Source: Candidatus Iainarchaeum sp. (lineage in GTDB: Archaea; Iainarchaeota; Iainarchaeia; Iainarchaeales; JAZDDZ01). Taken from it: a stretch of DNA of 42,546 bases. Both the position numbers and the translations under genes were made by a program. The stretch is taken from contig JAZDDZ010000044.1 in NCBI GenBank assembly GCA_043809245.1, positions 1 through 42,546 of the forward strand. Reading direction: 5' to 3'. Under the pieces are notes generated by a model that made no database searches, was not told where the DNA came from, and worked only from the letters and a program-made list of their open reading frames with translations. Shown here in pieces: positions 1-42,546 of the stretch (positions are counted from its first letter, which is position 1; each line of letters starts with the position of its first letter).

Positions 1-1
1 C

Positions 2-640
2 ACAACCGATGAAACAAAAATAAACCGCTACATCAAGGAACTGGTCATAGACAGAATCATCTACATCGACATTCCAAAGGCATTTGAAATAGACGAGCCT
101 GAGTTGCTGGCAAGAATCCTCTCCATTATTTCATTCAACCCGGGAATGATAATCGACTACGAAAGCCTTGCCAGCGATTTAAGCAGGAACAGGAAAACAA
201 TATCCAACTACATCTTTTACCTTGAAAAAGCGTTCCTGGCAAAAAAACTGTACAATTACAGCAAAAACCTCCTAACAAGCGAGAAAAAAATGAAAAAAAT
301 CTACCCATCCTCAACCGCCTTTGCATTCCTGTACGAAGCACAAGAGGGAAAAATAATCGAAACAACGGCATTAATGAACCAAGACTTCAAATTCTTCAGC
401 AATACGGGGAAAAAAGAAGTGGACTTTATTAAAACAGGTAAAGAACTCGAAGCAATTGAAATAAAATACGAAAAAAAAGTCAGGGAAAAAGAAATAAAAG
501 GCCTGATAAAATTCACCGAAAAAACAAACCTCGAAAAAGGGTTAGTGATAACAAACGACTACGAGGCAACACAAAACATCAAGGGAAAAAAAATCAAATT
601 CACTCCCCTCTGGAAATGGCTGCTGGAAGAAAACAAATAG
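2..640 (+). CDS. AAA+ ATPase, DUF4143 family (COG1373-like), C-terminal part; 5' end lies outside the window
   Basis: ORF in frame 2 is open from the window edge. Its C-terminal region is similar to the C-terminus of the complete ATPase at 10753-11964 (DUF4143-type tail). Confidence 0.6.
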   Translation, partial: TTDETKINRYIKELVIDRIIYIDIPKAFEIDEPELLARILSIISFNPGMIIDYESLASDLSRNRKTISNYIFYLEKAFLAKKLYNYSKNLLTSEKKMKKIYPSSTAFAFLYEAQEGKIIETTALMNQDFKFFSNTGKKEVDFIKTGKELEAIEIKYEKKVREKEIKGLIKFTEKTNLEKGLVITNDYEATQNIKGKKIKFTPLWKWLLEENK

Positions 641-648
641 TTAAACCT

Positions 649-696
649 AAAATCGCAAGCACCAATGCCCTGGGGGCGCTGCAGTTCGGCTCTTAG
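649..696 (+). pseudogene. Remnant of the 3' end of a surface-protein gene (KIASTNALGALQFGS*), directly downstream of the ATPase stop
   Basis: Translates to ..KPKIASTNALGALQFGS*. The intact surface protein at 7750-10557 ends ..NKTASTNASGMLQFGS*, and ~85% nucleotide identity to 10510-10557. Confidence 0.45.
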
Positions 697-762
697 GGCT
701 TTTTCGGTTGGCTGCAGGGCAAGGTTTAAATTGGTTTTCACCCAGAGTTGTTTAGCAAAATT

Positions 763-772
763 TTTTTTTGCG
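763..772 (+). terminator. Oligo-T tract (T10), possible archaeal terminator
   Basis: T10 run followed by hairpin GGGCtgaattGCCC. Archaeal termination typically occurs at T-tracts. Confidence 0.3.
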
Positions 773-897
773 GGCTGAATTGCCCGTGGAGGTTCGAAGG
801 AAATGGCTGTTTTTTTGGCAAAGGCGTTTAACGGATAAAATCTCTGGTTTTTTTTCGTTTTTTTCCAGGTTTGCTGACTTTTCGGAGAGGTGGTTAT

Positions 898-1185
898 ATG
901 GGTGCGAAAGCAAAAAGCAAGGTTGACTCAAAGGATTTTGAAAGCGTGGCTGAATTGATGGAAAACGTTTTAGAGGACACCGGTGTGCCGCGCAACATCA
1001 GGAATGCGGTGGACGAGGCAAGGGAAAAGGTTTTGAACAAGGCGGAAGAAGAAGGCGTGAGGGTCAGCTCCGCTATTTACGTGTTGGAGGACATAAGCAA
1101 TGACATAAACATGCCCTTCCACACGAGAACAGAAATTTGGACAATCATTTCAAGGCTTGAGAGCATAAGGGAGAAAACAAAGTAG
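898..1185 (+). CDS. Small conserved archaeal protein, UPF0147-like
   Basis: ATG at 898 is preceded by GGAGAGGTGG (SD-like). The six-frame ORF begins at TTG 871. Sequence resembles the small UPF0147 family (..DTGVPRNIRNA..MPFHTRTEIW..), recalled from memory. Confidence 0.5.
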   Translation: MGAKAKSKVDSKDFESVAELMENVLEDTGVPRNIRNAVDEAREKVLNKAEEEGVRVSSAIYVLEDISNDINMPFHTRTEIWTIISRLESIREKTK

Positions 1186-1221
1186 CCGGGAAAAGCGGAA
1201 CGGGAAAAAAGCTGTGTTGTT

Positions 1222-4104
1222 ATGGCTGAAACGCAGGCTGTCATAGCCGAAGAAAAACGGGTTTTGGATTACGTTGAGAAAAAAAACGCATTAGCGGAAG
1301 CAAAAGCCGTGAAGCTTTTAATGAACGCAAAGGAATTCGAAAAAATTGTGGACGAGCTTTTAGGCGAGGGCGTTTTCATTTTAACCGAGGAAAAGGTAAG
1401 GGAAAAAATTCTGAAAAAGGAAACAAAGCTCGGCGCAATAGAGGAAGAGGTTTTGGTTAAAAGGAAAAGCTTCAGGGCATTGGCAGAGGAAAGCGCGCCG
1501 CAGCTGAGGATTTTAAGCGAACTGGATGTAACAAACCAGATGGGCTCAAGGGGAACGGTTAAAAATTTTCTGCAGTTATTCCAGGACAAGTTTGAATTTT
1601 TAAGCTCGGTTTTAAGGCAGAGGATTAACTTTAACCCGAAGCCGATTTCAAGGCTTAATCGCGTGATGAAGAACAGCGAAGTCGACATCATTGGCATGAT
1701 CAGGGATAAAAGGATGAGCAAGAAGGGAAACCCGATTGTTTTTTTGGAGGACTTGGAGGCGGAATGCATTGCTGTTTTCTCCAAAAACGACCAAAGGGTT
1801 TTTGACCTTGCGAAAACAGTGGTGCTTGACGATGTCATAGGCGTGAAGGGAAAAAAAATAAGCGACGAAATGATTGTGGTCAATGACATTTTTTTCCCTG
1901 ATTTGCCGATGAAGCCGATCAAAAAAGTCGAAAGCACGCTGAACCTGGCGGTTATTTCGGACATGCATGTGGGAAGCAAGCTTTTCCTTGAAAAAGAATT
2001 CGGAAAATTCATTTCATGGTTAAACGGGAATGTAGGCTCGGAAAAAGAAATTGAAAGAATTGGCAGGATAAAATACCTGGTTGTGGCAGGGGACAATGTT
2101 GATGGAGTCGGAATTTATCCCGACCAATTTGACGAATTGGCGGTTAAGGACATTTTTGAACAGTACAATATTTTTTCGGAACTGATAAAACAGGTTCCAG
2201 AATACATTAAGGTGATAATCTGCACTCCCAAAGGAACCCTTTTAAAAACAGCCGAAGGTTATAAGCCGGTTGAAGAACTTAAGGAGGGCGACCAGGTCTT
2301 TTCATTTGATGAAAAGCAGGGGCGCGTTGTAACCAACAAGATACGCAACAAAATTAGCAGGTTTGCAAAAAAATTAATTAAACTAACTTTTACTGGTGGA
2401 GTAGAGCTTATTTGCACCCCTGAACATCCACTACTTGTATATGAGAACAAGATGCTAGTATGGAAAAACGCAAGCGAATTAACCGCGGGCAGTTTATTGC
2501 CGGTTCCACGAGCGCATAATGAACAAATGCAGATTAACACACTTGATTTACTGAACAAAATCAACGGAGAAATCTATATCAAAAAGCCTGAAACAATCCT
2601 ACTTTCATGCTATCAAAAAAAATCATTAAACCACATACCGGAAAGAACTAGAAGCAGTTATTTTTCTGGAGAGGCCCCAATGCCCTGGTCTTTGCTTGCA
2701 AAAACGAACAGCAATGAAGAAAAGTCATTTGACTGGCCCATCAAGGTAAAAACGCATCACGGCAATTATGTAAAATTGCCAAAAATCATCCCGCCTGAAT
2801 TTTTATATGCGCTTGGAATATTACTTACAGATGGAAGTTTTTCAAAAATAAAAAACAAATTCCCGGACGGTCGATGCGGGTTTTCCTACAGAGTCAGGAT
2901 ATTTAACTCAAACCAAGAAATAATTAATGCGGTTAAATCCTGCCTGAAAGAATTTGACATTGATCCTACGGAAGAATACATTGAATTTCCAAAAACCAGA
3001 AGCATTGCTGGCAGAGCAGTATCCTTTAGAAAACCTATCTTTAATTTGTCGTACACAAACCGCTTCCTTGGAGAACTGCTAATTGCTTTGGGTATAAATC
3101 CCGGGCCTAAGAAAAAAAGTAGTTTAGGGGCCTTGGCGACTCTTCCCTGGGAACATATAAAATACGTTCTAGGCGGCTTATTCGATGGTGATGGCACAAG
3201 ATCAAAAAAAATGACAACCCTTACTACCTCAAGCAAAAGATTTGCAACAGAAGTATTTTTACTTCTGCAAGAACATGGATTTGCGCCTAATTTAAGGTTA
3301 TCAAATAAAATTAATACAGTCTGCATTCATAGAAACCCCGATATTAAGCGCTTCTTTGGAGAAGTACCGCTAAAGCGTATTTCGAGAGATGTTCCGTCTA
3401 TGAATGACAACATCAGCAAAGGAAGGCTAAATAATGCGTATCCCGTTGATCTCCCCCTGAAAGATTTTGTTTTATGGCGCAAACTGGTGAAAAGTGAAGA
3501 AATAGCAGGTGAAACGGTATATAACCTAGAGGTGGAAAATGCGCACACGTATATTGCAATGGGTTTCATCAACCATAATTGCCCTGGGCAGCATGATGCG
3601 GTTCGAAGGGCCGACCCCCAGCCTGCAGTTCCCAAGGAATTTGTTAAAGATTTGTATTCCCTGAAAAACGTGCATTTTGTGGGAAGCCCTTCATGGGTGG
3701 AAATAGAGGGGCTCAAAACCCTTATTTACCACGGCGCATCTTTGCACGATCTTTATGCTTCGCTTAACTCTTTGAGTTCAAGGGAACCGCACAAGGCAAT
3801 AATTGAAATCCTGAAAAGGAGGAGCCTGATGCCGACTTATGGCTTGAGGCAGCCTTATGTTCCTGAAAAAAAGGATTTTCTGCTGATAAGGGAAGAGCCT
3901 GACCTGTACATTGGCGGAGACATGCATCACACTGGCTTTGCGCAGTACAAGGCATGCACTGTAATAAATTCAAGCACATGGCAGAAGCAGACAAACTTTC
4001 AATTGGAGCAGGGGCACGTTCCCACCCCTGGAATTGCGCTGGAATTGGACCTTCAAACCAGAAGCATGAGGGAAAATTATTTCATTGAACAGGAAAAAGA
4101 GTGA
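1222..4104 (+). CDS. DNA polymerase II (PolD) small subunit DP1, intein-containing (extein 333+175 aa, intein 453 aa)
   Basis: N-terminal DP1 domain. Calcineurin-like phosphoesterase motifs ISDMHVGS and VVAGDNVDG, then ..YIKVII|intein|CPGQHDAVRRADPQP.. and the C-terminal DP1 region (GGDMHHTGF..). Confidence 0.85.
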   Translation: MAETQAVIAEEKRVLDYVEKKNALAEAKAVKLLMNAKEFEKIVDELLGEGVFILTEEKVREKILKKETKLGAIEEEVLVKRKSFRALAEESAPQLRILSELDVTNQMGSRGTVKNFLQLFQDKFEFLSSVLRQRINFNPKPISRLNRVMKNSEVDIIGMIRDKRMSKKGNPIVFLEDLEAECIAVFSKNDQRVFDLAKTVVLDDVIGVKGKKISDEMIVVNDIFFPDLPMKPIKKVESTLNLAVISDMHVGSKLFLEKEFGKFISWLNGNVGSEKEIERIGRIKYLVVAGDNVDGVGIYPDQFDELAVKDIFEQYNIFSELIKQVPEYIKVIICTPKGTLLKTAEGYKPVEELKEGDQVFSFDEKQGRVVTNKIRNKISRFAKKLIKLTFTGGVELICTPEHPLLVYENKMLVWKNASELTAGSLLPVPRAHNEQMQINTLDLLNKINGEIYIKKPETILLSCYQKKSLNHIPERTRSSYFSGEAPMPWSLLAKTNSNEEKSFDWPIKVKTHHGNYVKLPKIIPPEFLYALGILLTDGSFSKIKNKFPDGRCGFSYRVRIFNSNQEIINAVKSCLKEFDIDPTEEYIEFPKTRSIAGRAVSFRKPIFNLSYTNRFLGELLIALGINPGPKKKSSLGALATLPWEHIKYVLGGLFDGDGTRSKKMTTLTTSSKRFATEVFLLLQEHGFAPNLRLSNKINTVCIHRNPDIKRFFGEVPLKRISRDVPSMNDNISKGRLNNAYPVDLPLKDFVLWRKLVKSEEIAGETVYNLEVENAHTYIAMGFINHNCPGQHDAVRRADPQPAVPKEFVKDLYSLKNVHFVGSPSWVEIEGLKTLIYHGASLHDLYASLNSLSSREPHKAIIEILKRRSLMPTYGLRQPYVPEKKDFLLIREEPDLYIGGDMHHTGFAQYKACTVINSSTWQKQTNFQLEQGHVPTPGIALELDLQTRSMRENYFIEQEKE
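2221..3579 (+). mobile_element. Intein with LAGLIDADG homing-endonuclease domain inside DP1 (Cys1 ... His-Asn, +1 Cys)
   Basis: Starts CTPKGTLLK (Cys1) and ends ..GFINHN followed by Cys. Two LAGLIDADG motifs (LYALGILLTDGSF and YVLGGLFDGDGT). It interrupts the phosphoesterase GNHD-type motif. 1359 nt, in frame. Confidence 0.8.
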
Positions 4105-4113
4105 AAAAAATGC
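4096..4113. repeat. Target-site duplication, left copy (aaagagtgaaaaaaatgc), includes the DP1 TGA stop
   Basis: Matches 4201-4219 except for one extra A in the homopolymer. Confidence 0.75.
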
Positions 4114-4200
4114 AGAAAAAGATTAATACCCGCTATATAGAGGAGAGGGGTCAGGATTAACCTAAAACTGGGGGTGCCCTGCAGGGTACCCGCGGTTTGG
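4114..4200. mobile_element. Miniature GC-rich insertion element, copy A (87 bp), between DP1 and DP2
   Basis: Flanked by an 18/19-bp direct duplication. Shares the blocks aaagatt / ggggtcagga / cctNaaactggggg / ggtNccc..gcggtttgg with 22588-22684. Confidence 0.55.
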
Positions 4201-4219
4201 AAAGAGTGAAAAAAAATGC
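4201..4219. repeat. Target-site duplication, right copy (aaagagtgaaaaaaaatgc), includes the DP2 ATG
   Basis: Direct repeat of 4096-4113. Confidence 0.75.
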
Positions 4220-7200
4220 CTGCAATTGAAGCACTGGTGAAAGGAAAAACGCTTAACGGCGCCGGGAAAAACAGCCTTAATTTCACTATTGTCGCAGAGG
4301 AAAGGATAAAAAAATATTATGACGCGATTGCCGCAAAGACCTTTGAACAATTTGAATTGGCGAAAAAGGCGAGGGCAAAGGGAAAAGATGTCAGCATGGA
4401 TGTTGAGACAACTCCCACAATGGACTTGGCTGACAGGTGTGAAAACATCACTGGCCCTAAGGGAATCGCAAAGAGATACAGGGAAGTAATAGAGGAAATG
4501 AAGGGCAACAGGATTAAAACTATTTTCAGGCTGTTTGAGGAAATCATCGCGGAAAAAGGCTTTGACCTTCCTGACCGGGAGAAAAGGCTGGAGCAGGCAA
4601 TGAGGACCTCGCTTGTGCTTGTAACCGAGGGAGTTGTTGTTGCGCCGCTGGACGGGGTGCCACAGGTCAAGATAAGCAAAAACTTTGACGGCTCAGAGTA
4701 CGTTGACATCTTTTACGCGGGCCCGATAAGGGCCGCAGGGGGAACAGCAACAGTGTTTCCGCTGATTTTAGGGGATTACGCCAGAAAGCTGATGGCATTG
4801 GACCGCTATAAGCCGACTGATGATGAAATTGAAAGATATGTCGAGGAAACGCAGATTTACGATGAAATCGTTACAAGGCAGTACAAGTCTTCGCCTGATG
4901 AGGTCAGGAAAATAATCAGGGGCTGCCCTGTATGCATTAACGGTGAACCAACCGAGGAAAGGGAAATCACTGTGCACAAGGACCTTGAAAGGGTTCCAAC
5001 AAACAGGGTTCGCGGAGGAATGTGCTTAGTGATAAGCGAAGGAGTAGGGCAAAAGGCGGCAAAAATTTTGACTTATGCCAAAATGCTTGGCCTTGACTGG
5101 AGATGGCTTGAGGAAATAATAAAGGTAAGCAAAGGCGGCGGAAAAGAGGAAAGCATTGGTCCAAGCACAAAGTACTTGGGAAGGATTGCCGCTGGCAGGC
5201 CAATCTTTTGCTATCCTTCAAGGCCAGGGGGATTCAGGCTGCGCTATGGAAGGGCCAGGACGACTTGCGCAATGGCGAAAGCAGTCCACCCTGCGACAAT
5301 GCAGTTGCTTGACGAATTCATTGCAGTGGGAACGCAATTGAAAGTTGAGAGGCCGGGAAAAAGCGCTGAAATGTTTGCATGTGATTCCATTGAAGGGCCG
5401 ATAGTTAAATTGCTTGACGGAGAGGTCAGGAAAATTGAGTCAATGCGCGAGGCACTTGAAGTGAAAAACAGCCTCAAGGAAATTCTTTTCCTCGGCGACT
5501 ATCTTGTTACGGTTGGGGATTTCAGGAAATCAGCGCATCCATTGATGCCTGTTGGCTACTGCGAGGAATGGTGGGCGCTTGAACTCAAAAAAGCGTTAAG
5601 CGAGGGAAAAGAAGCCGAGGGAGTCAACACGACAAAGGTTTTGAAGGAGCCGAGAAGCGTTGACTGCTTTACCGCTGTTGAAATTTCAATGCAGTCAGGC
5701 GTGCCAATGCACCCGAAATTCACCCACTATTATTCTTTGCTGGAAAAAGAAGAAGCCGTCGCACTTATTTCAGCTGCAAGGAGTGCGGGAAAAAGTTTTG
5801 AGGAAAACCTGATTGTCGAGGCAAGGCTTGAAAACAGTGAAAAAATAAAGGAAATGCTTGAAAAAATCGGATTGCCACACAAAGTTGACGGAAGCGAGCT
5901 TGTTATCGGGCGGGATTACGCTTACCCTTTCCTTAAGACATTCGGCGCATTCAGCAGCGCAGAGGTTCCTGAAGAAAAAAGCGTGCTTGAAATGCTTTCC
6001 GATGTATCGGGCCTGGTGATAAGGGACAAGGCCGGAACATTTGTCGGCACAAGAATGGGAAGGCCAGAGGCTTCAAGGCCGAGGAAAATGGTTGGAAACC
6101 CGCACATGCTTTTCCCGATAGGAATTTACGGGGGAAACACGCGTTCAATAAACAAGGCAATGAATTCAGCGGAAAAAAACCGCGTTGGAAGCATTGAAGT
6201 GGAAATCGCGTCATATTACTGCAAAAAATGCGGAAAAATAAATGCAACGGTTTCATGCACTGAGTGCGGGGGAAGAGCGGAAAAACTGGGCTCATGCACG
6301 AAATGCGGTGCGATGAGCGAAACCGAGAAATGCGCGAGGTGCGGCGCGCAGGTAAGCTTTTACGGCAAAAGAGCTGTTGACATAAACGCCTTGATGACAA
6401 GCGCCTTGCACGAATTAAAGGTAAAGCAGCCGGAAATAGTGAAAGGCGTAAAGGGATTGATGAACAAGGACAAGGAACCCGAGCCATTGGAGAAAGGGAT
6501 TTTACGCGCAGTGCATGATTTGCATATTTTCCGCGATGCGACGATAAGATATGAATTGCTTAACGCTGTGCTGACGCACTTCAAGCCCGAGGAACTCGGG
6601 ACAAGCGTTGAAAAGCTGAAGGAAATGGGTTATGAAAAGGATGTCAATGGAAGGCCATTGGAAAATGAGGGGCAGATGCTGGAGCTTTTTCCCCAGGACA
6701 TAGTCATCCATGAAAACGCGGGGGACTTCCTTGTAAGCGTCACGAAATTCATTGACGATTTGCTGGAAAAGTTTTACTCGCTGCCGCGCTATTACAACAG
6801 GAATTCACGGAATGAACTGGTTGGAGAGCTCGTGTTAGGGCTTGCGCCGCACACCTCAGCCGCGATTGTCGGCAGGATAATTGGCTACACAAAGGCAAGG
6901 CTTAACTTTGCGCATCCCTTTTTCCATTTATGCAAGAGAAGAAACATTGACGGAGACCAGGATTCAATCATGCTGTTAATGGACGGGCTGCTTAACTTCT
7001 CACACCATTATCTGCCAAGCTCACGCGGGGGAAGAATGGATGCTCCGTTGGTTTTCACTATTGCGTTAAATCCCGCGGAAATAGACGATGAAGCGCACGA
7101 GATTGAGACGTGCAGCGAGTATCCATTGGAGCTCTACGAGAAAGCACAGCAGTTTTTGCCTGCAGACATTAGCTCAATTCCAAGGGTAGGGCAAAGGCTT

Positions 7201-7698
7201 GGAAAAATAGGGCAATACACTGGAATAGGCTACACGCATGAAACACGCGTCTTTGACGAGGGCCCAAAGATGTCAAAGTATGTACAGCTTGCGACAATGG
7301 AGGAAAAAATCAAAAGCCAGGCAAAAATACAGTCAAAAATAAAGGCATTGGACAAAAAAGACGCGCTTGAAAGAGTGCTTGTGTCGCATTTTTTGCCTGA
7401 CATAATCGGAAACGCGCGGTCCTTCTCAAGGCAGACGTTTCGGTGCACTAACTGCAATTCAAAGTACCGCAGGATTCCATTGACAGGGAAATGCACGCGC
7501 TGCAAAGACGATGGAAACATTGTGCTCACAATAGCGCAGGGCTCTGTGAGAAAATACCTGCTGCTTGCAAAAGAAATCGTGAACAGCTACGGCTTGTCGA
7601 ATTACTTAAAGCAAAGGCTTGACTTGATACAGCAGGAAGTTGACTCCATTTTCGTGAATGAGAAGACAGACCAGAAAAGTTTGTTTGAATTCGTTTAA
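4216..7698 (+). CDS. DNA polymerase II (PolD) large subunit DP2, no intein
   Basis: 1160 aa. Conserved DP2 blocks (..LAPHTSAAIVGRIIGYT.., ..AHPFFHLCKRRNIDGDQDSIMLLMDGLLNFS..). Cys4 zinc-finger clusters (CKKCG..CTECG; CTKCG..CARCG; CTNCN..CTRC). Confidence 0.9.
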   Translation: MPAIEALVKGKTLNGAGKNSLNFTIVAEERIKKYYDAIAAKTFEQFELAKKARAKGKDVSMDVETTPTMDLADRCENITGPKGIAKRYREVIEEMKGNRIKTIFRLFEEIIAEKGFDLPDREKRLEQAMRTSLVLVTEGVVVAPLDGVPQVKISKNFDGSEYVDIFYAGPIRAAGGTATVFPLILGDYARKLMALDRYKPTDDEIERYVEETQIYDEIVTRQYKSSPDEVRKIIRGCPVCINGEPTEEREITVHKDLERVPTNRVRGGMCLVISEGVGQKAAKILTYAKMLGLDWRWLEEIIKVSKGGGKEESIGPSTKYLGRIAAGRPIFCYPSRPGGFRLRYGRARTTCAMAKAVHPATMQLLDEFIAVGTQLKVERPGKSAEMFACDSIEGPIVKLLDGEVRKIESMREALEVKNSLKEILFLGDYLVTVGDFRKSAHPLMPVGYCEEWWALELKKALSEGKEAEGVNTTKVLKEPRSVDCFTAVEISMQSGVPMHPKFTHYYSLLEKEEAVALISAARSAGKSFEENLIVEARLENSEKIKEMLEKIGLPHKVDGSELVIGRDYAYPFLKTFGAFSSAEVPEEKSVLEMLSDVSGLVIRDKAGTFVGTRMGRPEASRPRKMVGNPHMLFPIGIYGGNTRSINKAMNSAEKNRVGSIEVEIASYYCKKCGKINATVSCTECGGRAEKLGSCTKCGAMSETEKCARCGAQVSFYGKRAVDINALMTSALHELKVKQPEIVKGVKGLMNKDKEPEPLEKGILRAVHDLHIFRDATIRYELLNAVLTHFKPEELGTSVEKLKEMGYEKDVNGRPLENEGQMLELFPQDIVIHENAGDFLVSVTKFIDDLLEKFYSLPRYYNRNSRNELVGELVLGLAPHTSAAIVGRIIGYTKARLNFAHPFFHLCKRRNIDGDQDSIMLLMDGLLNFSHHYLPSSRGGRMDAPLVFTIALNPAEIDDEAHEIETCSEYPLELYEKAQQFLPADISSIPRVGQRLGKIGQYTGIGYTHETRVFDEGPKMSKYVQLATMEEKIKSQAKIQSKIKALDKKDALERVLVSHFLPDIIGNARSFSRQTFRCTNCNSKYRRIPLTGKCTRCKDDGNIVLTIAQGSVRKYLLLAKEIVNSYGLSNYLKQRLDLIQQEVDSIFVNEKTDQKSLFEFV

Positions 7699-7718
7699 GG
7701 AAACCGAAAAGCGAAGGA

Positions 7719-7728
7719 ATTTATACTA
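7719..7728 (+). promoter_or_regulatory. TATA-box-like element (atttatacta) ~26 bp upstream of the surface-protein ATG; transcript probably leaderless
   Basis: AT-rich octamer at the canonical archaeal distance. A similar tatatact motif lies at the same distance upstream of the paralog at 32365. Confidence 0.35.
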
Positions 7729-7749
7729 CAAAAAGCATTATATTCGCGA

Positions 7750-10557
7750 ATGAATGCAAAAATAGTTTTGGTTTTAATTGTTGCGGTTGCATTAATCCAG
7801 GCTGCTTCAGCGGCAGTCATTTTCCAGGACAACTTTAATGGTTCGCCTTACTGGGATTCTCAGATGGGAACACGCGCACCGAACTGGGATTACTCGCCTG
7901 ATTGGAGTGCTTATGGTTTGCCTGATGCGCAGATTTTTGGTAGTTCTTGCGGGAGAATGAATTCGGGTTGTTTTCAGGTGAATTACGAGGACAGGGGCGA
8001 GCCATCAGGGCATTTGAATAAGGATTTCCCCGGCAATTCCGAGCTTTATTTTAGGTGGTATGTAAAGTTTGACAATAGGTGGATTTGGCAGAACCTTACT
8101 TTTTACAAAATGGCAAGATTTTACTGGAATTACCAGAATGACCCAGGCACCAATTATGTTACCATTCCCGACTGGGCCTGGATGCCCCCAAGGCTGTACA
8201 CTGGCGCGGGTGCTGGTGCAGGAACAATTTTGAGTGACCCCGCCAATCCTGTTTATTTTTCGGAGTTTGGCGCGGGAAAATGGTATGAGATAGAATTCCG
8301 CTTAAAAAACAATGATTTAGGGCAAAACAACGGAATACTGCAGGTTTGGTTCAATGGAAAGCTGCGCCAAACCTACAACAATATCAGTTATGTTGGCCAG
8401 CAACAATTATTGATTGACCACTTCAATATAGGCGACAACACCAATAATCAGGCATTGGTTGGAATTGCGCCAAACGAATGGTGGGTTAGGCACGATGATG
8501 TAAAGGTCAGCACAACATACATTGGCCCAGAGCCATGCCCAAACGAAACTGAAATCACCCCTGAAAACGTTGGCGCCTGTTATTGTGGAACCACTACACC
8601 CAACCCCGCTTGCTCGCCAACAAACACAACAGCATGCACTGGAGTAGTTGACTCGGGTTACTGCAACAACGGAGTATGGAGCCCAAGCGGAACAAGTGAC
8701 ACCACTCCGCCAACAGTTTCAATTAGTTCGCCGACAACAGGTTCAACTGTTTCTGGCACAATAACTGTTACAGCCAACGCCTCGGACAATGTGGCTGTTG
8801 CGGGAGTGCAATTCAAATTAGACGGAAGCAATTTGGAAAGCGAGGACTTATCAGCGCCTTACTCGGTTTCATGGAATACTACAACAGCTTCAAATTCTTT
8901 GCATGCTTTGACTGCTGTTGCAAGGGATGCAAGTGGAAACACTGCAACTTCCACAACAGTTAATGTAACAGTGAATAATGCGGCAAGCACCGGTTGGGTT
9001 TTTTGCGCAAACGAAGGCGAAACCTGCAGTTTCACAGGAACACGACAGGTCAGATACGGAGCAAACCAAACATACGCGTACGGAACATACACTAACTCGG
9101 TTTCATGCAGCAACTCAGTATTCGGAGACCCAATCTACGGAGCAGCAAAACAATGCGACTACAACAGTTCAACTACAAGCTGCACTGAAAACTGGTCATG
9201 CACTGCATGGAGCACATGCTCTGGAGGAACACAAACAAGAACCTGCACTGATTCAGCCGCATGCGGAACCACTGTAAACAAGCCAGTGGAAACGCAAAGC
9301 TGTTCCACTCCAGGCGCGGGAGTGATTTTCGAGGATGATTTTGAGGGATGGAATGATGCGGTGCCAAATGACAGTTCTTTAATCTGGAGTCCAGCAAACG
9401 GAAGCATTTCCTCAGCATCAAACGGAAAATGGTGCTCCTCACAACAATGGAACGAATACGGCCTGCCAGACACACAGGTAATTCCATCAAAAGGAAGATA
9501 CAACAGCCAATGCGTTGAAGGCAACATTGAATCAAGAGTCCAACCCGCAGCAGGAGTTGTAAGCCTACTGCCCGACAAAACACACGACGAACTATACTTC
9601 AGGTGGTACACAAAATACGACCCCACATGGAGTTGGTGGCCAAACCAAAACGGGCAAAAACTCGCAAGAATGAGTGTAGGCCCCGCAGACATTGGCTGCA
9701 CCACTTTAAATGACCACATAATTCCCACCTTTGCATGGGGAAGAATGGCCTATGAAATATTTCCAAGCGTTATAACCCCTGTTTATTCTGACCCTGAGGT
9801 CACATGGTATGACCGCGGCGCGGGAAAATGGATTTTAATTGAAGTGTATTCCAAATTGAATACTGTCGGGCAAAGCGACGGAGTTTTAACCTCGTGGATT
9901 AATGGAAAAAAAGTATTGCACAAGGAAGGAGTGGTTATAAGAAACAGCAATTACAACTTCACTAATCTCACAATCGGCGATAATATAATCTACACAAACC
10001 AGGCAGGAAGCTCCGGCGTTCCCTGGTTGCCTCCTGAGGAAAAACAAATATGGTGGGATGACGTTAAAGTTTCAACCAGTTTCATTGGCCCGGAACCCTG
10101 CAAAAACGGAGTTGAAATCACGCCAGAAAACGTTGGAACATGCTACTGCGGAACAGGCACGCCAAACCCAGATTGCGCTACTAACACTAATCCTCCTTCC
10201 ACAAACCCAGCAGCAGGAGAATACATTACCCCAAACCCATCAGCATGCACTGGCATAGTTGATTCAGGCTACTGCTGCAATGGCTCCTGGCAAACAACAA
10301 GCTGCACACCCGCAGTGCAGTGCACGGTTAACGTTGCAAACCCATGCACAATCTCTCTCGCAGGGGGAACAATCAATTCCTGCACACAGCAAAACCTAAT
10401 CTACCAATACAACGCAACAACAACGGTAAATCACACAGTAAACGGATTGCAGGCAAGCAAGGCATACGACATCAAAATAGAAAACACCACGCAGGGGACA
10501 ACGCAAAACAAAACCGCAAGCACCAATGCCTCGGGCATGCTGCAGTTCGGTTCCTGA
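7750..10557 (+). CDS. Secreted Cys-rich multi-module surface protein (signal peptide; two jelly-roll-like modules, Ig-like domain, Cys-rich small modules)
   Basis: N-terminal signal peptide MNAKIVLVLIVAVALIQAASA. Internal duplication: two modules each containing YFRWY.K[FY]D..W and WWDDVKVST..IGPEPC..EITPENVG.CYCG. Ig-like stretch TPPTVSISSP..VTANASDN. Paralog at 29588-32365. Confidence 0.7.
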   Translation: MNAKIVLVLIVAVALIQAASAAVIFQDNFNGSPYWDSQMGTRAPNWDYSPDWSAYGLPDAQIFGSSCGRMNSGCFQVNYEDRGEPSGHLNKDFPGNSELYFRWYVKFDNRWIWQNLTFYKMARFYWNYQNDPGTNYVTIPDWAWMPPRLYTGAGAGAGTILSDPANPVYFSEFGAGKWYEIEFRLKNNDLGQNNGILQVWFNGKLRQTYNNISYVGQQQLLIDHFNIGDNTNNQALVGIAPNEWWVRHDDVKVSTTYIGPEPCPNETEITPENVGACYCGTTTPNPACSPTNTTACTGVVDSGYCNNGVWSPSGTSDTTPPTVSISSPTTGSTVSGTITVTANASDNVAVAGVQFKLDGSNLESEDLSAPYSVSWNTTTASNSLHALTAVARDASGNTATSTTVNVTVNNAASTGWVFCANEGETCSFTGTRQVRYGANQTYAYGTYTNSVSCSNSVFGDPIYGAAKQCDYNSSTTSCTENWSCTAWSTCSGGTQTRTCTDSAACGTTVNKPVETQSCSTPGAGVIFEDDFEGWNDAVPNDSSLIWSPANGSISSASNGKWCSSQQWNEYGLPDTQVIPSKGRYNSQCVEGNIESRVQPAAGVVSLLPDKTHDELYFRWYTKYDPTWSWWPNQNGQKLARMSVGPADIGCTTLNDHIIPTFAWGRMAYEIFPSVITPVYSDPEVTWYDRGAGKWILIEVYSKLNTVGQSDGVLTSWINGKKVLHKEGVVIRNSNYNFTNLTIGDNIIYTNQAGSSGVPWLPPEEKQIWWDDVKVSTSFIGPEPCKNGVEITPENVGTCYCGTGTPNPDCATNTNPPSTNPAAGEYITPNPSACTGIVDSGYCCNGSWQTTSCTPAVQCTVNVANPCTISLAGGTINSCTQQNLIYQYNATTTVNHTVNGLQASKAYDIKIENTTQGTTQNKTASTNASGMLQFGS

Positions 10558-10752
10558 CCTATCGCAAAAGACATTAATTTTTGAACTTTATTTTTGTCTT
10601 TTGCGACTAGCAAGGGACAATCATTTGTTCAATTATTTATGCCCCTTGCTATATTTGCAGACTTGTCAGGATTTAACCGCCTTCTCTGCGCCATTTCAAA
10701 AGGTTTAAAAAAACATACGCCAATATTGTATGTTATAAACCGACAAAATTAG

Positions 10753-11964
10753 TTGTTTTTTGTCTGGAAAGGTGTTTTTTTGTTCTTTGAAAGGAAGGTT
10801 TTAAGAAAAATAAGGCACTTGCTGGGCAGAAAGGGAATTATTGTTGTTACTGGCATGAGACAGGTTGGAAAAACAACCGTGCTTAAAATGATTTTCGATG
10901 AAATCCAAAGCAAAAACAAGGTTTTCCTGGACCTCGAAAACCCTATACTCCAGAAAATTTTTGAAGAGGAAAACTATGACAACATCTGGGCAAACCTAAA
11001 GGCCTATGGAATGGCAAGCAGTGAACCGGCATTCATTTTTTTGGACGAAATTCAGGCAATGCCTGCAGTCGTCAAGGCAGTAAAATACCTCTTCGACCAC
11101 TATGACGCGCATTTCTTCCTGACGGGCTCAAGCAGTTTTTACCTGAAAAACCTTTTCCCCGAAAGCCTGGCTGGCAGGAAAATAATATTCGACCTCTTTC
11201 CCCTTGATTTCGAGGAATTCCTGCTATTCAAAGGCGAGAAAAAAATTTTTTACGAAAACTTCAAGGACAAGGAAAAAAACAAGAACAAAATTTCCCATGC
11301 ACTGGTTTCAAAGCATTTCGAGGAATTCATTAATTACGGGGGCTTCCCCAAAGTGGCACTAACAGAGGAAATAGAGGGAAAAAAAGCTGTGCTTGAAGAC
11401 ATATTCAAGTCATACTTTGAAAAAGAAGTGAGAACGCTTGCGGACTTCAAAAACGTCAACGTGTTAAGGGATTTCATTCTCTTGCTGATGCAGCGCACAG
11501 GCTCAAAACTGAACATAAGCAACATTTCCTCCGAACAGGGCATTAACAGGGAAACCGCCTACTCATTCCTTTACTTCCTCGAATTAACCTATTTCCTGAA
11601 ACTCGTCCCGCCTTTCAGCAGAAACAAGGGAACGGAAGTAAGCGGGGCAAAAAAAGTATACTTCTGCGACAACGGCATACTAAGCCATTTCGCAAAAATA
11701 TCCTCAGGCGCGCTGCTCGAAAACGCGGTATTCAACTGCATTAAAACCAAAGGCACAATCAATTACTACCAAAAACGTTCAGGGCGCGAAATCGACTTCA
11801 TACTGAAAAACGAATCAACAGCCCTGGAAGTAAAAGAAAACGGCTCAACTCATGACATAAAAAAACTTTCAAAACAAGCAGAAAAACTAAAACTAAAAGA
11901 ACACTATGTCATAACAAAAAACTTCACCCCGGAAAAAGGATTCATCACCGCAAGCGACTTGTAA
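10753..11964 (+). CDS. AAA+ ATPase, DUF4143 family (COG1373-like)
   Basis: Walker A GMRQVGKTTVLK, Walker B FIFLDEIQ, and a C-terminal DUF4143-like region. The true start may be the internal TTG that gives MFFERKVLRKI. Confidence 0.75.
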   Translation: MFFVWKGVFLFFERKVLRKIRHLLGRKGIIVVTGMRQVGKTTVLKMIFDEIQSKNKVFLDLENPILQKIFEEENYDNIWANLKAYGMASSEPAFIFLDEIQAMPAVVKAVKYLFDHYDAHFFLTGSSSFYLKNLFPESLAGRKIIFDLFPLDFEEFLLFKGEKKIFYENFKDKEKNKNKISHALVSKHFEEFINYGGFPKVALTEEIEGKKAVLEDIFKSYFEKEVRTLADFKNVNVLRDFILLLMQRTGSKLNISNISSEQGINRETAYSFLYFLELTYFLKLVPPFSRNKGTEVSGAKKVYFCDNGILSHFAKISSGALLENAVFNCIKTKGTINYYQKRSGREIDFILKNESTALEVKENGSTHDIKKLSKQAEKLKLKEHYVITKNFTPEKGFITASDL

Positions 11965-11971
11965 AAAAAGC

Positions 11972-12004
11972 AAACCGGCAGGAGCACTGCAGTTCAGTTC
12001 CTGA
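11972..12004 (+). pseudogene. Second remnant of a surface-protein gene 3' end (KPAGALQFSS*), directly after the ATPase stop
   Basis: In-frame reading ..KKSKPAGALQFSS*. The paralog at 29588-32365 ends ..STGVLQFSS*. Confidence 0.4.
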
Positions 12005-12020
12005 TAAAAGACTGTTTTTT

Positions 12021-12809
12021 TCAGTAAAAGTAAGTCCACAGCACGACAAGAATTGCAATCAGTGCAAGGACAATTATCTGGAATCTTTTGTCGTGCATGA
12101 ACCTGGAGCCCGAAAAGGCTTTTACTGCTCCGCCGCCTATCTCCGAAGAATACTTTATCCATGCACCGGGGCTCTGGAGTTCTTTAAGGGTTTCCGCGGA
12201 AAGCTCAAGCCAGCCTTTTTTTCTTTTAGGAATTTCTTCAGTGGAGAAAATTTCCCCTGTAACGCCGTTTATTGTCAGCTCAAAAGTGCCTTGAGCGACT
12301 TCCACATCCGCAACCCATTCGGGAAAGTAAACCATGCGCAAATTCGAGACAATGACATTGTCCTTTGGAACCGAGGCAGAATGCGCTGCCTTTATTTTCG
12401 CAATCTCTTTCGCTTCATTCAAGCGGATTTTTGCACGGAGCGCCTCAAACTTGTATCCTTCCTCAGGCTGCTGGATTAATTCCCCTTCATCCAAAAGCGA
12501 CGCGATTTCTTCGTTGACTTCGCTGTCAACAGCGCTGAATGAAAGCTCTCCGCTCTGCGTGTCAGAAACCGCGCCAAAGGAAAAATCTTCTTCCGCTCCC
12601 GCGGATTCCCCTTCCGCTGCTCCGGCACCGCTTCCGCTGCCTGCAGTGCTGAATGCCTCGAATGAAAAAACCCAGTAAGGCGTGAAAATCAGGCTGATGG
12701 ACGCGACATTGAACTGCGTCCAGTGCTTTTCCTTGATGGTTTGCTCTATGAGCTTTAAGGCTTCCTCTAGTTTAAAAGAAGGTGAAAGAGCGGGTTTGTC
12801 AAAGTACAT
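12021..12809 (-). CDS. Hypothetical protein with a low-complexity Gly/Ser/Ala/Glu linker and a C-terminal transmembrane anchor; downstream of sepF
   Basis: 262-aa ORF, longer than the overlapping plus-strand ORFs. C-terminal hydrophobic segment IIVLALIAILVVLW. Co-directional with sepF, 44 nt apart. Confidence 0.5.
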   Translation of the reverse strand: MYFDKPALSPSFKLEEALKLIEQTIKEKHWTQFNVASISLIFTPYWVFSFEAFSTAGSGSGAGAAEGESAGAEEDFSFGAVSDTQSGELSFSAVDSEVNEEIASLLDEGELIQQPEEGYKFEALRAKIRLNEAKEIAKIKAAHSASVPKDNVIVSNLRMVYFPEWVADVEVAQGTFELTINGVTGEIFSTEEIPKRKKGWLELSAETLKELQSPGAWIKYSSEIGGGAVKAFSGSRFMHDKRFQIIVLALIAILVVLWTYFY

Positions 12810-12853
12810 TTAACCCACCTCTTTGCGCACCAAAGGCAATAATTCAGCGGAAT

Positions 12854-13222
12854 TTATGCATTCGGCCTGCTTTTGATTATTTTCACGCGCTGCGGCGTAA
12901 TGATTACGCGTTCCTGCGAGATCCTTGCAATGTCACCGTTGATGTCATGGACTGTCCCCTTAATCTGGTTTATGAGTTCGCGCAGCTTCATCTGGTTTCT
13001 CTTTGAAAGGTCAGCAATGTTAAGCAGAATCACGTTGCCTTTCTTCAACTCCTCGATGACCAAATCCTTGTCAGCGTCCGTCTGGAGGCTTAAAGGCTTG
13101 ACATAGGCGTCAGCGTCCTCGTACATTGCTTCCTCTTCAACGTCAAGGTTGTTGAGGAACTCCTCAATGTCAAGTTCGTCTTTCTTTCCAACTACTTTTT
13201 CGAAAAAACCCAAAGAAATCAC
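12854..13222 (-). CDS. sepF: Cell-division protein SepF homolog (DUF552)
   Basis: ~120 aa. The pattern ..LVIEELKKGNVILLNIADLSKRNQMKLRELINQIKGTVHDINGDIARISQERVIITP.. matches the SepF/DUF552 core as I recall it. Confidence 0.6.
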   Translation of the reverse strand: MISLGFFEKVVGKKDELDIEEFLNNLDVEEEAMYEDADAYVKPLSLQTDADKDLVIEELKKGNVILLNIADLSKRNQMKLRELINQIKGTVHDINGDIARISQERVIITPQRVKIIKSRPNA

Positions 13223-13423
13223 CCCTTAAATAAAAATATGTGAACTAGATAGTATTTTGCCCTAGTCCAGCTTTTAAATATATTGCCGTTTTGCGCCAAA
13301 AAACCAGCAAGAGGGTATGGAAAGCAAAGAAGGGTAGTGGAAGAAGTTCAGTTCCACAACTCGTTTTTCTTATAAGAAGTTTCATCCAGATTCTTTAAAC
13401 AGCTTTTTTATTTCTTTAATCCA
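13223..13423. promoter_or_regulatory. Candidate replication-origin region (divergent sepF-orc1 intergenic) with ORB-like GTGGAA motifs and an AT-rich stretch
   Basis: Motifs tagtggaag (13336-13344), gttccacaac (13351-13360, inverted), and aatccagtggggcttgtggtggaaaa (13418-13443). Its position next to orc1/cdc6 is typical of archaeal oriC. Confidence 0.3.
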
Positions 13424-14635
13424 GTGGGGCTTGTGGTGGAAAATCTTTTTGAAAAAGAATTCGCGCGGCAAACTGTTTTCAGGGACCGCAACCTCATAAC
13501 CCCGCATTACACGCCAAAAGAACTGCCTTTCAGGGAAAAACAGATAAAGGAAATAAGCGAATTGCTTGCGGTCACGCTTAAAGGCAAGAAAGCCGACAGC
13601 ATTTTGATTTACGGGAAGGTCGGCACGGGAAAAACCTCGGTCACAAAGCACGTGATGCAGCAGCTGACGGAGTTTTCGCGCTCCAAAGGAATAAAAGTCG
13701 ACGGGTGTTACGTGAACTGCAGGACGCATAACAGCAAGTACAAGGTGCTTTCAAAAATCGCCAAGGAGCTTTTGCCGGATGAAAACCTTTTCGGTTTCAG
13801 CGCGGCATTCGTTTACGAGAAAATACTGGACGTGGCAAAACAGGGAAAAGAAATTGTCGCGGTACTGGATGAAGTGGACAAAGTCAAGGACGTCAACGAC
13901 TTGGTGTATTCGCTTACAAGGGGAAACGATGAAATAGAGAACGGCAGCATTTCATTGATTGGAATTTCAAACAACCTTTTGTTCAAGGAACAGCTTGACG
14001 CGCGCACAAAGAGCAGCCTATGCGAGCACGAAATGGTTTTCGCGCCATACAACGCGGAAGAGCTTAAGGCCATTCTAAGGCAGAGGGCGGAAATCGCGTT
14101 CAAGGAATCAGTTGTGCAGGAATCCGCAATTAACCTTGCCGCGGCTTATGCCGCACAGGAAAGCGGTGACGCAAGAAGAGCGGTAATGCTTTTGCTGATG
14201 GCCGGGGAAATCTCAGACCGCATGGAAAAGGAAAAGGTAACGGAAGAAGAGGTAAGGAAAGCGAAGGGAAAAGTGGAAGAGGAAATTATCTTTAACATGA
14301 TTTCAACCTTGCCGCAGCAGGAACAATTGGTGCTTTACACTATTGCCGCGCTTTCAATGGAGAAAAAGCCAATGCAGAAAATAACCGGAGAACAGGAGAA
14401 AGGCGTGCTTTTTTCAGGGGAAATCTACGACGAATACTTGCGCATTGCAAAAAAATTCAAGGTGCAAAGCATAAGCGCGAGATGGTACCGCGAATACATT
14501 TCCGAGCTTGAAACTTACGGCTTGATTCTCACGACGAATTCAGGCAAAGGCATAAAGGGGCAGACGCGCCTCATAAAACTCGGGTTTGACGCGAAAAAAA
14601 TAAAGGAAACAATTGAAAAGGAACTGGCTGGCTGA
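13424..14635 (+). CDS. cdc6: Orc1/Cdc6 replication initiator (GTG start likely)
   Basis: Walker A GKVGTGKTSV, Walker B VLDEVD, sensor motifs, and a C-terminal winged-helix region. No ATG in the first ~75 codons, so a GTG/TTG start is implied. Confidence 0.9.
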   Translation: MGLVVENLFEKEFARQTVFRDRNLITPHYTPKELPFREKQIKEISELLAVTLKGKKADSILIYGKVGTGKTSVTKHVMQQLTEFSRSKGIKVDGCYVNCRTHNSKYKVLSKIAKELLPDENLFGFSAAFVYEKILDVAKQGKEIVAVLDEVDKVKDVNDLVYSLTRGNDEIENGSISLIGISNNLLFKEQLDARTKSSLCEHEMVFAPYNAEELKAILRQRAEIAFKESVVQESAINLAAAYAAQESGDARRAVMLLLMAGEISDRMEKEKVTEEEVRKAKGKVEEEIIFNMISTLPQQEQLVLYTIAALSMEKKPMQKITGEQEKGVLFSGEIYDEYLRIAKKFKVQSISARWYREYISELETYGLILTTNSGKGIKGQTRLIKLGFDAKKIKETIEKELAG

Positions 14636-14641
14636 AAAAAA

Positions 14642-16822
14642 TCAGCTGAACTCATCCAAACTACTCTGCCCTGCGCGTTCTTCGCGTTGCAATTCCATTT
14701 TATCTTTTTTTGTAAGGCTTGCTGTCTGACCTAGTTGTTTTTTCAATTGCAGTGCTGTGCCAGCACCCAAGAGTTTCGCCAAAACCTTTGCATCAGCTTT
14801 TTTCACTTCGGAAACCGAGCGGATATTTGCCTTGAACAGGCGCCTTGCCCTTACTCTTCCAATGCCGCGCAACTCGCATAAGGGTACAAGCTCTTCGCGC
14901 ACGCCTTTCTTCAACCGCTTCCTTAACAGCGAAAGCGTTGGAAGATGATGCTTTAAGTTCAAAAGGCGCGCCAGTTCGAAAGCGCTGAATGCAAGCCAGT
15001 CAACGCGGTCAAGCTTTGCATGCATTACTCCTGGCTGCACGCCAAAATCTTTTGCGAGAATGTCCTCGCTGATTTCTTCAACCCAGTCGCTTAAAAGGCG
15101 CGAGGAAAAAAACTTTTTCAAAAGATTCGGGTCCTCGAACATTTCACGCTCTACGACAATAGGCAGTTGCTCTGAGGCTTCCTGGAGCTGCTCCCACACT
15201 TCAGGCTGCTTTGCCTTTGGAACAGAAGGCCATGGCGCAAACTCCAAGGCATTGCATAACATGAAAAGGTAAAAGGGGCTTTGCTGCATTCCCGCTTTCT
15301 TCAATGCCTCAATTATTGCGTGAGCGGAAACAGGGTCCAAGTATAATTCTGAAACCCTGCGGCCCAACTGCGTGGCCTTCACTTTTTTTCCGTCAAAGTC
15401 AACAAAACCATAATCGCGCAACTCTTCTAAAAGCGAAACCATGCCGGAAAAAAGGCTTTCCAAGTGCCCGAACTGGAACGCGTAAAAGGTTTTAGAGAAA
15501 AACTTTTCAAGGGAATCCAAGTCAAAAACGAAATTTGAGGCAACCGCTGCAAGCAGATGAGTGCGCAGAACCGGCTCCACGCCTAACTTGCTTTCAATGT
15601 TTTCAGGTTCGGCTTCAATAAAGTTTTGGAATAATTCCTCCAGTTCAAGCTCGTTTCTCGCAATTACAATGCCTTCGCCGACTGTGTCGTAGGCTGGGCG
15701 CCCTGCACGGCCAACTTGTTGCTTGTATTCCCTGACTGGAATTCTTTCATTGCCTGCTTCTGAAAACCTGTTAAGGGAAGGGATAATCACTCTAAAAGCC
15801 GGTAAGTTGACGCCACTTGCCAAGGTAGGCGTTGCGCTCAAAAACTTCAAAAAATTCCCCTTGAACAATTCCTCCACAATCCCGCGCTGCTTGTGCATTA
15901 AGCCCGCGTGATGGAATGCCACGCCCTTTTTCACCAAAAAAGAAAGGCTCCTGCACTGCTCTGTTGGCTGCTCTAATGCGGATTCAATTTCCAATGCCTT
16001 TTTTTCCAATAGCTTTTTTTCCACTGAATTCAAAAATTTTTCGGAGAGAACTGAGAGCTGTTTGGCTATTCCCTCCGCGCGTTTGCGGGTGTTGGCAAAA
16101 ATAAGCGCCTGCTTTCCTTTTTTTTCAAGCGTGTCCTTTGCAAGCGAATGCAAGGCGTCCTTGAAGTGCGTTATTTCCTCTTTTTCTTTTGGGAAATGGA
16201 TTTTTTCATTGAAGTAGACTCCCTCGCGGAGTTTTACGGGGCGGAAAGAGGATTCAACCAAGTCCGCTTCAAGCCACTGCGCGAGTTCCTTTGCGTTCGG
16301 AATTGTTGCCGATAAGGCAAGCACTTTCAGCTTAGGGTTGATTAAGCGCATTTTCGTCAAAAGGATTTCAAGCGTTGGCCCCCGGCCGGAGTCAAGCTCG
16401 TGAATCTCATCCACAACCAATAAGCCAATCTGTGAAAGCCAGGAAGCGTCATGCCTGAGCAATGAATCCAGTTTTTCATAGGTTGAAAACACCAAGTCAT
16501 AGTTTTGCAGGTATTTTCCGCTTGAATCAAAGTCGCCTGTTGAAATAGTGAATTTTATTCCATGCTGTTTTGCGTATTTTTTTTTGAAGTCATTGAAATG
16601 CTCTGATGCCAAAGCACGCAAGGGGCAGGTGTAAACCACTTTCTTTTTATGCAAGAGAATGGAATTCAAAGCGCATAGCTCTGCGCAGACTGTTTTGCCT
16701 GAAGCGGTTGGCGCGGCAACAACAACGCTTTTTTCCTTCCAACCGCTTTTCAGGAACTTTTCCTGCATTGGGTTAAAGGAAGGAAAGCCATTGGCTGAAA
16801 GGACAATGTGTTCGGGGTTCAT
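14642..16822 (-). CDS. hel308: Hel308/Hjm (Ski2-like) DNA helicase
   Basis: Motifs Q/I (AAPTASGKT), II (DEIHEL) and VI (QQVGRAGR), plus a C-terminal HhH region. 726 aa. Confidence 0.9.
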   Translation of the reverse strand: MNPEHIVLSANGFPSFNPMQEKFLKSGWKEKSVVVAAPTASGKTVCAELCALNSILLHKKKVVYTCPLRALASEHFNDFKKKYAKQHGIKFTISTGDFDSSGKYLQNYDLVFSTYEKLDSLLRHDASWLSQIGLLVVDEIHELDSGRGPTLEILLTKMRLINPKLKVLALSATIPNAKELAQWLEADLVESSFRPVKLREGVYFNEKIHFPKEKEEITHFKDALHSLAKDTLEKKGKQALIFANTRKRAEGIAKQLSVLSEKFLNSVEKKLLEKKALEIESALEQPTEQCRSLSFLVKKGVAFHHAGLMHKQRGIVEELFKGNFLKFLSATPTLASGVNLPAFRVIIPSLNRFSEAGNERIPVREYKQQVGRAGRPAYDTVGEGIVIARNELELEELFQNFIEAEPENIESKLGVEPVLRTHLLAAVASNFVFDLDSLEKFFSKTFYAFQFGHLESLFSGMVSLLEELRDYGFVDFDGKKVKATQLGRRVSELYLDPVSAHAIIEALKKAGMQQSPFYLFMLCNALEFAPWPSVPKAKQPEVWEQLQEASEQLPIVVEREMFEDPNLLKKFFSSRLLSDWVEEISEDILAKDFGVQPGVMHAKLDRVDWLAFSAFELARLLNLKHHLPTLSLLRKRLKKGVREELVPLCELRGIGRVRARRLFKANIRSVSEVKKADAKVLAKLLGAGTALQLKKQLGQTASLTKKDKMELQREERAGQSSLDEFS

Positions 16823-16863
16823 AAAATGGATATGTTCACTTTAGATTAAAAAAAGAATTGAAA

Positions 16864-17472
16864 CTACTTGAATATTCTTATACTAAAACCTTTACGCTTA
16901 TATTTGATTCCCATTTCGTTTAGTACTCCATAAACTTTAGAATAAGGGACTTTAGAGAATATTACAAATGCCTCGCCGCCGGATTCTAGGGTGGTATAAA
17001 TGTTTGCACAAGATGCCGCAAACTTTTCAGCATAATACGCCCCGCTAAATGTGCTAATAATCAGGTGGAATTTGTTTTTGCCAAAATGCTTTGCCAGCGT
17101 GTAAATCGGGGTTTTGTCATGGTATTCCCCTGCAAAATCTGTGAATGGCCTTTCCAAAAGGTCAGAGCGAACAATTGATACGCCTTTCTGGCTGAGTTCA
17201 TGTGCTAACGAGCTTTCCCCCGCACCCTCGTCAAGAACCCTGATTGTTTTTCCAGGGAACCTTTTTTTAAGCCTGTTGATGACATCCTGAAATTTTACGA
17301 GGTGTTCTTCTTCAACTTGGTCTAATGTTCTATAATTACATCCTACTTTTTTTCTTTGTTCTGCAAGACTTTTAAGGCCTTCTTGTATATATTTAATCCT
17401 GGCTTTTTTGAATCCGGAAATTCGCTTTTGCCTCTGCCTTATCTGAAACCTTTTTCTTTTTGGAGTGGGCAT
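16864..17472 (-). CDS. Putative class-I SAM-dependent methyltransferase with a strongly basic N-terminal tail
   Basis: Motif-I-like VLDEGAGESSL and an acidic residue after a beta-strand (VRSDL). N-terminus MPTPKRKRFQIRQRQKRISGFKKARIKY. Confidence 0.4.
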   Translation of the reverse strand: MPTPKRKRFQIRQRQKRISGFKKARIKYIQEGLKSLAEQRKKVGCNYRTLDQVEEEHLVKFQDVINRLKKRFPGKTIRVLDEGAGESSLAHELSQKGVSIVRSDLLERPFTDFAGEYHDKTPIYTLAKHFGKNKFHLIISTFSGAYYAEKFAASCANIYTTLESGGEAFVIFSKVPYSKVYGVLNEMGIKYKRKGFSIRIFK

Positions 17473-17508
17473 AAGAACACAAAAAAATTAAATAAAATAA
17501 TTTAGCGA

Positions 17509-18204
17509 TTATTTTTCCTTCGCCCATTTGAGGATTTCGTCAAAGCTTTTCAATTGTTCGTCCAGGCCCTTTATTTTTTTGTCCAGGCCCCCGATTTCTT
17601 TTTGCGAGACATCAACCCTGAATTCCTTTAATTCATCCGCGTAAGCCCCGACTCTCTTGTCTTTTTTGTAAACAATGGAGTGCTGCACTGTTTCAGTCAA
17701 CTGCTTTCGGTATTCAATGTCATTAACGAACATCCTAATCATTGGCTTCCAGCGCTTGTCTGAAACCAGGTGCGCCGGCAATTTGACTGACGCGGAATCA
17801 GAGCGGTAATCCCTGTCGGAAACAATTTTTGCCATGTGCTTCCAGTAAAGCGGGTCAGAGAGCTTCAAAACATTGTGCTTTATGTGGTAGGCTTTTGCGT
17901 CAAGGTTTTTCATTGACCACTTGCTTTTTTTTCCGGAAAACTGCTGGCGCAATGCATTCAATTCATCAATCTGGCTTTTCACCCTTAAAGGCGAAGGATA
18001 GACTAGCTTTGGCCAGCCGCTATCGGGTTTTGCGATTGAAATCACGCCGCCTTTCGCGAAATAATTCTTCAACGCCTCTGTGCGCGCTGAATCCGTTTTA
18101 AGGATTGACGTGTCCTTTAATGCGGCTTCAAATCGGTCAAAAGAAGAAATAATCCTCGACATAATATGAAGATAAACGCTCAAACGGTTATTAAACTTTT
18201 TCAT
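17509..18204 (-). CDS. Hypothetical protein
   Basis: 231-aa ORF with no recognisable motifs. Confidence 0.45.
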   Translation of the reverse strand: MKKFNNRLSVYLHIMSRIISSFDRFEAALKDTSILKTDSARTEALKNYFAKGGVISIAKPDSGWPKLVYPSPLRVKSQIDELNALRQQFSGKKSKWSMKNLDAKAYHIKHNVLKLSDPLYWKHMAKIVSDRDYRSDSASVKLPAHLVSDKRWKPMIRMFVNDIEYRKQLTETVQHSIVYKKDKRVGAYADELKEFRVDVSQKEIGGLDKKIKGLDEQLKSFDEILKWAKEK

Positions 18205-18220
18205 TAAATGAAGTTATTTT

Positions 18221-18700
18221 ATGCATAAAAGGCAAAGCGACGGGAAAAAAACTGCTCAAATCATTCGCTTCCCCGCGCAAAAAACAGCAAAAGCGGCAAG
18301 AATAGCAGTTGAAAAGCAGATTAGGCCGTTTGGTGAAACAATCCAGCACATGCAAAGAAAGCTGCCTGCCAAAACCAAAGAGATAGAAGCCGAAGAGGTC
18401 AGCGGCTTAAATGAACAAATGCAAAAAAATACTAAACAATTAATAAAGAAAATTTGGGAGTTTCAGATTCTGCAAATGCACGGAGCCGCAATTCAGAAGG
18501 CATTGGGGCTTTTCAGGGAAAGCCGCATCTCTGTGCCGAAACTCAAGGCACAACTTGATGCAATAAAAAAACGTGAAAAAAGATTGGAAAACGCAATTGG
18601 GTTATTAGAAGATAGAACAGTTAAAGAAATGAGTGATGCCCAATACACCATATTCACAAAATATATAAAAATTTGGGGCGGAGTAGTGCTGAAAAAATGA
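18221..18700 (+). CDS. Hypothetical basic/coiled-coil protein
   Basis: 159-aa ORF. Its stop overlaps the ATG of the HD-domain gene (ATGA). Confidence 0.4.
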   Translation: MHKRQSDGKKTAQIIRFPAQKTAKAARIAVEKQIRPFGETIQHMQRKLPAKTKEIEAEEVSGLNEQMQKNTKQLIKKIWEFQILQMHGAAIQKALGLFRESRISVPKLKAQLDAIKKREKRLENAIGLLEDRTVKEMSDAQYTIFTKYIKIWGGVVLKK

Positions 18701-19260
18701 AAAACAAAACCGCGAATTTTTTCTTCGAAGCCGGCGCATTGAAGCGCGTGAAGCGTTCTGGCTGGTGGTTAGCTGGAGTGAAAGAGCCTGAAAGCGTTGC
18801 CGAGCATTCATTCCGCGCTGCGTTGATTGCTTGGGCGCTGGGAAGGCAGGCTAATTGCAATGCGGAGAAGGCAGTGATGATGCTTTTGGTGCATGATTTG
18901 CCTGAAGCGCGGTTAACGGATTTGCACAAGGTAGCGCAAAGGCTATTGGACCACGGGAAAGCGGAGGGAAAAGCCGTTGAAGCGCAGGCAAAAGAATGGG
19001 GAGAAATCGGCGGGGAGTATGGAAAGCTTATGCATGAATTCGTTCAAGGGAAGACGAGAGAAGCGGTTATTGCAAAGGACGCTGATTTGCTTGAATGCGC
19101 ATTTCAGGCGAAAGAATACAAGGAGATTGGGTACACGGAGGCGGATGACTGGCTGCAGAGGATTGGCGGAAAACTGAAAACAAAAGAGGCGAAAAAGGTT
19201 TTCTCTGAATTGAAGAAAACGAAAAGCAGCGCGTGGTGGAAGAACCTCAAGAAAGAGTGA
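18697..19260 (+). CDS. HD-domain phosphohydrolase (YfbR-like 5'-deoxynucleotidase family)
   Basis: ..KRVKRSGWWLAGVKEPESVAEHSFRAA..LVHDLPEARLTD.. matches the HD motif arrangement of YfbR-like proteins. ATG at 18697 is preferred over the upstream TTG. Confidence 0.75.
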   Translation: MKNKTANFFFEAGALKRVKRSGWWLAGVKEPESVAEHSFRAALIAWALGRQANCNAEKAVMMLLVHDLPEARLTDLHKVAQRLLDHGKAEGKAVEAQAKEWGEIGGEYGKLMHEFVQGKTREAVIAKDADLLECAFQAKEYKEIGYTEADDWLQRIGGKLKTKEAKKVFSELKKTKSSAWWKNLKKE

Positions 19261-19311
19261 AAAAGGTTTAAATTGGTGACGGGCGACAATCTTTTGGAAG
19301 GTGATGCAAAA

Positions 19312-19662
19312 ATGTTTCCGGGAATGGGAAGAATGAATCCAAAGCAAATGCAGGGGTTAATGAAGCAGTTTGGCATCAAAAGCGAGGAACTGCAGGCGAA
19401 AAGCGTTGAATTAAAACTGGCTGACGGGAAAGTATTGGTGATTGAAGAGCCGAATGTATCCGTGATGCACGTGCAGGGGCAGAAAGTTTATTCGGTGACG
19501 GGTGGAAAGGAAAGGGAAGGCGCAAGCGCTGGCGAAGAAGTGCCTGAAGAAGACGTGAAAATGGTTGCAGAGCAGTCAGGCGCAAGCAAGGAAAATGCAA
19601 GAAAGGCGCTGAAGGAAACAAAAGGCGACCTCGCGGAAGCCATTGAAAAGCTGAAAAAATAA
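19312..19662 (+). CDS. nac: Nascent polypeptide-associated complex protein (archaeal NAC alpha, with UBA-like C-terminus)
   Basis: MFPGMGRMNPKQMQGLMKQFGIKSEEL.. NAC domain and a C-terminal UBA-like ..SKENARKALKETKGDLAEAIEKL. Confidence 0.85.
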   Translation: MFPGMGRMNPKQMQGLMKQFGIKSEELQAKSVELKLADGKVLVIEEPNVSVMHVQGQKVYSVTGGKEREGASAGEEVPEEDVKMVAEQSGASKENARKALKETKGDLAEAIEKLKK

Positions 19663-19665
19663 CGA

Positions 19666-20448
19666 ATGAAGTTTATGCCGAAAGGGCAAAGCTCAATGGA
19701 GTATCTCCTAATTCTGGGTGGCGCAGTGGCAGTCGCATCCATTGTATTAATCGCAATTATTTCGCTTGCAGGCGATGCAGGACAGGCAACCGGAGAGCAG
19801 GCATCGGTTTACGGGCAGATACTGGCAGGGGCAATGCCTAAAACAGAACAGCCTGTAAAGGCATACCTTAAATTAGATGAAGGCATTGGCATAACAGCAG
19901 CGGATTCAAGCGGCAATGAAAACAACGGGGCAATAACAAGTTCAGGCCAATCCGTTTGGATTAATGGCAGCGGAGAGTGCTTTGCGGGAAGCTGTTATTC
20001 CTTCCAATGCAACAAGGGAAACGTAAAGATAAATGATGCGGAATCCCTTCATTTCACTGACAGCCTGAAAATAACCGCTTGGATTGAGCCAACTGCTTTC
20101 GGTGACACAATTGTTTCAAAAAAGGATTCGTTTAGCCTCGAGTTCAACAACAAGGGAAAAGTCTATTTCAGCGTTTACACAGAAAATGGGCTTTACCGCG
20201 TGTACACAAACCAAACTTTGTCACTGAACACGCCATACCTAATAACCGCAAGCTTTTCTTCAAAGGAAGCGAAGTCAAAAATTGTCGTGAACGAAACAGA
20301 GTACGCGGTTAAGGAAAACCGCTCCCTGCAGCCAGATGAAAAAATCGCGGTGAACACAAACTCGGTTTTCATTGGAAAAAACGAGGGAAGCGCTGTTTCA
20401 AGAAAATACTTCTGCGGAAAAATAGACGAAGTGAAAATAGGGAATTAA
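19666..20448 (+). CDS. Type-IV-pilin-like (class III signal peptide) protein with a LamG/concanavalin-like jelly-roll domain
   Basis: N-terminus MKFMPKGQSSMEYLLILGGAVAVASIVL has the KG|Q prepilin-peptidase-type site followed by a hydrophobic helix. The remainder resembles a LamG-like domain (..ITAWIEP..TIVSK..). Confidence 0.55.
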   Translation: MKFMPKGQSSMEYLLILGGAVAVASIVLIAIISLAGDAGQATGEQASVYGQILAGAMPKTEQPVKAYLKLDEGIGITAADSSGNENNGAITSSGQSVWINGSGECFAGSCYSFQCNKGNVKINDAESLHFTDSLKITAWIEPTAFGDTIVSKKDSFSLEFNNKGKVYFSVYTENGLYRVYTNQTLSLNTPYLITASFSSKEAKSKIVVNETEYAVKENRSLQPDEKIAVNTNSVFIGKNEGSAVSRKYFCGKIDEVKIGN

Positions 20449-20461
20449 GCGAATCGGCTGA

Positions 20462-21835
20462 TTATTGTTCGCTGTTTTCCATTGCCTGGATTGAAATCGC
20501 TTTTCCGCGGAAAGAGAAAAAGAAAACCTGCAAATTGACCAAATCGCCTTCCTTATGCGTTGGGTTGACTGCTGCATTGAAGCCGCTTGCGCCATCAATT
20601 TCGAATGACTCGTTAGAGTCAGGCACTGAAAGCAAGGAAGCGCTTATGAAAGCGGGCTGGGTTGCGATTGCCTCAATTCCCTGCGAAAAAAGAAGCGCGT
20701 TAACGTCATCCCAGGCCAGTGAATTAAGCGCTGGGTCAATTGAGAGCGCGGCTGAAAGCGAAGACTTTGGCTCTACGAGCTCTGCAGAGGAAAAGCCTGA
20801 AGCGGTTGCCGCAGCGGAGATTTTTTGCTTAAGTGCTGTGAGGTCAGCGGTTTCGCTGAATGAAACCTGCGCTGAATTGCTGTCAGGCAAAAAAGAAATT
20901 GCGGTGACGCCTTCAATGGATGAAATTGATTGGTTGAGGTCGCCTTGTTTTTGCGTGAAATCCTGGTTGAAGTTAAGCTTTAAGCGCGCAAGTGGCTTTG
21001 AAATGTTCAGGTCAACTGACTGCACGCCATTTAACGCGCTGATTTCGCCTTTGAGCGCTTGTTCCTCAGGAGTTTTGGAGTAATCCATTCTGCCTGTCAC
21101 TTCAAGCCTTGGCTCAAGGGAAGAGATTGTGAATTCGCCGGAGAAAAGCACTGGCTGTTGTGCGCCTGAAACGTTTTCGGATTCAAAGGCAGCAATCTGG
21201 CCCTGCTGTTCGCCTATGAGCTCCATTTCCAATTCCACTTTGATGTTGTCTCCGGACATTGTGTCAATGGAAATGAATGCCTGGGTCAAAGGGTTTTCAA
21301 AAGTGTAACTGCGGGAAAGGTTAAGGTCTAAATTTGTTATTTCCACTTCTTTTGGCAGTGAAACAAGGCCCAGGCCATAGCCTTCAATGCCGTCAAGGAA
21401 AGTGGTTTTTTCTTTTATTGCATCAATCACGCCCTTTGAAGTGAACGAGGAATCAAATGTGAGGTTTGCAACGTAAATAAGGCTGCCAGCCGGAGCAAGC
21501 GACGTGTCCTGGTTCATTCTGTAAGAGGAATTAATCGAGCGGATCATTCTTTTTCCGTTTGACTCAATTCTTGAAATCTCCGAATTGATGTTTGAGATAA
21601 CTGCTTCCTTTGTCTGGCCTGTCATTAAAAGCGAGGAAAAAACCTGCACCACGCTTGCGTCTAAGTTTGAGGCAGTGTATTTAAGCGAGGTTGGGTTTTC
21701 GGGAGGCAAGGGGGGAAGCTCCGGGTTTTTCTGCGCTTCATTGCCTGCGAGGACAACCACAAAAGCGGCGCTTGAAAGGGCTATTATTATTATGATGAAA
21801 AGGCTCATCACCTGGTTTTTTTTGAAACTTGCCAT
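20462..21835 (-). CDS. Ser/Leu-rich secreted or membrane-anchored protein of unknown function
   Basis: Likely start MASFKKNQVMSLFIIIIIALSSAAFVVVLAG (signal anchor). The six-frame ORF extends upstream to 21985 without an obvious start context. Confidence 0.5.
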   Translation of the reverse strand: MASFKKNQVMSLFIIIIIALSSAAFVVVLAGNEAQKNPELPPLPPENPTSLKYTASNLDASVVQVFSSLLMTGQTKEAVISNINSEISRIESNGKRMIRSINSSYRMNQDTSLAPAGSLIYVANLTFDSSFTSKGVIDAIKEKTTFLDGIEGYGLGLVSLPKEVEITNLDLNLSRSYTFENPLTQAFISIDTMSGDNIKVELEMELIGEQQGQIAAFESENVSGAQQPVLFSGEFTISSLEPRLEVTGRMDYSKTPEEQALKGEISALNGVQSVDLNISKPLARLKLNFNQDFTQKQGDLNQSISSIEGVTAISFLPDSNSAQVSFSETADLTALKQKISAAATASGFSSAELVEPKSSLSAALSIDPALNSLAWDDVNALLFSQGIEAIATQPAFISASLLSVPDSNESFEIDGASGFNAAVNPTHKEGDLVNLQVFFFSFRGKAISIQAMENSEQ

Positions 21836-21923
21836 AAATGTTCCCTTTAAATAATTTACTTTAAAGAAGAATACTATACGAACTTTTTTAATTATAGGCG
21901 AATTTTGAGTTAATTTCCTAAAG

Positions 21924-22667
21924 GTGTTTTTTTTGGAGAAAGGAAGCATAATAAGGCTCAGTTTGACTGGAAGAGACCTTGTCACTGGCAGGGTTTTCGA
22001 GACAACCGATGAAAAAACAGCAAAAGACGCGGGAATTTACCGCGAGAACGCTTCATTCCAGCCTATAACCGCGGTTGTGGGAAAAGGAGAACTGATTGTA
22101 GGGGTTGATGAAGCGCTTGAACAGATGAGTGAAGGCGAGGAAAAGACTGTAAGAATTCCAGCGGAAAAGGCTTTCGGTGAAAGAAAAAAGGAAATGATTG
22201 TTGTCGCGCCATTGGAGCAGTTCAGGAAAAGAAAAATACAGCCTTTTCCGGGATTGGTTGTTGAGATAAACGGCAATTATGGAAGGGTGCAGAGCGTGAG
22301 CGGCGGAAGGGTCAGGGTTGACTTCAACAGCGAGCTCGCTGGAAAAGAGGTTGAATTCAGGTTAAAGGTTGAAAATGAGATAAAGGGAACCGCGGAGAAA
22401 GCTGAAGCTCTTGCGGAAAAATTCTTCCCGTTAAAGGAAAAAAAGGCGGAAGTGAAACTCAATGGAAAAGAGCTTGAAGTGCTTCTCCCCAAAGGGCTGC
22501 CGAAAGAATTTGACGTAATAAAAAAGGTTTTCGAAAAATTCGTGCTTGAAAACGTGAAGGAAATAGAGAAAATCGGCTTCATTGAAGGAAAAGGAAACAC
22601 AAAGATTGATGAAAAATCCATAAAGGAGGGGGGTCAGGAAGACCCTGAAACTGGGGGGGAACAGTAG
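21924..22667 (+). CDS. FKBP-type peptidyl-prolyl cis-trans isomerase (long archaeal type); C-terminus rewritten by insertion of the miniature element
   Basis: FKBP core ..LTGRDLVTGRVFETT..VVGKGELIVGVDEALEQMSEGEEKTVRIPAEKAFGER... GTG/TTG start. The present stop at 22665-22667 lies inside the inserted element. Confidence 0.8.
   Translation: MFFLEKGSIIRLSLTGRDLVTGRVFETTDEKTAKDAGIYRENASFQPITAVVGKGELIVGVDEALEQMSEGEEKTVRIPAEKAFGERKKEMIVVAPLEQFRKRKIQPFPGLVVEINGNYGRVQSVSGGRVRVDFNSELAGKEVEFRLKVENEIKGTAEKAEALAEKFFPLKEKKAEVKLNGKELEVLLPKGLPKEFDVIKKVFEKFVLENVKEIEKIGFIEGKGNTKIDEKSIKEGGQEDPETGGEQ
22553..22587. repeat. Target-site duplication, left copy (35 bp, cgtgaaggaaatagagaaaatcggcttcattgaag)
   Basis: Exact 35/35 match to 22685-22719. 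Confidence 0.85.
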
Positions 22668-22684
22668 GTGCCCCCGCGGTTTGG
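22588..22684. mobile_element. Miniature GC-rich insertion element, copy B (97 bp), inside the 3' end of the FKBP gene
   Basis: Flanked by a perfect 35-bp direct duplication. Shares conserved blocks and the terminal ccgcggtttgg with 4114-4200. Carries the in-frame stop that now ends the FKBP ORF. Confidence 0.55.
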
Positions 22685-22719
22685 CGTGAAGGAAATAGAG
22701 AAAATCGGCTTCATTGAAG
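22685..22719. repeat. Target-site duplication, right copy (35 bp)
   Basis: Exact repeat of 22553-22587. Confidence 0.85.
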
Positions 22720-22778
22720 TGAAAGAAGAAGAGAAAGGGAAAGAGAAGGCGGAAAGCAAGGCGAAGAACACGCCTTAA
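22686..22778 (+). pseudogene. Displaced ancestral 3' end of the FKBP gene (VKEIEKIGFIEVKEEEKGKEKAESKAKNTP*)
   Basis: In frame with the FKBP ORF (offset 762 nt) and open to TAA at 22776-22778. It becomes contiguous with the gene if the 132-bp insertion is removed. Confidence 0.5.
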
Positions 22779-22811
22779 AGAATGGTTTTTAAAGCTTTAG
22801 CTTGCCAATAG

Positions 22812-22819
22812 GTATATAG
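22812..22819 (+). promoter_or_regulatory. TATA-box-like element (gtatatag) ~30 bp upstream of the psmB TTG start
   Basis: AT-rich octamer at the canonical distance. Leaderless transcript likely. Confidence 0.35.
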
Positions 22820-22846
22820 GCTTTAATTGCTATTTTTGGTGATTTT

Positions 22847-23509
22847 TTGGCTGACAAGAATCTTAAGACAGGAACAACGACAGTCGGGGTTATAGCAAAG
22901 GACACGGTTGTTTTGGCTGCTGATTTGCGCGCTTCCCTTGGGCACATTGCCTACGAGGAGGAAAGCAAGAAGCTGTACAAGATAACAAACAGGATTGCGA
23001 TAACAAACGCTGGAAGCGTCGGGGATTCCTTGACAATCATCAGGTTTTTGAAGAGCCACGCACAATTGTACGAAATGGAGCGCGAGGGCGCAATGAGCGT
23101 CAGGGCAGCGGCAAACCTTTTGTCAAATGTCTTGAACGCAAACAGGTTTTACCCTTACATTGCGCAGTTTGTGCTTGGCGGAGTGAACAACGAGCCGGAA
23201 CTCTTCGAGGTAACCCCTGATGGGGGAATACTTGAAAGACGCGAGTATGCTATCAGCGGTTCGGGAACAGAGTTCGCAATGACGACTCTTGACCAGAATT
23301 ACAAAAAGGACTTAAACGAAGAGGACGCAATAAGGCTTGCTGTGAAGGCAATTGAAGCCGGAAAAAGAAGGGACATTTTTTCCGGGGGAAAAGGCGTTTC
23401 AGTGATGGTCATTTCAAGGAACGGGGTAAAAGAGCTTAGCCCGCAAAAGGTCCAGGAAATGCTTGACAAAAAGCCCGCAGCGGAAAAGGCACAGAAAAGG
23501 GGAAGCTGA
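22847..23509 (+). CDS. psmB: Proteasome beta subunit (short propeptide, Thr1 active site)
   Basis: MADKNLKTG|TTTVGV.. with the Ntn-hydrolase Thr. Conserved ..GSGTEFAMTTLD... TTG start. Confidence 0.9.
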   Translation: MADKNLKTGTTTVGVIAKDTVVLAADLRASLGHIAYEEESKKLYKITNRIAITNAGSVGDSLTIIRFLKSHAQLYEMEREGAMSVRAAANLLSNVLNANRFYPYIAQFVLGGVNNEPELFEVTPDGGILERREYAISGSGTEFAMTTLDQNYKKDLNEEDAIRLAVKAIEAGKRRDIFSGGKGVSVMVISRNGVKELSPQKVQEMLDKKPAAEKAQKRGS

Positions 23510-23598
23510 AAAGCCCCTAAATTGAATTGATTTTGAATTAACTTTCTGCATTTCACTTGATTTTTTTGCCTTAAACAACAACCAATAATTGCTAAGAC

Positions 23599-23607
23599 AT
23601 TTAAAAT
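23599..23607 (+). promoter_or_regulatory. TATA-box-like element (atttaaaat) upstream of the aCPSF1 gene
   Basis: Lies ~40 bp upstream of ATG 23646. Confidence 0.3.
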
Positions 23608-23645
23608 TTGATTAACATAAAGGGCAATTTTTGCGAGGTATTACA

Positions 23646-26600
23646 ATGGATTTACTTAAAGAAATAAAGGAAATAGTCAGCACGTCGCTGCCTGAAGAGG
23701 CGCGCGTTACATCAGTGGACCTTGAAGGGCCGGAGGTTGCGGTTTACACCAAGAACCCAAAGGCTTTCTTTGAGAACGAAAACTTTGTGGCAAAGCTTGC
23801 ATTTGACTTGAAGAAAAGGGTTAACATCAGAACAGACAAAAGCCTGCTTATCCCAGAGGAAGAGGCAAAGAAAAAAATAGAGGAAATTCTGCCAGCTGAC
23901 GCCGGAGTAAAGGACATCCAATTCAATCCCGCTTTCTCGGAAGTCGTAATCGAGGCAATAAAGCCAGGCCTGGTTATAGGCAAGGGCGGGGAAACAAGCA
24001 AAAAAATCATACTTGAGACTGGATGGACGCCGAATATTTTAAGGGCCCCCACGACCCCCTCTGAAATACTGAAGGGAATAAGGCATCACTTGCACAAGTA
24101 CAGCGCGGAGAGGAAAAAAATACTGCAGGAAACCGCGAAAAAAATTTACGAGGAAAGGGACGGCAAAAGCAACGGCTGGATTAGGATGACTGCATTGGGC
24201 GGATACCGCGAAGTTGGAAGAAGCTGCATGCTCGTGGAAACAAGGGACACAAAAATCATAATGGATTGTGGAATAAACGTTGCAAACAGCGATGAGCCAT
24301 ATCCCTATCTTGACGCAATAAGGTTTCCAATAAACGAATTGGATGCAATAATCATCAGCCACGCGCACTTGGACCACTCTGGTTTCACCCCGTACCTTTT
24401 CAAGCTTGGCTATCGTGGGCCAGTATATTGCACTGCCCCAACCCGAGACCTGATGGCTTTGCTGCAGTTCGACTACATTGATGTTTTGCTTAAAGAGGGA
24501 AAAGAGCCGCCTTACAGTGAAAGGGATGTAAAGGAAATGGTAAAGTACTGCATTACAAGGGAATACCGGGAAGTCACGGATATTGCGCCGGACATGAGGT
24601 TAACGTTCCATAACGCTGCGCACATTCTTGGAAGCGCTTCAGTTCACTTGCACATGGGTGAGGGGGCGCACAACCTTGTTTATTCTCTGGACCACAAAGT
24701 GCCTGTAACAATTATAGATAAACACAACAATGTGCATACTGAAGAAATCGGGAAATTGGTTGACAGGGAGATTAAAAAATTTGGAGTTAGTGACGGCTAT
24801 GTTGATGAAGCGGCTAACCTTTCCGGCTGGAAAACCATAGCCTTCAACCCGTTAACGTTAAAGGCGGAAAAAGTCGAGATAACTTCTTTTGTTAGGCATC
24901 CAATCAACGAGGACTTGTTTGAGATTAAAACCAAAAGCGGCAGGAAAACCATTGTTACAGGTTCGCACAGCGTTTTTACTGTTAAAGACGGAATAGTTAC
25001 AGATATTATGGCAAAGGATTTAACACTTGGCGATTACATTGTTGGCTTAAGAAGGCTTAACATAAAAGCCGAAAAACCGATAATTTCGTTGCCTCAAAAT
25101 AAGTTTGCGGTAAAATTAAATGGCGAAAAATTGGAAACCCGCTTGAATGAGACCTATGAAAAGATAAAGAAACGTTTTCCAGATATGGAAAATAAGCTAA
25201 TGTGCTGGGCAAGAGAGCATCTGGAAAACGGCTTGTATGAAAATGCAATTGCCAAAAAGTACAATGCAAGCAGGAAAACTGTAAGAAAATACTTTAAAGA
25301 ATTAGGAATACAAAAAAATCTCCGCAGAGGCACGCTTTTTGCTTCCCAAATCGAAATAAAAAAGGATTTTGCGCGTTTTTTGGGATACTTTGTGTCTGAA
25401 GGTAGCACGAATAAAAACACAGTAATAATTACGCAGTACGATAAGAAAATGCTTGAGGATTCTATCCGGATTATTGAATGTAATTTTGGAATTAAGGGCA
25501 AGATAGTTAGAAATGAAGCACAGTTTTATTCCAAACAGCTGGCATTACTGCTTAAGGAAGTGCTGGCTTGCGGGAATAATGCGCATGCCAAAAGAGCGCC
25601 AAGGCAAATAATGCTTGCTGAAGAAGATGTTATCGCAGAATTTTTGAAGGGGTGCTTTTTAGGCGATGGGTGTTTCATAAAAAAGCCTAAAGGCATGTAT
25701 GTGAACTGTACCTCTAAGAGCAAATTTTTGATTCAGGAAATTGGATTTTTGCTATTGCGAATTGGAATAGCGGCAACATTCACCTATAACAAATCAATTA
25801 GAATGCATAACCTCAACATTTATGGGCAAGAACAGTTAGACCGATTTTTCAAGTTTATTAGTATTGAAAAATGGGAAAATAAATACCGGGCGCATAAGTA
25901 CGCGTATAAAAAAAGTTGTTTTGCAGACAGAATTCCAATATCGGCATTAAGCCAGCAGACACAAGAGACGTTTAATTTAAGTTCGTACAGAGCAGCTAAA
26001 TCATGCAGTACAGCAATGCTTCTACGTTCAAGCCAAAATACTTTGGAGAAAAAACTTGTTGAATCGGACTTACTGTTTGATGAAATAAACAGCATTAGAA
26101 AGGTACGTTCCAGCAGCAAATATGTGTATGATTTTAGTGTAACAGGCTATGAGAATTTTTTAGGCGGTTCAGGGCACCTATTCATGCATAACACCGGTGA
26201 CTTCAAGTACGGTTTCACAAGGCTGTTCAACAACATTGACATGCAGTACCCGAGGCTTGAAACGCTTATAATTGAAAGCACTTACGGTTCAAGGGACGAC
26301 ATAATGCCGCAAAGGCAGGAAGCAGAGGAAATCCTTTTGGAAGTGATAAGGGAGGCAACCGAAAGGGGAGGCAATGTCCTTATACCTGTGTTTGCGGTTG
26401 GAAGGGCACAGGAAATAATGCTTGTAATAGAGAACTTTTACCGCAGGGGATTGATTGACGCAAAAGTCTTTGTTGACGGAATGACAAGGGAGGCAAGCGC
26501 AATTCACACCGCTTACCCTGAGTACCTAAGGGAAATAGTGCAGAGAAGGGTGCTGACAAATGATTCTCCTTTCACTTCAGATGCATTCCAGGTCATAGAC

Positions 26601-27044
26601 CCCCAAAACCGCGACGCAGTATTGAATGAAAAGAAGGCAATAATCATCAGTTCCTCGGGAATGCTTACAGGCGGCCCGGCAGTTTATTACTTTAACAAGA
26701 TGGCAGAAGACCCCTTGAATACGCTTATTTTTGTGGGCTATCAGGGAGAAGGCTCGCAGGGAAGAAAAATTCAGTCAGGGCTGCGTTCAATGCCAGTGAA
26801 TGTCAACGGAAAGACAAGGGAGTTACACATAAAGATGCAGGTGGAGACAGTTGAAGGTTTCAGTGGGCATTCAGATTTTATGCAGCTTGCAAATTATGTA
26901 AGGAACCTAAAGCCCAAGCCAAAGAAAGTCATAGTAGACCACGGCGACCAGTCAAAGACAGTTGAATTCGCGAAATTCCTTGCAAACAAGTTCAAATTGA
27001 ACTGCACTGCGCCAAGAGACCTGGATTCGCTAAGGCTGAAATAA
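23646..27044 (+). CDS. aCPSF1-type beta-CASP/metallo-beta-lactamase RNase with N-terminal KH domains, intein-containing (extein ~630 aa, intein 503 aa)
   Basis: KH motif VIGKGGE. MBL motifs HAHLDHSG and AAHILGSA, then ..HNLVY|intein|TGDFKYG.. and the beta-CASP C-terminus (..GFSGHSD..VDHGD). Confidence 0.85.
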   Translation: MDLLKEIKEIVSTSLPEEARVTSVDLEGPEVAVYTKNPKAFFENENFVAKLAFDLKKRVNIRTDKSLLIPEEEAKKKIEEILPADAGVKDIQFNPAFSEVVIEAIKPGLVIGKGGETSKKIILETGWTPNILRAPTTPSEILKGIRHHLHKYSAERKKILQETAKKIYEERDGKSNGWIRMTALGGYREVGRSCMLVETRDTKIIMDCGINVANSDEPYPYLDAIRFPINELDAIIISHAHLDHSGFTPYLFKLGYRGPVYCTAPTRDLMALLQFDYIDVLLKEGKEPPYSERDVKEMVKYCITREYREVTDIAPDMRLTFHNAAHILGSASVHLHMGEGAHNLVYSLDHKVPVTIIDKHNNVHTEEIGKLVDREIKKFGVSDGYVDEAANLSGWKTIAFNPLTLKAEKVEITSFVRHPINEDLFEIKTKSGRKTIVTGSHSVFTVKDGIVTDIMAKDLTLGDYIVGLRRLNIKAEKPIISLPQNKFAVKLNGEKLETRLNETYEKIKKRFPDMENKLMCWAREHLENGLYENAIAKKYNASRKTVRKYFKELGIQKNLRRGTLFASQIEIKKDFARFLGYFVSEGSTNKNTVIITQYDKKMLEDSIRIIECNFGIKGKIVRNEAQFYSKQLALLLKEVLACGNNAHAKRAPRQIMLAEEDVIAEFLKGCFLGDGCFIKKPKGMYVNCTSKSKFLIQEIGFLLLRIGIAATFTYNKSIRMHNLNIYGQEQLDRFFKFISIEKWENKYRAHKYAYKKSCFADRIPISALSQQTQETFNLSSYRAAKSCSTAMLLRSSQNTLEKKLVESDLLFDEINSIRKVRSSSKYVYDFSVTGYENFLGGSGHLFMHNTGDFKYGFTRLFNNIDMQYPRLETLIIESTYGSRDDIMPQRQEAEEILLEVIREATERGGNVLIPVFAVGRAQEIMLVIENFYRRGLIDAKVFVDGMTREASAIHTAYPEYLREIVQRRVLTNDSPFTSDAFQVIDPQNRDAVLNEKKAIIISSSGMLTGGPAVYYFNKMAEDPLNTLIFVGYQGEGSQGRKIQSGLRSMPVNVNGKTRELHIKMQVETVEGFSGHSDFMQLANYVRNLKPKPKKVIVDHGDQSKTVEFAKFLANKFKLNCTAPRDLDSLRLK
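24684..26192 (+). mobile_element. Intein with LAGLIDADG homing-endonuclease domain inside aCPSF1 (Ser1 ... His-Asn, +1 Thr)
   Basis: Starts SLDHKVPVTIID and ends ..GHLFMHN followed by TGDFK. LAGLIDADG motifs FLGYFVSEGST and FLKGCFLGDGC. 1509 nt, in frame. Inserted immediately before the MBL motif-4 Asp. Confidence 0.8.
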
Positions 27045-27548
27045 ACCTGTTTAAAAGGCAAGAAACGCCAAATATACATAAGGCTGTTTTTTGCCTGAAA
27101 AAAAAGGAAACAATCTCTTGTTCAAATACAAAATATACATAAGAAAAAAGCCTTTTTAGGGCTCTATTTTGCCTTTTCAGCAATTAACAATCCACATATA
27201 ATAAACAGAGGCGTTAACTGCCTCCGTTTTACCGAAAAGTATATTAATGGGTTAGGTTATTATCTTAGTGCTCTAAAGGGGTGCTTTAATGAAAACCACT
27301 GGAAAAGGCAAAAACCTTCTTTCATCTTCATCCAATGAAAATGAAAGCCTTTGGATTGAATTAAGCAACTGCTTGGAGCAAGGTGGGAAGAAGTTAACTG
27401 ATTCCGCTATTGCTTTAAATAAAAGGTTTGAATGTAGGCACTAGAAATCGGTTTTCACCCCTTAATTTTTCCCACCTCTCATTCTTTTCTTTTCCCTAGC
27501 TTTACCCTCTGCTTTTGGCTTTTATTCCTTATGCAGCACAATCTTTGG

Positions 27549-28085
27549 ATGCGCATACTGATAACCGGCACCCCTGGAGTGGGAAAAACTTCAGCGGCAA
27601 AGCTGTTGGGGAAGAGGTTAGGCCTGCCTGTAATCAATGAAAGGGAATTTGCGCTGCAAAAGGGGAACAAAAAGCGAAAATTATACGAATGGGATGAAAA
27701 AAACAAGGAAATCGTGCTACATGAAAAGGAACTGCAAAAGGAACTGAACAAAGAGCTTCTACATAAGAAGAATTGTGTTTTAGAAGGCCATGTTTTATGC
27801 GAATTAAAGCTGAAAGTCAACTGGGTTGTGCTGTTAAGGCTGCATCCATCAGTGCTTGAATTCCGCCTGGAGCAAAGGGGTTATGCCGCGGAAAAGTTAA
27901 TGGACAATGTTTTCTGCGAGGGAATTGACTACTGCAGGAAGCACGTGCGCAGAAACTATGCCAAAAGCAAAATAATCGAAATAGACTGCCTTGGGAAAAC
28001 AATTAAAGAAGTAACTGATGAAATAATATTGGCTTTGTATAAAAAAAGCCGCGCGCGAAAAAAGCGCAAAGGGGTGAAAAAATGA
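27549..28085 (+). CDS. Fap7/AK6-type putative adenylate kinase (ribosome-biogenesis NTPase)
   Basis: MRILITGTPGVGKTS (P-loop), ..VLEGHVLCEL.., ..LRLHPSVLEFRLEQRGY.. are typical of archaeal Fap7 homologs. Confidence 0.7.
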   Translation: MRILITGTPGVGKTSAAKLLGKRLGLPVINEREFALQKGNKKRKLYEWDEKNKEIVLHEKELQKELNKELLHKKNCVLEGHVLCELKLKVNWVVLLRLHPSVLEFRLEQRGYAAEKLMDNVFCEGIDYCRKHVRRNYAKSKIIEIDCLGKTIKEVTDEIILALYKKSRARKKRKGVKK

Positions 28086-29389
28086 GGAGCGCTTTGCCTT
28101 TACTATTTGTGTTAGCGTTGCTTTTTGTGTCATTTGCGGGCTTTGCTTCGGCCAAGCCATTGCAGGAAAAAACCCTAAACGAATTGTCCGCGCAGGAACT
28201 CTTAGCGGATGGCGTGGAACAGGAAAAATGCTCAACAATTTACTTCCAAGCGGATACTGGCGGAGATGAACGGGTTTTCACTGCCTTTTCAATGCACGCG
28301 GAATTTTTTCCGCAAATTTCAAGGCACGCGAAAGTTTCCTTCACGCTTAATGACGAGGTAGCGCCTTTCAAAGAGATTGACGGAAGGGACATGCAGAACA
28401 ACTGGTTCAGGTTGGTCATGCCAAGGGAAGCCGTAAAGGAAGGCACTAATTCCCTTGAAGTATGCTTTAAAACAGGCGGGGAAACAACGCAGATGATCCT
28501 GCGCAAGGATTCAAAAATCGGCGCATATTATTTGCCTGACTTTTCAGTTGAAGGAGCTTTCACCAAAACAACTGAAAGCGATTCGCCCTTGATTGGAAAG
28601 GAATTCGAGGTAGCTGTTTCATTGAAAAACTTCGGAAGCGAGGACGCGCTTGTCGAAGTGGCATACCTTGACGATTCCTTTGAGGAATACATGACGGAAA
28701 TCCAGCTCATAAAGGTTTTGAGCGGGAACTCGAAAATCAATGCACTGGTTCCGGCTTACAATTTTGAAACAAAAACACCGGGTGAAGAAGAATTGAAGTT
28801 CCAGGTGCAGGGAAAACGCGCAGTGCAGATGACGCTGCTGCCTGCAGTGCTCAGCTACAACACCTCAGCTTATTTTGGCGATGACATAAATTTCACTGAG
28901 AGGATTAAATCGACGCGCCCCACAATTAAGGTGCGCAACCCGGAAGTGAAAATCAGGCCCTATATTTTAAGCGAAGGCGAAATAAAAAAAATAGGGGAAA
29001 CAAACGAAGTCCAGATTGCATTAAAGAACGAGGGCGTTGATGAGGCGACAAACATTGCCGTCTCGGTTTCAGCACAGCCGGGGCTGGACGTTGGGGGGCA
29101 GCAGGAACAGCTTGTCTCTGTTATTGCCCCAAAGGAAACAAAGTACTTAGAATTCAGCGCTTCAGCGCAGCAGCCTGGAAGCTATAATGTGGGATGCGAA
29201 ATCGTTAGCCAAGATTACGAGCTTGTGAAAATCACATGCACTCCTGCAAGGCTTACATTTGAGGGCACGGGTTTAAGCCCGACGCTGATTGCTGCAGCAG
29301 TGTTTATCATCATTGGCTTGGCCGTTTACCTCTTCATTATTTACAGCGGGGAAAAAACGCCTTCAAGCCCGCTGGAAGGGAAAAAATAA
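28082..29389 (+). CDS. Secreted protein with N-terminal signal peptide and C-terminal transmembrane anchor, function unknown
   Basis: MRSALPLLFVLALLFVSFAGFASA signal. C-terminal LIAAAVFIIIGLAVYLFIIY TM then a basic tail. Start overlaps the Fap7 stop (ATGA). Confidence 0.6.
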   Translation: MRSALPLLFVLALLFVSFAGFASAKPLQEKTLNELSAQELLADGVEQEKCSTIYFQADTGGDERVFTAFSMHAEFFPQISRHAKVSFTLNDEVAPFKEIDGRDMQNNWFRLVMPREAVKEGTNSLEVCFKTGGETTQMILRKDSKIGAYYLPDFSVEGAFTKTTESDSPLIGKEFEVAVSLKNFGSEDALVEVAYLDDSFEEYMTEIQLIKVLSGNSKINALVPAYNFETKTPGEEELKFQVQGKRAVQMTLLPAVLSYNTSAYFGDDINFTERIKSTRPTIKVRNPEVKIRPYILSEGEIKKIGETNEVQIALKNEGVDEATNIAVSVSAQPGLDVGGQQEQLVSVIAPKETKYLEFSASAQQPGSYNVGCEIVSQDYELVKITCTPARLTFEGTGLSPTLIAAAVFIIIGLAVYLFIIYSGEKTPSSPLEGKK

Positions 29390-29587
29390 AAGTGGAAAAA
29401 AATGCCGATAATTCCGCTAAGATTCAGGGGATACATTGAAAGGATTCCCTGGCCCGGGAAAGTCAGGCAAACTCAAAAATCGCAGAAACCCCCGGAAAGG
29501 CCTCCGAAAAAGCAGCATGAAAAAATGCCTGATGAAAAAACAAGAAAAACAGGAACAACAATTGACCTAAAAGGCTGAAATCTCTAA

Positions 29588-32365
29588 TCAACTGCTGAAC
29601 TGCAGCACTCCTGTGGAATTTGTGCTAACGGTCTTATTCTGCGCGGTTCCTGTTGTCTGGTTTTTTATTTCAATGTCGTATGCCTTGCTTGCCTCCAACC
29701 CGTTAACTGTGTTGTTCACTGTTGTCGTTGCGCTGTACTGGTAAATCAGATTCTGCTGCAAGCATGTGTTGATTGTTCCCCCTGCAATTGAAATAGTGCA
29801 GGGTGTTGAAATGTTGACTGTGCACTGCAGCGCGGGAGTGCAGGAATTTGTTTGCCAGGAGCCATTGCAGCAGTAACCCGAGTCAACTATTCCTGTGCAT
29901 GCTGATGGATTTGGTGCAGAGCATTCTGGCGAAGCTGAACTGTTTCCGCAGTAGCATGTGCCGACGTTTTCTGGTGTGATTTCCACTCCGTTTTGGCATG
30001 GTTCAGGACCAATGTATGTGGTGCTTACAATGAAATCGTCCCACCATATTTGTTTTTCTTCTGGTGGTGACCATGGAACGTCCAAAGAGCCTCCGCCGCC
30101 GTCGTAGATTATGTTGTCGCTCAGCGTGACATTGTTGAAATGCCCTTCCGCAGACCTGAGGCTTATGCCGCTAACATCAAAGATTTTTTTTCCATTAATC
30201 CATGAAGCCGCTCTCCCGTCATTCAGCCCTACTGTGTTGAGTTTTAAGTAATCCTCTATTAGTATCCACACACCTCCATTGTAATCATACCATGTTGCGC
30301 CTTTTTCGTTGTCAGGGTAAATTGATTGATCATTGTAGGGAATTGTCCTGTAAACCATTCGCCCCCAACTCCATCCCGGAATATTGTAAGCTCGCCCTCC
30401 GGATGGCAAATCCGCGCAAGCCTGTGAATCTGTGAGAGATTTAATGCGCATTAATTTGTGTATGTTTTGGTTTGGCCACCAAGCCCAATCCACGGCGTAT
30501 TTTACATAATAACGGAAATAGAGTTCGTCGTGGTCCTTTTCAGGAAGCCATGCAGTCATTCCTCCAGATGGTTCCTGCCCTCCTTCTATATTTACCTGCA
30601 TGCACCCGCTGTCAAGCCTGCCGCTATGGTTGATTATTTGTTCAGTAGGGAGTCCATAATTACTCCAAGGCCTGAACTGGCACCATTCGCTTCCTTCAGG
30701 CCTGCATGATGTAATGCTGTCACCTAACTCGCATAAAACATCAGGTTTGGGATTAATATTCTTCCAATTCTCAAAATGGTCCTCGAAAATCACTCCCGCC
30801 CCTGGCAAAGAGCAGCTTTGCGTTTCCACTGGCTTGTTGTTTGTTGTTCCGCATGCGGCTAAATCAGTGCAGGTTCTTGTTTGTGTTCCTCCAGAGCATG
30901 CACTCCATGCCGTGCAGCTCCATGTTTCTGTGCAGCTTGTCGTTGAACTGTTGTAGTCGCAGTGTTTTGTTGCTCCGTAGATTGGGTCTCCGAAAACTGA
31001 GTTGCTGCATGAAACCGAGTTAGTGTAAGTGCCATAGGCGTATGTGTTGTTTGCTCCGTATCTGACCTGCCTTGTTCCGGAAAAACTGCATGTTTGCCCT
31101 TCGTTTGCACAAAAAGTCCAGCCACTGGTTGCAGTATTGTTCACTGTCACGTTAACTGTTGTGCTTGTTGCAGTGTTTCCGCTTGCATCCCTTGCAGTTG
31201 CAGTCAATGCATGTGAAGCATTTGAAGCCGTAGTCGTATTCCATGAAAAAGAGTAAGGCGCGCTTGTGTCCTCGCTTCCCAGATTGCTTCCGTCTAATTT
31301 GAATTGCACTCCAGCCACTCCAACATTATCCGAAGCGTTCGCTGTAACGCTAATTGTGCCTGAAACTGTTTGCTCTGAAGTGGGAGAGGTAATGGAAACT
31401 GTGGGTAGAGTAGTATCACTTGTCCCGCTTGGGCTCCAAACACCATTATTGCAGTAACCCGAGTCAACTATTCCCGTGCATGCTGTTGTGTTTGTTGCAT
31501 TGCAGTCTGGGTTCGGCGCAGTGGTTCCGCAGTAGCAGGTTCCGACATTTTCAGGGGTGATTTCAATACCGTTCGGGCAGGGCTCCGGGCCTAAATATGT
31601 GGTGCTGACTTTTACGTCGTCGTGCCTGACCCACCATTCGTTTGGCGATATTCCAACCAATGCCTGGTTGTTGGTGTTGTCGCCTATATTGAAATGGTCA
31701 ATTAATAATTGTTGCTGGCCAACATAACTGATATTGTTGTATGTTTGGCGTAGCTTTCCATTGAACCAAACCTGCAGTATTCCGTTGTTCTGCCCTATCG
31801 TATTATTTTTAAAGCGAAATTCAATTTCATACCATTTTCCCGCGCCGAATTCTGAAAAGTAAACAGGATTGGCGGGGTCACTCAAAATTGTTCCTGCGCC
31901 TGCACCCGCGCCAGTGTATAGCCGGGGGGGCATCCATGCCCAGTCAGGGATAGTTACATAACTAGTTCCAGGGTCATTCTGGAAATTCCAGTAAAATCTT
32001 GCCATTTTGTAAAAAGTAAGGTTTTGCCAAACCCACCTATTGTCAAACTTCACATACCACCTAAAGTAAAGCTCGGAATTGCCGGGCAAATTCTTATTCA
32101 AATGCCCTGACGGTTCCCCCCGATCCTCGTAATTCACCTGAAAACAACCCGAATTCATTCTACCGCAGGAACTCCCAAAAATCTGCGCATCAGGCAAACC
32201 ATAAGCGCTCCAATCAGGAGACGTTCCCCAATTCGGAGCTGCTGTACCCATCTGAGAATCCCAGTAAGGCGAACCATCAAAATCATCCTGGAAAATAATT
32301 GCGGCCGAAGCTGTCTGCATTAACGCTATTGCAAGAATTAAAGCCAAAACGATTTTTCCATTCAT
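29588..32365 (-). CDS. Paralog of the 7750-10557 secreted Cys-rich multi-module surface protein (inverted orientation)
   Basis: The first ~520 aa are ~90% identical to the 7750-10557 product (exact nucleotide runs up to 29 bp). The second jelly-roll module is divergent. The C-terminal Cys-rich tail and the ..LQFSS* ending are conserved. Confidence 0.7.
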   Translation of the reverse strand: MNGKIVLALILAIALMQTASAAIIFQDDFDGSPYWDSQMGTAAPNWGTSPDWSAYGLPDAQIFGSSCGRMNSGCFQVNYEDRGEPSGHLNKNLPGNSELYFRWYVKFDNRWVWQNLTFYKMARFYWNFQNDPGTSYVTIPDWAWMPPRLYTGAGAGAGTILSDPANPVYFSEFGAGKWYEIEFRFKNNTIGQNNGILQVWFNGKLRQTYNNISYVGQQQLLIDHFNIGDNTNNQALVGISPNEWWVRHDDVKVSTTYLGPEPCPNGIEITPENVGTCYCGTTAPNPDCNATNTTACTGIVDSGYCNNGVWSPSGTSDTTLPTVSITSPTSEQTVSGTISVTANASDNVGVAGVQFKLDGSNLGSEDTSAPYSFSWNTTTASNASHALTATARDASGNTATSTTVNVTVNNTATSGWTFCANEGQTCSFSGTRQVRYGANNTYAYGTYTNSVSCSNSVFGDPIYGATKHCDYNSSTTSCTETWSCTAWSACSGGTQTRTCTDLAACGTTNNKPVETQSCSLPGAGVIFEDHFENWKNINPKPDVLCELGDSITSCRPEGSEWCQFRPWSNYGLPTEQIINHSGRLDSGCMQVNIEGGQEPSGGMTAWLPEKDHDELYFRYYVKYAVDWAWWPNQNIHKLMRIKSLTDSQACADLPSGGRAYNIPGWSWGRMVYRTIPYNDQSIYPDNEKGATWYDYNGGVWILIEDYLKLNTVGLNDGRAASWINGKKIFDVSGISLRSAEGHFNNVTLSDNIIYDGGGGSLDVPWSPPEEKQIWWDDFIVSTTYIGPEPCQNGVEITPENVGTCYCGNSSASPECSAPNPSACTGIVDSGYCCNGSWQTNSCTPALQCTVNISTPCTISIAGGTINTCLQQNLIYQYSATTTVNNTVNGLEASKAYDIEIKNQTTGTAQNKTVSTNSTGVLQFSS

Positions 32366-32387
32366 TTCGTTAAAATTGATGCGCTAA

Positions 32388-32399
32388 GTAGTATATATT
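32388..32399 (-). promoter_or_regulatory. TATA-box-like element (reverse strand aatatatactac) ~26 bp upstream of the paralog start
   Basis: Same tatact-type motif and spacing as upstream of 7750. Confidence 0.3.
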
Positions 32400-32413
32400 C
32401 GTTGTCGTGGCGT

Positions 32414-35400
32414 TCACTCGCTTTTCGGAATTTTCTTCATTTGCGGCGCATTGTTTTTTTCGTTGTGTTTTTTCCAGTAAATGAAGATAATGCCGCCTGC
32501 AATGATTGCAAGCAGGGGATAGGCAGACAAGGGAACGCCCAGGCCGATTAAAGCGGTTGGCTGTTTTAGGGAGAGAAGAGCGGTTGCGGCTTGGGAGAAA
32601 GCAAGTGCCTTGAAGTAATCGCCCCCTTCAAGCTTTTTTTCGGCTTTTTCAAGAAAACTTTCAGCCTGCGAATTAGGCTCGGAATTATTCAGTTTAAGCG
32701 AAGCCATTGAATAGGCGGCAAAAGCCTCTTCCTTCAGGGAATCAATTGCAAGTGAGAGCTCATTGTCGAATGATTTTGCTTTTTCAAGCGCGGAATCAAG
32801 CTTTGGCTCGAAAGAGGCGGCTTTTTGCAGAGCTTCCTCGAATTTTTCGCTTTTGGAGAGGCGCTTGAATTCAGAGAACTGCTGTGCAAGAAGAGGATCG
32901 GAAAGGGATTCAATGGAAAGCGAGATTTTTTCCAGGCGCTCTTTGCTTATAGGGGAAACGAATTCAATTGACTGGAAGGAATCGCTTGCGAGGTCGTCAA
33001 ACATTCTCTGCAAGGACATTATTTTTGAGGGAATTGTTTTGCCTGAAAGCTCTTCAAGCAAGGCAATTTTTTGCAGGGCACTGCTTGTTTTGCTTTCAAG
33101 GAAATTTTCCGCGAAAGAATTGAGGTCTTCTGCGGCTGAATTAAGCGCGGCAAGGCTTTGCTTTGCATCAGGCATTTCCCCTGAGGAAATGTTTCGGGAA
33201 AAAAGTTCATCAAGGGAAAGAAAGTTTTCCTTCAACGAAGAATAATTTGCGTCATCCACGCCAAGTGACTCAAGGAGGCTGAAGGAATCCATTGCCGTCG
33301 CGGCAAGCGAATCCCTTGCCGAGAGAAGGATTTCCTGCGCGTTTTTTGGCTGAATTGAAGAGAGAATATTTTTTGCATCAAACAGCGCTGCAAGCGCTTC
33401 CTCGTTTTTTCCAGAGCTTTTCAACTGCTGTGCCTGTTCAAAAAAAGTTTGCACGGATGAGATTTTTTTCCTTAACTCAAGCGCATCCGCTGTGAAGCCA
33501 AGGGAGTTAAGCTCTTTCAGCTGCTGCTCTGCATTGCTTATTGCAGAGGAAACCTCAGAAGAAAGAAGGAATAACTTGGACTCAAGTTCTGCTGCGGAAG
33601 AGGCGCTTTGCTCAAGCAGCGAGGCATTTTTCAGCAGGCTGACTGCCTGCTCCACTTTCTGCCTATCGTTTTCATTGAAAACGCTTTCAAGAAGCGATAG
33701 CTCTGAAAGAAGGGCTGAGGCAGATGAGGCAAACTGCTGGTTAGGTGAAGAGGAAAGCAAGGACAGGCGCTGCCTTAAATCAAGAAAAAATGCGCGCCAA
33801 TAGGCTTCCTCGTTTTTTGCAGTGAAAGAGAAAATCAGGGCGGTTGATTGCATGGGCTGAAGCTGCGGCAGTTTAAAGGAAATTTTGCCTGGGGGAAGGA
33901 ATTCAAGCGCTATTTTTTTGCCGTCAGAGGAGAAAAGTGATGCGGCTTCCGGGTTTTCTGATTCAATTGGCGCCGGAATTGCGATACGCGTTTCATTCAG
34001 CTCGATTGGAAGAAGGTTTTTCAGGCGCAGAAGAAAAACGTATTCAAAGGAGTTTTCATCCAGCTGCTTTTTTGAGGAGAATTCAAATGAAAAATCAATC
34101 GGTTCCTGCAGGGAGAAAAATGCGCTGATTTTTTTGCCGCCTTTCACGTTTTCGAGAAGCAAGAAAAGGCTGCCGCCTTCAAGCGAGAAATTCGCGGGGG
34201 CGCATTCAACGAAAACCGAAACATCTCGGGGGATATCTGCGCTTCCTTTCAGTGAAAGGCTTGAAGCCACTTTCAGCTTGGGAATAAGTGCTTTTGCGTC
34301 AAGGCTGATTGTTTTCTCAAAGAAAGCGCTGGAGGAATCAATGAACAAAAGCGAGGTTTTTTCTGTTGTCTCCGCCAGCACTTCGTTCAAGTCGAAAACC
34401 GCGGCAGTAGGGCCCAATGGAACAGATGAAAGCTTTAGCGTGATTGCCTTGCCAGTGAGTTCTGCGGAGGAAATGTTTGGCGTGGAAAAGGAAAGCGTTT
34501 TCTCAGTTGCACTGGAGCTGAATGGAATGCTTAAATCAAGGGGAAAGGGAAAATCCGAGATTGGGTTTTCAAGCGAAAGCTTCAGGCGCGAGGAAACCTT
34601 TTTGTTTGCCTCAACTGTTTCCGTGGAAAAGAATTCCAGCAAAGCGTTCTTTTCAAGGAATGTTTTAAGGGAGCCGAGGAGGAGTGCGCTAGCCTCATCT
34701 AAGATTTTTTGCGAGCTTAATTCAAGTTCACGGAGCACTGGCGCGGCTACAGCGAAATCAAGCTTTCCTGCGGAGAAATACTTTTCCTGCAAAGAGATTT
34801 TTTCACGCAGGGAGTCAAGCCGGGAAGAAGAAACTGCTTCAGGGGAGATTTTCCGCAGGGAGTCAAGCTGTGCAAGAATTTCCTTTGATTTTGCAGCATT
34901 TGAAGCTATCGCTGCAGGGGCATCTTCCTGCATCAAAGCGTTTTCAACTGCCTGCTTCAAACTGATGCAAGCGTTTTTCAGGTAAATTGCGTCAGTGGGC
35001 TGCGCGCTCAAAGATTTTAGCTGCGAATAGTTCGCGCGAAAATCATTGATTGTCCCGTTTTGCGTGCCTGAAAAAATTTTATCCAATTGCGAGATGCATT
35101 CTTTTATGTCGCCGCCCAATTCAAGCTCGAATGAGACAAAATCTTTTTGCGCGCTTTCAAGTGACGCGAATTCCTCAACGAGAACGCTGCATTGGAGAAG
35201 CTTTTCCCTTTCTGTTTCGGCTTCATTGAAGCGGGAAAGCTTGAACCTTACCCTTGAGGCAAGGTTGAACACGGTTTCATTTGCTTCTGAGAAAGAAGAT
35301 GATTTCAGGCGCGCATCAATTTCCTTCGATTTCGCTGTGCAGAGCGCGGAAAGGCTGTTGATGCTTTCATTGTAAAGGAAATCAATGTTTTCCTTTAACG

Positions 35401-36613
35401 CGGCTGTTTCTGAAAAAATCTGCTTTAGCGAGGAAGTTGTTTCGCCAATGGTTGACGCACCCAAAAGTTCGTCCATTTCAGAGGAGTTAAAGCGGGAGGA
35501 AAGCTCAGCAAGTTTTTGCGATGAGTCCCGCTTAAGCGTTGAAATGTCGCGGAAACTGTAAACCGATGAAGAGATTGTTGCGTTTGACTGCTCGCCGAGA
35601 AGCGAGTAAAGCTTTGAAAGGAAATTCTGGTCAAAGGAAGAAAATGCCGCGGAATCAATTGAGGAGATGGTTTGGCTGAGCTCTGAGAAAAGAGATTGTG
35701 TTTTCTGCTTGAGTTCGCTATTCCGTTCAGAGAGCTGGCACCTGTGAAGCGCATCGGAGTTTAACAAATCCGAGAATTTTTTTGCAGCTGAATTTTGCGC
35801 GCCGATTATTGAATCAAGGGCAGAGAAAAGCCCGAAGGAAGGCAAGGATGAGAGTTTTTTCAAAGCAAGCTCGGGTTCCATCAAAACAGATAGAACTGAA
35901 ATCAGGGAATTGGACAAGGGAAGGAGAACCGGGAAAAAATAGCCGAAATTCCTTTGCTGGAGAAGGCGGTTTGCGGAAAGATTTTCAGCTGAATCAACGC
36001 CGGAAAGCAGTAGCGCAAGCTTTTGCGAGTTAACCCTAAGCGTTCCAGTGTAAGTGCCCGAATCCATTATTTCATTGCTTTTGAGCTCCGCAAGGTTTTC
36101 ATTTAATTCAACGAAATCGCTGAACAAGGGCTCTTCCTTTATCAGGTTAATTTCCTGCGATGAAAGCTCCGCGGTTTCAATTGCAATCGCGTTTGAGGAA
36201 AGCTCGGCCGCTGAATCCATTTCCCTGAAAGCATTTGAAGCGTTGAATGCAAGGCTGTTCACGAAAGGCGGAATTCCTGAAAGATCATTGGAGGCAAGGC
36301 ATGTTTCCCTGATTTTCTTCACATCCGAAAGGGCGAGGTTAAAGTAAAGCCAGGCGCGCGCCAAATGGTTCTGGTATTCAGCCAAAAGCCGCTGCAATGA
36401 AGGGGAAAAAAGTTCAGCATCAATTGGCAAAAGCTTCTGGAGCTTTGCAAAGCAGTCTTCCTGGGATTTGCATTCAGGTATAGAAGTCTGGGCATAAGAG
36501 GCCAGGGAAATACAGGCAAAGCGCTCCTCGTTTGAGGCAAACTTAAGGCAGCCGATTAAAAGGAAAAGTAAGCAAAACAGGGTTAAAAGCAGGTATTTCA
36601 TTGAAATCATCAA
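32414..36613 (-). CDS. Giant (1399 aa) Ser/Leu/Ala/Glu-rich predicted coiled-coil surface protein with N-terminal signal peptide and C-terminal TM anchor
   Basis: N-terminus MMISMKYLLLTLFCLLFLLIGC. C-terminus LSAYPLLAIIAGGIIFIYWKK. Long low-complexity helical-repeat-like sequence. Antisense ORFs inside are treated as shadows. Confidence 0.6.
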   Translation of the reverse strand: MMISMKYLLLTLFCLLFLLIGCLKFASNEERFACISLASYAQTSIPECKSQEDCFAKLQKLLPIDAELFSPSLQRLLAEYQNHLARAWLYFNLALSDVKKIRETCLASNDLSGIPPFVNSLAFNASNAFREMDSAAELSSNAIAIETAELSSQEINLIKEEPLFSDFVELNENLAELKSNEIMDSGTYTGTLRVNSQKLALLLSGVDSAENLSANRLLQQRNFGYFFPVLLPLSNSLISVLSVLMEPELALKKLSSLPSFGLFSALDSIIGAQNSAAKKFSDLLNSDALHRCQLSERNSELKQKTQSLFSELSQTISSIDSAAFSSFDQNFLSKLYSLLGEQSNATISSSVYSFRDISTLKRDSSQKLAELSSRFNSSEMDELLGASTIGETTSSLKQIFSETAALKENIDFLYNESINSLSALCTAKSKEIDARLKSSSFSEANETVFNLASRVRFKLSRFNEAETEREKLLQCSVLVEEFASLESAQKDFVSFELELGGDIKECISQLDKIFSGTQNGTINDFRANYSQLKSLSAQPTDAIYLKNACISLKQAVENALMQEDAPAAIASNAAKSKEILAQLDSLRKISPEAVSSSRLDSLREKISLQEKYFSAGKLDFAVAAPVLRELELSSQKILDEASALLLGSLKTFLEKNALLEFFSTETVEANKKVSSRLKLSLENPISDFPFPLDLSIPFSSSATEKTLSFSTPNISSAELTGKAITLKLSSVPLGPTAAVFDLNEVLAETTEKTSLLFIDSSSAFFEKTISLDAKALIPKLKVASSLSLKGSADIPRDVSVFVECAPANFSLEGGSLFLLLENVKGGKKISAFFSLQEPIDFSFEFSSKKQLDENSFEYVFLLRLKNLLPIELNETRIAIPAPIESENPEAASLFSSDGKKIALEFLPPGKISFKLPQLQPMQSTALIFSFTAKNEEAYWRAFFLDLRQRLSLLSSSPNQQFASSASALLSELSLLESVFNENDRQKVEQAVSLLKNASLLEQSASSAAELESKLFLLSSEVSSAISNAEQQLKELNSLGFTADALELRKKISSVQTFFEQAQQLKSSGKNEEALAALFDAKNILSSIQPKNAQEILLSARDSLAATAMDSFSLLESLGVDDANYSSLKENFLSLDELFSRNISSGEMPDAKQSLAALNSAAEDLNSFAENFLESKTSSALQKIALLEELSGKTIPSKIMSLQRMFDDLASDSFQSIEFVSPISKERLEKISLSIESLSDPLLAQQFSEFKRLSKSEKFEEALQKAASFEPKLDSALEKAKSFDNELSLAIDSLKEEAFAAYSMASLKLNNSEPNSQAESFLEKAEKKLEGGDYFKALAFSQAATALLSLKQPTALIGLGVPLSAYPLLAIIAGGIIFIYWKKHNEKNNAPQMKKIPKSE

Positions 36614-36647
36614 AAATTAAGGCAAAAAACAGTTTTTAATTATTTCG

Positions 36648-37007
36648 TTGATTGACGATATTATGGCGAATGAAGAAAATTTAAATTGTTATATACCTAT
36701 ATATAACTTATCTGGTGGCTTTATGGCTGAAGCTCAAATGAGAATCCTGCATTATCCTAGGCTTGACACAGTCCTTATGGTTGAGAAATTCATCAAGGAA
36801 AACAGCGGCGAATTCAAAAAACGCAAGCTCTGGGAGAGCCTCCCGAAAAAAACAATGTACCAGACTTACTGCGTGATAATAAACTATCTCTTTGAATCTG
36901 GAAAAATCGGAATGGACGGGGAAGGCCATATTGCATGGATTTGGAATCCTGAACTTGTGAAAAAATACGTAGACAGAAAGGATTTGGGCTGGAGGCCGGA
37001 AAAATGA
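36648..37007 (+). CDS. Hypothetical small protein (possible winged-helix; candidate antitoxin partner)
   Basis: 119-aa ORF. Alternative starts MANEEN (36663) or MAEAQ. Overlaps the downstream RelE-like ORF by 4 nt. Confidence 0.35.
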   Translation: MIDDIMANEENLNCYIPIYNLSGGFMAEAQMRILHYPRLDTVLMVEKFIKENSGEFKKRKLWESLPKKTMYQTYCVIINYLFESGKIGMDGEGHIAWIWNPELVKKYVDRKDLGWRPEK

Positions 37008-37342
37008 AGCTTCCTTCAAAGGTTAAATTCGCCGATGAAAAAGTCAAAAAAGCTTTTGTGGAATTAGAGCACTCGACAAGCGAGGACAAACAACTATACC
37101 TGGTTTTAAATGATGCATTTGTAGATATTGAAGGAAATGCCTTTGTCGGAATCCAGATCCCAAAAAAGCTCATTCCAAAAGAATACATCCTCAAATATGG
37201 CCTCGACAATTGCTGGAAATACAATCTTCCCAATGCTTGGAGGCTATTATACTCTGTTGCAAGGGAAGAAATATTAGTCGTCAGCATCATCATCGAATGG
37301 CAAAAGCACAAAAAATATGGAAGAAAATTTGGCTACAATTAA
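37004..37342 (+). CDS. RelE/ParE-fold toxin-like protein (weak similarity)
   Basis: Pattern ..AWRLLYSVAREEILVVSIIIEWQKHKKY at the C-terminus resembles the RelE/ParE ..YRxIYxVxxxxIxIxxIxHRKxxY ending. Size 112 aa. Translationally coupled to the upstream ORF. Confidence 0.35.
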   Translation: MKLPSKVKFADEKVKKAFVELEHSTSEDKQLYLVLNDAFVDIEGNAFVGIQIPKKLIPKEYILKYGLDNCWKYNLPNAWRLLYSVAREEILVVSIIIEWQKHKKYGRKFGYN

Positions 37343-37782
37343 ACCTTCAGCGGCGCCTCCTTTATCGTGTTCAAAATCATTTTTGTTTCAGTCCTTTCAA
37401 CAAAGTCAAGTGCCTGTATTTTTTTAAGGAAGGCGTCAAGCCCTTTGCGGGACTTAAATCGCGCGAGGACCACGGCGTCAAAGTGGCCTGTGACGTCAAA
37501 AACCGCGCAGACATTCGGGTTTGAGGCAATCTTTTTTTCAACCTCGAAAAGCTTTCCCTTTGAAACACGCATTTCAATCAATGCCTCAAATTCATAGCCG
37601 AGGCTTGTGTAATCAAGCAAAGCGCTGTAGCCTTTGATTGCGCCGTCCTTTTCAAGGCGCTTAACGTGGTTCAAAACAGTTGCAACCGAGCAGCCTGCCT
37701 TCTTTGCAATCTGGCGGAAAGACAGGCGGGAGTTCTCGAGCAGAATGTTAAGTATTTGGGAATCGCTTTTTGAAAGCTCCAA
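37339..37782 (-). CDS. lrp: Lrp/AsnC-family transcriptional regulator
   Basis: N-terminal HTH (..LSFRQIAKKAGCSVATVLNHVKRLEKDGAI..) plus a C-terminal RAM domain. Divergent from glnA. Confidence 0.85.
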   Translation of the reverse strand: MELSKSDSQILNILLENSRLSFRQIAKKAGCSVATVLNHVKRLEKDGAIKGYSALLDYTSLGYEFEALIEMRVSKGKLFEVEKKIASNPNVCAVFDVTGHFDAVVLARFKSRKGLDAFLKKIQALDFVERTETKMILNTIKEAPLKV

Positions 37783-37952
37783 AAAAACACCTCCAAATGT
37801 GTGAATTTATCAAATAAAACAAATCAAATGTGAACAATTGTTATTAAAAAAAGCTTTTTTAGCTGATTTTGTTCATCAAATGGCGGGAAAAGCTTTTATT
37901 TATGTTTGGGCATATTTTTTCACCTGATTGTATTTCACTAGGGGGTTGAATT

Positions 37953-39281
37953 TTGGAGGGAGAAAAGGAAGCGGTTCTGGAAAAAGCGAAAAAGGAAAAC
38001 ATTCAGCTCATAGAGCTGCAGTTCACTGACATTTTTGGCACGATTAAAAGCGTGACAATTCCAGTCGGAAAGCTGGAGGAATCCCTTGAAAGGGGAACAT
38101 GGTTTGACGGCTCCAGCATCCAGGGCTTCACAAGGATATGCGAAAGCGACATGTACCTCAAGCCCGACGCGTCAACCTATGCAGCGATTCCCTGGAAGCC
38201 TGGGAGCGCAAGGCTTATCTGTGATGTTTTTCTGCCTGACGGAAAGCCCTTTGAAGGCGACCCGAGGAGAATACTCAGGAATGCGTTGGAAGCTGCAAAG
38301 GCAATGGGCTTTGATTACATGGTTGGACCGGAACTTGAATTTTTCCTGTTTTTGAAAAAAGACGGAAGACCTGAACCTGCACCGCATGACTCAGGGGGAT
38401 ACTTTGATTTCGCGCCGAAAGACTTGGCGTCAGAGGTGAGAAAGGACATTATTTTTGCGCTGCAGAAAATGGGGCTGGAAATTGAAATGTCACACCACGA
38501 GGTTGCGCCGGGACAGCATGAAATAGACTTCAAGTACGGGGACGCGCTGCACACTGCAGACAATGCAATAACATTCAAGTATGCGACAAAGGCAATAGCG
38601 CAAATGCACGGATTGTATGCATCCTTCATGCCAAAGCCAATTTTCGGGATAAACGGTTCTGGCATGCACGTGCACCAGTCGCTTTGGAGCCAAGAAAAAA
38701 ACGCTTTTTTTGATGGGGAAAACGGAAAATACATGCTGAGTGAAACAGCAAGGCAATTCATTGCAGGGCAACTGCACCACGCAAGGGCGCTTGCTGCAAT
38801 CGTTGCGCCGACCGTGAACAGCTATAAAAGGCTTGTGCCAGGGTATGAGGCTCCTGTTTATTTGTGCTGGGGGCAGATTAACCGCTCAGCGCTGATAAGG
38901 ATTCCAAGCTATTCCAAGGGAAGGGATTATGCGGTTAGGGCTGAGCTGAGGTGCCCTGACCCAAGCGCAAACCCTTATCTTGCTTTTGCGGCAATGCTTT
39001 CTGCCGGCATTGATGGAATTAAAAAGAAAATGAAGCCCCCCGAGCCGGTTGAAGAGGATGTTTACGAGTTTGACGAGAAAAAACTGGATGAAATGAAGAT
39101 AGCCACTCTGCCAAGCTCGCTCAAAGAGGCGCTGCTGGAACTGAAAAAAGACGAGGCAATATTCAATTCGCTTGGAAAGCATTCAAAGCAAAAATACCTT
39201 GAGGCGAAAATGGCTGAATGGGACAGGTTCAGGATCGCGGTCACGGACTGGGAGCTTTCACAGTACTTTGAAATGCTTTGA
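37953..39281 (+). CDS. glnA: Glutamine synthetase type I
   Basis: ..IQLIELQFTDIFGTIKSVTIP.., ..GPELEFFLF.., ..MHVHQSLW.. GS-I signatures. 442 aa. TTG start. Confidence 0.9.
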   Translation: MEGEKEAVLEKAKKENIQLIELQFTDIFGTIKSVTIPVGKLEESLERGTWFDGSSIQGFTRICESDMYLKPDASTYAAIPWKPGSARLICDVFLPDGKPFEGDPRRILRNALEAAKAMGFDYMVGPELEFFLFLKKDGRPEPAPHDSGGYFDFAPKDLASEVRKDIIFALQKMGLEIEMSHHEVAPGQHEIDFKYGDALHTADNAITFKYATKAIAQMHGLYASFMPKPIFGINGSGMHVHQSLWSQEKNAFFDGENGKYMLSETARQFIAGQLHHARALAAIVAPTVNSYKRLVPGYEAPVYLCWGQINRSALIRIPSYSKGRDYAVRAELRCPDPSANPYLAFAAMLSAGIDGIKKKMKPPEPVEEDVYEFDEKKLDEMKIATLPSSLKEALLELKKDEAIFNSLGKHSKQKYLEAKMAEWDRFRIAVTDWELSQYFEML

Positions 39282-39352
39282 CATGGGCAAATAATGCGGT
39301 TCAGGAAAGCATTTTAATAACTTCAGCTGCAAATCTTAGCGGTGGGAATTGA

Positions 39353-40144
39353 ATGTTTTTCCTTGCATTGCTTGATGTTTTCCTTGTGCTGGTCTGGCTT
39401 TTCATAATTCTCATAATCCTCGCGGTTCTTGGCTTGAGGATAATCCAGCAGTATGAGACCTCGATTGTTTTCAGGCTGGGAAGGTATGCAAGGACCCTGT
39501 CGCCTGGAATGAATTTTATCATACCAATTCTGGAGTACACGCGAACCGTTGACATGAGAATCCTTACAATGGATATTCCCGATCAACAGGTCATTACAAA
39601 GGACAATGTTCCTGTGAGGATTAACGGAGTGGTTTACTTTAAAGTGGTGAACGCGGAAAACGCAATCATCAAGGTGCAGGACTATGTTTACGCGGTAAGC
39701 CAGTATGCGCAGACCGCGTTAAGGGATGTTGTTGGCGGAATGGACTTGGACCAGGTTTTGGCGGAAAGGGAAAAAATTGGCGTGGAAATTGAAAAAATTG
39801 TTGAAAAGGAAAGCCTTACCTGGGGAATTGAAGTTACGGCAATAAAATTGCAGGACATTGACATGCCCGAGGACTTGAAAAGGCTGATGTCAAGGCAGGC
39901 TTCAAGCGAAAGGGAGAAAAGGGCGACAATAATCAAGGCAGAGGGAGACTGGATTGCCGCGGAAAACCTGGCAAAGGCAGCCAAGATAATGTCCACAACA
40001 CCCGGGGCAATGCAGTTAAGGACACTGCAGACAGTTGACGGATTGGGGCCAACTGCCTCAAACACTGTTGTGATTGCTTTGCCATTGGAATTAATGGATG
40101 CAATCAAGGCATTCGGCGACGCGTACAAAAAAGTTAAAAAATAG
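39353..40144 (+). CDS. SPFH/band-7 (stomatin-like) membrane protein
   Basis: N-terminal TM, then ..YETSIVFRLGRY..VDMRILTMDIPDQQVITKDNVPVRINGVVYFKV.. typical of the stomatin/prohibitin family. Confidence 0.85.
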   Translation: MFFLALLDVFLVLVWLFIILIILAVLGLRIIQQYETSIVFRLGRYARTLSPGMNFIIPILEYTRTVDMRILTMDIPDQQVITKDNVPVRINGVVYFKVVNAENAIIKVQDYVYAVSQYAQTALRDVVGGMDLDQVLAEREKIGVEIEKIVEKESLTWGIEVTAIKLQDIDMPEDLKRLMSRQASSEREKRATIIKAEGDWIAAENLAKAAKIMSTTPGAMQLRTLQTVDGLGPTASNTVVIALPLELMDAIKAFGDAYKKVKK

Positions 40145-40182
40145 GGTTTTTAATCACTTCAACTTCTATTTTTTTAGATAAA

Positions 40183-40947
40183 ATGAAAGCGGAAGAGTTA
40201 AACCAGCTGATTGTAAAGGAAAAGTTTTTGATAGCCGCTGCGATTGCGGTGCTTTTCATAACGCTTTTCAGTGTGCTTGCGGGGTTTGTTCTTGCCGTGC
40301 TCCTGATTATGGCGGGAGTGGGATTAAAGGTCTGGAAGAAAAAAGAGTCAGCAGAGGAATTGGTTGAACAGAAAAACGCATTGCAGGAAGAGCTGTCGCT
40401 TGCGGAAAAAAAATTCATGACAAGAAAGCTTGACGAAAAGTCATACAATGAAATGAGGGAAGACCTGCAGAGAAAGCTAATATCGCTTGAAGCGCGCATA
40501 GAGGCAAGGAAAATGAGAAAAGAGTTCGGCAGGCTGTCGGAGGTAAAGGCAAAAAAACTGGAGCCAAAAAGAAGGCACAAATTAAACGACCTCCTGAATG
40601 AAAGTGAAATGCTGTTAAAGGAGCTGAGCATAGCGAACTCAAAATACCTTAAGCGAAAAATTGACGAGAAAACCTACAGGCAGCTTGCATCGGAAAAACA
40701 GAAAAGGCTTGTGGGAATAGAGGCGGAAATAAACCGCATTTACAGGCAGGAAGCAGCGGAAATAATGGGGGAAACGCAGAGAAAAATCGCCTTAAGCGAA
40801 GAGCAGAGAATAAAGGAAAAGGCAGAGGAAATAGTGGAAGACTTATTGGAGCAGGAAGAAGAGGCAGCGGGGCAGGGAAAAGAAACACGGGGAAAGCCCC
40901 AAATGCACGAGCACCAGCGAAGAACGCAGAGGGGAGCTGGAAAGTGA
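40183..40947 (+). CDS. Membrane protein with N-terminal TM helices and a long Lys/Glu-rich coiled-coil region
   Basis: Hydrophobic segment IAAAIAVLFITLFSVLAGFVLAVLLIMAGVGL followed by charged heptad-like sequence. Overlaps the next gene by 4 nt. Confidence 0.5.
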   Translation: MKAEELNQLIVKEKFLIAAAIAVLFITLFSVLAGFVLAVLLIMAGVGLKVWKKKESAEELVEQKNALQEELSLAEKKFMTRKLDEKSYNEMREDLQRKLISLEARIEARKMRKEFGRLSEVKAKKLEPKRRHKLNDLLNESEMLLKELSIANSKYLKRKIDEKTYRQLASEKQKRLVGIEAEINRIYRQEAAEIMGETQRKIALSEEQRIKEKAEEIVEDLLEQEEEAAGQGKETRGKPQMHEHQRRTQRGAGK

Positions 40948-41558
40948 AAGAGGCGGGGCTTTTTTCGCTTGAAGAAGGAAAAGAACTTGTTGAACTTGCA
41001 AGGAAAAGCATTGGCTACGCTATTGCATCAGGGGCGCTTTTAAGGGAAAAAACGCAGAAAAAAGAGTTCACGGAGAAAAGAGGCGCATTCGTTTCCCTTC
41101 ACACTTTTCCCGAACACGAATTAAGGGGATGTATAGGCTTTCCAGAGCCAATTGCCCCCTTGTGGAATGCGGTGATTGAATGCGCTGCCTCGGCTGCATT
41201 CAGCGACCCAAGGTTTCCTGCGCTTAAGGCAGCGGAGCTGGAGAAAGTCGTTGTCGAGGTATCGGTTCTGACAAAGCCAGAGGAAATCAAAAGCGCAAAG
41301 GAAGAAATGCCAAGCGAAGTTAAAATTGGGAAGGATGGATTGATTGCAAGGAAAGGCAATCGCTCCGGCTTGCTGTTGCCGCAAGTTGCCCCAGAATGGA
41401 AATGGGATTCAGGGCAGTTTTTGAGCGCGACCTGTGAAAAAGCCGGCTTGCCAAAAAACGCGTGGAGAGAAGAGGGCTGCAGAATTTTCAAGTTTAAGGC
41501 ACAGATTTTCCGCGAAGAACAGCCGAAAGGGGAAGTGTTAGAGGCAACGGAGCAGTGA
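40944..41558 (+). CDS. AMMECR1-domain protein
   Basis: ..RGAFVSLHTF..ELRGCIGFPEP..L..LPQV.. matches the AMMECR1 core (GAFVTL / LRGCIG motifs). Confidence 0.8.
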   Translation: MKEAGLFSLEEGKELVELARKSIGYAIASGALLREKTQKKEFTEKRGAFVSLHTFPEHELRGCIGFPEPIAPLWNAVIECAASAAFSDPRFPALKAAELEKVVVEVSVLTKPEEIKSAKEEMPSEVKIGKDGLIARKGNRSGLLLPQVAPEWKWDSGQFLSATCEKAGLPKNAWREEGCRIFKFKAQIFREEQPKGEVLEATEQ

Positions 41559-41565
41559 AAAAAAA

Positions 41566-41853
41566 TCAACTGCATTTTTGCGGGTCAATGTTTTCTTTCT
41601 GCATGCATTCAAGCAGGGAATTCACTTGGCTGTCCAATGCATGGTTTTTCAATTGCAGCGCGTTCATGTCCTTCACCAATTGCGTTGTGTAAAAAGCGGG
41701 TTCAATGAACTGGTGCGTGAGCATTCCACCTGCAAGCAAGCCAAGGCAAAACAAGGCGAGAATTGCGATGTTGCTCGCGCTTAACCCGCGCCCGCGCTTT
41801 TTACGCGAAGGGCGCTCATTGGATTCATCGTCTTCTTCATCGTTTCGCGCCAT
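41566..41853 (-). CDS. Small membrane protein (acidic/basic N-terminal tail, one TM, short coiled-coil)
   Basis: Likely start MARNDEEDDE.. TM NIAILALFCLGLLAGGML. Confidence 0.4.
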   Translation of the reverse strand: MARNDEEDDESNERPSRKKRGRGLSASNIAILALFCLGLLAGGMLTHQFIEPAFYTTQLVKDMNALQLKNHALDSQVNSLLECMQKENIDPQKCS

Positions 41854-41888
41854 AATGCACACCTAAAATAGATTGCAATCAATTGTTA

Positions 41889-42326
41889 TTAAGGATTTCG
41901 GAGACGTGCTTGTAATGGAGTGATATTTGAAAGCCTGTATTTTGACACATACACTAAGCCCTCAGGCATTTTCATAAATAATTCCGCAAATGCTTTTCCT
42001 AAATTTGTTTTAGGCGTTAAATTTTCCGGCAAGACAAGGACAAATGCATTTTTTCCCCCAGTTATTTCCATTCTCCTGCCCGCAATGTGTACATTAACGC
42101 CTTCTCTTTCAAACAACTTCCTTAAATTTTTAAATGCATTCATTTTGGCTTTCTGGGACAATATTTCTGGGCCTACAAACCCCCCAACAATCTCCTGAAC
42201 TGTTTCCCTTCCCCGCGGCCGCCAACTTGTAACCCCGCCTTCTAATTCAACCTTAACCCAACCTTTGGGAACCTCGGTTAGATTTGTTGGCAATCCTTTT
42301 GGTTTTCTAGGGCGCAAAAAAATCAC
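41889..42326 (-). CDS. Hypothetical protein
   Basis: 145-aa ORF of plausible composition. No motif recognised. Confidence 0.4.
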   Translation of the reverse strand: MIFLRPRKPKGLPTNLTEVPKGWVKVELEGGVTSWRPRGRETVQEIVGGFVGPEILSQKAKMNAFKNLRKLFEREGVNVHIAGRRMEITGGKNAFVLVLPENLTPKTNLGKAFAELFMKMPEGLVYVSKYRLSNITPLQARLRNP

Positions 42327-42451
42327 TCCGAATCAATCAATTTTTTCGTTGAGCCGTTCCAGAGCAAGGCAACCCTGCTTTCAGGAACCTCATCAGTTAA
42401 TTCATAGCCTATAGCGAATGATTTATATATTTGAACATTCCTATATAGTAT

Positions 42452-42546
42452 CATGCGTTATGACTTAGCTCGCGGGGAAGAGTTTCTGCCGGATTATTCT
42501 CTTGCCGAGTTGAAACAAATGGCTTCGGCAGAGAAAGAACGGCAAC
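42452..42546 (+). CDS. 5' end of an ORF continuing beyond the window (MRYDLARGEEFLPDYSLAELKQMASAEKERQ..)
   Basis: ATG 42452 is preceded by tttatatat (42421-42429) at TATA distance. Open to the window end. Confidence 0.3.

What the first reader, a model, noticed from the sequence alone, without database searches (positions are those of the whole stretch)
4096..4219. Miniature insertion element (copy A, 87 bp) with an 18/19-bp target duplication splitting a tightly coupled DP1-DP2 junction
Directly seen: aaagagtgaaaaaaatgc (4096-4113, containing the DP1 TGA) is repeated as aaagagtgaaaaaaaatgc (4201-4219, containing the DP2 ATG), differing only by one A in the homopolymer. Between the copies lies an 87-bp GC-rich segment (4114-4200) ending in ccgcggtttgg. 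It shares the ordered blocks aaagatt / ggggtcagga / cct[ag]aaactggggg / ggt[ag]ccc..gcggtttgg with the segment at 22588-22684, which has a different flanking duplication. Deleting the segment plus one repeat restores TGA-aaaaaa-ATG, a stop and start 6 nt apart. This is the signature of a transposed element with a target-site duplication. I do not recognise the element, and the long variable TSD does not fit classic IS/MITE families (fixed short TSD) or IS200/IS605 (no TSD).
Basis: seen in the sequence. Interest (0 to 1): 0.8.

Follow-up and report, generated by a model that had tools for sequence, protein, structure and literature searches.

The report
Small structured mobile element of DPANN archaea
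The 87-base insert between the two DNA polymerase D genes is a real copy of a previously undescribed small, hairpin-forming insertion element that is scattered through the genomes of many tiny (DPANN) archaea, duplicates a variable stretch of its target when it lands, and often sits in or next to tRNA genes.

Summary
An 87-nt insert (4114-4200) is flanked by an 18/19-nt direct repeat that carries the DP1 stop and the DP2 start. A second copy (22588-22684) has a perfect 35-nt repeat. The nearest relatives have DP1/DP2 2 nt apart or overlapping.

The 60-nt core of the insert recurs 122 times in 116 loci from 60 archaeal assemblies. These are mostly Micrarchaeota, with Iainarchaeota, Altiarchaeota and other DPANN.

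Family features:
- An exact 3' end, GCGGTTYGG.
- A 3' hairpin with strong compensatory covariation, an invariant U·G pair and a tip of variable size.
- No terminal inverted repeats.
- A 5' segment that differs from copy to copy.
- Exact flanking repeats of 13 to 60+ nt in 30 copies.
- A strong link to tRNA genes, including bulge-helix-bulge introns.

No Rfam family, viral contig, neighbouring transposase or reverse transcriptase, or paper matches it.

It is best read as a new non-autonomous mobile element (confidence about 0.9). The mechanism is unresolved. I favour RNA-mediated, SINE-like copy-and-paste (about 0.35-0.4).

One result remains unexplained. Older flanking repeats differ almost only at synonymous codon positions (37 of 41), so they are not simply decaying target duplications.

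The parts
4096..4113 (+). Left direct repeat of copy A. It contains the DP1 stop TGA (4102-4104) and a duplicated, now decoy, ATG at 4110.
4114..4139 (+). 5' segment of copy A. It is poorly conserved in the family and shares AAAGATTRAT and ATARAGGAG blocks only with copy B.
   Evidence: alignment of the two copies. (in most genomes similarity between copies stops 6-14 nt upstream of GGGTCAGG).
4140..4200 (+). Conserved core of copy A. It comprises a G-rich leader (S0), a weak hairpin H1 (4148-4162), hairpin H2 (4165-4198: basal stem AAACTG/CGGTTT, G·G mismatch, 8-bp inner stem, TGCA loop) and a terminal GG.
   Evidence: Covariance model hit at 67.1 bits, fold and family covariation.
4201..4219 (+). 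Right direct repeat of copy A. It contains an orphan TGA and the functional DP2 start at ATG 4216.
22553..22587 (+). Left direct repeat of copy B, a perfect 35 nt inside the 3' end of the FKBP-type PPIase gene.
22588..22622 (+). 5' segment of copy B.
22623..22684 (+). Conserved core of copy B, with H2 at 22648-22682. The PPIase reading frame runs into it and stops at TAG 22665-22667.
   Evidence: Covariance model hit at 71.3 bits, fold and translation.
22685..22719 (+). Right direct repeat of copy B. It is followed by the orphaned original 3' end of the PPIase gene, up to TAA at 22776-22778.

Best explanation
Both window sites are insertions of a small, non-coding, non-autonomous mobile element. 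The family is widespread in DPANN archaea.

The functional unit is a roughly 55-60-nt core. It has a G-rich leader, the conserved GGGUCAGGA...CCUNAAAC block, a long hairpin with a fixed base (AAACUG/CGGUUY) and a free tip, and an exact 3' end ...GCGGUUYGG. A variable 5' segment precedes the core.

My preferred mechanism is inferred, not shown. The element is transcribed on the + strand, usually as part of a host transcript. Its 3' hairpin defines or is recognised at the RNA 3' end. A trans-acting polymerase copies the RNA from that fixed 3' end into a staggered chromosomal break, as in SINE-type target-primed retroposition. Fill-in of the stagger duplicates 4 to over 80 nt of target. Variable 5' extension or truncation gives each copy its own 5' segment.

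In these very compact genomes only certain insertions survive. Either the duplication regenerates the interrupted gene end or start, as at DP1/DP2 and the PPIase gene, or the insert can be spliced out as a bulge-helix-bulge tRNA intron.

Confidence by step:
- It is a mobile insertion element of a new family: about 0.9.
- It acts as a single-stranded, strand-specific structure: about 0.75.
- The intermediate is RNA with TPRT-like integration: about 0.35-0.4.

The overall confidence given for this explanation (0.4) refers to the full statement, including the mechanism.
For: Mobility:
- 122 copies lie in 116 loci of 60 assemblies, in unrelated contexts.
- Thirty copies have exact flanking repeats of 13 to 60+ nt, each different.
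- Relatives have an uninterrupted DP1/DP2 junction.
- Two subtypes occur within one 42-kb window.

Structure and strand:
- Six inner-stem pairs of H2 show compensatory double changes in 112 cells. No shuffle out of 500 reached this, and every slid control scored far lower.
- There is an invariant U·G pair in the basal stem.
- GAACUG variants pair with CGGUUC, and AAACUG variants pair with CGGUUU.
- The + strand folds better than the - strand (z -2.6/-2.8 against -0.9/-1.8).
- The hairpin tip tolerates 3 to over 70 nt.

Retroposon-like anatomy:
- The right repeat starts at offset 0 to +2 from GGTTYGG in 19 of 30 copies.
- There are no terminal inverted repeats.
- The 5' segment is unique per copy. 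Similarity among copies of one genome usually ends 6-14 nt upstream of the core. Three copies of one subfamily in one genome (L043 > L068 > L096) have nested 5' ends.
- One to six extra nt sit at some 3' junctions.
- L002 has a (GGTTC)5 expansion of the 3' tail.
- T-loop targets (GGTTCGAATC) share microhomology with the element's 3' end.
- All seven anticodon-loop intron copies on which ARAGORN's intron call and the element overlap cleanly are in sense orientation; one further copy is antisense.

Survival filter:
- The repeats carry stop codons, start codons with their ribosome-binding sites, or tRNA 3' ends.
Against: - No reverse transcriptase, transposase or integrase was found in the window.
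- None recurred among 908 ORFs in 116 loci.
- The element is absent from viral contigs.
- DPANN genomes are small and are not known, to my knowledge, to carry LINE-like reverse transcriptases.
- Repeats of 60-80 nt are long for target-primed retroposition.
- Microhomology at the 3' junction is not general. Neither window copy shows it.
- Diverged repeat pairs differ almost only synonymously: 37 synonymous against 4 non-synonymous codon differences, and 14:0 in L115 (and hand counts). A simple target duplication followed by decay of the orphan copy does not predict this.
- No expression data were available. Transcription and the RNA 3' end are therefore inferred.
Confidence: 0.4

Rival explanations
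1. This rival is a DNA transposon remnant of MITE type. A transposase encoded elsewhere in the genome recognises the hairpin end and makes staggered cuts of variable spacing. IS1634-type and IS1182-type elements are reported to do this (from my own knowledge).
For: Flanking duplications and multi-copy dispersal are present. No enzyme is needed next to a non-autonomous copy.
Against: There are no terminal inverted repeats, and only the 3' end is exact. The strand-specific G·U pair and the compensatory stem changes argue for a folded single strand rather than a duplex binding site. No transposase recurred near copies. The 5' segments are unique per copy.
Confidence: 0.15
2. This rival is a recombination cassette. 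The mobile unit is a small DNA, circular or linear, made of the core plus an adjacent piece of a host gene end. It integrates by homologous or homology-facilitated illegitimate recombination at the matching gene. It can do this across lineages, so one flanking repeat comes from another lineage's version of the gene. The conserved core may also act as portable homology.
For: - Synonymous-only divergence of repeat pairs: L115 14:0, L068 6:2, L044 6:1, L013 3:0, L071 3:1 (and hand counts).
- Compensatory changes in a duplicated post-tRNA hairpin in L064.
- Tandem [flank+element] arrays in L105 and L087.
- A 12-nt remnant of a second core after the orphan copy in L115/L239.
- The same core subtypes shared between phyla.
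Against: This rival cannot explain first arrival at a new locus with a perfect repeat, as seen for 30 copies and both window copies. Recombination on 20-100 nt at roughly 80% identity is expected to be very inefficient. The test on the PEP synthase locus was uninformative because the nearest element-free relative is only 78% identical.
Confidence: 0.2
3. Under this rival, the window copies are archaeal bulge-helix-bulge introns. They would be removed from the DP1-DP2 and PPIase transcripts by the tRNA splicing endonuclease.
For: The family does occur inside real tRNA introns. Removing the BHB-bounded segment restores an ARAGORN tRNA in 15 copies. L042 and L108 give a proper 7-nt T-loop when worked by hand. 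L010 is a 150-nt Rfam tRNA hit that contains the element.
Against: A general BHB scan is no better than a displaced control (22 against 17 copies). In-register splicing across a direct repeat would need a palindromic 4-mer, which the window repeats lack. Copy A lies between genes. The repeat period shows no multiple-of-3 bias (13/9/8).
Confidence: 0.05
4. Under this rival, the element is a host-useful RNA module that has been copied around. Candidate roles are a 3'-end processing or stabilising hairpin, a tRNA-like minihelix for RNase P or tRNase Z, or a leader or ribosome-binding module for the downstream gene. It would be kept by selection at each site rather than being selfish.
For: - The core is nearly invariant across phyla while the flanks diverge.
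- Copies lie more often upstream of a co-oriented gene (45 against 20 by a crude gene call).
- Several copies abut tRNA 5' or 3' ends within 2-3 nt.
- The core contains several GGAGG motifs.
- There is a weak AT-rich peak about 20 nt upstream.
Against: Copy number per genome varies widely: at least 16 in one MAG and 0 to a few in others. Sites are not syntenic between genomes. Copy B truncates a gene. The promoter-like signal is weak (26% against about 10%). This rival is compatible with the best explanation rather than exclusive of it.
Confidence: 0.15
5. This rival is an assembly or consensus artefact created by a repeated k-mer.
For: The core is a multi-copy repeat in MAG assemblies.
Against: The same architecture appears in independent assemblies from many projects. 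The L115 structure is identical in NCBI, ENA and JGI contigs. Repeat lengths and contexts differ at every site.
Confidence: 0.01

Closest known systems
SINEs and other non-autonomous non-LTR retroposons that integrate by target-primed reverse transcription (eukaryotes)
   Same: - An exact 3' end with a recognisable 3' stem-loop.
- A variable or truncated 5' end.
- Target duplications of variable length.
- Occasional 3' tail repeat expansion and junction microhomology.
- No terminal inverted repeats and no coding capacity.
   Different: The hosts are archaea. No partner reverse transcriptase was found, there is no internal promoter and no A-rich tail. Duplications reach 60-80 nt. Repeat pairs show codon-aware divergence.
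MITEs, including archaeal ones in Sulfolobus and haloarchaea (from my own knowledge)
   Same: They are small, non-coding and multi-copy, and are flanked by direct repeats.
   Different: This element has no terminal inverted repeats, no fixed duplication length and no related full-length IS. Only one end is exact.
IS200/IS605-derived palindrome-associated elements
   Same: They depend on folded single-strand hairpins near the ends, and the parent family is common in archaea.
   Different: Those elements make no target duplication and insert next to a fixed tetra- or pentanucleotide. Here duplications are long and no fixed target motif was seen.
Archaeal bulge-helix-bulge tRNA introns and the proposed 'intron transposition' in Thermoproteales (from my own knowledge)
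   Same: Related sequences are found in introns of different tRNAs, at anticodon-loop and T-loop positions. The carriers have broad-specificity splicing endonucleases.
   Different: Most copies of this element, including both in the window, are not introns. They lie at gene boundaries and carry flanking duplications.
Integron attC sites (PMC9668308 for archaea)
   Same: Both are single-strand hairpins with a conserved AAC/GTT base, a covarying inner stem, an unpaired position and a terminal structure of free size. Both sit just downstream of genes.
   Different: The outer box is GTTYGG, not GTTRRRY. There are no cassette arrays of ORFs and no IntI nearby. attC recombination does not make 13-80-nt duplications. 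The paper does not mention Micrarchaeota.
att duplications of integrase-driven elements that target tRNA or gene 3' ends
   Same: The direct repeats are the 3' end of a tRNA or protein gene. One copy restores the gene, and the copies can differ in the way versions from different lineages do.
   Different: The material between the repeats is only 60-200 nt and has no integrase. Every copy has a different repeat.

Membership tests
MITE / classical IS derivative | Terminal inverted repeats | tested here: not met
   The 5' segment is unique per copy and the 3' end is GCGGTTYGG. No inverted terminal match was seen in the alignments.
MITE / classical IS derivative | Target-site duplication of fixed, short length | tested here: not met
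   Exact repeats range from 13 to 60+ nt. One tRNA intron copy has only 4 nt (L010).
MITE / classical IS derivative | A related autonomous element that encodes a transposase | tested here: not met
   None was found in the window. None recurred among 908 ORFs around 116 copies. Whole genomes could not be searched.
IS200/IS605-type (PATE) | No target duplication, and insertion 3' of a fixed short motif | tested here: not met
   Long duplications are present. Flank composition shows only weak preferences.
SINE-like retroposon | An exact 3' end with a variable or truncated 5' end | tested here: met
   The right repeat starts at offset 0 to +2 in 19 of 30 copies. Copies in one genome have unique and nested 5' segments.
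SINE-like retroposon | Target duplications of variable length | tested here: met
SINE-like retroposon | A partner reverse transcriptase that shares or recognises the 3' tail | tested here: inconclusive
   No reverse transcriptase was found in about 0.8 Mb around copies or in the window. A metagenome scan with the 3' tail found only element variants and chance hits. Complete genomes were not searchable.
SINE-like retroposon | An RNA intermediate (a transcribed element) | not testable with these tools
   No expression data were available. Only indirect support exists, from the strand-specific G·U pair and the fold asymmetry.
Archaeal BHB intron | A bulge-helix-bulge motif across both junctions whose removal restores the gene | tested here: not met
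   Not met for the window copies or for the family in general (22 copies against 17 in the control). Met for a tRNA-embedded subset of 15 copies.
Integron attC | R'' RYYYAAC and R' GTTRRRY boxes | tested here: not met
   The AAC/GTT pairing is present, but the outer boxes read (C/A/G)AAAC and GTTYGG.
Integron attC | Arrays of cassettes (attCs less than 4 kb apart, separated by ORFs) and/or IntI | tested here: not met
   Copies are dispersed at housekeeping genes and tRNAs. No tyrosine recombinase was seen. The criterion is taken from PMC9668308.
Any Rfam family | A covariance-model hit | tested here: not met
   There was no hit at the gathering threshold in the window. There was no hit at E<=1 on eight loci with consensus copies apart from tRNAs.
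Diversity-generating retroelement (TR/VR repeats at a gene 3' end) | Repeat differences confined to adenines of one copy, with an adjacent reverse transcriptase | tested here: not met
   Differences in L115 are of all types. No reverse transcriptase is present.

The most novel reading that the evidence does not exclude
The most novel reading has two forms. In the first, the element is the first prokaryotic SINE-like retroposon: a structured RNA copied into staggered chromosomal breaks by a host or trans-acting polymerase. In the second, it is a new recombination-based cassette that carries gene ends between lineages. In either form it is an active generator of non-canonical tRNA introns in DPANN archaea, as an archaeal counterpart of eukaryotic 'introner' elements.
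Probability: 0.3. Interest if true: 0.92.

Novelty: new variant of a known kind. Interest (0 to 1): 0.78.

Why it matters
DPANN archaea have some of the smallest and most compact cellular genomes, and few mobile elements are known in them. This is a short structured element that spreads across at least six phylum-level groups. It lands at gene boundaries without destroying them because it duplicates them. It repeatedly ends up as, or inside, tRNA introns.

Three consequences follow:
- It gives a concrete, testable source for the puzzling abundance of non-canonical tRNA introns in these lineages.
- It is a possible example of RNA-mediated transposition in archaea.
- The codon-aware divergence of its flanking repeats hints at exchange of gene ends between lineages.

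For annotation, it explains spurious C-terminal extensions, split or undetected tRNAs, and uncoupled operon junctions in DPANN MAGs. Here it separates the normally overlapping DP1/DP2 genes by 111 nt and leaves a 16-codon decoy ORF.

Tried and rejected
1. Rfam was searched at the gathering threshold on the window and at the E-value threshold on eight loci. Nothing matched except tRNAs.
2. The viral contig scan found no matches.
3. A generic BHB scan of all copies was not above a displaced control. The intron reading was rejected for the window copies.
4. All ORFs of at least 150 aa in 116 loci were clustered to find a partner enzyme. Only an AAA_14-DUF4143 ATPase family recurs, and it is not adjacent to the copies.
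5. A promoter inside the 5' segment was tested. Only a weak AT-rich peak was seen.
6. In-frame insertion was tested. The window's 105- and 132-nt periods looked suggestive, but the family shows no multiple-of-3 bias.
7. I tried to decide which repeat copy is native at the PEP synthase locus. All close strains carry the element, and the next relative is too distant.
8. A metagenome scan with the 3' tail alone returned mostly chance hits in GC-rich bacteria. It did reveal GAACUG/CGGUUC variants and copies that lack H1.
9. By-hand mapping onto HDV-like, hammerhead, twister and group II domain V folds gave no fit. These checks used recalled consensus sequences and are not formal tests.
10. The integron attC and DGR readings were rejected (see the membership test).
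11. Four literature searches found no description of the element; a fifth retrieved the archaeal integron paper used for the attC comparison.
Full report
**The observation.** The sequence is as described. The repeat aaagagtgaaaaaaatgc (4096-4113) recurs as aaagagtgaaaaaaaatgc (4201-4219) around an 87-nt GC-rich segment that ends in ccgcggtttgg. The left repeat holds the stop of ORF 1222-4104. The right repeat holds the start of ORF 4216-7698. By Pfam these ORFs are the small subunit DP1 (interrupted by an intein) and the large subunit DP2 of DNA polymerase D.

The second segment (22588-22684) has a perfect 35-nt repeat at 22553-22587 and 22685-22719. The shared blocks are far beyond chance. 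The 28-nt degenerate block occurs twice against 0.00 expected. The 3' dodecamer occurs twice against 0.17 expected.

Copy B sits inside the 3' end of an FKBP-type PPIase gene. The reading frame now runs into the element and stops at TAG 22665. The original last 19 codons are left as an orphan behind the right repeat.

**Is it an insertion?** The window is a contig of a Candidatus Diapherotrites (Iainarchaeota) MAG. The closest DP2 proteins in 5.8 billion sequences are only 69% and 67% identical. On their contigs DP1 and DP2 are separated by 2 nt (L117) or overlap by 11 nt (L118). The window has a 111-nt gap. Removing the element plus one repeat restores TGA-N6/7-ATG. No near-identical empty-site allele exists in the collections.

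**A large family.** These hold 122 copies from 60 assemblies. Most are Micrarchaeota. Others are labelled Iainarchaeota, Altiarchaeota, Aenigmatarchaeota, Nanoarchaeota, Woesearchaeota, and a few Thermoplasmatota or Methanobacteriota MAGs. One MAG has at least 16 copies. No viral contig carries the motif.

The consensus is GGGGGA-GGGTC-AGGAG-GACCC-TC-AAACTG-G-GGAGGGGG-(loop)-CCCCCTCC-G-CGGTTCGG. A covariance model built from 60 non-window and window copies finds exactly two sites in the window, at 71.3 and 67.1 bits. The next hit scores 11 bits.

**Structure.**
- On a 60-sequence alignment the 3' hairpin (H2) is strongly supported.
- 88.9% of cells are paired.
- Six inner-stem pairs have compensatory double changes in 112 cells, and no shuffle out of 500 reached this. 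All slid controls scored much lower.
- The basal stem AAACUG/CGGUU(Y) is invariant and includes a U·G pair. The structure is therefore strand-specific, in RNA or in one DNA strand. Part of this invariance is imposed by my search pattern.
- Independent variants from the metagenome scan read GAACUG with CGGUUC. This gives a further compensatory pair.
- The hairpin tip holds from 3 to over 70 nt, including extra hairpins.
- The first hairpin (H1) is weak and is replaced in some variants.
- Both window copies fold better on the + strand (z -2.6 and -2.8) than on the - strand.
- Rfam has no matching family.

**Ends and flanks.**
- The 3' end is exact. In 30 copies an exact repeat of 13 to 60+ nt of the downstream flank is found upstream. 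In 19 of these it starts 0-2 nt after GGTTYGG. With mismatches allowed, 39 of 114 copies have repeats of up to 82 nt.
- The 5' side is not exact. Between the left repeat and the G-rich leader lie 5 to about 200 nt. In most genomes this stretch is unique to each copy, and similarity between copies stops 6-14 nt upstream of GGGTCAGG.
- The two window copies share about 34 nt there.
- In one 1.3-Mb genome three copies of one subfamily have nested 5' ends (L043 > L068 > L096).
- There are no terminal inverted repeats.
- Some 3' junctions carry 1-6 extra nt.
- One copy has its tail expanded to (GGTTC)5 (L002).

**Where copies sit.** Repeats typically contain a stop codon, a ribosome-binding site plus start codon, both together (window copy A and L026), or the 3' part of a tRNA. 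The interrupted gene boundary is therefore regenerated.

37 of 122 copies lie within 250 nt of a tRNA. The tRNA-associated copies fall into four groups:
- Seven lie in anticodon-loop introns in sense orientation. One, L010, is a 150-nt Rfam tRNA hit that contains the element.
- Several lie in T-loop introns. In L042 and L108 a hand-drawn bulge-helix-bulge motif gives a correct 7-nt T-loop after removal.
- Several end 2-3 nt before a tRNA 5' end.
- Several abut a convergent tRNA 3' end.

Removing the BHB-bounded segment restores an ARAGORN tRNA in 15 copies. In repeat-type tRNA cases the right-hand T-loop copy has changed to the complement of the left one. In L019, for example, TTCA faces TGAA, which creates the central BHB helix.

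For the family as a whole, BHB motifs are no more frequent than in a displaced control (22 against 17 copies). The window copies show none.

**The unexplained result.** Where the two repeats have diverged and lie in coding sequence, they differ almost only at synonymous positions. The synonymous to non-synonymous counts are:

| Locus | Synonymous | Non-synonymous |
|---|---|---|
| L115 | 14 | 0 |
| L068 | 6 | 2 |
| L044 | 6 | 1 |
| L013 | 3 | 0 |
| L032 | 3 | 0 |
| L049 | 2 | 0 |
| L071 | 3 | 1 |
| Total | 37 | 4 |

- These counts come and hand counts on the sequences. In L115 the other two frames give 0:16 and 2:14, and the differences include TCA/AGT serine switches.
- After a tRNA in L064, the two copies of a downstream hairpin differ by compensatory changes.
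- A neutrally decaying orphan copy cannot give this pattern. Either one copy derives from another lineage's version of the gene, or both copies are under selection.
- I tried to settle this at the L115 PEP synthase locus. Every close strain, in four independent assemblies, has the same repeat-element-repeat structure. The next relative (78% identical) has no element and is too distant to say which copy is native.
- In L115/L239 the orphan copy is followed by a 12-nt remnant of a second core. In one MAG, flank-plus-element units form tandem arrays.

**Machinery.** I found no reverse transcriptase, transposase or integrase in the window. No enzyme family recurs next to copies among 908 ORFs. The only recurrent neighbour is an AAA_14-DUF4143 ATPase. 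It is also present in the window at 10753-11964, with a fragment at 104-640, but it is not adjacent to elements.

**Interpretation.** The element is mobile and new (about 0.9). It acts through a folded single strand (about 0.75). The following features are the anatomy of a SINE-like retroposon that integrates by target priming at a staggered break:
- an exact 3' end;
- ragged and unique 5' ends;
- duplications of variable length;
- no inverted repeats;
- 3' tail slippage;
- T-loop microhomology.

I take this as the most likely mechanism (about 0.35-0.4). Selection in very compact genomes would then retain only insertions whose duplication rebuilds the gene boundary, or insertions that can be spliced as tRNA introns. 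The missing reverse transcriptase, the very long duplications and the synonymous divergence of repeats weigh against it.

A recombination cassette that carries a gene end (about 0.2) explains the synonymous divergence and the tandem arrays, but not first arrival at a new site. A trans-mobilised DNA transposon (about 0.15) and a selected host RNA module (about 0.15, not exclusive of the best explanation) remain possible. A spliced intron at the window sites (0.05) and an artefact (0.01) are unlikely.

**Effect in the window (inferred).** Copy A breaks the DP1-DP2 coupling. The duplicated ATG at 4110 now opens a 16-codon decoy ORF that ends at TAA 4158-4160. The H2 hairpin (4165-4198) lies between it and the true DP2 start, whose native upstream context is preserved by the right repeat. 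Copy B replaces the last 19 residues of the PPIase with 26 element-encoded residues.

**Comparison with known systems.** The element works most like a SINE, but it fails or cannot be tested on the reverse transcriptase and RNA criteria. It fails the defining tests for MITEs, IS200/IS605 derivatives, integron attC sites, DGRs and, at these sites, BHB introns. The archaeal integron criteria come from PMC9668308. Four literature searches and a recent archaeal transposon survey (PMC13343696) gave no description of it; a fifth search retrieved the integron paper used for the attC comparison.

Noticed in passing
window 1222-4104 and 23631-27044: Both DP1 and the FttA/aCPSF1-type beta-CASP termination factor are interrupted by inteins with LAGLIDADG homing-endonuclease domains (Pfam Intein_splicing and LAGLIDADG_3). 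This explains the unusual 960-aa and 1137-aa lengths.
   Followed up: no
window 4110-4160: The duplicated DP2 start codon in the left repeat opens a 16-codon decoy ORF (MQKKINTRYIEERGQD*). It ends inside the element, just upstream of the H2 hairpin. It may change DP1/DP2 translational coupling.
   Followed up: no
window 10753-11964 and 104-640; L039, L055, L091, L028, L108: AAA_14 + DUF4143 ATPase paralogues occur twice in the window, one of them as a fragment. They are the only protein family that recurs in loci carrying the element. They are not adjacent to copies, so the link may be coincidental.
   Followed up: partly
window 7750-10557 (+) and 29588-32365 (-): Two large paralogous proteins (935 and 925 aa) have the same Big_7 + polysaccharide-lyase-14 architecture. 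They lie in inverted orientation about 20 kb apart.
   Followed up: no
alignment A2, columns 1-11 against 49-56 (window 4140-4150 against 4184-4191): The G-rich leader just upstream of GGGTCAGG tends to be complementary to the 3' strand of hairpin H2 and changes with it (GGGGGA/TCCCCC, GGGAA/TTCCC, GGAGA/TCTCC, CGGGGG/CCCCCG), but in a shifting register. This suggests an alternative pairing or a copying relation. It was seen by eye and was not tested formally.
   Followed up: partly
L002 6403-6430: The element's 3' tail is expanded to GGTTC x5 before the flank (GCGGTTCGGTTCGGTTCGGTTCGGTTCGGTTGAAAATC). This is a slippage-type repeat at the exact 3' end.
   Followed up: no
L239 4080-4095 (= L115) and L242 3959-4508: After the orphan copy of the PEP synthase 3' end there is a 12-nt remnant (GGGGTCAGGATT) of a second element core. 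The neighbouring DUF7557/ParE toxin-antitoxin pair is inverted relative to the 78%-identical relative.
   Followed up: partly
L105 about 6100-6690, L087 1600-1830, and L004/L031/L033/L038/L078 upstream regions: In Micrarchaeota MAG085 the element is embedded in composite repeats (…CCATATCCCTTTCTTTTT…AAAGGTCTGGGGGGTCCACCCCAAAGAAAAAAC…). These form tandem flank-plus-element units and pairs of full and H1-less variants.
   Followed up: partly
L042 about 330-390 (upstream of the element): The same tRNA-Met that carries the element in a T-loop intron also has an anticodon-loop intron. That intron contains GTGATGA…GATGA motifs reminiscent of a C/D-box sRNA. This was seen by eye.
   Followed up: no
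L019, L042, L108 right flanks: In T-loop insertions the 4 nt after the element (TGAA, TGGG, TGAG) are complementary to the first 4 nt of the upstream T-loop (TTCA, TCCA, TTCA). They form the central helix of a bulge-helix-bulge motif with AA|U bulges on both sides.
   Followed up: partly

Follow-up and report, generated by a model that had tools for sequence, protein, structure and literature searches.

The DP1 locus and its insert

The window, meaning the whole stretch of 42,546 nucleotides analysed here (contig JAZDDZ010000044.1, from a Candidatus Iainarchaeum sp. MAG), carries the genes of both subunits of DNA polymerase D (PolD) on its forward strand, and the gene of the small, proofreading subunit DP1 holds a long in-frame insert with the marks of an intein. 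The features of the locus are the following.

871..1185, + strand: UPF0147 gene, conserved upstream neighbour of DP1 in all related loci examined
1222..4104, + strand: precursor gene of DP1, the small, proofreading subunit of PolD; one ORF of 960 aa plus stop
1222..2220, + strand: N-extein, 333 aa; comprises the N-terminal part of DP1, the OB fold and the first two PDE motifs, I (SDMHVGS) and II (GDNVDG)
2221..3579, + strand: intein, 453 aa; a LAGLIDADG homing-endonuclease domain interrupts the HINT splicing domain
2221..2259, + strand: block A, CTPKGTLLKTAEG; carries Cys1, the nucleophile that acts first in splicing
2407..2439, + strand: block B, LICTPEHPLLV; T-x-x-H motif with T66 and H69
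2803..2838, + strand: first LAGLIDADG motif (block C), LYALGILLTDGS; acidic residue D204
3166..3198, + strand: second LAGLIDADG motif (block E), VLGGLFDGDGT; acidic residue D324
3517..3558, + strand: block F, VYNLEVENAHTYIA; VYN..HTY
3562..3579, + strand: block G, GFINHN; penultimate His452 and terminal Asn453
3580..3582, + strand: Cys+1 codon; first C-extein residue, aligning with G447 of P. abyssi DP1
3580..4104, + strand: C-extein, 174 aa plus stop; PDE motifs III-V
3583..3597, + strand: PDE motif III, PGQHD; the P. abyssi DP1 counterparts are N450 (metal ligand) for Q790 and H451 (catalytic) for H791
4216..7698, + strand: DP2, the large subunit of PolD, 1160 aa; intein-free operon partner downstream of DP1

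Rfam and tRNA scans of the window gave no matches.

The host protein is recognizable as DP1 by its OB fold, its calcineurin/Mre11-like PDE domain with motifs I-V and the adjoining DP2 gene. The NCBIfam PRK04036 models match the ORF in two stretches with up to 425 bits, breaking at residue 334, the Pfam DNA_pol_E_B match picks up again at residue 788, and PDB entries of DP1 match the spliced protein at E=1e-79 to 1e-80; it is only because the intein splits the match that the protein falls below the curated DP1 HMM cutoffs. Its GenBank entry, MFH1256718.1, bears the sole name “LAGLIDADG family homing endonuclease”. DP2, on the other hand, matches NF003103 in one stretch (3-1124 of 1125 positions) and is thus free of inteins, as the original prediction had stated.

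That prediction had also described an insert of 453 aa at 2221-3579 with Cys first and His-Asn before a Cys, and translation reproduces it exactly to the base: 453 in-frame codons without a stop follow the N-extein end ...EYIKVII, the insert begins CTPKGTLL... and ends ...GFINHN, and the C-extein opens with CPGQHDAVRRADPQP. Read together, blocks F and G with their terminal HN give VYNLEVENAHTYIAMGFINHN, followed by the +1 Cys. Taken alone, the insert scores 66.9 bits with Pfam Intein_splicing (cutoff 35.8, E=2.2e-18) and matches LAGLIDADG_3 in two stretches (E=3.4e-13). Of the NCBIfam models run on the whole ORF, TIGR01445 intein_Nterm matches aa 334-406 and TIGR01443 intein_Cterm matches aa 766-787. 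Block B TPEH (T66-P-E-H69) lies inside an invariant CTPEHPLLVY stretch, and the two LAGLIDADG helices each close on an acidic residue (ALGILLTD204G and LGGLFDGD324G), both motifs being invariant in the homologs. Block F has Asn (VYN) in place of the Asp (VYD) that is the usual consensus in many inteins. Judged by these blocks, the insert is a canonical class-1 intein with a two-motif LAGLIDADG homing endonuclease, an ordinary element in kind.

Insertion site and spliced product

Excision of the intein leaves a DP1 of 507 aa whose alignment with P. abyssi DP1 (5IHE, E=1e-80) runs gap-free through the junction, the predicted ligated peptide being VIICPGQHDAVR. By this alignment the intein interrupts DP1 where the beta-strand ...VII gives way to the active-site loop CPGQHD, immediately ahead of PDE motif III and in the region where the original prediction had put it. 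The splice site is 3 residues before the equivalent of N450 and 4 before that of H451 in P. abyssi numbering, of which N450 is a metal ligand and H451 is required for catalysis (PMC10721889, PMC4996933). Comparison with DP1 orthologs defines the site further, since intein-free relatives read uninterrupted through ...I-CPGQHD, namely ...VVICPGQHD (P0058), ...IFICPGQHD (P0070) and ...VFICPGQHD (P0091).

Two peculiarities around the junction might have been ascribed to the intein. Cys precedes PG[NQ]HD in 26/42 and 14/144 motif-bearing sequences of two match sets, nearly all of them intein-free DP1s; being native in many intein-free DPANN DP1s, Cys+1 is ruled out as an adaptation to the intein. 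The window DP1 also has GQHD in motif III and GDMHH in motif V, as against GNHD and GHxH, a variant found clade-wide. The Gln of PGQHD is ruled out as an intein scar, as it is common to intein-free relatives and co-varies with the change in motif V; in these comparisons it is a clade trait and no consequence of the intein.

Predicted structure and solved relatives

The AF2 model of the intein has a pLDDT of 72.8 and a pTM of 0.78. Its HINT lobes (aa 1-100 and 416-453) reach block-mean pLDDT values of about 81-95, whereas about 20% of the model (residues 124-149, 257-270 and 363-412) lies below 50, so that parts of the endonuclease and the linker are poorly defined. In Foldseek, the model gave whole-chain matches to the large inteins PI-TkoII (2cw7, E=3.5e-18), TliVMA (7qss), PI-PfuI (1dq3) and PI-SceI, spanning E=3.5e-18 to 1e-9; the HINT lobes also match mini-inteins and the hedgehog HINT domain. 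The endonuclease part matches I-DmoI with a target-normalised TM-score of 0.6-0.68, as well as the endonuclease domains of PI-TkoII, PI-PfuI and PI-SceI, and in the model it has the pseudo-dimeric alpha-beta-beta-alpha-beta-beta-alpha fold. Together with the profile matches and the two motifs, these folds bear out the call of a LAGLIDADG intein in DP1.

PI-TkoII (Tko Pol-2, 2CW7), TliVMA/PhoVMA (7QSS/7QST), PI-PfuI (1DQ3) and PI-SceI (1VDE) combine, like the window intein, a bipartite HINT domain with a two-motif LAGLIDADG endonuclease, and share with it the set of Cys1, TxxH, HN and a +1 nucleophile. Yet sequence identity to them is only 11-15%, and they sit in PolB, V-ATPase and RNR, at hosts and insertion sites unlike that of the DP1 intein. 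Moreover, the roughly 100 residues that separate block B from the first LAGLIDADG motif (aa ~97-190) are modelled with low confidence and lack a clear counterpart in the solved large inteins.

A second group of relatives lies in the same PolD holoenzyme. Of the sequences in the PDB, those of the DP2/PolC inteins (Pab PolII intein 2LCJ, with 5BKH and 7OEC) match the N-terminal HINT lobe best (aa 23-96, E=2.4e-5), and NCBIfam models of intein-bearing DP2 likewise match the window intein. The solved ones, however, are mini-inteins of 169-186 residues lacking an endonuclease and reside in DP2 rather than DP1. PolD DP2 inteins occupy a catalytic loop (PMC4996933), as the DP1 intein does.

Other DP1 inteins

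Four further inteins were found at the same position (site b), 48-64% identical. Two are complete, L001/P0051 (JGI Ga0643563_0025813, 454 aa) and L008 (CAZUCF010000003.1, in an intact DP1 ORF of 968 aa), and two are fragments (P0052 and P0072). They share with the window intein the junctions I/CTP...INHN/CPGQHDA, a length of 453-454 aa and all catalytic residues; by these shared sequences, they and the window intein are one intein allele family. Across the three complete copies, only 48-59% identical, the catalytic residues of splicing and endonuclease are all invariant, Cys1 among them, as are D204 and D324 and a large part of the endonuclease core. In L001 an in-frame TGA interrupts the N-extein, and this copy may be decaying; fragment L003 is truncated and joined to unrelated sequence.

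Another site (site a), at motif II, is occupied in two other DPANN MAGs, one of Ca. Iainarchaeum sp. (MDD5163555.1, P0003) and one of Ca. Micrarchaeota (NYZ75233.1, P0079). Both inteins, 413-418 aa long, are of the LAGLIDADG type, have Cys1, TPEH and HN/C and, like the window intein, lie in a metal-binding PDE motif. Their insertion, GD[NA]/C...HN/CDG, is two residues past the motif-II Asp, unlike that of the window intein at motif III, and as they are only about 25% identical to the latter they represent an independent invasion. The two inteins in the window were also considered as mutual copies, which is ruled out by an identity of only 26% over 106 aa. DP1 inteins are rare in the collections searched, but the window intein is not the only one, given four same-site copies plus the motif-II site.

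In JGI metagenome contigs, the exact pattern HN-CPG[NQ]HDA had no matches, and a profile-guided scan returned 33 loci with distant inteins (phmmer <=55 bits), 0/33 of which encode DP1, in keeping with the rarity of DP1 inteins. The genome scan gave one true match, L008, and two bacterial ones, L007 (Pedobacter) and L009 (a beta-proteobacterium), presumed to be due to chance. Word-indexed protein searches recovered few members, missing L008 and P0072.

DP1 as an intein host

The top 15 archaeal intein hosts of Novikova et al. do not include DP1, and the label “small subunit” in their host table denotes PolB, COG0417 (PMC4760082). A report of a DP1 intein was not found in a full-text literature search, and the NCBIfam DP1 equivalog models, 5/5, are of intein-less length (481-650 positions). 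These three observations agree with the original remark that DP1 is an uncommon host, and in the collections searched it is a rarely seen and apparently unreported one. The three DP1 intein proteins named by GenBank are called “LAGLIDADG family homing endonuclease” or “hypothetical protein”, and 0/5 are named DP1 by their source. With such misnaming, these MAGs appear to be without an essential replication gene.

Probable mobility

Intein and host similarities disagree. The hosts of L001 and L008 share 75% identity over the N-extein and 85% over the C-extein, yet their inteins only 48%; between the window and L001 the hosts are 39% (N-extein) and 56% (C-extein) identical and the inteins 59%. 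In addition, P0091/L004, which among the compared intein-free alleles is the nearest to L001 (62% over the N-extein), has the identical peptide across the site without an intein. The window intein has a GC3 of 0.371, whereas the exteins have 0.52 each and DP2 has 0.533; over 17 genes or gene segments in the window the mean is 0.505 (sd 0.045). The mismatch of intein and host, seen in percentage identities among three complete copies and two partial ones, and the deviant GC3 point to a mobile intein. With intein identities of 48-64%, none of the transfers would be recent. Synonymous sites are saturated at 48-59% amino-acid identity.

Interpretation

The best explanation of the locus, to which we give a probability of about 0.9, is a class-1 LAGLIDADG intein in the active-site region of the DP1 gene that is predicted to splice and home; we infer both splicing and DNA cleavage from the conserved residues and the modelled fold. 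The 960-aa precursor would be translated first, with motifs I-II set apart from III-V and presumably no exonuclease activity. An N-S acyl shift at Cys1 would be followed by attack of Cys+1 to give a branched intermediate, cyclisation of Asn453, helped by His452, would free the 453-aa intein, and an S-N shift would join the exteins into a contiguous 507-aa DP1. The freed intein is a predicted site-specific endonuclease that would cut intein-free DP1 alleles at VII/CPGQHD, whereupon repair templated by the intein-bearing allele would copy the intein in. Such homing would account for the patchy spread among Diapherotrites-type DPANN archaea.

Perhaps splicing was kept while the endonuclease became inactive, leaving a fixed, vertically inherited passenger late in the homing cycle. 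We regard this as a minor but real possibility, as the copies are old and diverged (48-64% identical) and the 33 metagenome loci with related inteins include none in DP1 or close in sequence. Nonetheless, decaying endonucleases normally drop motifs or become mini-inteins, while the three complete copies retain 453-454 aa with D204, D324 and much of the endonuclease core invariant; vertical inheritance also fits poorly with the disagreement of intein and host similarities and with an intein present or absent between related hosts.

The intein could also have been domesticated, its splicing being conditional and controlling, after translation, PolD proofreading or the assembly of DP1 with DP2, for example through a redox-sensitive Cys1-Cys+1 disulfide. 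A disulfide trap between Cys1 and Cys+1 has reportedly been described for the P. abyssi PolII (DP2) intein. Insertion within the exonuclease active site and Cys at both nucleophile positions would suit such a role, and a functional meaning has been argued by Novikova et al. for the clustering of inteins at replisome active sites (PMC4760082). If true, this would mean post-translational control of replication fidelity in these DPANN archaea. Still, we consider it improbable: nothing in the sequence requires a switch, insertion at active sites is the general pattern of selfish inteins, and intein-free alleles in close relatives argue that the host has no need of the intein. A weaker reading is more likely, in which DP1 is a replisome host of inteins that had so far gone uncatalogued and in which inteins entered its active site independently at two or more points.

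A dead intein or pseudogenising insertion, with a non-functional DP1, is brought to mind by the in-frame TGA of L001 and by the truncation and fusion of L003, but it is very improbable for the window, where the 960-codon ORF is intact with all PDE motifs and all splicing residues, where no second DP1-length ORF is listed (the large ORFs scanned against Pfam being other proteins), and given that the 968-aa ORF of L008 is likewise intact and that DP1 is essential in PolD-using archaea. That the insert is instead a lineage-specific DP1 domain or an assembly chimera has nothing more in its favour than the origin of the contig from a MAG, and it is ruled out for practical purposes by intein HMM matches at E=1e-17 to 1e-18, intein fold matches, the presence of blocks A, B, F and G, which a normal DP1 domain would lack, a gapless DP1 on excision at the exact residues and the same junctions in four other independent assemblies.

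An intein predicted to splice and home in DP1 adds the PolD proofreading subunit to the intein-invaded replication proteins and would extend the pattern of inteins clustering in the replisome, and the two DP1 insertion points, both within metal-binding PDE motifs (II and III), fit the rule that the most conserved active-site codons are targets. The general understanding of inteins is left unchanged. The endonuclease would have a new specificity, for the coding sequence of DP1 motif III, and the intein might serve as a Cys/Cys splicing tool, its source being a genome that looks mesophilic (about 45% GC).

Anatomy of the DP1 insert

DP1, the small, proofreading subunit of the replicative polymerase PolD, is encoded in the window by a single ORF (MFH1256718.1, from a GenBank MAG contig, "Candidatus Diapherotrites archaeon"), whose insert runs stop-free from CTPKGTLL to GFINHN, with EYIKVII before it and CPGQHDAVRRADPQP after it. 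The insert coordinates, boundary residues and rejoined sequence of the original prediction were all exact on translation, including the initial Cys and the terminal His-Asn before a Cys.

1222-4104, +, DP1 precursor ORF, 960 codons
2221-3579, +, DP1 insert, 453 residues

Intein blocks of the DP1 insert
Block A, C1-TPKGTLL
Block B, T66-P-E-H69
Block C, ALGILLTD204G
Block E, LGGLFDGD324G
Block F, VYNLEVENAHTYIA
Block G, GFINH452-N453, then Cys+1

All canonical intein blocks were found in the 453 residues, among them C and E with the two LAGLIDADG motifs that had been predicted. Searched alone, the insert matched Pfam Intein_splicing (E=2.2e-18, 66.9 bits against a cutoff of 35.8, residues 13-453) and LAGLIDADG_3 in two stretches (E=3.4e-13), and in the whole ORF the NCBIfam models TIGR01445 (intein_Nterm) and TIGR01443 (intein_Cterm) matched aa 334-406 and 766-787, respectively. 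An AF2 model built from an 8-sequence alignment (mean pLDDT 72.8, pTM 0.78; block-mean pLDDT of the HINT lobes ~81-95) displays the fold directly. In Foldseek searches of the PDB it resembled large archaeal and yeast inteins across the whole chain (PI-TkoII 2cw7, E=3.5e-18; TliVMA 7qss; PhoVMA 7qst; PI-PfuI 1dq3; PI-SceI), while I-DmoI resembled its endonuclease part and mini-inteins and hedgehog HINT its splicing part. At sequence level, the N-terminal HINT lobe comes closest, among solved structures, to mini-inteins of the PolD large subunit (7oec, 5bkh and 2lcj; E ~1e-5). In kind, the element is a textbook intein, its anatomy being directly legible in the translation.

Judging from sequence, we consider it a splicing-competent class-1 intein with a probability of about 0.9. 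Splicing of the precursor would start with an N-S shift at Cys1, followed by attack of Cys+1 and then cyclisation of Asn453; ligation of the exteins would leave DP1 at 507 aa, with the endonuclease released.

Insertion point and host protein

NCBIfam DP1 equivalogs (PRK04036 family) match the flanks in two stretches at up to 425 bits, breaking at residue 334, and Pfam DNA_pol_E_B picks up again at residue 788. Removal of residues 334-786 restores the host precisely; in an alignment of the remaining 507 aa with P. abyssi DP1 (5IHE, E=1e-80) there is no gap at the junction, which reads viiCPGQHDAvrra in the spliced window protein and mfiGPGNHDAarpa in P. abyssi. Cys+1, Q790 and H791 are equivalent to G447, N450 and H451 of full-length P. 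abyssi DP1, numbered by adding 144 to the chain index (offset taken from 6t8h). N450 is one of seven metal ligands, and H451 is essential for catalysis and was mutated for exo-minus PolD (PMC10721889; PMC4996933). Since the junction aligns beside these two residues, the intein is located at the entrance of phosphoesterase motif III, in the region that the original prediction had named. Motifs I-II are parted from motifs III-V in the precursor, which is presumably inactive.

The DPANN clade hosting this intein shows a correlated change, from PGNHD to PGQHD in motif III and from G-H-x-H to G-D/E-x-H in motif V. In the window the two positions are:

3589-3591, Q790 codon, motif III PGQHD, position of P. 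abyssi N450
3919-3921, D900 codon, motif V G-D/E-x-H, position of P. abyssi H560

Motif V carries D or E in all 18 resolvable Q-type DP1s and His in 131 of 136 N-type ones. We take it that in Mre11 the equivalents of these motif-III and motif-V residues coordinate the same metal; the variant suggests an altered, not an inactive, metal site. PGQHD-type proteins include P0002, P0003, P0013, P0051, P0058 and others, and because intein-free proteins carry the variant too, it is independent of the intein.

DP2, the large PolD subunit (4216-7698, downstream of DP1), is matched by NF003103 in one unbroken stretch (3-1124 of 1125 positions) and is therefore without intein, as had been proposed. A UPF0147 gene lies upstream of DP1 in the window and all related loci examined, and DP2 lies downstream wherever the contig reaches far enough, except in L004, whose ORFs 3′ of DP1 have no DP2 annotation. 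In L002, a Ca. Iainarchaeum contig, two restriction-modification genes (8675-11783; N6_Mtase/MmeI_Mtase/Eco57I and TaqI_C domains) separate a DP1 with a motif-II intein from DP2, unlike the other loci having DP2, where it follows DP1 directly.

Related alleles and probable mobility

The same motif-III junction, I|CTP...INHN|CPGQHDA, is found in four relatives of the window intein, and all splicing residues and both LAGLIDADG motifs are invariant in the three complete copies, counting the window.

Motif-III inteins and their identity to the window intein
L001/P0051, JGI contig, 454 aa, 59%
L008, species-representative MAG contig CAZUCF010000003.1, complete 968-aa DP1, 49%
P0052, fragment, 64%
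P0072, fragment, 50%

A second, independent site lies in motif II, GD[NA]|C...VVHN|CDG, with inteins of 418 aa in MDD5163555.1 (Ca. Iainarchaeum) and 413 aa in NYZ75233.1 (Ca. Micrarchaeota), which are 51% identical to each other and ~25% to the window intein. The intein-free alleles P0058/L006, P0070 and P0091/L004 read ...ICPGQHD uninterrupted, thus the +1 Cys is native.

The comparative pattern is seen directly in the alleles. L001 and L008 share 75% of the N-extein and 85% of the C-extein, yet their inteins are just 48% identical; between the window and L001, the hosts are 39% (N-extein) and 56% (C-extein) identical and the inteins 59%. Of the intein-free alleles compared, P0091/L004 stands nearest to L001 (N-extein 62%) and has an identical peptide across the insertion site. 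GC3 is 0.371 in the intein, 0.52 in both exteins and 0.533 in DP2 (mean 0.505, sd 0.045 over 17 genes or gene segments of the window). Simple vertical descent is disfavoured by this mismatch between host and intein identities, the intein-free P0091/L004 and the low GC3, which together favour horizontal movement by homing. None of the transfers is recent. The endonuclease is probably still active. Perhaps the intein has a regulatory, conditional-splicing role, yet this is improbable; nothing in the analysis supports regulation specifically.

The N-extein of L001 contains one in-frame TGA (843-845) aligned with a Gly codon (GVK*VK; window GVKGKK, L008 GIKGVK), which could be a sequencing error, beginning pseudogenisation or recoding. 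The ENA contig L003 (1-1466) retains just the C-terminal ~240 aa of the motif-III intein; ~40 aa of C-extein follow, joined to the C-terminus of an FtsH-like protein (Peptidase_M41), and the sequence upstream is unrelated. This arrangement reflects either chimeric assembly or decay of the copy.

Rarity and annotation

When 1.84 billion representative proteins were searched exhaustively with phmmer (E<1e-30), the best 150 of 546 matches held only one full-length intein-bearing DP1 (P0079, that is NYZ75233.1, motif-II site) and two motif-III fragments. A degenerate DNA pattern for HN-CPG[NQ]HDA had L008 as its sole archaeal match in 185,579 species genomes and no match in the JGI metagenome collection, where a profile-guided scan returned 33 loci with distant inteins, none of the 33 in DP1. 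A full-text literature search, with InBase and the Novikova supplementary tables outside its scope, returned no report of a DP1 intein. The polymerase reviews consulted mention inteins solely for PolB and DP2, and DP1 is not among the top 15 archaeal intein hosts in the available text of Novikova et al. (PMC4760082). With so few bearers in the protein and genome scans, the view of DP1 as an uncommon intein host holds. The novelty apparently lies in the host and in where the intein is inserted, not in the kind of element.

In GenBank, MFH1256718.1 is named solely "LAGLIDADG family homing endonuclease", and MDD5163555.1 and NYZ75233.1 bear this name or "hypothetical protein". Since the intein divides their match in two, such DP1s fall below the NCBIfam DP1 cutoffs; with the misnaming, such MAGs therefore seem to be without DP1.

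Other features of the window

A second intein interrupts the transcription termination factor FttA/aCPSF1.

23631-27044, +, FttA/aCPSF1, 1137 aa, intein-interrupted
about 24684-26192, +, LAGLIDADG intein, 503 aa, Ser1 ... His-Asn, then Thr+1

It lies inside the conserved HNLVY|TGDFKY of the metallo-beta-lactamase domain, and the remaining 634 aa align without gaps to 2YCB through HNLVY-TGDFKY (E=5e-213). Its GC3 is 0.39 vs 0.53 for the FttA exteins, and it is only distantly akin to the DP1 intein (~26% identity over 106 aa). No report of an FttA intein was found in a literature search.

The 1399-aa ORF at 32414-36613 (-) has no Pfam match at E<=0.001. Two large, apparently paralogous proteins of ~930 aa are encoded at 7750-10557 (+) and 29588-32365 (-). 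Both combine a Big_7 Ig domain with two polysaccharide-lyase-14-like stretches, and the one at 7750-10557 has a hydrophobic, signal-like segment at its N-terminus.

What the first reader, a model, noticed from the sequence alone, without database searches (positions are those of the whole stretch)
22553..22778. Copy B of the same element inside the FKBP gene with a perfect 35-bp target duplication; ancestral C-terminus still readable downstream
Directly seen: cgtgaaggaaatagagaaaatcggcttcattgaag occurs at 22553-22587 and again, 35/35 identical, at 22685-22719. The 97 bp between them (22588-22684) is the element homolog of 4114-4200. The total insertion is 132 bp, a multiple of 3. It introduces the TAG that now terminates the FKBP ORF (new tail GKGNTKIDEKSIKEGGQEDPETGGEQ*). 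The second repeat copy continues in the original frame to a TAA at 22776-22778 (VKEIEKIGFIEVKEEEKGKEKAESKAKNTP*), which is the pre-insertion C-terminus. An intact duplicated target and an uninterrupted old ORF indicate a recent event.
Basis: seen in the sequence. Interest (0 to 1): 0.85.

Follow-up and report, generated by a model that had tools for sequence, protein, structure and literature searches.

The report
Small DPANN mobile element in FKBP
A 97-bp copy of an apparently undescribed small mobile element, common in DPANN archaea, has inserted near the end of an FKBP chaperone gene, duplicating 35 bp and giving the protein a new tail; the family fits no known prokaryotic transposon class.

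Summary
A 35/35-identical direct repeat (22553-22587, 22685-22719) brackets a 97-bp insert homologous to 4114-4200. The insert supplies the TAG that now ends FKBP. The old C-terminal tail survives in frame downstream. Twenty-six FKBP orthologues lack the duplication and end with tails like the displaced one.

The insert belongs to a large family: more than 230 copies in DPANN MAGs and metagenomes, absent from Rfam. Its conserved part is a 55-60-nt 3' module:
- a short purine segment;
- TCAGGAnnnnCCnnAAACUG;
- a hairpin with many compensatory changes;
- a sharp end at CGGUUYGG.

About a quarter of copies (27/108 and 20/85 in two independent sets) carry a flank duplication of 13-103 bp starting 0-4 nt after that end. 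The 5' part varies (5-180 nt). There are no terminal inverted repeats, no target motif and no adjacent transposase or reverse-transcriptase gene. Many copies abut tRNA exon boundaries. The purine segment covaries as a mirror image of the hairpin's purine strand, which suggests a triple helix.

My best mechanistic guess is trans-mobilised copying anchored at the element's 3' end at widely staggered target breaks, probably through RNA. That step is inferred, not shown.

The parts
21933..22667 (+). FKBP26-type peptidyl-prolyl isomerase gene as it now stands. The longest ORF starts at GTG 21924; the deposited 244-aa protein implies a start at 21933. It ends at the element-borne TAG.
   Evidence: ORF list. 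Pfam FKBP_C and FKBP26_IF. P0001 is 100% identical and 244 aa.
22553..22587 (+). Left copy of the 35-bp target duplication. It is contiguous with the FKBP body and encodes ..VKEIEKIGFIE.
   Evidence: (D19)
22588..22624 (+). Lineage-specific 5' part of the element. It is colinear with 4114-4141 of copy A (AAAGATTRAT...ATANAGGAG) and is not conserved in other lineages.
22625..22633 (+). Purine segment S5 (GGAGGGGGG). It is the mirror image of 22654-22660, the nucleotides that follow CUG.
22634..22653 (+). Invariant-type linker TCAGGAAGACCCTGAAACTG. Its last six bases form the 5' strand of the outer stem.
22648..22682 (+). Hairpin 2: AAACUG / G / GGGGG.. loop ..CCCCC / G / CGGUUU.
   Evidence: Fold at -31.5 kcal/mol, z = -2.8. 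Family covariation.
22683..22684 (+). Terminal GG, the precise 3' end of the element. The duplication starts at the next base.
22665..22667 (+). TAG stop codon supplied by the element. It lies in the loop of hairpin 2.
22685..22719 (+). Right copy of the 35-bp target duplication.
22720..22778 (+). Displaced ancestral C-terminal tail (VKEEEKGKEKAESKAKNTP) and its TAA. It is still an open frame and in frame with FKBP.
4096..4113 (+). Copy A, left copy of an 18-19-bp duplication (AAAGAGTGAAAAAAATGC). It holds the PolD DP1 stop codon TGA (4102-4104) and a duplicate of the DP2 ATG.
4114..4200 (+). Copy A of the element: 87 nt, conserved core about 4142-4200, hairpin 2 at 4165-4198.
4201..4219 (+). 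Copy A, right copy of the duplication. It has A8 where the left copy has A7, and it contains the functional DP2 start (ATG 4216-4218).

Best explanation
SHOWN. Positions 22588-22684 are a genuine insertion of a small, non-coding, non-autonomous element. It was accompanied by duplication of 35 bp of the FKBP gene. The left repeat copy keeps the folded part of FKBP intact. The element then adds 26 new codons and a TAG. The right repeat copy and the old tail are left as an untranslated relic.

The element belongs to a family spread across DPANN archaea (Micr-, Iain-, Alti-, Aenigmat- and Nano/Woese-archaeota). The family's only conserved part is a structured 3' module of 55-60 nt:
- a purine segment (S5);
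- TCAGGAnnnnCCnnAAACUG;
- a G opposite a G;
- a variable stem-loop;
- GCGGUUYGG.

INFERRED MECHANISM, about 40-45% likely. The element is copied in, not cut and pasted, by machinery supplied in trans. Synthesis is anchored at the element's exact 3' end, which is joined at a first break in the target. It runs towards a 5' end that is not sequence-defined. The second target strand is broken 13-103 nt away, and fill-in produces the long, variable duplication. This is the logic of target-primed reverse transcription of a SINE-like RNA.

In this reading the folded 3' module is the recognition and stabilising element. It is a hairpin with a conserved internal U.G wobble, capped by a purine-motif triple helix formed by S5. 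Its RNA 3' end may be defined at donor loci by tRNA-processing enzymes. That idea rests on copies that end exactly at tRNA intron 3' splice sites or 1-3 nt upstream of tRNA 5' ends.

Long duplications make insertions harmless in compact genomes whenever a gene boundary lies inside the duplicated stretch. Copy A shows this: the DP1 stop and the DP2 start are both preserved.
For: Insertion itself:
- Exact 35-bp repeat and homology to copy A.
- Orthologues lack the insert.

Family:
- More than 116 exact core-pattern matches in GTDB genomes, all archaeal and nearly all DPANN.
- 120 more stretches in metagenomes.
- 0 to 1 in IMG/VR viral contigs.
- No Rfam family and no tRNA call.

3'-anchored insertion:
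- 27/108 copies have a flank duplication of 15-103 bp starting 0-3 nt after ...GGTTYGG, against 0/108 in controls.
- Replicated in metagenomes: 20/85 against 2/85.
- The 5' part is 5-179 nt long, unique to each copy, and has no TIR. The shortest elements start exactly at S5.
- There is no target motif.

Single-stranded, RNA-like structure:
- The inner stem has 6 pairs with compensatory changes: 111 double-change cells against 28.7 +/- 4 in shuffles.
- U32.G61 is kept as a wobble even in diverged copies where the neighbouring pairs covary.
- The sense strand folds better than the antisense strand.
- S5 mirror covariation: 685 identical cells against 462.5 +/- 13 in permutations. A/A and G/G covary, with U opposite A as the exception. 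The signal is register-specific. It came from a search pattern that did not fix these positions.

tRNA-processing link:
- The element's 3' end equals the predicted intron 3' end in L011, L049, L056 and L114.
- It lies 1-3 nt upstream of the tRNA 5' end in L032, L090 and L105.
- 29/113 copies lie within 150 nt of a tRNA.
Against: - No reverse transcriptase, nuclease or any other recurrent mobile-element ORF lies near about 230 copies. I could not scan whole genomes for one.
- DPANN genomes are tiny, and non-LTR-type retroposition is unknown in prokaryotes.
- There is no A-tail, and almost no 5'-truncation series. Only two copies have hairpin 2 alone, L004 and L035.
- The 5' parts are unique rather than shared, which is unlike SINE families.
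- 70-75% of copies show no duplication.
- Elements occur in both orientations relative to neighbouring genes. That fits DNA-level insertion equally well.
- Five copies abut tRNA 3' ends tail-to-tail (L024, L026, L069, L076, L116). tRNA processing of a co-transcript cannot explain these.
- The triple helix is inferred from covariation only, and ssDNA could form it as well.
Confidence: 0.45

Rival explanations
1. This is a DNA transposon of a new kind: a non-autonomous element moved as DNA by a trans-acting transposase or nuclease. The enzyme recognises the folded right end (hairpin plus triplex, perhaps as ssDNA) and makes widely and variably staggered target cuts, as IS1634/IS1549-type elements do.
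For: - Both orientations occur relative to genes.
- Flank duplications are variable. Long, variable direct repeats are known for IS1634/IS1549 (my own knowledge).
- A mirror-repeat purine tract is the classic requirement for DNA triplexes.
- No RT was found.
Against: - There are no terminal inverted repeats and no conserved left end.
- No transposase sits next to any copy.
- The conserved internal U.G wobble and the sense-strand folding advantage favour one specific strand.
- Only one end is defined, which is unusual for DDE or HUH elements.
Confidence: 0.25
2. The structure arose by recombination or template switching. One route is Campbell-type integration by short homology of a small circular intermediate (for example an excised, circularised tRNA-intron RNA copied to DNA) that already carried a piece of the target. 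The other route is a replication copy-choice jump onto the element and back. Either produces X-element-X without staggered cuts.
For: - Duplication lengths are very broad, up to 103 bp.
- Tandem arrays of element plus flank occur in MAG085 and L087.
- Element ends coincide with tRNA intron ends. Archaeal introns are circularised after splicing (my own knowledge).
- A few junctions fall in register with the T-loop GGTTCGA, which resembles the element end GGTTCGG: L030, L061, L080, L128, L153.
Against: - The intermediate would have to acquire target sequence before integrating.
- Most junctions show no microhomology.
- The 5' parts show no similarity or complementarity to the target.
Confidence: 0.12
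3. The module is primarily a functional RNA part of tRNA genes in DPANN, such as an intron or leader element that helps splicing or protects a 3' end. Copies in protein-gene regions such as FKBP would then be occasional by-products. In that case copy B might even be removed from the FKBP mRNA by the tRNA splicing endonuclease.
For: - The tRNA association is strong, and element ends coincide exactly with exon boundaries.
- L044 has an antisense plus sense pair bracketing a T-arm interruption of tRNA-Met.
- The sequence is highly conserved across phyla.
- ARMAN/Micrarchaeota have a broad-specificity splicing endonuclease (PMC3239211, PMC3488258).
Against: - At copy B the predicted folds show no bulge-helix-bulge. 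The two repeat copies pair only through the palindrome CTTCATTGAAG.
- Copies with fresh duplications lie at arbitrary gene ends, in both orientations.
- A functional role does not explain the duplications.
Confidence: 0.1
4. The structure is an assembly artefact, or a local tandem duplication with random filler, and not a mobile element.
For: I could not inspect reads. The MAG is a short-read assembly, as far as can be told.
Against: - The filler is a member of a family with more than 230 copies.
- The same architecture occurs in dozens of independent assemblies.
- A second copy lies on the same contig.
Confidence: 0.02

Closest known systems
MITEs (miniature inverted-repeat transposable elements) of prokaryotes
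   Same: Small, non-coding, multi-copy and non-autonomous. Flanked by a target duplication. Sits mostly between genes.
   Different: MITEs are defined by terminal inverted repeats and a short, fixed TSD of 2-10 bp (PMC11602168). This family has no TIR and no defined left end, and its duplications range from 13 to 103 bp.
SINEs and stringent-type LINE 3' tails, mobilised by target-primed reverse transcription (eukaryotes)
   Same: A precise 3' end, a conserved structured 3' module, an undefined or variable 5' end, variable-length target duplications and mobilisation in trans.
   Different: No A-tail or 3' repeat, no internal promoter recognised and no RT partner found. The 5' parts are unique to each copy. 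No such system is known in archaea or bacteria (PMC8632793 lists none).
IS1634 / IS1549-type insertion sequences (long, variable direct repeats; my own knowledge)
   Same: Target duplications of tens to hundreds of bp that vary between insertions.
   Different: Those are 1.5-2-kb elements with TIRs and a DDE transposase. Neither feature is present here.
Mobile archaeal tRNA introns (Thermoproteales intron transposition: Fujishima et al. 2010, cited in PMC3218864 and PMC4090602) and tRNA-targeting integrative elements (PMC3293823)
   Same: Related short sequences occur at many tRNA intron positions. tRNA 3' parts are duplicated next to inserted DNA. Both are linked to lineages with broad-specificity splicing endonucleases.
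   Different: Those introns have no flank duplications and are not found in protein-gene regions. Integrative elements carry an integrase and a fixed att site. Here the targets are arbitrary and the inserts are only 60-240 bp.
Triple-helix RNA 3'-end elements (MALAT1/MEN-beta ENE with RNase P-generated 3' end; my own knowledge)
   Same: A purine/pyrimidine triplex is inferred next to an RNA 3' end that, in some copies, lies immediately upstream of a tRNA.
   Different: The ENE uses U.A-U triples with an A-rich 3' tail. Here a 5' purine strand mirrors the stem's purine strand (G.G-C, A.A-U). The triplex is inferred from covariation only.

Membership tests
MITE | Terminal inverted repeats | tested here: not met
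   The left junctions of 27 copies with duplications share no sequence. None resembles the reverse complement of ...CCGCGGTTYGG.
MITE | Short target duplication of fixed length | tested here: not met
   13-103 bp, variable.
MITE | A parent IS with a transposase sharing the ends | tested here: inconclusive
   No recurrent transposase ORF in 1.5 Mb of flanks. Whole genomes could not be searched.
SINE-like retroposon (TPRT) | Variable-length target duplication abutting a precise 3' end | tested here: met
   The offset is 0-3 nt after ...GGTTYGG (up to 4 nt in the metagenome set).
SINE-like retroposon (TPRT) | A reverse-transcriptase partner that shares or recognises the 3' module | tested here: inconclusive
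   None was seen next to copies. Genome-wide co-occurrence cannot be tested with the scans available.
SINE-like retroposon (TPRT) | An RNA intermediate (a sense transcript with a discrete 3' end) | not testable with these tools
   Indirect evidence only: the conserved U.G wobble and the strand-specific fold.
SINE-like retroposon (TPRT) | A-rich or simple-repeat 3' tail | tested here: not met
   The element ends in GG and the duplication follows directly.
Archaeal bulge-helix-bulge intron | A BHB motif formed by the exon-intron junctions | tested here: inconclusive
   For copy B the predicted folds show no BHB. For tRNA-borne copies, the position fits a canonical intron in L011, L049, L056 and L114, but the motif itself was not modelled.
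Archaeal bulge-helix-bulge intron | Precise removal restores a functional RNA | not testable with these tools
   This needs RNA-seq.
IS1634/IS1549-type IS | DDE transposase gene and TIRs | tested here: not met
   The element is 60-240 bp and non-coding, with no TIR.
Integrase-type integrative element | An integrase gene and a fixed att site, usually a tRNA 3' part | tested here: not met
   No ORF. Targets include arbitrary coding and intergenic sites.
Any Rfam 15 family (ribozymes, sRNAs, introns) | Covariance-model match | tested here: not met
   No match at the gathering threshold in the window. Only chance-level hits at E up to 10 on copy B and on two consensus-like copies.
FKBP26-type PPIase (host gene) | FKBP_C and IF (insert-in-flap) domains, plus a C-terminal domain | tested here: met
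   PF00254 and PF22199 pass their cut-offs. The C-terminal region aligns with orthologues that hit PF18046.

The most novel reading that the evidence does not exclude
The family is the first SINE-like retroposon system of archaea. In this reading, a structured RNA of about 60 nt has its 3' end cut out by tRNA-processing enzymes and capped by a purine-motif triple helix. A trans-acting polymerase then copies it into staggered chromosomal breaks. The same process would seed new tRNA introns and split tRNA genes in DPANN lineages.
Probability: 0.3. Interest if true: 0.92.

Novelty: new variant of a known kind. Interest (0 to 1): 0.78.

Why it matters
For this locus, the finding gives a clean, datable example of how a compact archaeal genome tolerates insertions. 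The long duplication preserves gene ends. One protein (FKBP) simply swapped its disordered tail.

For the field, the family is abundant across DPANN phyla yet absent from Rfam, and I found no description in the searchable literature. It also breaks the defining rules of prokaryotic MITEs and IS elements: one defined end, no inverted repeats, and duplications of up to about 100 bp.

Two open questions become directly testable.
1. Its tight link to tRNA exon boundaries bears on how non-canonical tRNA introns and split tRNAs arise.
2. Its covariation pattern predicts a rare purine-motif triple helix, which can be probed directly.

If mobilisation is RNA-mediated, this would extend target-primed retroposition to archaea.

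Tried and rejected
- Known RNA families. Rfam at the gathering threshold on the window, and at E up to 10 on copy B and on two consensus-like copies, gave nothing. ARAGORN found no tRNA or tmRNA in the window.
- C/D-box sRNA. UGAUGA and CUGA are present in copy B only and are not conserved in the family.
- Origin-recognition-box-like DNA (GAAACTGGGG). Rejected because the copies are dispersed, lie in genes and tRNA introns, and carry RNA-type covariation.
- HDV-like, hammerhead or other ribozyme topologies, and group II domain V (shared CGGUUC). There was no model hit and the helices do not map. This is left as a resemblance only.
- Hairpin 1 (GGGUC/GACCC). It is poorly supported: one of its pairs is unpaired in 47/78 copies.
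- Watson-Crick or direct-repeat explanations of the S5 covariation. The register and strand order are wrong: at most 61% identity, against 88% for the mirror reading.
- The 5' part as a guide complementary to the target. No signal.
- The 5' part shared between copies, which would indicate 5' transduction or a longer master element. It is unique in the held data, except within the window's own two copies and within MAG085.
- TIR at the left end. Absent.
- Target-site motif or microhomology. None in general. In-register T-loop junctions occur in only 5/222 copies.
- An adjacent mobilising gene. Clustering of all ORFs in 1.5 Mb of flanks gave only housekeeping families.
- Viral origin. 0 and 1 hits in IMG/VR.
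- Literature. Eight searches and several papers turned up no description of this element.
- Empty-site search for copy B. Not attempted, because the protein database holds no relative above 63% identity.
- Deleting the element in silico and re-running ARAGORN to find interrupted tRNAs. This gave a few plausible T-arm cases (for example L044) but many ambiguous ones.
Full report
1. THE OBSERVATION

The window is the whole 42,546-bp contig of a Candidatus Diapherotrites (Iainarchaeota, DPANN) MAG. The window's FKBP protein is the only member of its cluster, and that cluster's longest contig is 42,546 bp.

The 35-mer CGTGAAGGAAATAGAGAAAATCGGCTTCATTGAAG is at 22553-22587 and again, 35/35 identical, at 22685-22719. 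The 97 bp in between align with 4114-4200 (78% identity over the 49-nt core).

The FKBP ORF ends at TAG 22665-22667, inside the insert. The following ORF, 22668-22778, is in the same frame. It repeats VKEIEKIGFIE and continues VKEEEKGKEKAESKAKNTP*.

2. IS IT AN INSERTION?

The gene is an FKBP26-type PPIase, with FKBP_C and IF domains. The best orthologues are only 58-63% identical, so no empty site from a close relative exists in the databases.

Twenty-six orthologues were aligned with both the present protein and the protein reconstructed by deleting the 132 bp. None has the duplicated block. All end the conserved region with ...I(E/K)KV(R/K)FVEE, followed by a K/E-rich low-complexity tail. 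The displaced tail looks like these tails and the new tail does not.

In orthologue P0002 the FKBP26_C domain ends at residue 221, which aligns with the insertion point. The folded protein is therefore essentially intact and only its disordered tail was exchanged.

'Recent' is supported only in a limited sense. Thirty-five of 35 identical positions and an uninterrupted old frame bound the divergence since insertion to below roughly 8% (my inference). Gene conversion between the repeat copies cannot be excluded.

3. WHAT THE INSERT IS

A 26-nt pattern taken from the part shared by copies A and B (GGGTCAGGANNNNCCNNAAACTGGGG) occurs only twice in the window, with 0 expected by chance.

All are archaeal and nearly all are DPANN MAGs: Micr-, Iain-, Alti-, Aenigmat- and Nano/Woese-archaeota. 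Several genomes hold many copies. It is essentially absent from IMG/VR viral contigs.

Aligning 78 distinct copies shows what is conserved:
- a 5-7-nt purine segment (S5);
- GGGTCAGGAnnAnCCTnAAACTG;
- one G;
- a stem of about 8 bp with a loop of 3 to about 100 nt;
- one G;
- CGGTTYGG.

Nothing upstream of S5 and nothing downstream of GG is conserved.

The inner stem has compensatory changes at six pairs (AGGGGG/CCCCCU, GAAACG/CGUUUC, AGAACC/GGUUCU and others). That amounts to 111 double-change cells against 28.7 +/- 4 in shuffles, and the signal is lost when the partner columns are slid. A covariance model built from this alignment finds only copies A and B in the window. Rfam 15 has no such family.

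4. THE FLANK DUPLICATIONS ARE A FAMILY TRAIT

In 27 of 108 testable copies, the sequence starting 0-3 nt after ...GGTTYGG is repeated upstream of the element. Lengths run from 15 to 103 bp. Control flanks taken 200 nt further on gave 0 of 108.

A second, independent sample came from JGI/ENA metagenome contigs and used a different search pattern. It gave 20 of 85, with duplications from 13 to at least 73 bp, against 2 of 85 in controls.

The features of the junctions are as follows.
- The stretch between the left repeat copy and S5 is 5-179 nt long.
- It is unique to each copy in the held data.
- It is unrelated to the target on either strand.
- It lacks any inverted copy of the right end.
- The shortest elements (L014, L101) begin exactly at S5.
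- No target motif or general microhomology exists.

Duplication-bearing copies sit at gene ends in both orientations. The duplicated stretch usually contains a stop codon, a start codon or a tRNA 3' end. Both neighbours therefore survive. Copy A is the textbook case. Its 18-19-bp duplication spans the PolD DP1 stop codon, a 7-nt spacer and the DP2 start codon. Copy B missed the FKBP stop by 57 nt and so re-tailed the protein.

5. A SECOND STRUCTURAL SIGNAL

S5 covaries with the nucleotides that follow CUG as a mirror image. The k-th base upstream of TCAGGA equals the k-th base downstream of AAACTG. Examples:
- GGGGGAA|TC...CTG|AAGGGGG
- GGGGAGA|TC...CTG|AGAGGGG
- GGAAGGGAA|TC...CTG|AAGGGAA

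The metagenome search pattern did not fix these positions. In that set, identity is 86, 81, 81, 82, 82 and 79 of 87 at k = 1-6. A/A and G/G covary, at 0.41-0.96 bits per position. The total is 685 identical cells against 462.5 +/- 13 in permutations. Other registers reach at most 499, and a direct-repeat reading reaches at most 61%. The first data set gave the same result.

Antiparallel Watson-Crick pairing of S5 with the pyrimidine strand does not fit, because the strand order is wrong. The pattern is exactly that of an antiparallel purine-motif triple helix with G.G-C and A.A-U triples. The 11 exceptions with T opposite A would be U.A-U triples.

The outer stem keeps a U.G wobble even where flanking pairs have changed compensatorily (L086, L044). 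The sense strand also folds markedly better than the antisense strand. I therefore read the module as a single-stranded, most likely RNA, structure. An ssDNA structure is not excluded.

6. LINK TO tRNA GENES

Of 113 copies, 29 lie within 150 nt of, or inside, an ARAGORN-predicted tRNA, out of only 62 tRNAs in 853 kb. The element's 3' end falls at three kinds of tRNA boundary.
- It coincides exactly with the predicted 3' end of a canonical intron in L011, L049, L056 and L114.
- It lies 1-3 nt upstream of the tRNA 5' end in L032, L090 and L105.
- It lies 0-2 nt from the tRNA 3' end, tail to tail, in L024, L026, L069, L076 and L116. The same arrangements recur in the metagenome set.

Many duplications start at the T arm and run past the tRNA 3' end (L043, L045, L062, L077, L101 and others). 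In L044 a tRNA-Met is interrupted in its T arm by a diverged antisense copy, a spacer and a sense copy.

These observations connect the family to the origin of non-canonical tRNA introns. Such introns are known in lineages with broad-specificity splicing endonucleases (PMC3239211, PMC3488258, PMC4090602). I could not show that splicing occurs.

7. MECHANISM

Shown:
- this is an insertion with target duplication;
- the right end is precise and the left end is undefined;
- duplications are long and variable;
- the element does not code;
- no transposase or RT lies beside about 230 copies.

Inferred: a trans-mobilised copy-in process anchored at the element's 3' end, acting at widely staggered breaks. 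Its best-known analogue is target-primed reverse transcription of SINE-like RNAs. I put this at about 0.45.

Rivals and their estimated likelihoods:
- an unknown DNA transposase acting on a folded single end: 0.25;
- recombination or template-switch routes: 0.12;
- a primarily functional tRNA-associated RNA with by-product copies: 0.10;
- an artefact: 0.02.

The main weakness of the favoured model is the missing polymerase partner.

8. COMPARISON AND NOVELTY

The family fails the defining tests for MITEs (inverted repeats, short fixed duplication), for IS1634-type elements (transposase, inverted repeats) and for integrase elements. Among SINE criteria it meets only the structural ones. I found no matching description in eight literature searches, in the papers read or in Rfam.

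I therefore rate it a new variant of a known kind, a small non-autonomous mobile element. There is a real chance, about 0.3, that its mobilisation is categorically new for prokaryotes.

The specific finding, copy B in FKBP, is a correct and well-read example of this family.

Noticed in passing
window 4096-4219: Copy A sits between the PolD DP1 stop (TGA 4102-4104) and the DP2 start (ATG 4216-4218). Its 18-19-bp duplication (A7 versus A8) contains both signals, so both genes stay intact. The left copy's duplicated ATG now opens a 16-codon mini-ORF running into the element.
   Followed up: yes
window 22625-22633 vs 22654-22662; family-wide (A3, L118-L237): The purine segment 5' of TCAGGA is the mirror image of the bases after AAACTG and covaries with them. 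This fits a purine-motif triple helix on hairpin 2.
   Followed up: yes
L011, L049, L056, L114; L032, L090, L105; L024, L026, L069, L076, L116: The element's 3' end coincides with tRNA intron 3' ends, lies 1-3 nt before tRNA 5' ends, or abuts tRNA 3' ends tail to tail. The tail-to-tail class is not explained by any model I considered.
   Followed up: partly
L044 about 400-570: A tRNA-Met(CAT) that already has a canonical intron is also interrupted in its T arm. The interruption consists of a diverged antisense element, a spacer and a sense element, which could pair into a long helix. This suggests a possible route to new introns or split tRNAs.
   Followed up: partly
L110 6250-6690, L092 1620-1830, L096, L087 420-710: Tandem arrays of element-containing units occur: about 135-180 nt per unit in Micrarchaeota MAG085, and three adjacent copies in L087. 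The longer units carry extra hairpins and a CCCCAAAAGAAAAA motif. Many Altiarchaeota copies have an extra upstream hairpin (GGGGTCnnnnGACCCC, with compensatory variants).
   Followed up: partly
L130-L232 (contigs Ga0272448_*): One metagenome holds a very high-copy subfamily with constant flanks (TTGGGGAACAGGTTCCCCCCGA...). Contigs begin and end in element copies, probably because the assembly breaks at them.
   Followed up: no
L023, L036, L043, L046, L059, L062, L107, L116, L148, L153, L197, L202, L221, L224: An ABCE1/RLI gene lies within the fetched flank in 14 of about 236 loci, several times more than expected for a single-copy gene. This may reflect an old, vertically inherited insertion site or a nearby tRNA.
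   Followed up: no
window 1222-4104 and 23631-27044: Both the PolD small subunit (DP1) and the FttA/aCPSF1 beta-CASP ribonuclease carry inteins with LAGLIDADG homing-endonuclease domains.
   Followed up: partly
window 22577-22587 and 22709-22719: The duplicated stretch ends in the palindrome CTTCATTGAAG. In predicted RNA folds the two repeat copies therefore pair with each other and loop out the element. No bulge-helix-bulge is formed.
   Followed up: partly
window 22665-22778: The element's TAG is in frame with the relic ORF. Stop-codon read-through would therefore give FKBP a tail that repeats VKEIEKIGFIE and then the original tail.
   Followed up: no
window 8494-8672 vs 10057-10283, and 29862-30040 vs 31443-31621: There are diverged internal repeats (71-81% identity, about 1.6 kb apart) inside two large ORFs, 7750-10557 (+) and 29588-32365 (-). 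These are presumably repeated protein domains.
   Followed up: no
L030, L061, L080, L128, L153: In a few copies the element end GGTT(C/T)GG is followed directly by AATC.../ATCC..., the 3' part of a tRNA T-loop. The element end thus replaces the similar T-loop sequence GGTTCGA in register. This hints that annealing of the 3' end can guide insertion.
   Followed up: partly

What the first reader, a model, noticed from the sequence alone, without database searches (positions are those of the whole stretch)
22588..22684. Element architecture: conserved G-run/C-run hairpins and invariant CCGCGGTTTGG terminus; TSD length varies (18-19 vs 35 bp)
Both copies (4114-4200 and 22588-22684) contain GGGG(G)TCAGGA followed by a short hairpin (CAGG..CCTG/CCTA). 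They then have AAACTGGGGG, a second GC hairpin (copy A: palindrome CCCTGCAGGG; copy B: GGGGG..CCCCC), and the identical 3' end CCGCGGTTTGG abutting the target repeat. The left ends are A-rich (agaaaaagatta / gaaaaggaaacacaaagattga). Two insertions with TSDs of different length suggest a staggered-cut mechanism with loose spacing, more like target-primed or integrase-ruler mechanisms than a classic DDE transposase. No candidate transposase is visible in this window, so the element is presumably non-autonomous. The conserved structure could also mean it is transcribed as a structured RNA.
Basis: partly seen in the sequence, partly recalled or inferred. Interest (0 to 1): 0.6.

Follow-up and report, generated by a model that had tools for sequence, protein, structure and literature searches.

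The report
DPANN triplex-hairpin mobile insertion element
The two look-alike ~90-base stretches are copies of an apparently undescribed, non-coding jumping element found across DPANN archaea: it folds into a hairpin with a third strand laid on it, always ends in the same 11 bases, and duplicates 15-80 bases of its target where it lands.

Summary
Window 4114-4200 and 22588-22684 are two copies of one element, each flanked by direct repeats of its target (18/19 bp and 35 bp). The window is a Diapherotrites (Iainarchaeota) MAG contig. A 25-nt core pattern found at least 116 loci in species-representative genomes, almost all DPANN, and none in viral contigs. The conserved unit is ~60 nt: purine tract, GGTCAGGA-N4-CCT-N-AA, a long hairpin, and the end ...GCGGTT(C/T)GG.

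Compensatory changes support the hairpin. The 5' purine tract mirrors the hairpin's purine strand under the G.G-C / A.A-T / T.A-T rule, which points to an intramolecular triplex on the + strand.

About a quarter of copies have target duplications of 15-79 bp (median ~27) that start right at the conserved 3' end. The 5' extent varies. Orthologous empty sites exist. Some sites were hit twice at identical junctions. Copies cluster at tRNA ends and form whole tRNA introns.

There is no coding capacity, no linked gene, no terminal inverted repeats and no Rfam match. My best reading (about 0.45) is a non-autonomous element copied in from its structured 3' end by an unidentified enzyme acting in trans. 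The mechanism is inferred, not shown.

The parts
4096..4113 (+). Copy A, left copy of the duplicated target (18 nt). It holds the TGA stop of PolD DP1 (4102-4104) and a now orphaned copy of the DP2 ATG (4110-4112).
4114..4138 (+). Copy A, variable A-rich left arm, homologous to the left arm of copy B.
   Evidence: alignment. Left arms vary from 0 to about 110 nt across the family.
4139..4150 (+). Copy A, 5' purine tract (AGAGGAGAGGGG), the proposed third strand of the triplex.
   Evidence: Triplet covariation across 107 unique copies.
4151..4164 (+). Copy A, conserved linker TCAGGA-TTAA-CCT-A with an invariant 3-bp AGG/CCT mini-hairpin.
4165..4198 (+). Copy A, long hairpin P2. Lower stem AAACTG/CGGTTT with a T.G pair and a G.G mismatch; upper stem GGGTGCCC/GGGTACCC; loop TGCA.
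   Evidence: + strand DNA fold -14.7 kcal/mol, z -2.6; - strand z -0.35.
4199..4200 (+). Copy A, terminal GG, the last bases of the element, abutting the right target copy.
4201..4219 (+). Copy A, right copy of the duplicated target (19 nt). It holds the functional ATG of PolD DP2 (4216-4218).
22553..22587 (+). Copy B, left copy of the duplicated target (35 nt), inside the 3' part of the FKBP-type PPIase gene.
22588..22621 (+). Copy B, variable A-rich left arm.
22622..22633 (+). Copy B, 5' purine tract (AAAGGAGGGGGG), the proposed third strand.
22634..22647 (+). Copy B, conserved linker TCAGGA-AGAC-CCT-G.
22648..22682 (+). Copy B, long hairpin P2. It contains the TAG (22665-22667) that now ends the FKBP ORF.
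   Evidence: + strand DNA fold -17.4 kcal/mol, z -3.9; - strand z -1.8.
22683..22684 (+). Copy B, terminal GG.
22685..22719 (+). Copy B, right copy of the duplicated target (35 nt). It is followed in frame by the displaced original K/E-rich C-terminal tail and its stop codon (to about 22778).

Best explanation
SHOWN
- The two stretches belong to a family of small (about 60 to 170 nt), non-coding insertion elements that is widespread in DPANN archaea: Micrarchaeota, Iainarchaeota/Diapherotrites, Altiarchaeota, and single hits in MAGs labelled Woesearchaeota and Thermoplasmatota.
- The only constant part is a ~60-nt 3' module: purine tract, GGTCAGGA-N4-CCT-N-AA, a ~14-bp hairpin, and the end ...GCGGTT(C/T)GG.
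- On the + strand the hairpin is kept by compensatory changes. The 5' purine tract tracks the hairpin's purine strand in mirror order with the triplets G.G-C, A.A-T and T.A-T. This is the code of an antiparallel purine-motif triple helix.
- Insertions are real. The target is duplicated (15-79 bp), and the duplication starts at, or within two bases of, the element's last GG.
- The 5' extent of the inserted piece varies.

INFERRED (mechanism)
- A single-stranded copy of the + strand (RNA or DNA) is recognised by its folded 3' module by an enzyme encoded elsewhere.
- A 3'-OH in the target primes synthesis that starts at the element's 3' end and runs towards its 5' end. Rejoining at a second position in the target leaves the long duplication, as in SINE or R2-type target-primed insertion.
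- The long duplications let the element land on gene junctions in very compact genomes without destroying either gene. In copy A both the DP1 stop and the DP2 start survive.
- tRNA flanks, tRNA anticodon loops and rRNA spacers are preferred or tolerated landing sites. Copies there are transcribed and removed by the normal tRNA-processing enzymes.
For: Family and distribution
- 28 further metagenome loci found with a 3'-anchored pattern.
- 0 viral contigs.

Real insertion
- In the Altiarchaeia tRNA cluster Ser-Ala-Pro-Thr, the element follows tRNA-Ala in L053 only and tRNA-Pro in L064 only.
- In each filled site the native downstream flank follows the second, partial copy of the tRNA 3' end.
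- Removing copy B plus one repeat restores an in-frame K/E-rich tail like those of homologues.

Structure
- Five hairpin pairs show 13-21 double changes among 43 sequences.
- Canonical triplets: 485 of 627, against 373 +/- 9 in 2000 shuffles; none of the shuffles reached the observed value.
- Mutual information is highest on the mirror diagonal.
- Opposite A-T pairs the third base is A 94, G 22, T 12. Opposite G-C pairs it is G 484, A 11, T 3.
- The + strand folds better than the - strand.

Signs of 3'-anchored copying
- The 3' end is precise, with 0-2 extra bases.
- Left arms run from 0 to about 110 nt, and some copies consist of the core alone (L013, L098).
- Some copies are truncated inside the core: L004:835 and L033:124, and L122.
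- There are chimeric partial-core plus full-core copies (L128, L038, L078).
- L002 carries (GGTTC)x5 at the 3' end.
- TSDs span 15-79 bp.

Non-autonomous
- No ORF in any copy. Large variants only add hairpins.
- No neighbouring protein family recurs.

Neutral landing
- TSDs often span a stop codon, a ribosome-binding site or an ATG.
Against: - No reverse transcriptase, polymerase or nuclease partner was identified, and no longer element shares the 3' module.
- No target-primed retroposon is known in Archaea (own knowledge).
- The same site was hit twice with identical junctions on both sides (L081, L082). This fits site- or structure-specific cleavage by an integrase at least as well.
- The triplet code, the many triloops (33 of 66, of which 13 are GNA) and the absence of GNRA among 24 tetraloops point to DNA rather than RNA, on my own knowledge of triplex and hairpin chemistry. 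An RNA intermediate is therefore doubtful.
- Few copies are truncated inside the core: 1 of 28 in the 3'-anchored sample.
- About 70% of copies show no detectable duplication.
- Copies abutting tRNA ends have none.
Confidence: 0.45

Rival explanations
1. DNA transposition by a trans-acting transposase or integrase that cuts the two target strands far apart. Candidates are an IS1634/IS1549-like DDE enzyme or a Cas1/casposase-like integrase that uses target features as a ruler. The element would be its miniature, one-ended substrate.
For: - IS1634 and IS1549 give variable direct repeats of 8-514 bp (PMC2266710).
- Repeated hits at one site with identical junctions (L081, L082).
- Duplications running from the T-loop to just past the tRNA end. 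These resemble casposon arrays and integrase att sites in tRNA genes (own knowledge).
- The DNA-like structural code.
Against: - No terminal inverted repeat and no conserved left end.
- Variable 5' extent and core-only copies.
- No such gene within 2.5 kb of any copy.
- TSD length is not fixed as it is for casposases.
Confidence: 0.2
2. Primarily a host-useful structural module of stable-RNA transcription units rather than a selfish element. It could serve as a leader, trailer, spacer or intron element that blocks exonucleases, terminates or insulates transcription, or guides processing. It would spread secondarily by duplication.
For: - The core ends 1-2 nt before tRNA 5' ends in five independent cases (L030, L085/L132, L102, L136, L144).
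- The core's 3' end coincides with the intron 3' end in L010, L047, L054, L067 and L111.
- The insertion is retained in orthologous tRNA genes whose acceptor stems carry compensatory changes (L047, L111).
- The core lies 35 nt before the 23S rRNA start in L094.
- A sister triplex module sits 1-8 nt after tRNA 3' ends and after the 16S 3' end.
- The sequence is very strongly conserved across phyla.
Against: - About three quarters of copies lie more than 150 nt from any predicted tRNA (rRNA genes were not surveyed).
- Orientation relative to flanking genes is nearly random.
- Copies inside ORF ends replace protein tails (copy B).
- Presence or absence differs between orthologous sites.
- Some copies lie antisense to the adjacent tRNA.
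Confidence: 0.15
3. No dedicated enzyme. The hairpin-triplex stalls replication, and copies arise by template switching (microhomology-mediated, break-induced replication style). This would insert a templated copy and duplicate the flank.
For: - Variable duplications.
- Chimeric and partial copies.
- Tandem arrays in MAG085.
- (GGTTC)n slippage in L002.
- Strong potential for non-B DNA.
Against: - A passive process does not explain the invariant single-stranded linker (GGTCAGGA, CCT-N-AAAC) conserved across phyla.
- It does not explain the exact 3' boundary.
- It does not explain repeated identical junctions.
- There is little microhomology at junctions.
Confidence: 0.1
4. An archaeal 'introner': a mobile element removed from any transcript by the tRNA-splicing endonuclease at a bulge-helix-bulge motif, so that insertions into genes are harmless.
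For: - At least seven copies make up whole anticodon-loop introns of otherwise intact tRNA genes.
- DPANN endonucleases are reported to have broad specificity (abstract of PMC5829648, listed).
Against: - By inspection, no bulge-helix-bulge can be formed by the core with arbitrary flanks, because direct repeats cannot pair with each other.
- One intron copy is in reverse orientation (L025).
- In copy B the ORF simply reads into the element and stops.
- Most copies are intergenic.
Confidence: 0.05

Closest known systems
SINEs and other non-autonomous target-primed (non-LTR) retroposons, especially the 'stringent' type whose structured 3' tail is recognised by the partner's reverse transcriptase (UnaSINE/UnaL2, R2). 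Own knowledge.
   Same: Precise, structured 3' end. Variable 5' extent and occasional 5' truncation. Variable-length target duplications. Chimeric copies. Short-repeat slippage at the 3' end. No coding capacity.
   Different: No poly(A) or A-rich 3' tail. No internal promoter. No partner element or reverse transcriptase found. The host is archaeal. The structural code looks DNA-like. Junctions were reproduced when one site was hit twice.
Prokaryotic MITEs (for example Sulfolobus SM elements, Correia, RUP)
   Same: Small, non-coding, multi-copy, mostly intergenic, flanked by target duplications, mobilised in trans.
   Different: No terminal inverted repeats. Only one conserved end. Duplications are long (15-79 bp) and of variable length rather than short and fixed. 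The core is conserved across phyla.
IS1634 / IS1549 family insertion sequences (PMC2266710)
   Same: Long target duplications whose length differs from copy to copy (8-514 bp), with no accepted mechanistic model.
   Different: Those are autonomous 1.5-2 kb IS elements with a DDE transposase and inverted-repeat ends, found in bacteria.
Casposons / Cas1 integrases, and tyrosine-integrase elements that target tRNA genes (own knowledge)
   Same: Direct repeats covering the tRNA gene from the T-loop or anticodon loop to its 3' end. Tandem arrays at one site with the repeat reiterated.
   Different: Those elements are kilobases long and encode their integrase. Casposon duplications are fixed at 14-15 bp. 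Integrase att repeats are carried by the element, so they do not explain many unrelated targets.
REP/BIME elements and IS200/IS605-derived palindromic elements (own knowledge)
   Same: A function that depends on a hairpin folded from one DNA strand. Small, intergenic and multi-copy.
   Different: Those insert without target duplication and depend on a Y1 HUH transposase (TnpA or RAYT). Neither a conserved target tetranucleotide nor such a gene was seen here.
Triple-helix RNA 3'-end elements next to tRNA-like structures (MALAT1/MEN-beta ENE plus mascRNA) and H-DNA mirror repeats (own knowledge)
   Same: A third strand laid on a hairpin. In several loci the module lies directly next to an RNase P or tRNase Z site.
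   Different: ENEs use U.A-U triples that clamp an A-rich 3' tail. Here the code is purine.purine-pyrimidine, and the third strand is the 5' tract. H-DNA needs no hairpin on the same strand.
Families of related tRNA introns in Archaea ('intron transposition' in Thermoproteales). Own knowledge; review PMC4090602 was listed but not read.
   Same: Related sequences occupy introns of different tRNA genes.
   Different: Here most copies lie outside tRNAs, have target duplications, and occur in both orientations.

Membership tests
MITE | Terminal inverted repeats matching a parent IS | tested here: not met
   The right end is always ...GCGGTT(C/T)GG. Left ends share no sequence with it or with each other.
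MITE | Short target duplication of fixed length | tested here: not met
   Duplications are 15-79 bp, median about 27.
MITE | Small, non-coding, multi-copy | tested here: met
SINE / target-primed retroposon | Precise 3' end, variable or truncated 5' end, variable target duplication | tested here: met
SINE / target-primed retroposon | Partner element encoding a reverse transcriptase and sharing the 3' tail | tested here: not met
   No ORF-bearing copy and no recurrent neighbouring gene in about 0.85 Mb around the genome-scan copies. Whole genomes could not be searched.
SINE / target-primed retroposon | RNA intermediate | not testable with these tools
   No transcript data. The structural code leans towards DNA.
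IS200/IS605-type palindromic element or REP | Insertion without target duplication, next to a fixed tetra- or pentanucleotide | tested here: not met
   Long duplications are present. No conserved base flanks the element.
Casposon / Cas1-type integration | Fixed 14-15 bp duplication and inverted-repeat ends | tested here: not met
   No TIRs.
Archaeal bulge-helix-bulge intron | Located in a tRNA or rRNA gene at a splice site, with exons intact | tested here: met
   True for a subset only: L010, L025, L047, L054, L067, L111. Not true of the two window copies.
Archaeal bulge-helix-bulge intron | Bulge-helix-bulge motif at the boundaries | tested here: inconclusive
   Hand inspection of L010 gives a possible 4-bp central helix. 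No general motif can form with arbitrary flanks. No dedicated search tool was available.
Any Rfam 15 family | Score at or above the family's gathering threshold | tested here: not met
   The best hit is GP_knot1 at 17 bits against a 67.7-bit threshold (E 0.39). tRNA and rRNA controls were found.
Purine-motif intramolecular triplex (R*.R-Y) | Third strand antiparallel to the purine strand, with G.G-C, A.A-T and T.A-T triplets | tested here: met
   Covariation in the mirror register: 485 of 627 against 373 +/- 9 in shuffles. The same rule holds in the A-rich module L. Physical formation was not tested.

The most novel reading that the evidence does not exclude
An archaeal retroposon. Under this reading the element's RNA is cut out of tRNA leaders, inter-tRNA spacers or tRNA introns by RNase P, tRNase Z or the splicing endonuclease. 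It is shielded at its ends by purine-motif triple helices and copied back into the genome by target-primed synthesis. It would be the first SINE-like, TPRT-type element in Archaea, and the first natural purine.purine-pyrimidine triple helix of 6-8 layers supported by three-way covariation.
Probability: 0.2. Interest if true: 0.9.

Novelty: new variant of a known kind. Interest (0 to 1): 0.8.

Why it matters
- DPANN archaea have tiny, gene-dense genomes and were not known to carry a shared small mobile element. This one occurs in at least three or four of their phyla with an almost invariant core, which implies either recent exchange or one conserved mobilising machine.
- Its long, site-defined target duplications show how an element can land on a gene junction without killing either gene.
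- The three-strand covariation is unusually clean sequence evidence for a natural intramolecular purine-motif triplex. It gives structural biologists a defined 60-nt test object.
- Elements that form whole tRNA introns bear on the old question of how archaeal tRNA introns and split tRNAs arise.
- Practically, these copies break assemblies, alter annotated protein C-termini (as in the FKBP gene here), and hide tRNA genes from standard finders.

Tried and rejected
- **Known RNA families.** Rfam at gathering and at permissive thresholds, on the window and on two related loci, found nothing. tRNA and rRNA controls were found. The weak GP_knot1 resemblance (E 0.39) is treated as chance.
- **tRNAs in the window.** None.
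- **Viral origin.** 0 hits in viral contigs.
- **Autonomous partner.** The large variants only carry extra hairpins. The inverted pair in L034 merely flanks housekeeping genes. All-against-all clustering of 495 flanking ORFs gave no recurrent family.
- **Own promoter.** No positional TATA-like signal upstream, and no conserved base downstream.
- **Orientation relative to genes.** Near random: 48 same versus 31 opposite for the downstream gene. TSD-bearing copies next to tRNAs are all co-oriented with the tRNA, but those in protein genes are mixed.
- **Empty site for the window's own copies.** The closest FKBP homologue is only 60% identical, so I used C-terminal comparison instead. I spent the metagenome scan on a 3'-anchored pattern.
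- **Retro-copied 'core plus tRNA' units.** No repeats flank core-plus-tRNA.
- **Other readings set aside.** Diversity-generating-retroelement-like A-specific mismatches in imperfect repeats are not seen. HDV-like, hammerhead, twister and pistol ribozymes, riboswitch, SRP and ORB-box readings were considered from memory and dropped because the motifs do not fit.
- **Strand of the triplex.** A pyrimidine-motif triplex on the - strand has the same geometry. It is disfavoured because T in the third strand would become A, because it would need runs of C+.G-C, and because the - strand folds worse.
- **Literature.** Six full-text searches found no description of the element.
Full report
**1.

Window 4114-4200 (copy A) and 22588-22684 (copy B) share the following features.
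- A homologous A-rich left arm.
- A purine run.
- GGGGTCAGGA-N4-CCT-N-AAACTGGGGG.
- A G+C-rich hairpin.
- The terminus CCCGCGGTTTGG.

Each long motif occurs exactly twice in the window, against about 0 expected. Copy A is flanked by aaagagtgaaaaaaa(a)tgc (4096-4113 and 4201-4219). Copy B is flanked by a perfect 35-nt repeat (22553-22587 and 22685-22719). A covariance model built from other genomes finds only these two copies in the window, at 70.9 and 69.1 bits; the next hit scores 9 bits.

**2. Genomic context**

The window is a complete 42,546-nt contig of a 'Candidatus Diapherotrites archaeon' (Iainarchaeota) MAG.

Copy A sits exactly between the two DNA polymerase D genes, DP1 (1222-4104) and DP2 (4216-7698). 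The duplicated 18/19 nt contain the DP1 stop and the DP2 start, so both genes stay intact. A 10-codon ORF now hangs on the orphaned ATG.

Copy B lies in the 3' end of an FKBP-type prolyl isomerase gene. The ORF now runs into the element and stops at a TAG inside the hairpin. Deleting the element plus one repeat restores an in-frame lysine/glutamate-rich tail like those of homologues.

**3. It is a family**

- Almost all hits are DPANN: mainly Micrarchaeota, then Altiarchaeota and Iainarchaeota, with one MAG labelled Woesearchaeota and one labelled Thermoplasmatota.
- A 3'-anchored pattern found 28 more loci in metagenomes.
- Viral contigs gave nothing.
- Rfam has no match, and six literature searches found no description.

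**4. Anatomy**

Only about 60 nt are constant. In order they are:
- a 7-12 nt purine tract;
- GGTCAGGA-N4-CCT-N-AA, containing an invariant 3-bp AGG/CCT stem;
- a long hairpin: AACTG/CGGTT with a conserved T.G pair, a G.G mismatch, then a 7-8 bp stem;
- the end (C/T)GG.

The variable stem shows 13-21 double compensatory changes at each of five pairs among 43 sequences. Its loop, or the junction before it, sometimes carries 20-90 nt of extra hairpins but never an ORF.

**5. A third strand**

The purine tract is a mirror image of the hairpin's purine strand. The base k nt upstream of TCAGGA tracks the hairpin pair at position k+1.
- At k=4 there are 63 A.A-T, 27 G.G-C and 9 T.A-T triplets.
- Over k=4-9, 485 of 627 triplets are canonical. 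Shuffling tracts among sequences gives 373 +/- 9, and none of 2000 shuffles reaches the observed value. Every shifted register scores lower.
- Mutual information peaks on the mirror diagonal.
- Opposite A-T pairs the third base is A 94, G 22, T 12. Opposite G-C pairs it is G 484, A 11, T 3.

This is the code of an antiparallel purine-motif triplex on the + strand. The - strand alternative (a pyrimidine motif) has the same geometry. It fits less well for three reasons: the T variants would become A, it would need long runs of C+.G-C, and the - strand folds worse (z -0.35 and -1.8, against -2.6 and -3.9 for the + strand).

From my own knowledge, purine-motif triplexes are stable in DNA but have not been shown for all-RNA strands. 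Loop statistics point the same way: 33 of 66 loops are triloops, 13 of those are GNA closed by C-G or T-A, and none of 24 tetraloops is GNRA. This leans towards folded single-stranded DNA. The invariant T.G (U.G) pair, and the fact that some copies are certainly transcribed, keep RNA open.

**6. Insertions and duplications**

About a quarter of copies have recognisable flanking repeats of 15-79 bp, median about 27. The repeat starts at the last GG or 1-2 nt after it.

The other border lies 0 to about 110 nt upstream of the core.
- Some copies are core-only (L013, L098).
- A few are cut inside the core (L004:835, L033:124, L122).
- Some are chimeras of a partial core plus a full core (L128, L038, L078).
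- L002 ends in (GGTTC)x5.

Orthologous comparison gives empty sites. In two Altiarchaeia tRNA clusters the element follows tRNA-Ala in L053 only and tRNA-Pro in L064 only. Each time, the native downstream flank follows the second, partial tRNA copy.

Two sites were hit more than once by different subfamily members, with identical junctions on both sides: L081 (T-E1-T-E2-T) and L082 (T-E-T-E-E-T). Duplication length is therefore a property of the site, not random.

Duplicated segments often span stop codons, ribosome-binding sites and start codons (and reading the sequences). This explains how insertions survive in genomes with almost no intergenic space.

**7. tRNA and rRNA association**

31 of 121 copies lie within 150 nt of a predicted tRNA. 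Several geometries recur.
- The core's 3' end lies 1-2 nt before a tRNA 5' end: L030, L085/L132, L102, L136, L144.
- The core's 3' end abuts the 3' end of an opposite-strand tRNA: L022, L024, L065, L114, L116, L121.
- The element follows a tRNA and duplicates the gene from the T-loop or variable region to a few bases past its end. All such copies are co-oriented with the tRNA: L041, L043, L053, L056, L064, L072/L126, L077, L098.
- The element forms the whole anticodon-loop intron, with its 3' end at the 3' splice site: L010, L047, L054, L067, L111. One copy is reversed, with that end at the 5' splice site (L025).

L047 and L111 carry the insertion in orthologous tRNA genes whose acceptor stems show compensatory changes. 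These genes are therefore presumably functional and spliced. In L094 the core lies in the rRNA spacer, 35 nt before the 23S start.

**8. A sister module**

Many left arms contain CCC-[T-rich tract]-loop-[A-rich tract]-GG-TCT...CCCC-[A-rich tract]. The last tract is again the mirror of the hairpin's purine strand: mirror fits better than direct in 15 of 25 cases, equally in 9, and worse in 1.

This module also occurs without the core. It lies 1-8 nt after the 3' end of same-strand tRNAs (9 of 33), after the 16S 3' end, and inside a tRNA-Ala intron. The motif CCC(C/A)AAAAGAAAA lies no more than 150 nt upstream of a core in 32 of its 57 occurrences.

**9. No partner**

No copy encodes anything. 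ORFs within 2.5 kb form no recurrent family. Orientation relative to neighbouring genes is near random. No promoter-like signal is positioned upstream.

**10. Mechanism**

Shown:
- real insertions;
- a fixed structured 3' end;
- a variable 5' end;
- long target duplications defined by the site;
- mobilisation in trans.

Inferred as most likely (about 0.45): synthesis primed from a target 3'-OH on a single-stranded copy of the + strand. It would start at the folded 3' module, which serves as the recognition handle, and rejoin at a second target position.

Rivals:
- a transposase or integrase with widely spaced cuts (0.2). Variable direct repeats of 8-514 bp are documented for IS1634 and IS1549, and the reproducible junctions favour this reading;
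- a host-useful processing or termination module that spreads secondarily (0.15);
- enzyme-free template switching at a non-B DNA structure (0.1);
- a spliced 'introner' (0.05).

**11. Comparison and novelty**

The element behaves most like a SINE or an R2-type 3'-anchored retroposon, and superficially like a MITE. It fails defining tests of each.
- It has no inverted-repeat ends.
- It has no fixed short duplication.
- No partner was found.
- No poly(A) tail is present.

It also fails the no-duplication rule of IS200/IS605-type and REP elements and the fixed 14-15 bp duplication of casposons. I therefore rate it a new variant of a known kind (non-autonomous insertion elements). Its architecture combines a triplex-hairpin, one defined end and long site-defined duplications, and I could not find this combination described.

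Noticed in passing
window 1222-4104 and 23631-27044: Both the PolD small subunit DP1 and the aCPSF1/FttA termination factor carry an intein with a LAGLIDADG homing-endonuclease domain (Pfam Intein_splicing plus LAGLIDADG_3).
   Followed up: partly
window 4110-4142: The duplicated DP2 start codon in the left target copy now opens a 10-codon ORF (MQKKINTRYI*) that runs into copy A. It is probably a by-product of the insertion.
   Followed up: no
L053:1151-1201, L053:1592-1642, L094:6188-6520 (- strand), L080:794-840, and others: A second triplex-type module: CCC-T-rich tract, loop, A-rich tract-GG, TCT..., CCCC-A-rich tract that mirrors the second. It sits 1-8 nt after tRNA 3' ends, after the 16S rRNA 3' end and inside a tRNA-Ala intron, with or without the core element. 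It may act as a terminator or be an element in its own right.
   Followed up: partly
L002:6390-6430: The element's 3' end is reiterated as (GGTTC)x5 before a T-arm-like flank. This indicates slippage at the terminus.
   Followed up: no
L081:4360-4630 and L082:430-800 (- strand): The same target segment (23-30 nt and 37 nt) is present three times, with different element copies in between. This means repeated insertion at identical junctions.
   Followed up: yes
L066, L087, L107 and many contig ends of MAG085 (JBFLYM01): One Micrarchaeota MAG has head-to-tail arrays of the element and a 51-nt tandem repeat of its left-arm motif. Several of its contigs start inside a copy, so the repeats appear to break the assembly.
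   Followed up: partly
window 22626-22661: There is a weak sequence resemblance (17 bits, E 0.39) to the gammaretroviral gag-pol readthrough pseudoknot family GP_knot1, including AGGA-AAC-CCU-AAA-U-GGGGGG. I treated it as chance.
   Followed up: no
L134:2240-2335, L027:4209-4270, L052 and L060: Some copies carry extra, well-paired hairpins inserted in the N4 loop or between AAACTGGGG and the main hairpin. This shows which parts of the core tolerate expansion.
   Followed up: no
window 21924-22667: The public annotation of this MAG (244-aa protein, P0001) calls the FKBP protein with the element-derived C-terminal tail. The element has silently changed an annotated protein.
   Followed up: partly

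Follow-up and report, generated by a model that had tools for sequence, protein, structure and literature searches.

What interrupts the aCPSF1/FttA gene in the 42,546-nt stretch of DNA analysed here (the window), and what does the interruption mean for the gene product? aCPSF1/FttA (arCOG00543, TIGR03675) is an archaeal transcription-termination RNase that is encoded in the window by one continuous frame of 1137 aa on the + strand (23631..27044, stop codon 27042..27044), as read from the list of ORFs and the translation. The identity of the host, already proposed in a preliminary description of this DNA, is borne out by the TIGR03675 equivalog model (E 9.5e-252; 836.8 bits vs a cut-off of 580.2), whose two match stretches flank the insert, and by Pfam matches to KH_TffA, KH_2, Lactamase_B, Beta-Casp and RMMBL. 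The listed TTG start at 23631 is probably wrong and five codons too early, because alignments of homologues begin at ORF residue 6, which corresponds to the ATG at 23646 (MDLLKEIKE). The locus very probably represents a canonical class-1 LAGLIDADG homing intein that is inserted between a Tyr and a Thr in what is presumably the only aCPSF1/FttA gene of this DPANN archaeon, which is Diapherotrites-like.

The insert occupies 24684..26192 (+), exactly to the base as first delimited, and adds 503 aa in frame with the host (ORF aa 352-854), from Ser1 to His502-Asn503. It begins with SLDHKVPV and ends with ..GHLFMHN, with ..GAHNLVY before it and TGDFKYGF after it; the Ser start, the FMHN end and the Thr that follows, all reported previously, are seen in the translation. 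The junction falls between Y and T-G-D, inside the HNLVYTGDFKY stretch that bears the zinc-bridging motif-4 Asp. Its placement one residue before this Asp had to be corrected, since Thr+1 (codon 26193..26195, +) and Gly+2 intervene and the Asp (codon 26199..26201, +) is at +3, not +2. The N-extein (23646..24683, +) could be aligned without gaps to 2YCB and comprises two KH domains and the MBL domain with motifs 1-3, including the HAHLDH motif 2 and a motif-3 His, and ends with ..GAHNLVY. According to sequence alignment, the C-extein (26193..27041, +) carries Thr+1, Gly, the motif-4 Asp, the beta-CASP motifs A-C and the dimerisation tail. The motif-3 His aligns with CPSF-73 H158 and, in a fragment alignment, H7 and D30 correspond to CPSF-73 H158 and D179.

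Removal of the insert restores a conserved protein. The rejoined exteins align end-to-end with 2YCB (E 4.8e-213) and are gapless at HN(L/M)VYTGDFKY, and in 107 intein-less relatives the site reads HN[LI][VI]Y-[ST]-[GAS]-D with no interruption, in agreement with the earlier expectation that the flanks would rejoin to HNLVYTGDFKY. At +1, 103 of these relatives natively have Ser or Thr and the other four have Gly. With the solved aCPSF1 structures (2YCB, 3AF5, 2XR1, 9BCT) the alignment covers the full length, KH domains and C-terminal tail included, with E values from 1e-191 to 5e-213, although all solved or biochemically studied aCPSF1 proteins are devoid of an intein, unlike that of the window. 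The HAHLDH, TGD, ESTYG, SGHSD and DHGD motifs are all found in the rejoined sequence. At the DNA level, the intein-less form of the site would be ATGGGTGAGGGGGCGCACAACCTTGTTTAT joined directly to ACCGGTGACTTCAAGTACGGTTTCACAAGG.

Profile searches of the insert support its classification as an intein. Pfam Intein_splicing was matched with an E value of 1.4e-22 and LAGLIDADG_3 in two stretches (E 1.2e-20 to 7.5e-20), while both the TIGR01445 (intein N-terminus) and TIGR01443 (intein C-terminus; 18.3 bits vs 15.6) models exceeded their curated cut-offs. Judged by these scores, the resemblance to inteins is far beyond chance. The N-terminal HINT subdomain (intein aa 1-135; 24684..25088, +), which accounts for the TIGR01445 match, contains block A (Ser1-Leu-Asp) at the intein N-terminus and block B (TGSH, aa 92-95; 24957..24968, +). 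The C-terminal HINT subdomain (26064..26192, +), matched by TIGR01443, contains block F, VYDFSVTGYENF (VYDFSV..ENF; 26124..26159, +), and block G, FMHN, with the penultimate His and terminal Asn (26181..26192, +); the C-terminal splicing block, whose absence the preliminary description had named as counting against an intein, is present. The attributes of a class-1 intein are found together here, namely Ser1, a TxxH block B, a block F Asp, an HN end, Thr+1 and a restored host sequence. Between the two HINT halves, the LAGLIDADG homing-endonuclease domain (aa 221-392; 25344..25859, +) was delimited by LAGLIDADG_3 and by structural matches, and the two motifs recognised initially, LGYFVSEGS (aa 233-241; 25380..25406, +) and LKGCFLGDGC (aa 321-330; 25644..25673, +), supply the catalytic acids E239 (..VSEG) and D328 (..LGDG).

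The AlphaFold (AF2) model of the intein (pLDDT 89.9, pTM 0.83) is consistent with this reading, and the earlier assignment to Ser1/Thr+1 LAGLIDADG inteins agrees with the Pfam and TIGRFAM profiles as well as with the model. A HINT fold is present in the model, in which the beta-strands of the N-terminal subdomain have pLDDT >90 and which can be superimposed on mini-inteins at rmsd 1.5-2.5 A. The predicted order of secondary structures fits the pseudo-dimeric alpha-beta-beta-alpha-beta-beta-alpha LAGLIDADG fold, and Foldseek matched the endonuclease part to I-DmoI, I-Tsp061I and PI-PfuI. Two further modules were recognised from AF2 secondary structure. The first, a helical region (aa ~393-460; 25860..26063, +), is the least conserved segment of the intein (mean column conservation 0.49 among 26 homologues) and is placed like the accessory domain (ACD) of HEN-associated inteins (PMC8966425). 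The second is a four-helix linker domain (aa ~136-220; 25089..25343, +) with helices predicted at aa 147-164, 166-182, 186-192 and 197-207 and with the HTH-like segment YENAIAKKY..RKTVRKYFKELGI. All HTH matches of the latter (HTH_7, HTH_11, GntR and IS21 HTH in Pfam and NCBIfam) are sub-threshold (E 0.005-0.2); when the domain was modelled in isolation its pLDDT was just 68.7, and Foldseek then returned HTH proteins only (KorA, ArdK, sigma region 4) with E >= 0.3. The linker motif IAKKY..RRVR..FK.LGI is conserved across the family of inteins found at the same site, and the linker is considered a putative HTH-like, extra DNA-binding module.

The best Foldseek matches of the whole model are PI-TkoII (2CW7), followed by TliVMA (7QSS), PhoVMA (7QST) and PI-PfuI (1DQ3). 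PI-TkoII, the Pol-2 intein of the Thermococcus kodakarensis DNA polymerase (E 1.1e-34, TM 0.71/0.66), is built likewise, with a LAGLIDADG endonuclease set into its HINT domain, an accessory domain made of helices and a further domain known as domain IV (PMC8966425), but its host is a family-B DNA polymerase and its sequence identity to the aCPSF1 intein is 21%. In the aCPSF1 intein the HTH-like extra domain lies between N-HINT and the endonuclease, and its equivalence to domain IV of PI-TkoII is not established. TliVMA, PhoVMA and PI-PfuI (E 8e-29 to 5e-23) share the combination of HINT, HEN and accessory domain, the last of which is thought to add DNA contacts (PMC8966425). They differ in their hosts, V-ATPase subunit A or ribonucleotide reductase rather than aCPSF1, and in a natural residue 1 that is Cys instead of Ser (natural, because the solved structures carry C1A substitutions). 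In VMA inteins HINT and HEN are connected by an unstructured loop of 28-32 residues (PMC8966425), whereas in the aCPSF1 intein the connection is predicted to be a folded four-helix segment of ~85 residues. At the sequence level, the best profile match outside aCPSF1 is the intein of the archaeal RNA polymerase subunit A'' (NCBIfam PRK14898; E 7e-35), an example of which (P0123) was also the top non-aCPSF1 match in a word-indexed search. It too is a Ser1/Thr+1 intein of the transcription machinery (SLPYEE...LTHN, preceded by ..GTQM and followed by TMRTF), but it resides in another host and at another site, and its identity is 35% over only 22% of the query. Finally, the TFIIB mini-inteins (Mvu, Mja; 5O9I/5O9J) resemble the splicing domain at rmsd 1.5-1.6 A and 34% identity over ~125 residues; they also have a transcription factor as host but, unlike the aCPSF1 intein, are without an endonuclease.

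From this anatomy we infer splicing, DNA cleavage and an inactive precursor, along textbook lines with nothing mechanistically new. aCPSF1 would be translated as a precursor of ~1132 aa and, with 503 residues parting MBL motif 3 from motif 4, this form would almost certainly have no nuclease activity. The HINT domain would catalyse an N-O acyl shift at Ser1, after which the N-extein would be trans-esterified onto the side chain of Thr+1; cyclisation of Asn503, assisted by His502, would free the intein, and an O-N shift would remake the peptide bond to yield aCPSF1 of 629 aa with an intact ..HNLVYTGDFKY.. stretch. The released intein is predicted to be a LAGLIDADG endonuclease with two additional modules made of helices, of which one is HTH-like, and would be expected to cut the rejoined site in aCPSF1 alleles that have no intein, leading to copy-in by recombinational repair.

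Inteins at the same site were found as at least 26 distinct full-length sequences from DPANN and Bathyarchaeota metagenomes, with identities given as 37-58% and, overall, as 37-68%. In all 26, S1, D3, H95, E239, K303, D328, D483, H502 and N503 are invariant, as are Y482 and F492, while only T or S is seen at position 92 and likewise at +1. Intact ORFs of this type occur in 9 GTDB species genomes and ~19 metagenome contigs, both scans having used a 5-sequence C-terminal alignment; the scan patterns were matched in 9 of 185,579 species genomes, and a scan of metagenome contigs with a single protein did not recover a same-site intein. The aCPSF1 protein of the window itself was not found in protein collections, where the best identity to its intein is 57-59%, and its nearest aCPSF1 relatives (Diapherotrites, 75% identity over 630 aa) lack the intein. 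The distribution is patchy.

Whether homing still takes place is less certain. The most serious alternative, although clearly the less likely one, is that the intein splices but is fixed, its endonuclease being inactive or deprived of empty targets, and that it descends vertically and persists only because its imprecise removal would be lethal, the host gene being essential. In support of this, pairwise identities of inteins and exteins are correlated (r = 0.92 for 91 non-independent pairs), a near-identical pair of filled and empty alleles was looked for at the motif-4 site and not found, and at 21 other loci the GC content of same-site inteins has ameliorated to that of the host, which it tracks from 25 to 56% while mostly staying a few points below the extein. 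The correlation and the GC tracking point to long residence, or to transfer only between relatives, rather than to demonstrably ongoing homing. On the other hand, E239, D328 and K303 are invariant in copies that otherwise diverge so widely, which speaks for the endonuclease still being under selection, and the very patchy occurrence, with the closest relatives empty, also counts against a fixed element. What the loss of an endonuclease looks like is illustrated by P0104, a decaying intein of 344 aa with degenerate motifs at another aCPSF1 site, which the copy in the window does not resemble. For the intein at site c, a filled/empty pair (P0282/P0283) does exist, with exteins that are 90.8% identical. 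A homing intein remains the preferred interpretation of the locus.

Two signatures of transfer were considered and not upheld. In the window the intein has 37.6% GC vs 46-47% for the exteins, with a drop at both junctions (GC3 0.39 vs 0.53), but this dip was downgraded as proof of recent horizontal transfer because these inteins in general have a lower GC than the flanking extein. Similarly, no clear signal of cross-phylum transfer emerged from the intein and extein identities, given the same correlation and the fact that the intein exceeds the extein in only 3 of the 91 pairs, by 1 to 4 points.

A second intein is present in the DP1 gene of the window (2221..3579; Cys1/HN/Cys+1). The suggestion that the two might be related through recent spread within the genome was rejected, since BLASTP found them to be 26% identical over 106 aa near LAGLIDADG motif 2 (E 0.002). 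aCPSF1 inteins also occur, in public metagenomes, at three further sites, giving four insertion sites in the catalytic core, of which one follows motif 2, one splits GPVY from T and the others lie at motifs 4 and B.

This multiplicity is one ground for asking if the intein could act as a conditional post-translational switch, in which an environmental cue would tune splicing, and with it how much active termination factor is made and how termination proceeds genome-wide. The idea is improbable. In its favour, the insertion point is no more than three residues from a zinc ligand, which should leave the precursor inactive; four sites in the catalytic core of aCPSF1 have been invaded independently; and there are documented cases of conditional splicing among other inteins (PMC7360933, for instance, deals with the inhibition of DnaB splicing by zinc). 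Against it, no feature of the sequence suggests a sensor, control of the usual Cys-based kind (redox or disulfide) is excluded by Ser1 and Thr+1, most aCPSF1 relatives do without an intein, and selfish inteins as a rule insert into conserved catalytic motifs, which calls for no regulatory explanation. Equally doubtful is the broader proposition that aCPSF1/FttA is a recurrent target, with at least four independent MBL/beta-CASP sites, in which splicing serves as a checkpoint on termination in some DPANN and Bathyarchaeota; if true, the supply of active termination factor would depend on splicing, which would amount to a post-translational checkpoint on global transcription termination.

That the interrupted gene is instead a non-functional relic or an assembly artefact, with a working aCPSF1 elsewhere, is hardly credible. 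In its favour, the window covers 42.5 kb of the genome and would leave room for a second, intein-free copy, GC falls at both junctions, and the intein of L038, the closest relative, contains a frameshift. Against it, the 1137-codon ORF and all aCPSF1 motifs are intact, the TIGR03675 score is well over its cut-off, and both junctions are in frame at the same residue pair in >25 independent assemblies. Of the archaeal genomes with an aCPSF1 gene, 95% have just one copy (PMC8653824); the frameshift of L038 is located in a C7/A7 homopolymer, as is typical of assembly errors, and intein GC is below extein GC at nearly all loci. A split intein was likewise discarded, as the ORF in the window is continuous and the two ORFs of L038 result from a 1-nt frameshift in the C7/A7 run, beyond which translation of the other frame continues the homologous intein sequence.

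The canonical homing intein described here would extend the intein catalogue by one host and several alleles. Inteins are strongly biased to replication, recombination and repair ATPases, with few in core transcription or translation (PMC4760082); against this survey bias stands a standard intein in a universal archaeal termination factor, adjoining a zinc ligand. The remark that aCPSF1 is missing from the usual host lists is consistent with the literature: full-text search did not find a paper on aCPSF1/FttA as an intein host (a listing in the supplementary tables of Novikova et al. is possible), the protein is not among their top-15 archaeal intein hosts (PMC4760082), and it is absent as an intein host from two aCPSF1 surveys. 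Automated JGI annotation already flags an aCPSF1 intein. At least 26 natural Cys-free inteins (Ser1, Thr/Ser+1), together with what would be a new LAGLIDADG specificity, could serve protein engineering. Finally, there is a proposal to use aCPSF1 as a phylogenetic marker in the taxonomy of archaea (PMC8653824), and inteins inflate and fragment this marker gene in DPANN and Bathyarchaeota MAGs, resulting in 'partial' or split gene calls.

The aCPSF1 precursor is encoded on the forward strand by an ORF of 1137 codons (23631..27044) that scores as aCPSF1 with the NCBIfam equivalog TIGR03675 ('beta-CASP ribonuclease aCPSF1'; E 9.5e-252; 836.8 bits, cut-off 580.2) in two stretches, one on each side of an insert, and in which the Pfam domains KH_TffA, Lactamase_B, Beta-Casp and RMMBL were detected. 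In the product, ..SVHLHMGEGAHNLVY is followed by a segment of 503 residues that begins with SLDHKVPVTII and ends with GGSGHLFMHN (ORF residues 352-854; nt 24684..26192, exactly as in the preliminary description), after which the sequence continues with TGDFKYGFTRLF... Once this segment was excised in silico, the resulting 634-residue product could be aligned from end to end with a solved structure, the Methanothermobacter thermautotrophicus aCPSF1 (2YCB; E 4.8e-213), and also aligned with 3AF5, 2XR1 and T. kodakarensis FttA (9BCT). The junction is gap-free versus 2YCB (HNLVYTGDFKY in the query, HNMVYTGDFKY in 2YCB), which bears out both the proposed host and the rejoining of its exteins, and the site is uninterrupted, as HN[LI][VI]Y-[ST]-[GAS]-D, among 107 intein-less relatives collected. 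In a fragment alignment, the His N-terminal of the junction and the Asp that follows it occupy the positions of CPSF-73 H158 and D179, which we take to be MBL motifs 3 and 4 (beta-CASP literature: Callebaut 2002, Mandel 2006). The junction is therefore Y|T-G-D with the motif-4 Asp as C-extein residue +3, and the earlier placement one residue before this Asp was off by one. The ORF lister gave TTG at 23631 as the start; since alignments with homologues begin only at ORF residue 6, the in-frame ATG at 23646, located five codons 3' and corresponding to the start in all homologues (MDLLKEIKE), is probably the true one, in which case the precursor would be about 1132 aa and the mature aCPSF1 629 aa.

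The insert matches Pfam Intein_splicing (E 1.4e-22) and LAGLIDADG_3 (E 7.5e-20), and scores above the curated cut-offs of TIGR01445 (intein N-terminus; 31.2 bits versus 24.5) and TIGR01443 (intein C-terminus; 18.3 versus 15.6). As proposed for a Ser1/Thr+1 intein with a C-terminal splicing block, one can read block A from intein residue 1 on (Ser1-Leu-Asp), block B at residues 92-95 (TGSH), block F at 481-492 (VYDFSVTGYENF) and block G at 500-503 (FMHN, followed by Thr+1), while the LAGLIDADG strings already recognized, LGYFVSEGS and LKGCFLGDGC, fall at residues 233-241 and 321-330. An AlphaFold2 model of the intein (12 sequences; mean pLDDT 89.9, pTM 0.83) has its best matches among solved structures in PI-TkoII (2CW7, E 1e-34), the TliVMA/PhoVMA inteins (7QSS, 7QST) and PI-PfuI (1DQ3). 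Its splicing domain alone superposes on the TFIIB, RadA and CDC21 mini-inteins (rmsd 1.5-2.5 A) and its central domain on I-DmoI-type LAGLIDADG enzymes. By every feature of sequence and modelled fold, the insert is a class-1 intein with a LAGLIDADG homing endonuclease, both activities being predicted. It is composed of HINT-N (residues 1-135), a four-helix linker (~136-220), the LAGLIDADG domain (221-392), a helical accessory region (~393-460) and HINT-C (461-503), a layout that corresponds to the modular plan of HINT, HEN and accessory domains described for archaeal inteins (PMC8966425). For a segment of the linker that is conserved as IAKKY..RRVR..FK.LGI, all HTH profile matches are sub-threshold; modelled alone (pLDDT 68.7), this segment resembles HTH DNA-binding domains only, with non-significant E-values, and is a putative extra DNA-binding module.

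The standard class-1 pathway is the best-supported reading of these motifs. An N-O shift at Ser1 would be followed by trans-esterification onto Thr+1, by cyclisation of Asn503 with the assistance of His502 and by an O-N shift restoring the peptide bond, which would release a 629-aa aCPSF1 with intact motif 4 and a free LAGLIDADG endonuclease aimed at empty aCPSF1 alleles. Because the intein parts motif 3 from motif 4, the unspliced precursor should be catalytically dead. Efficient splicing is presumably obligatory, since 95% of the archaeal genomes that encode aCPSF1 have a single copy of it, and the protein has been called strictly conserved across Archaea (PMC3553952, PMC8653824).

With the intein as query, a word-indexed search of 5.8 billion proteins returned no more than six clusters clear of the twilight zone (38-59% identity), and all of these were aCPSF1 fragments or precursors sharing the insertion site (P0001/P0004, P0002, P0003, P0121 and P0122); the next matches, below 35% identity, were in RpoA'', RadA, Top6 and others. 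Exhaustive HMMER searching of 1.84 billion 50%-identity representatives yielded, at E <= 1e-99, three aCPSF1 precursors of full length and then, after a gap (next E 1e-58), inteins only 26-31% identical, whose hosts, where checked, were NrdD, a VirB11-type ATPase and one further protein. By pattern scan, intact same-site precursors occur in 9 of 185,579 GTDB species genomes (Aenigmatarchaeota, Nanoarchaeota/Nanoarchaeia, Woesearchaeota and one Bathyarchaeota), and the intein was also found on about nineteen metagenome contigs. Across 26 distinct full-length copies (503-517 aa), S1, D3, H95, E239, K303, D328, Y482, D483, F492, H502 and N503 are invariant, with T or S at both position 92 and +1, as would be expected if splicing and endonuclease were both under purifying selection.

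The window exteins share 75% identity, over about 630 aa, with aCPSF1 proteins that have no intein (one or more of them labelled Candidatus Diapherotrites), but only 67% with the exteins of the closest intein-bearing relative, the metagenome locus L038; intein presence is therefore patchy, as judged from these sequences, even between close lineages. A recent arrival could be suspected from the GC step in the window (37.6% in the intein versus 46-47% in the exteins; GC3 0.39 versus 0.53), yet this is weak evidence because a similar offset occurs in most loci. Pairwise intein and extein identities are strongly correlated (r = 0.92, 91 non-independent pairs), the former exceeding the latter in only 3 of these pairs, and the GC of same-site inteins tracks that of the host from 25 to 56%. 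From this the intein looks like a long-term resident of these lineages, or one moving only between relatives, and a recent arrival is not demonstrable. L038 (ENA ERZ27245859 k141_184; 58% intein identity, with the proteasome-beta to aCPSF1 gene order shared) is predicted as two ORFs because a CCCCCCCAAAAAAA run within the intein (about nt 5900..5960) contains a 1-nt frameshift; this is probably an assembly error, a real inactivation being less likely.

Besides the motif-4 site, three further aCPSF1 intein sites were found in public data, and on two contigs a single aCPSF1 gene carries two inteins. The first site immediately follows MBL motif 2 in L042 (Ga0187771_10011664, ORF 2031..6149), where a 443-aa Cys1/Cys+1 intein (protein residues 260-702; ..SHAHLDH|CLDPDSY...GIVVHN|CGFVPFLY) occurs in addition to a motif-4 intein. 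The second, GPVY[MC]|S...HN|T[AE]PTRD, is occupied in P0005, L043 and L005 (DATDWR010000004.1, ORF 5022..9833); in the 1604-codon gene of the latter, a 451-aa Ser1/Thr+1 intein (GPVYM|SVDY...CLHN|TAPTRD) accompanies a motif-4 intein to which it is only about 25% identical. The third lies at beta-CASP motif B (EGF|S...HN|SGHSD; P0006, P0104 and P0282). Here, two Micrarchaeota proteins from the 90% cluster of P0006 differ: P0282 has a 472-aa intein (EGF|SVPYDTE...MLHN|SGHSD), whereas P0283 has none and, over 628 aa, shares 90.8% identity with the exteins of P0282; as sequences, this filled/empty pair constitutes direct evidence for gain or loss between close relatives at this site. In P0104 (JGI, 690 aa), the motif-B intein is only 344 aa long with degenerate LAGLIDADG motifs (LLGNYIAERI, FLKVFFRENG), and looks like an endonuclease in decay.

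What is unusual in this intein is its host. Consistent with the suggestion that aCPSF1 lies outside the usual lists, it is not among the top-15 archaeal intein hosts in a survey that reports few inteins in core transcription and translation components (PMC4760082), inteins are unmentioned in two dedicated aCPSF1 surveys (PMC3553952, PMC8653824), and a full-text literature search found no relevant paper on an aCPSF1 intein. The combination has already been flagged by automated annotation, JGI/IMG naming the protein P0134 'predicted metal-dependent RNase/intein/homing endonuclease'; the NCBI label on intein-bearing proteins is 'beta-CASP ribonuclease aCPSF1' and nothing more.

The second intein reported in the window was recovered in the DP1 (PolD small subunit) gene (1222..4104, forward strand) as a 453-aa LAGLIDADG element (2221..3579, forward strand; Cys1...HN|Cys+1), with an intein-free DP2 gene located 3' (4216..7698). 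The DP1 and aCPSF1 inteins are unrelated, sharing only 26% identity over 106 aa (E 0.002), which rules out the recent intragenomic spread that had been raised as a possible link between their endonucleases. ARAGORN detected no tRNA gene within the whole window (1..42546), and for the large reverse-strand ORFs 32414..36613 (1399 aa) and 20462..21985 (507 aa) Pfam gave no hit at E <= 1e-5. Finally, two paralogues of about 930 aa that are 74% identical lie about 19 kb apart on opposite strands (7750..10557, forward; 29588..32365, reverse), both with a hydrophobic N-terminal stretch that may be a signal peptide, together with a Big_7 Ig-like domain and partial matches to polysaccharide-lyase-14.
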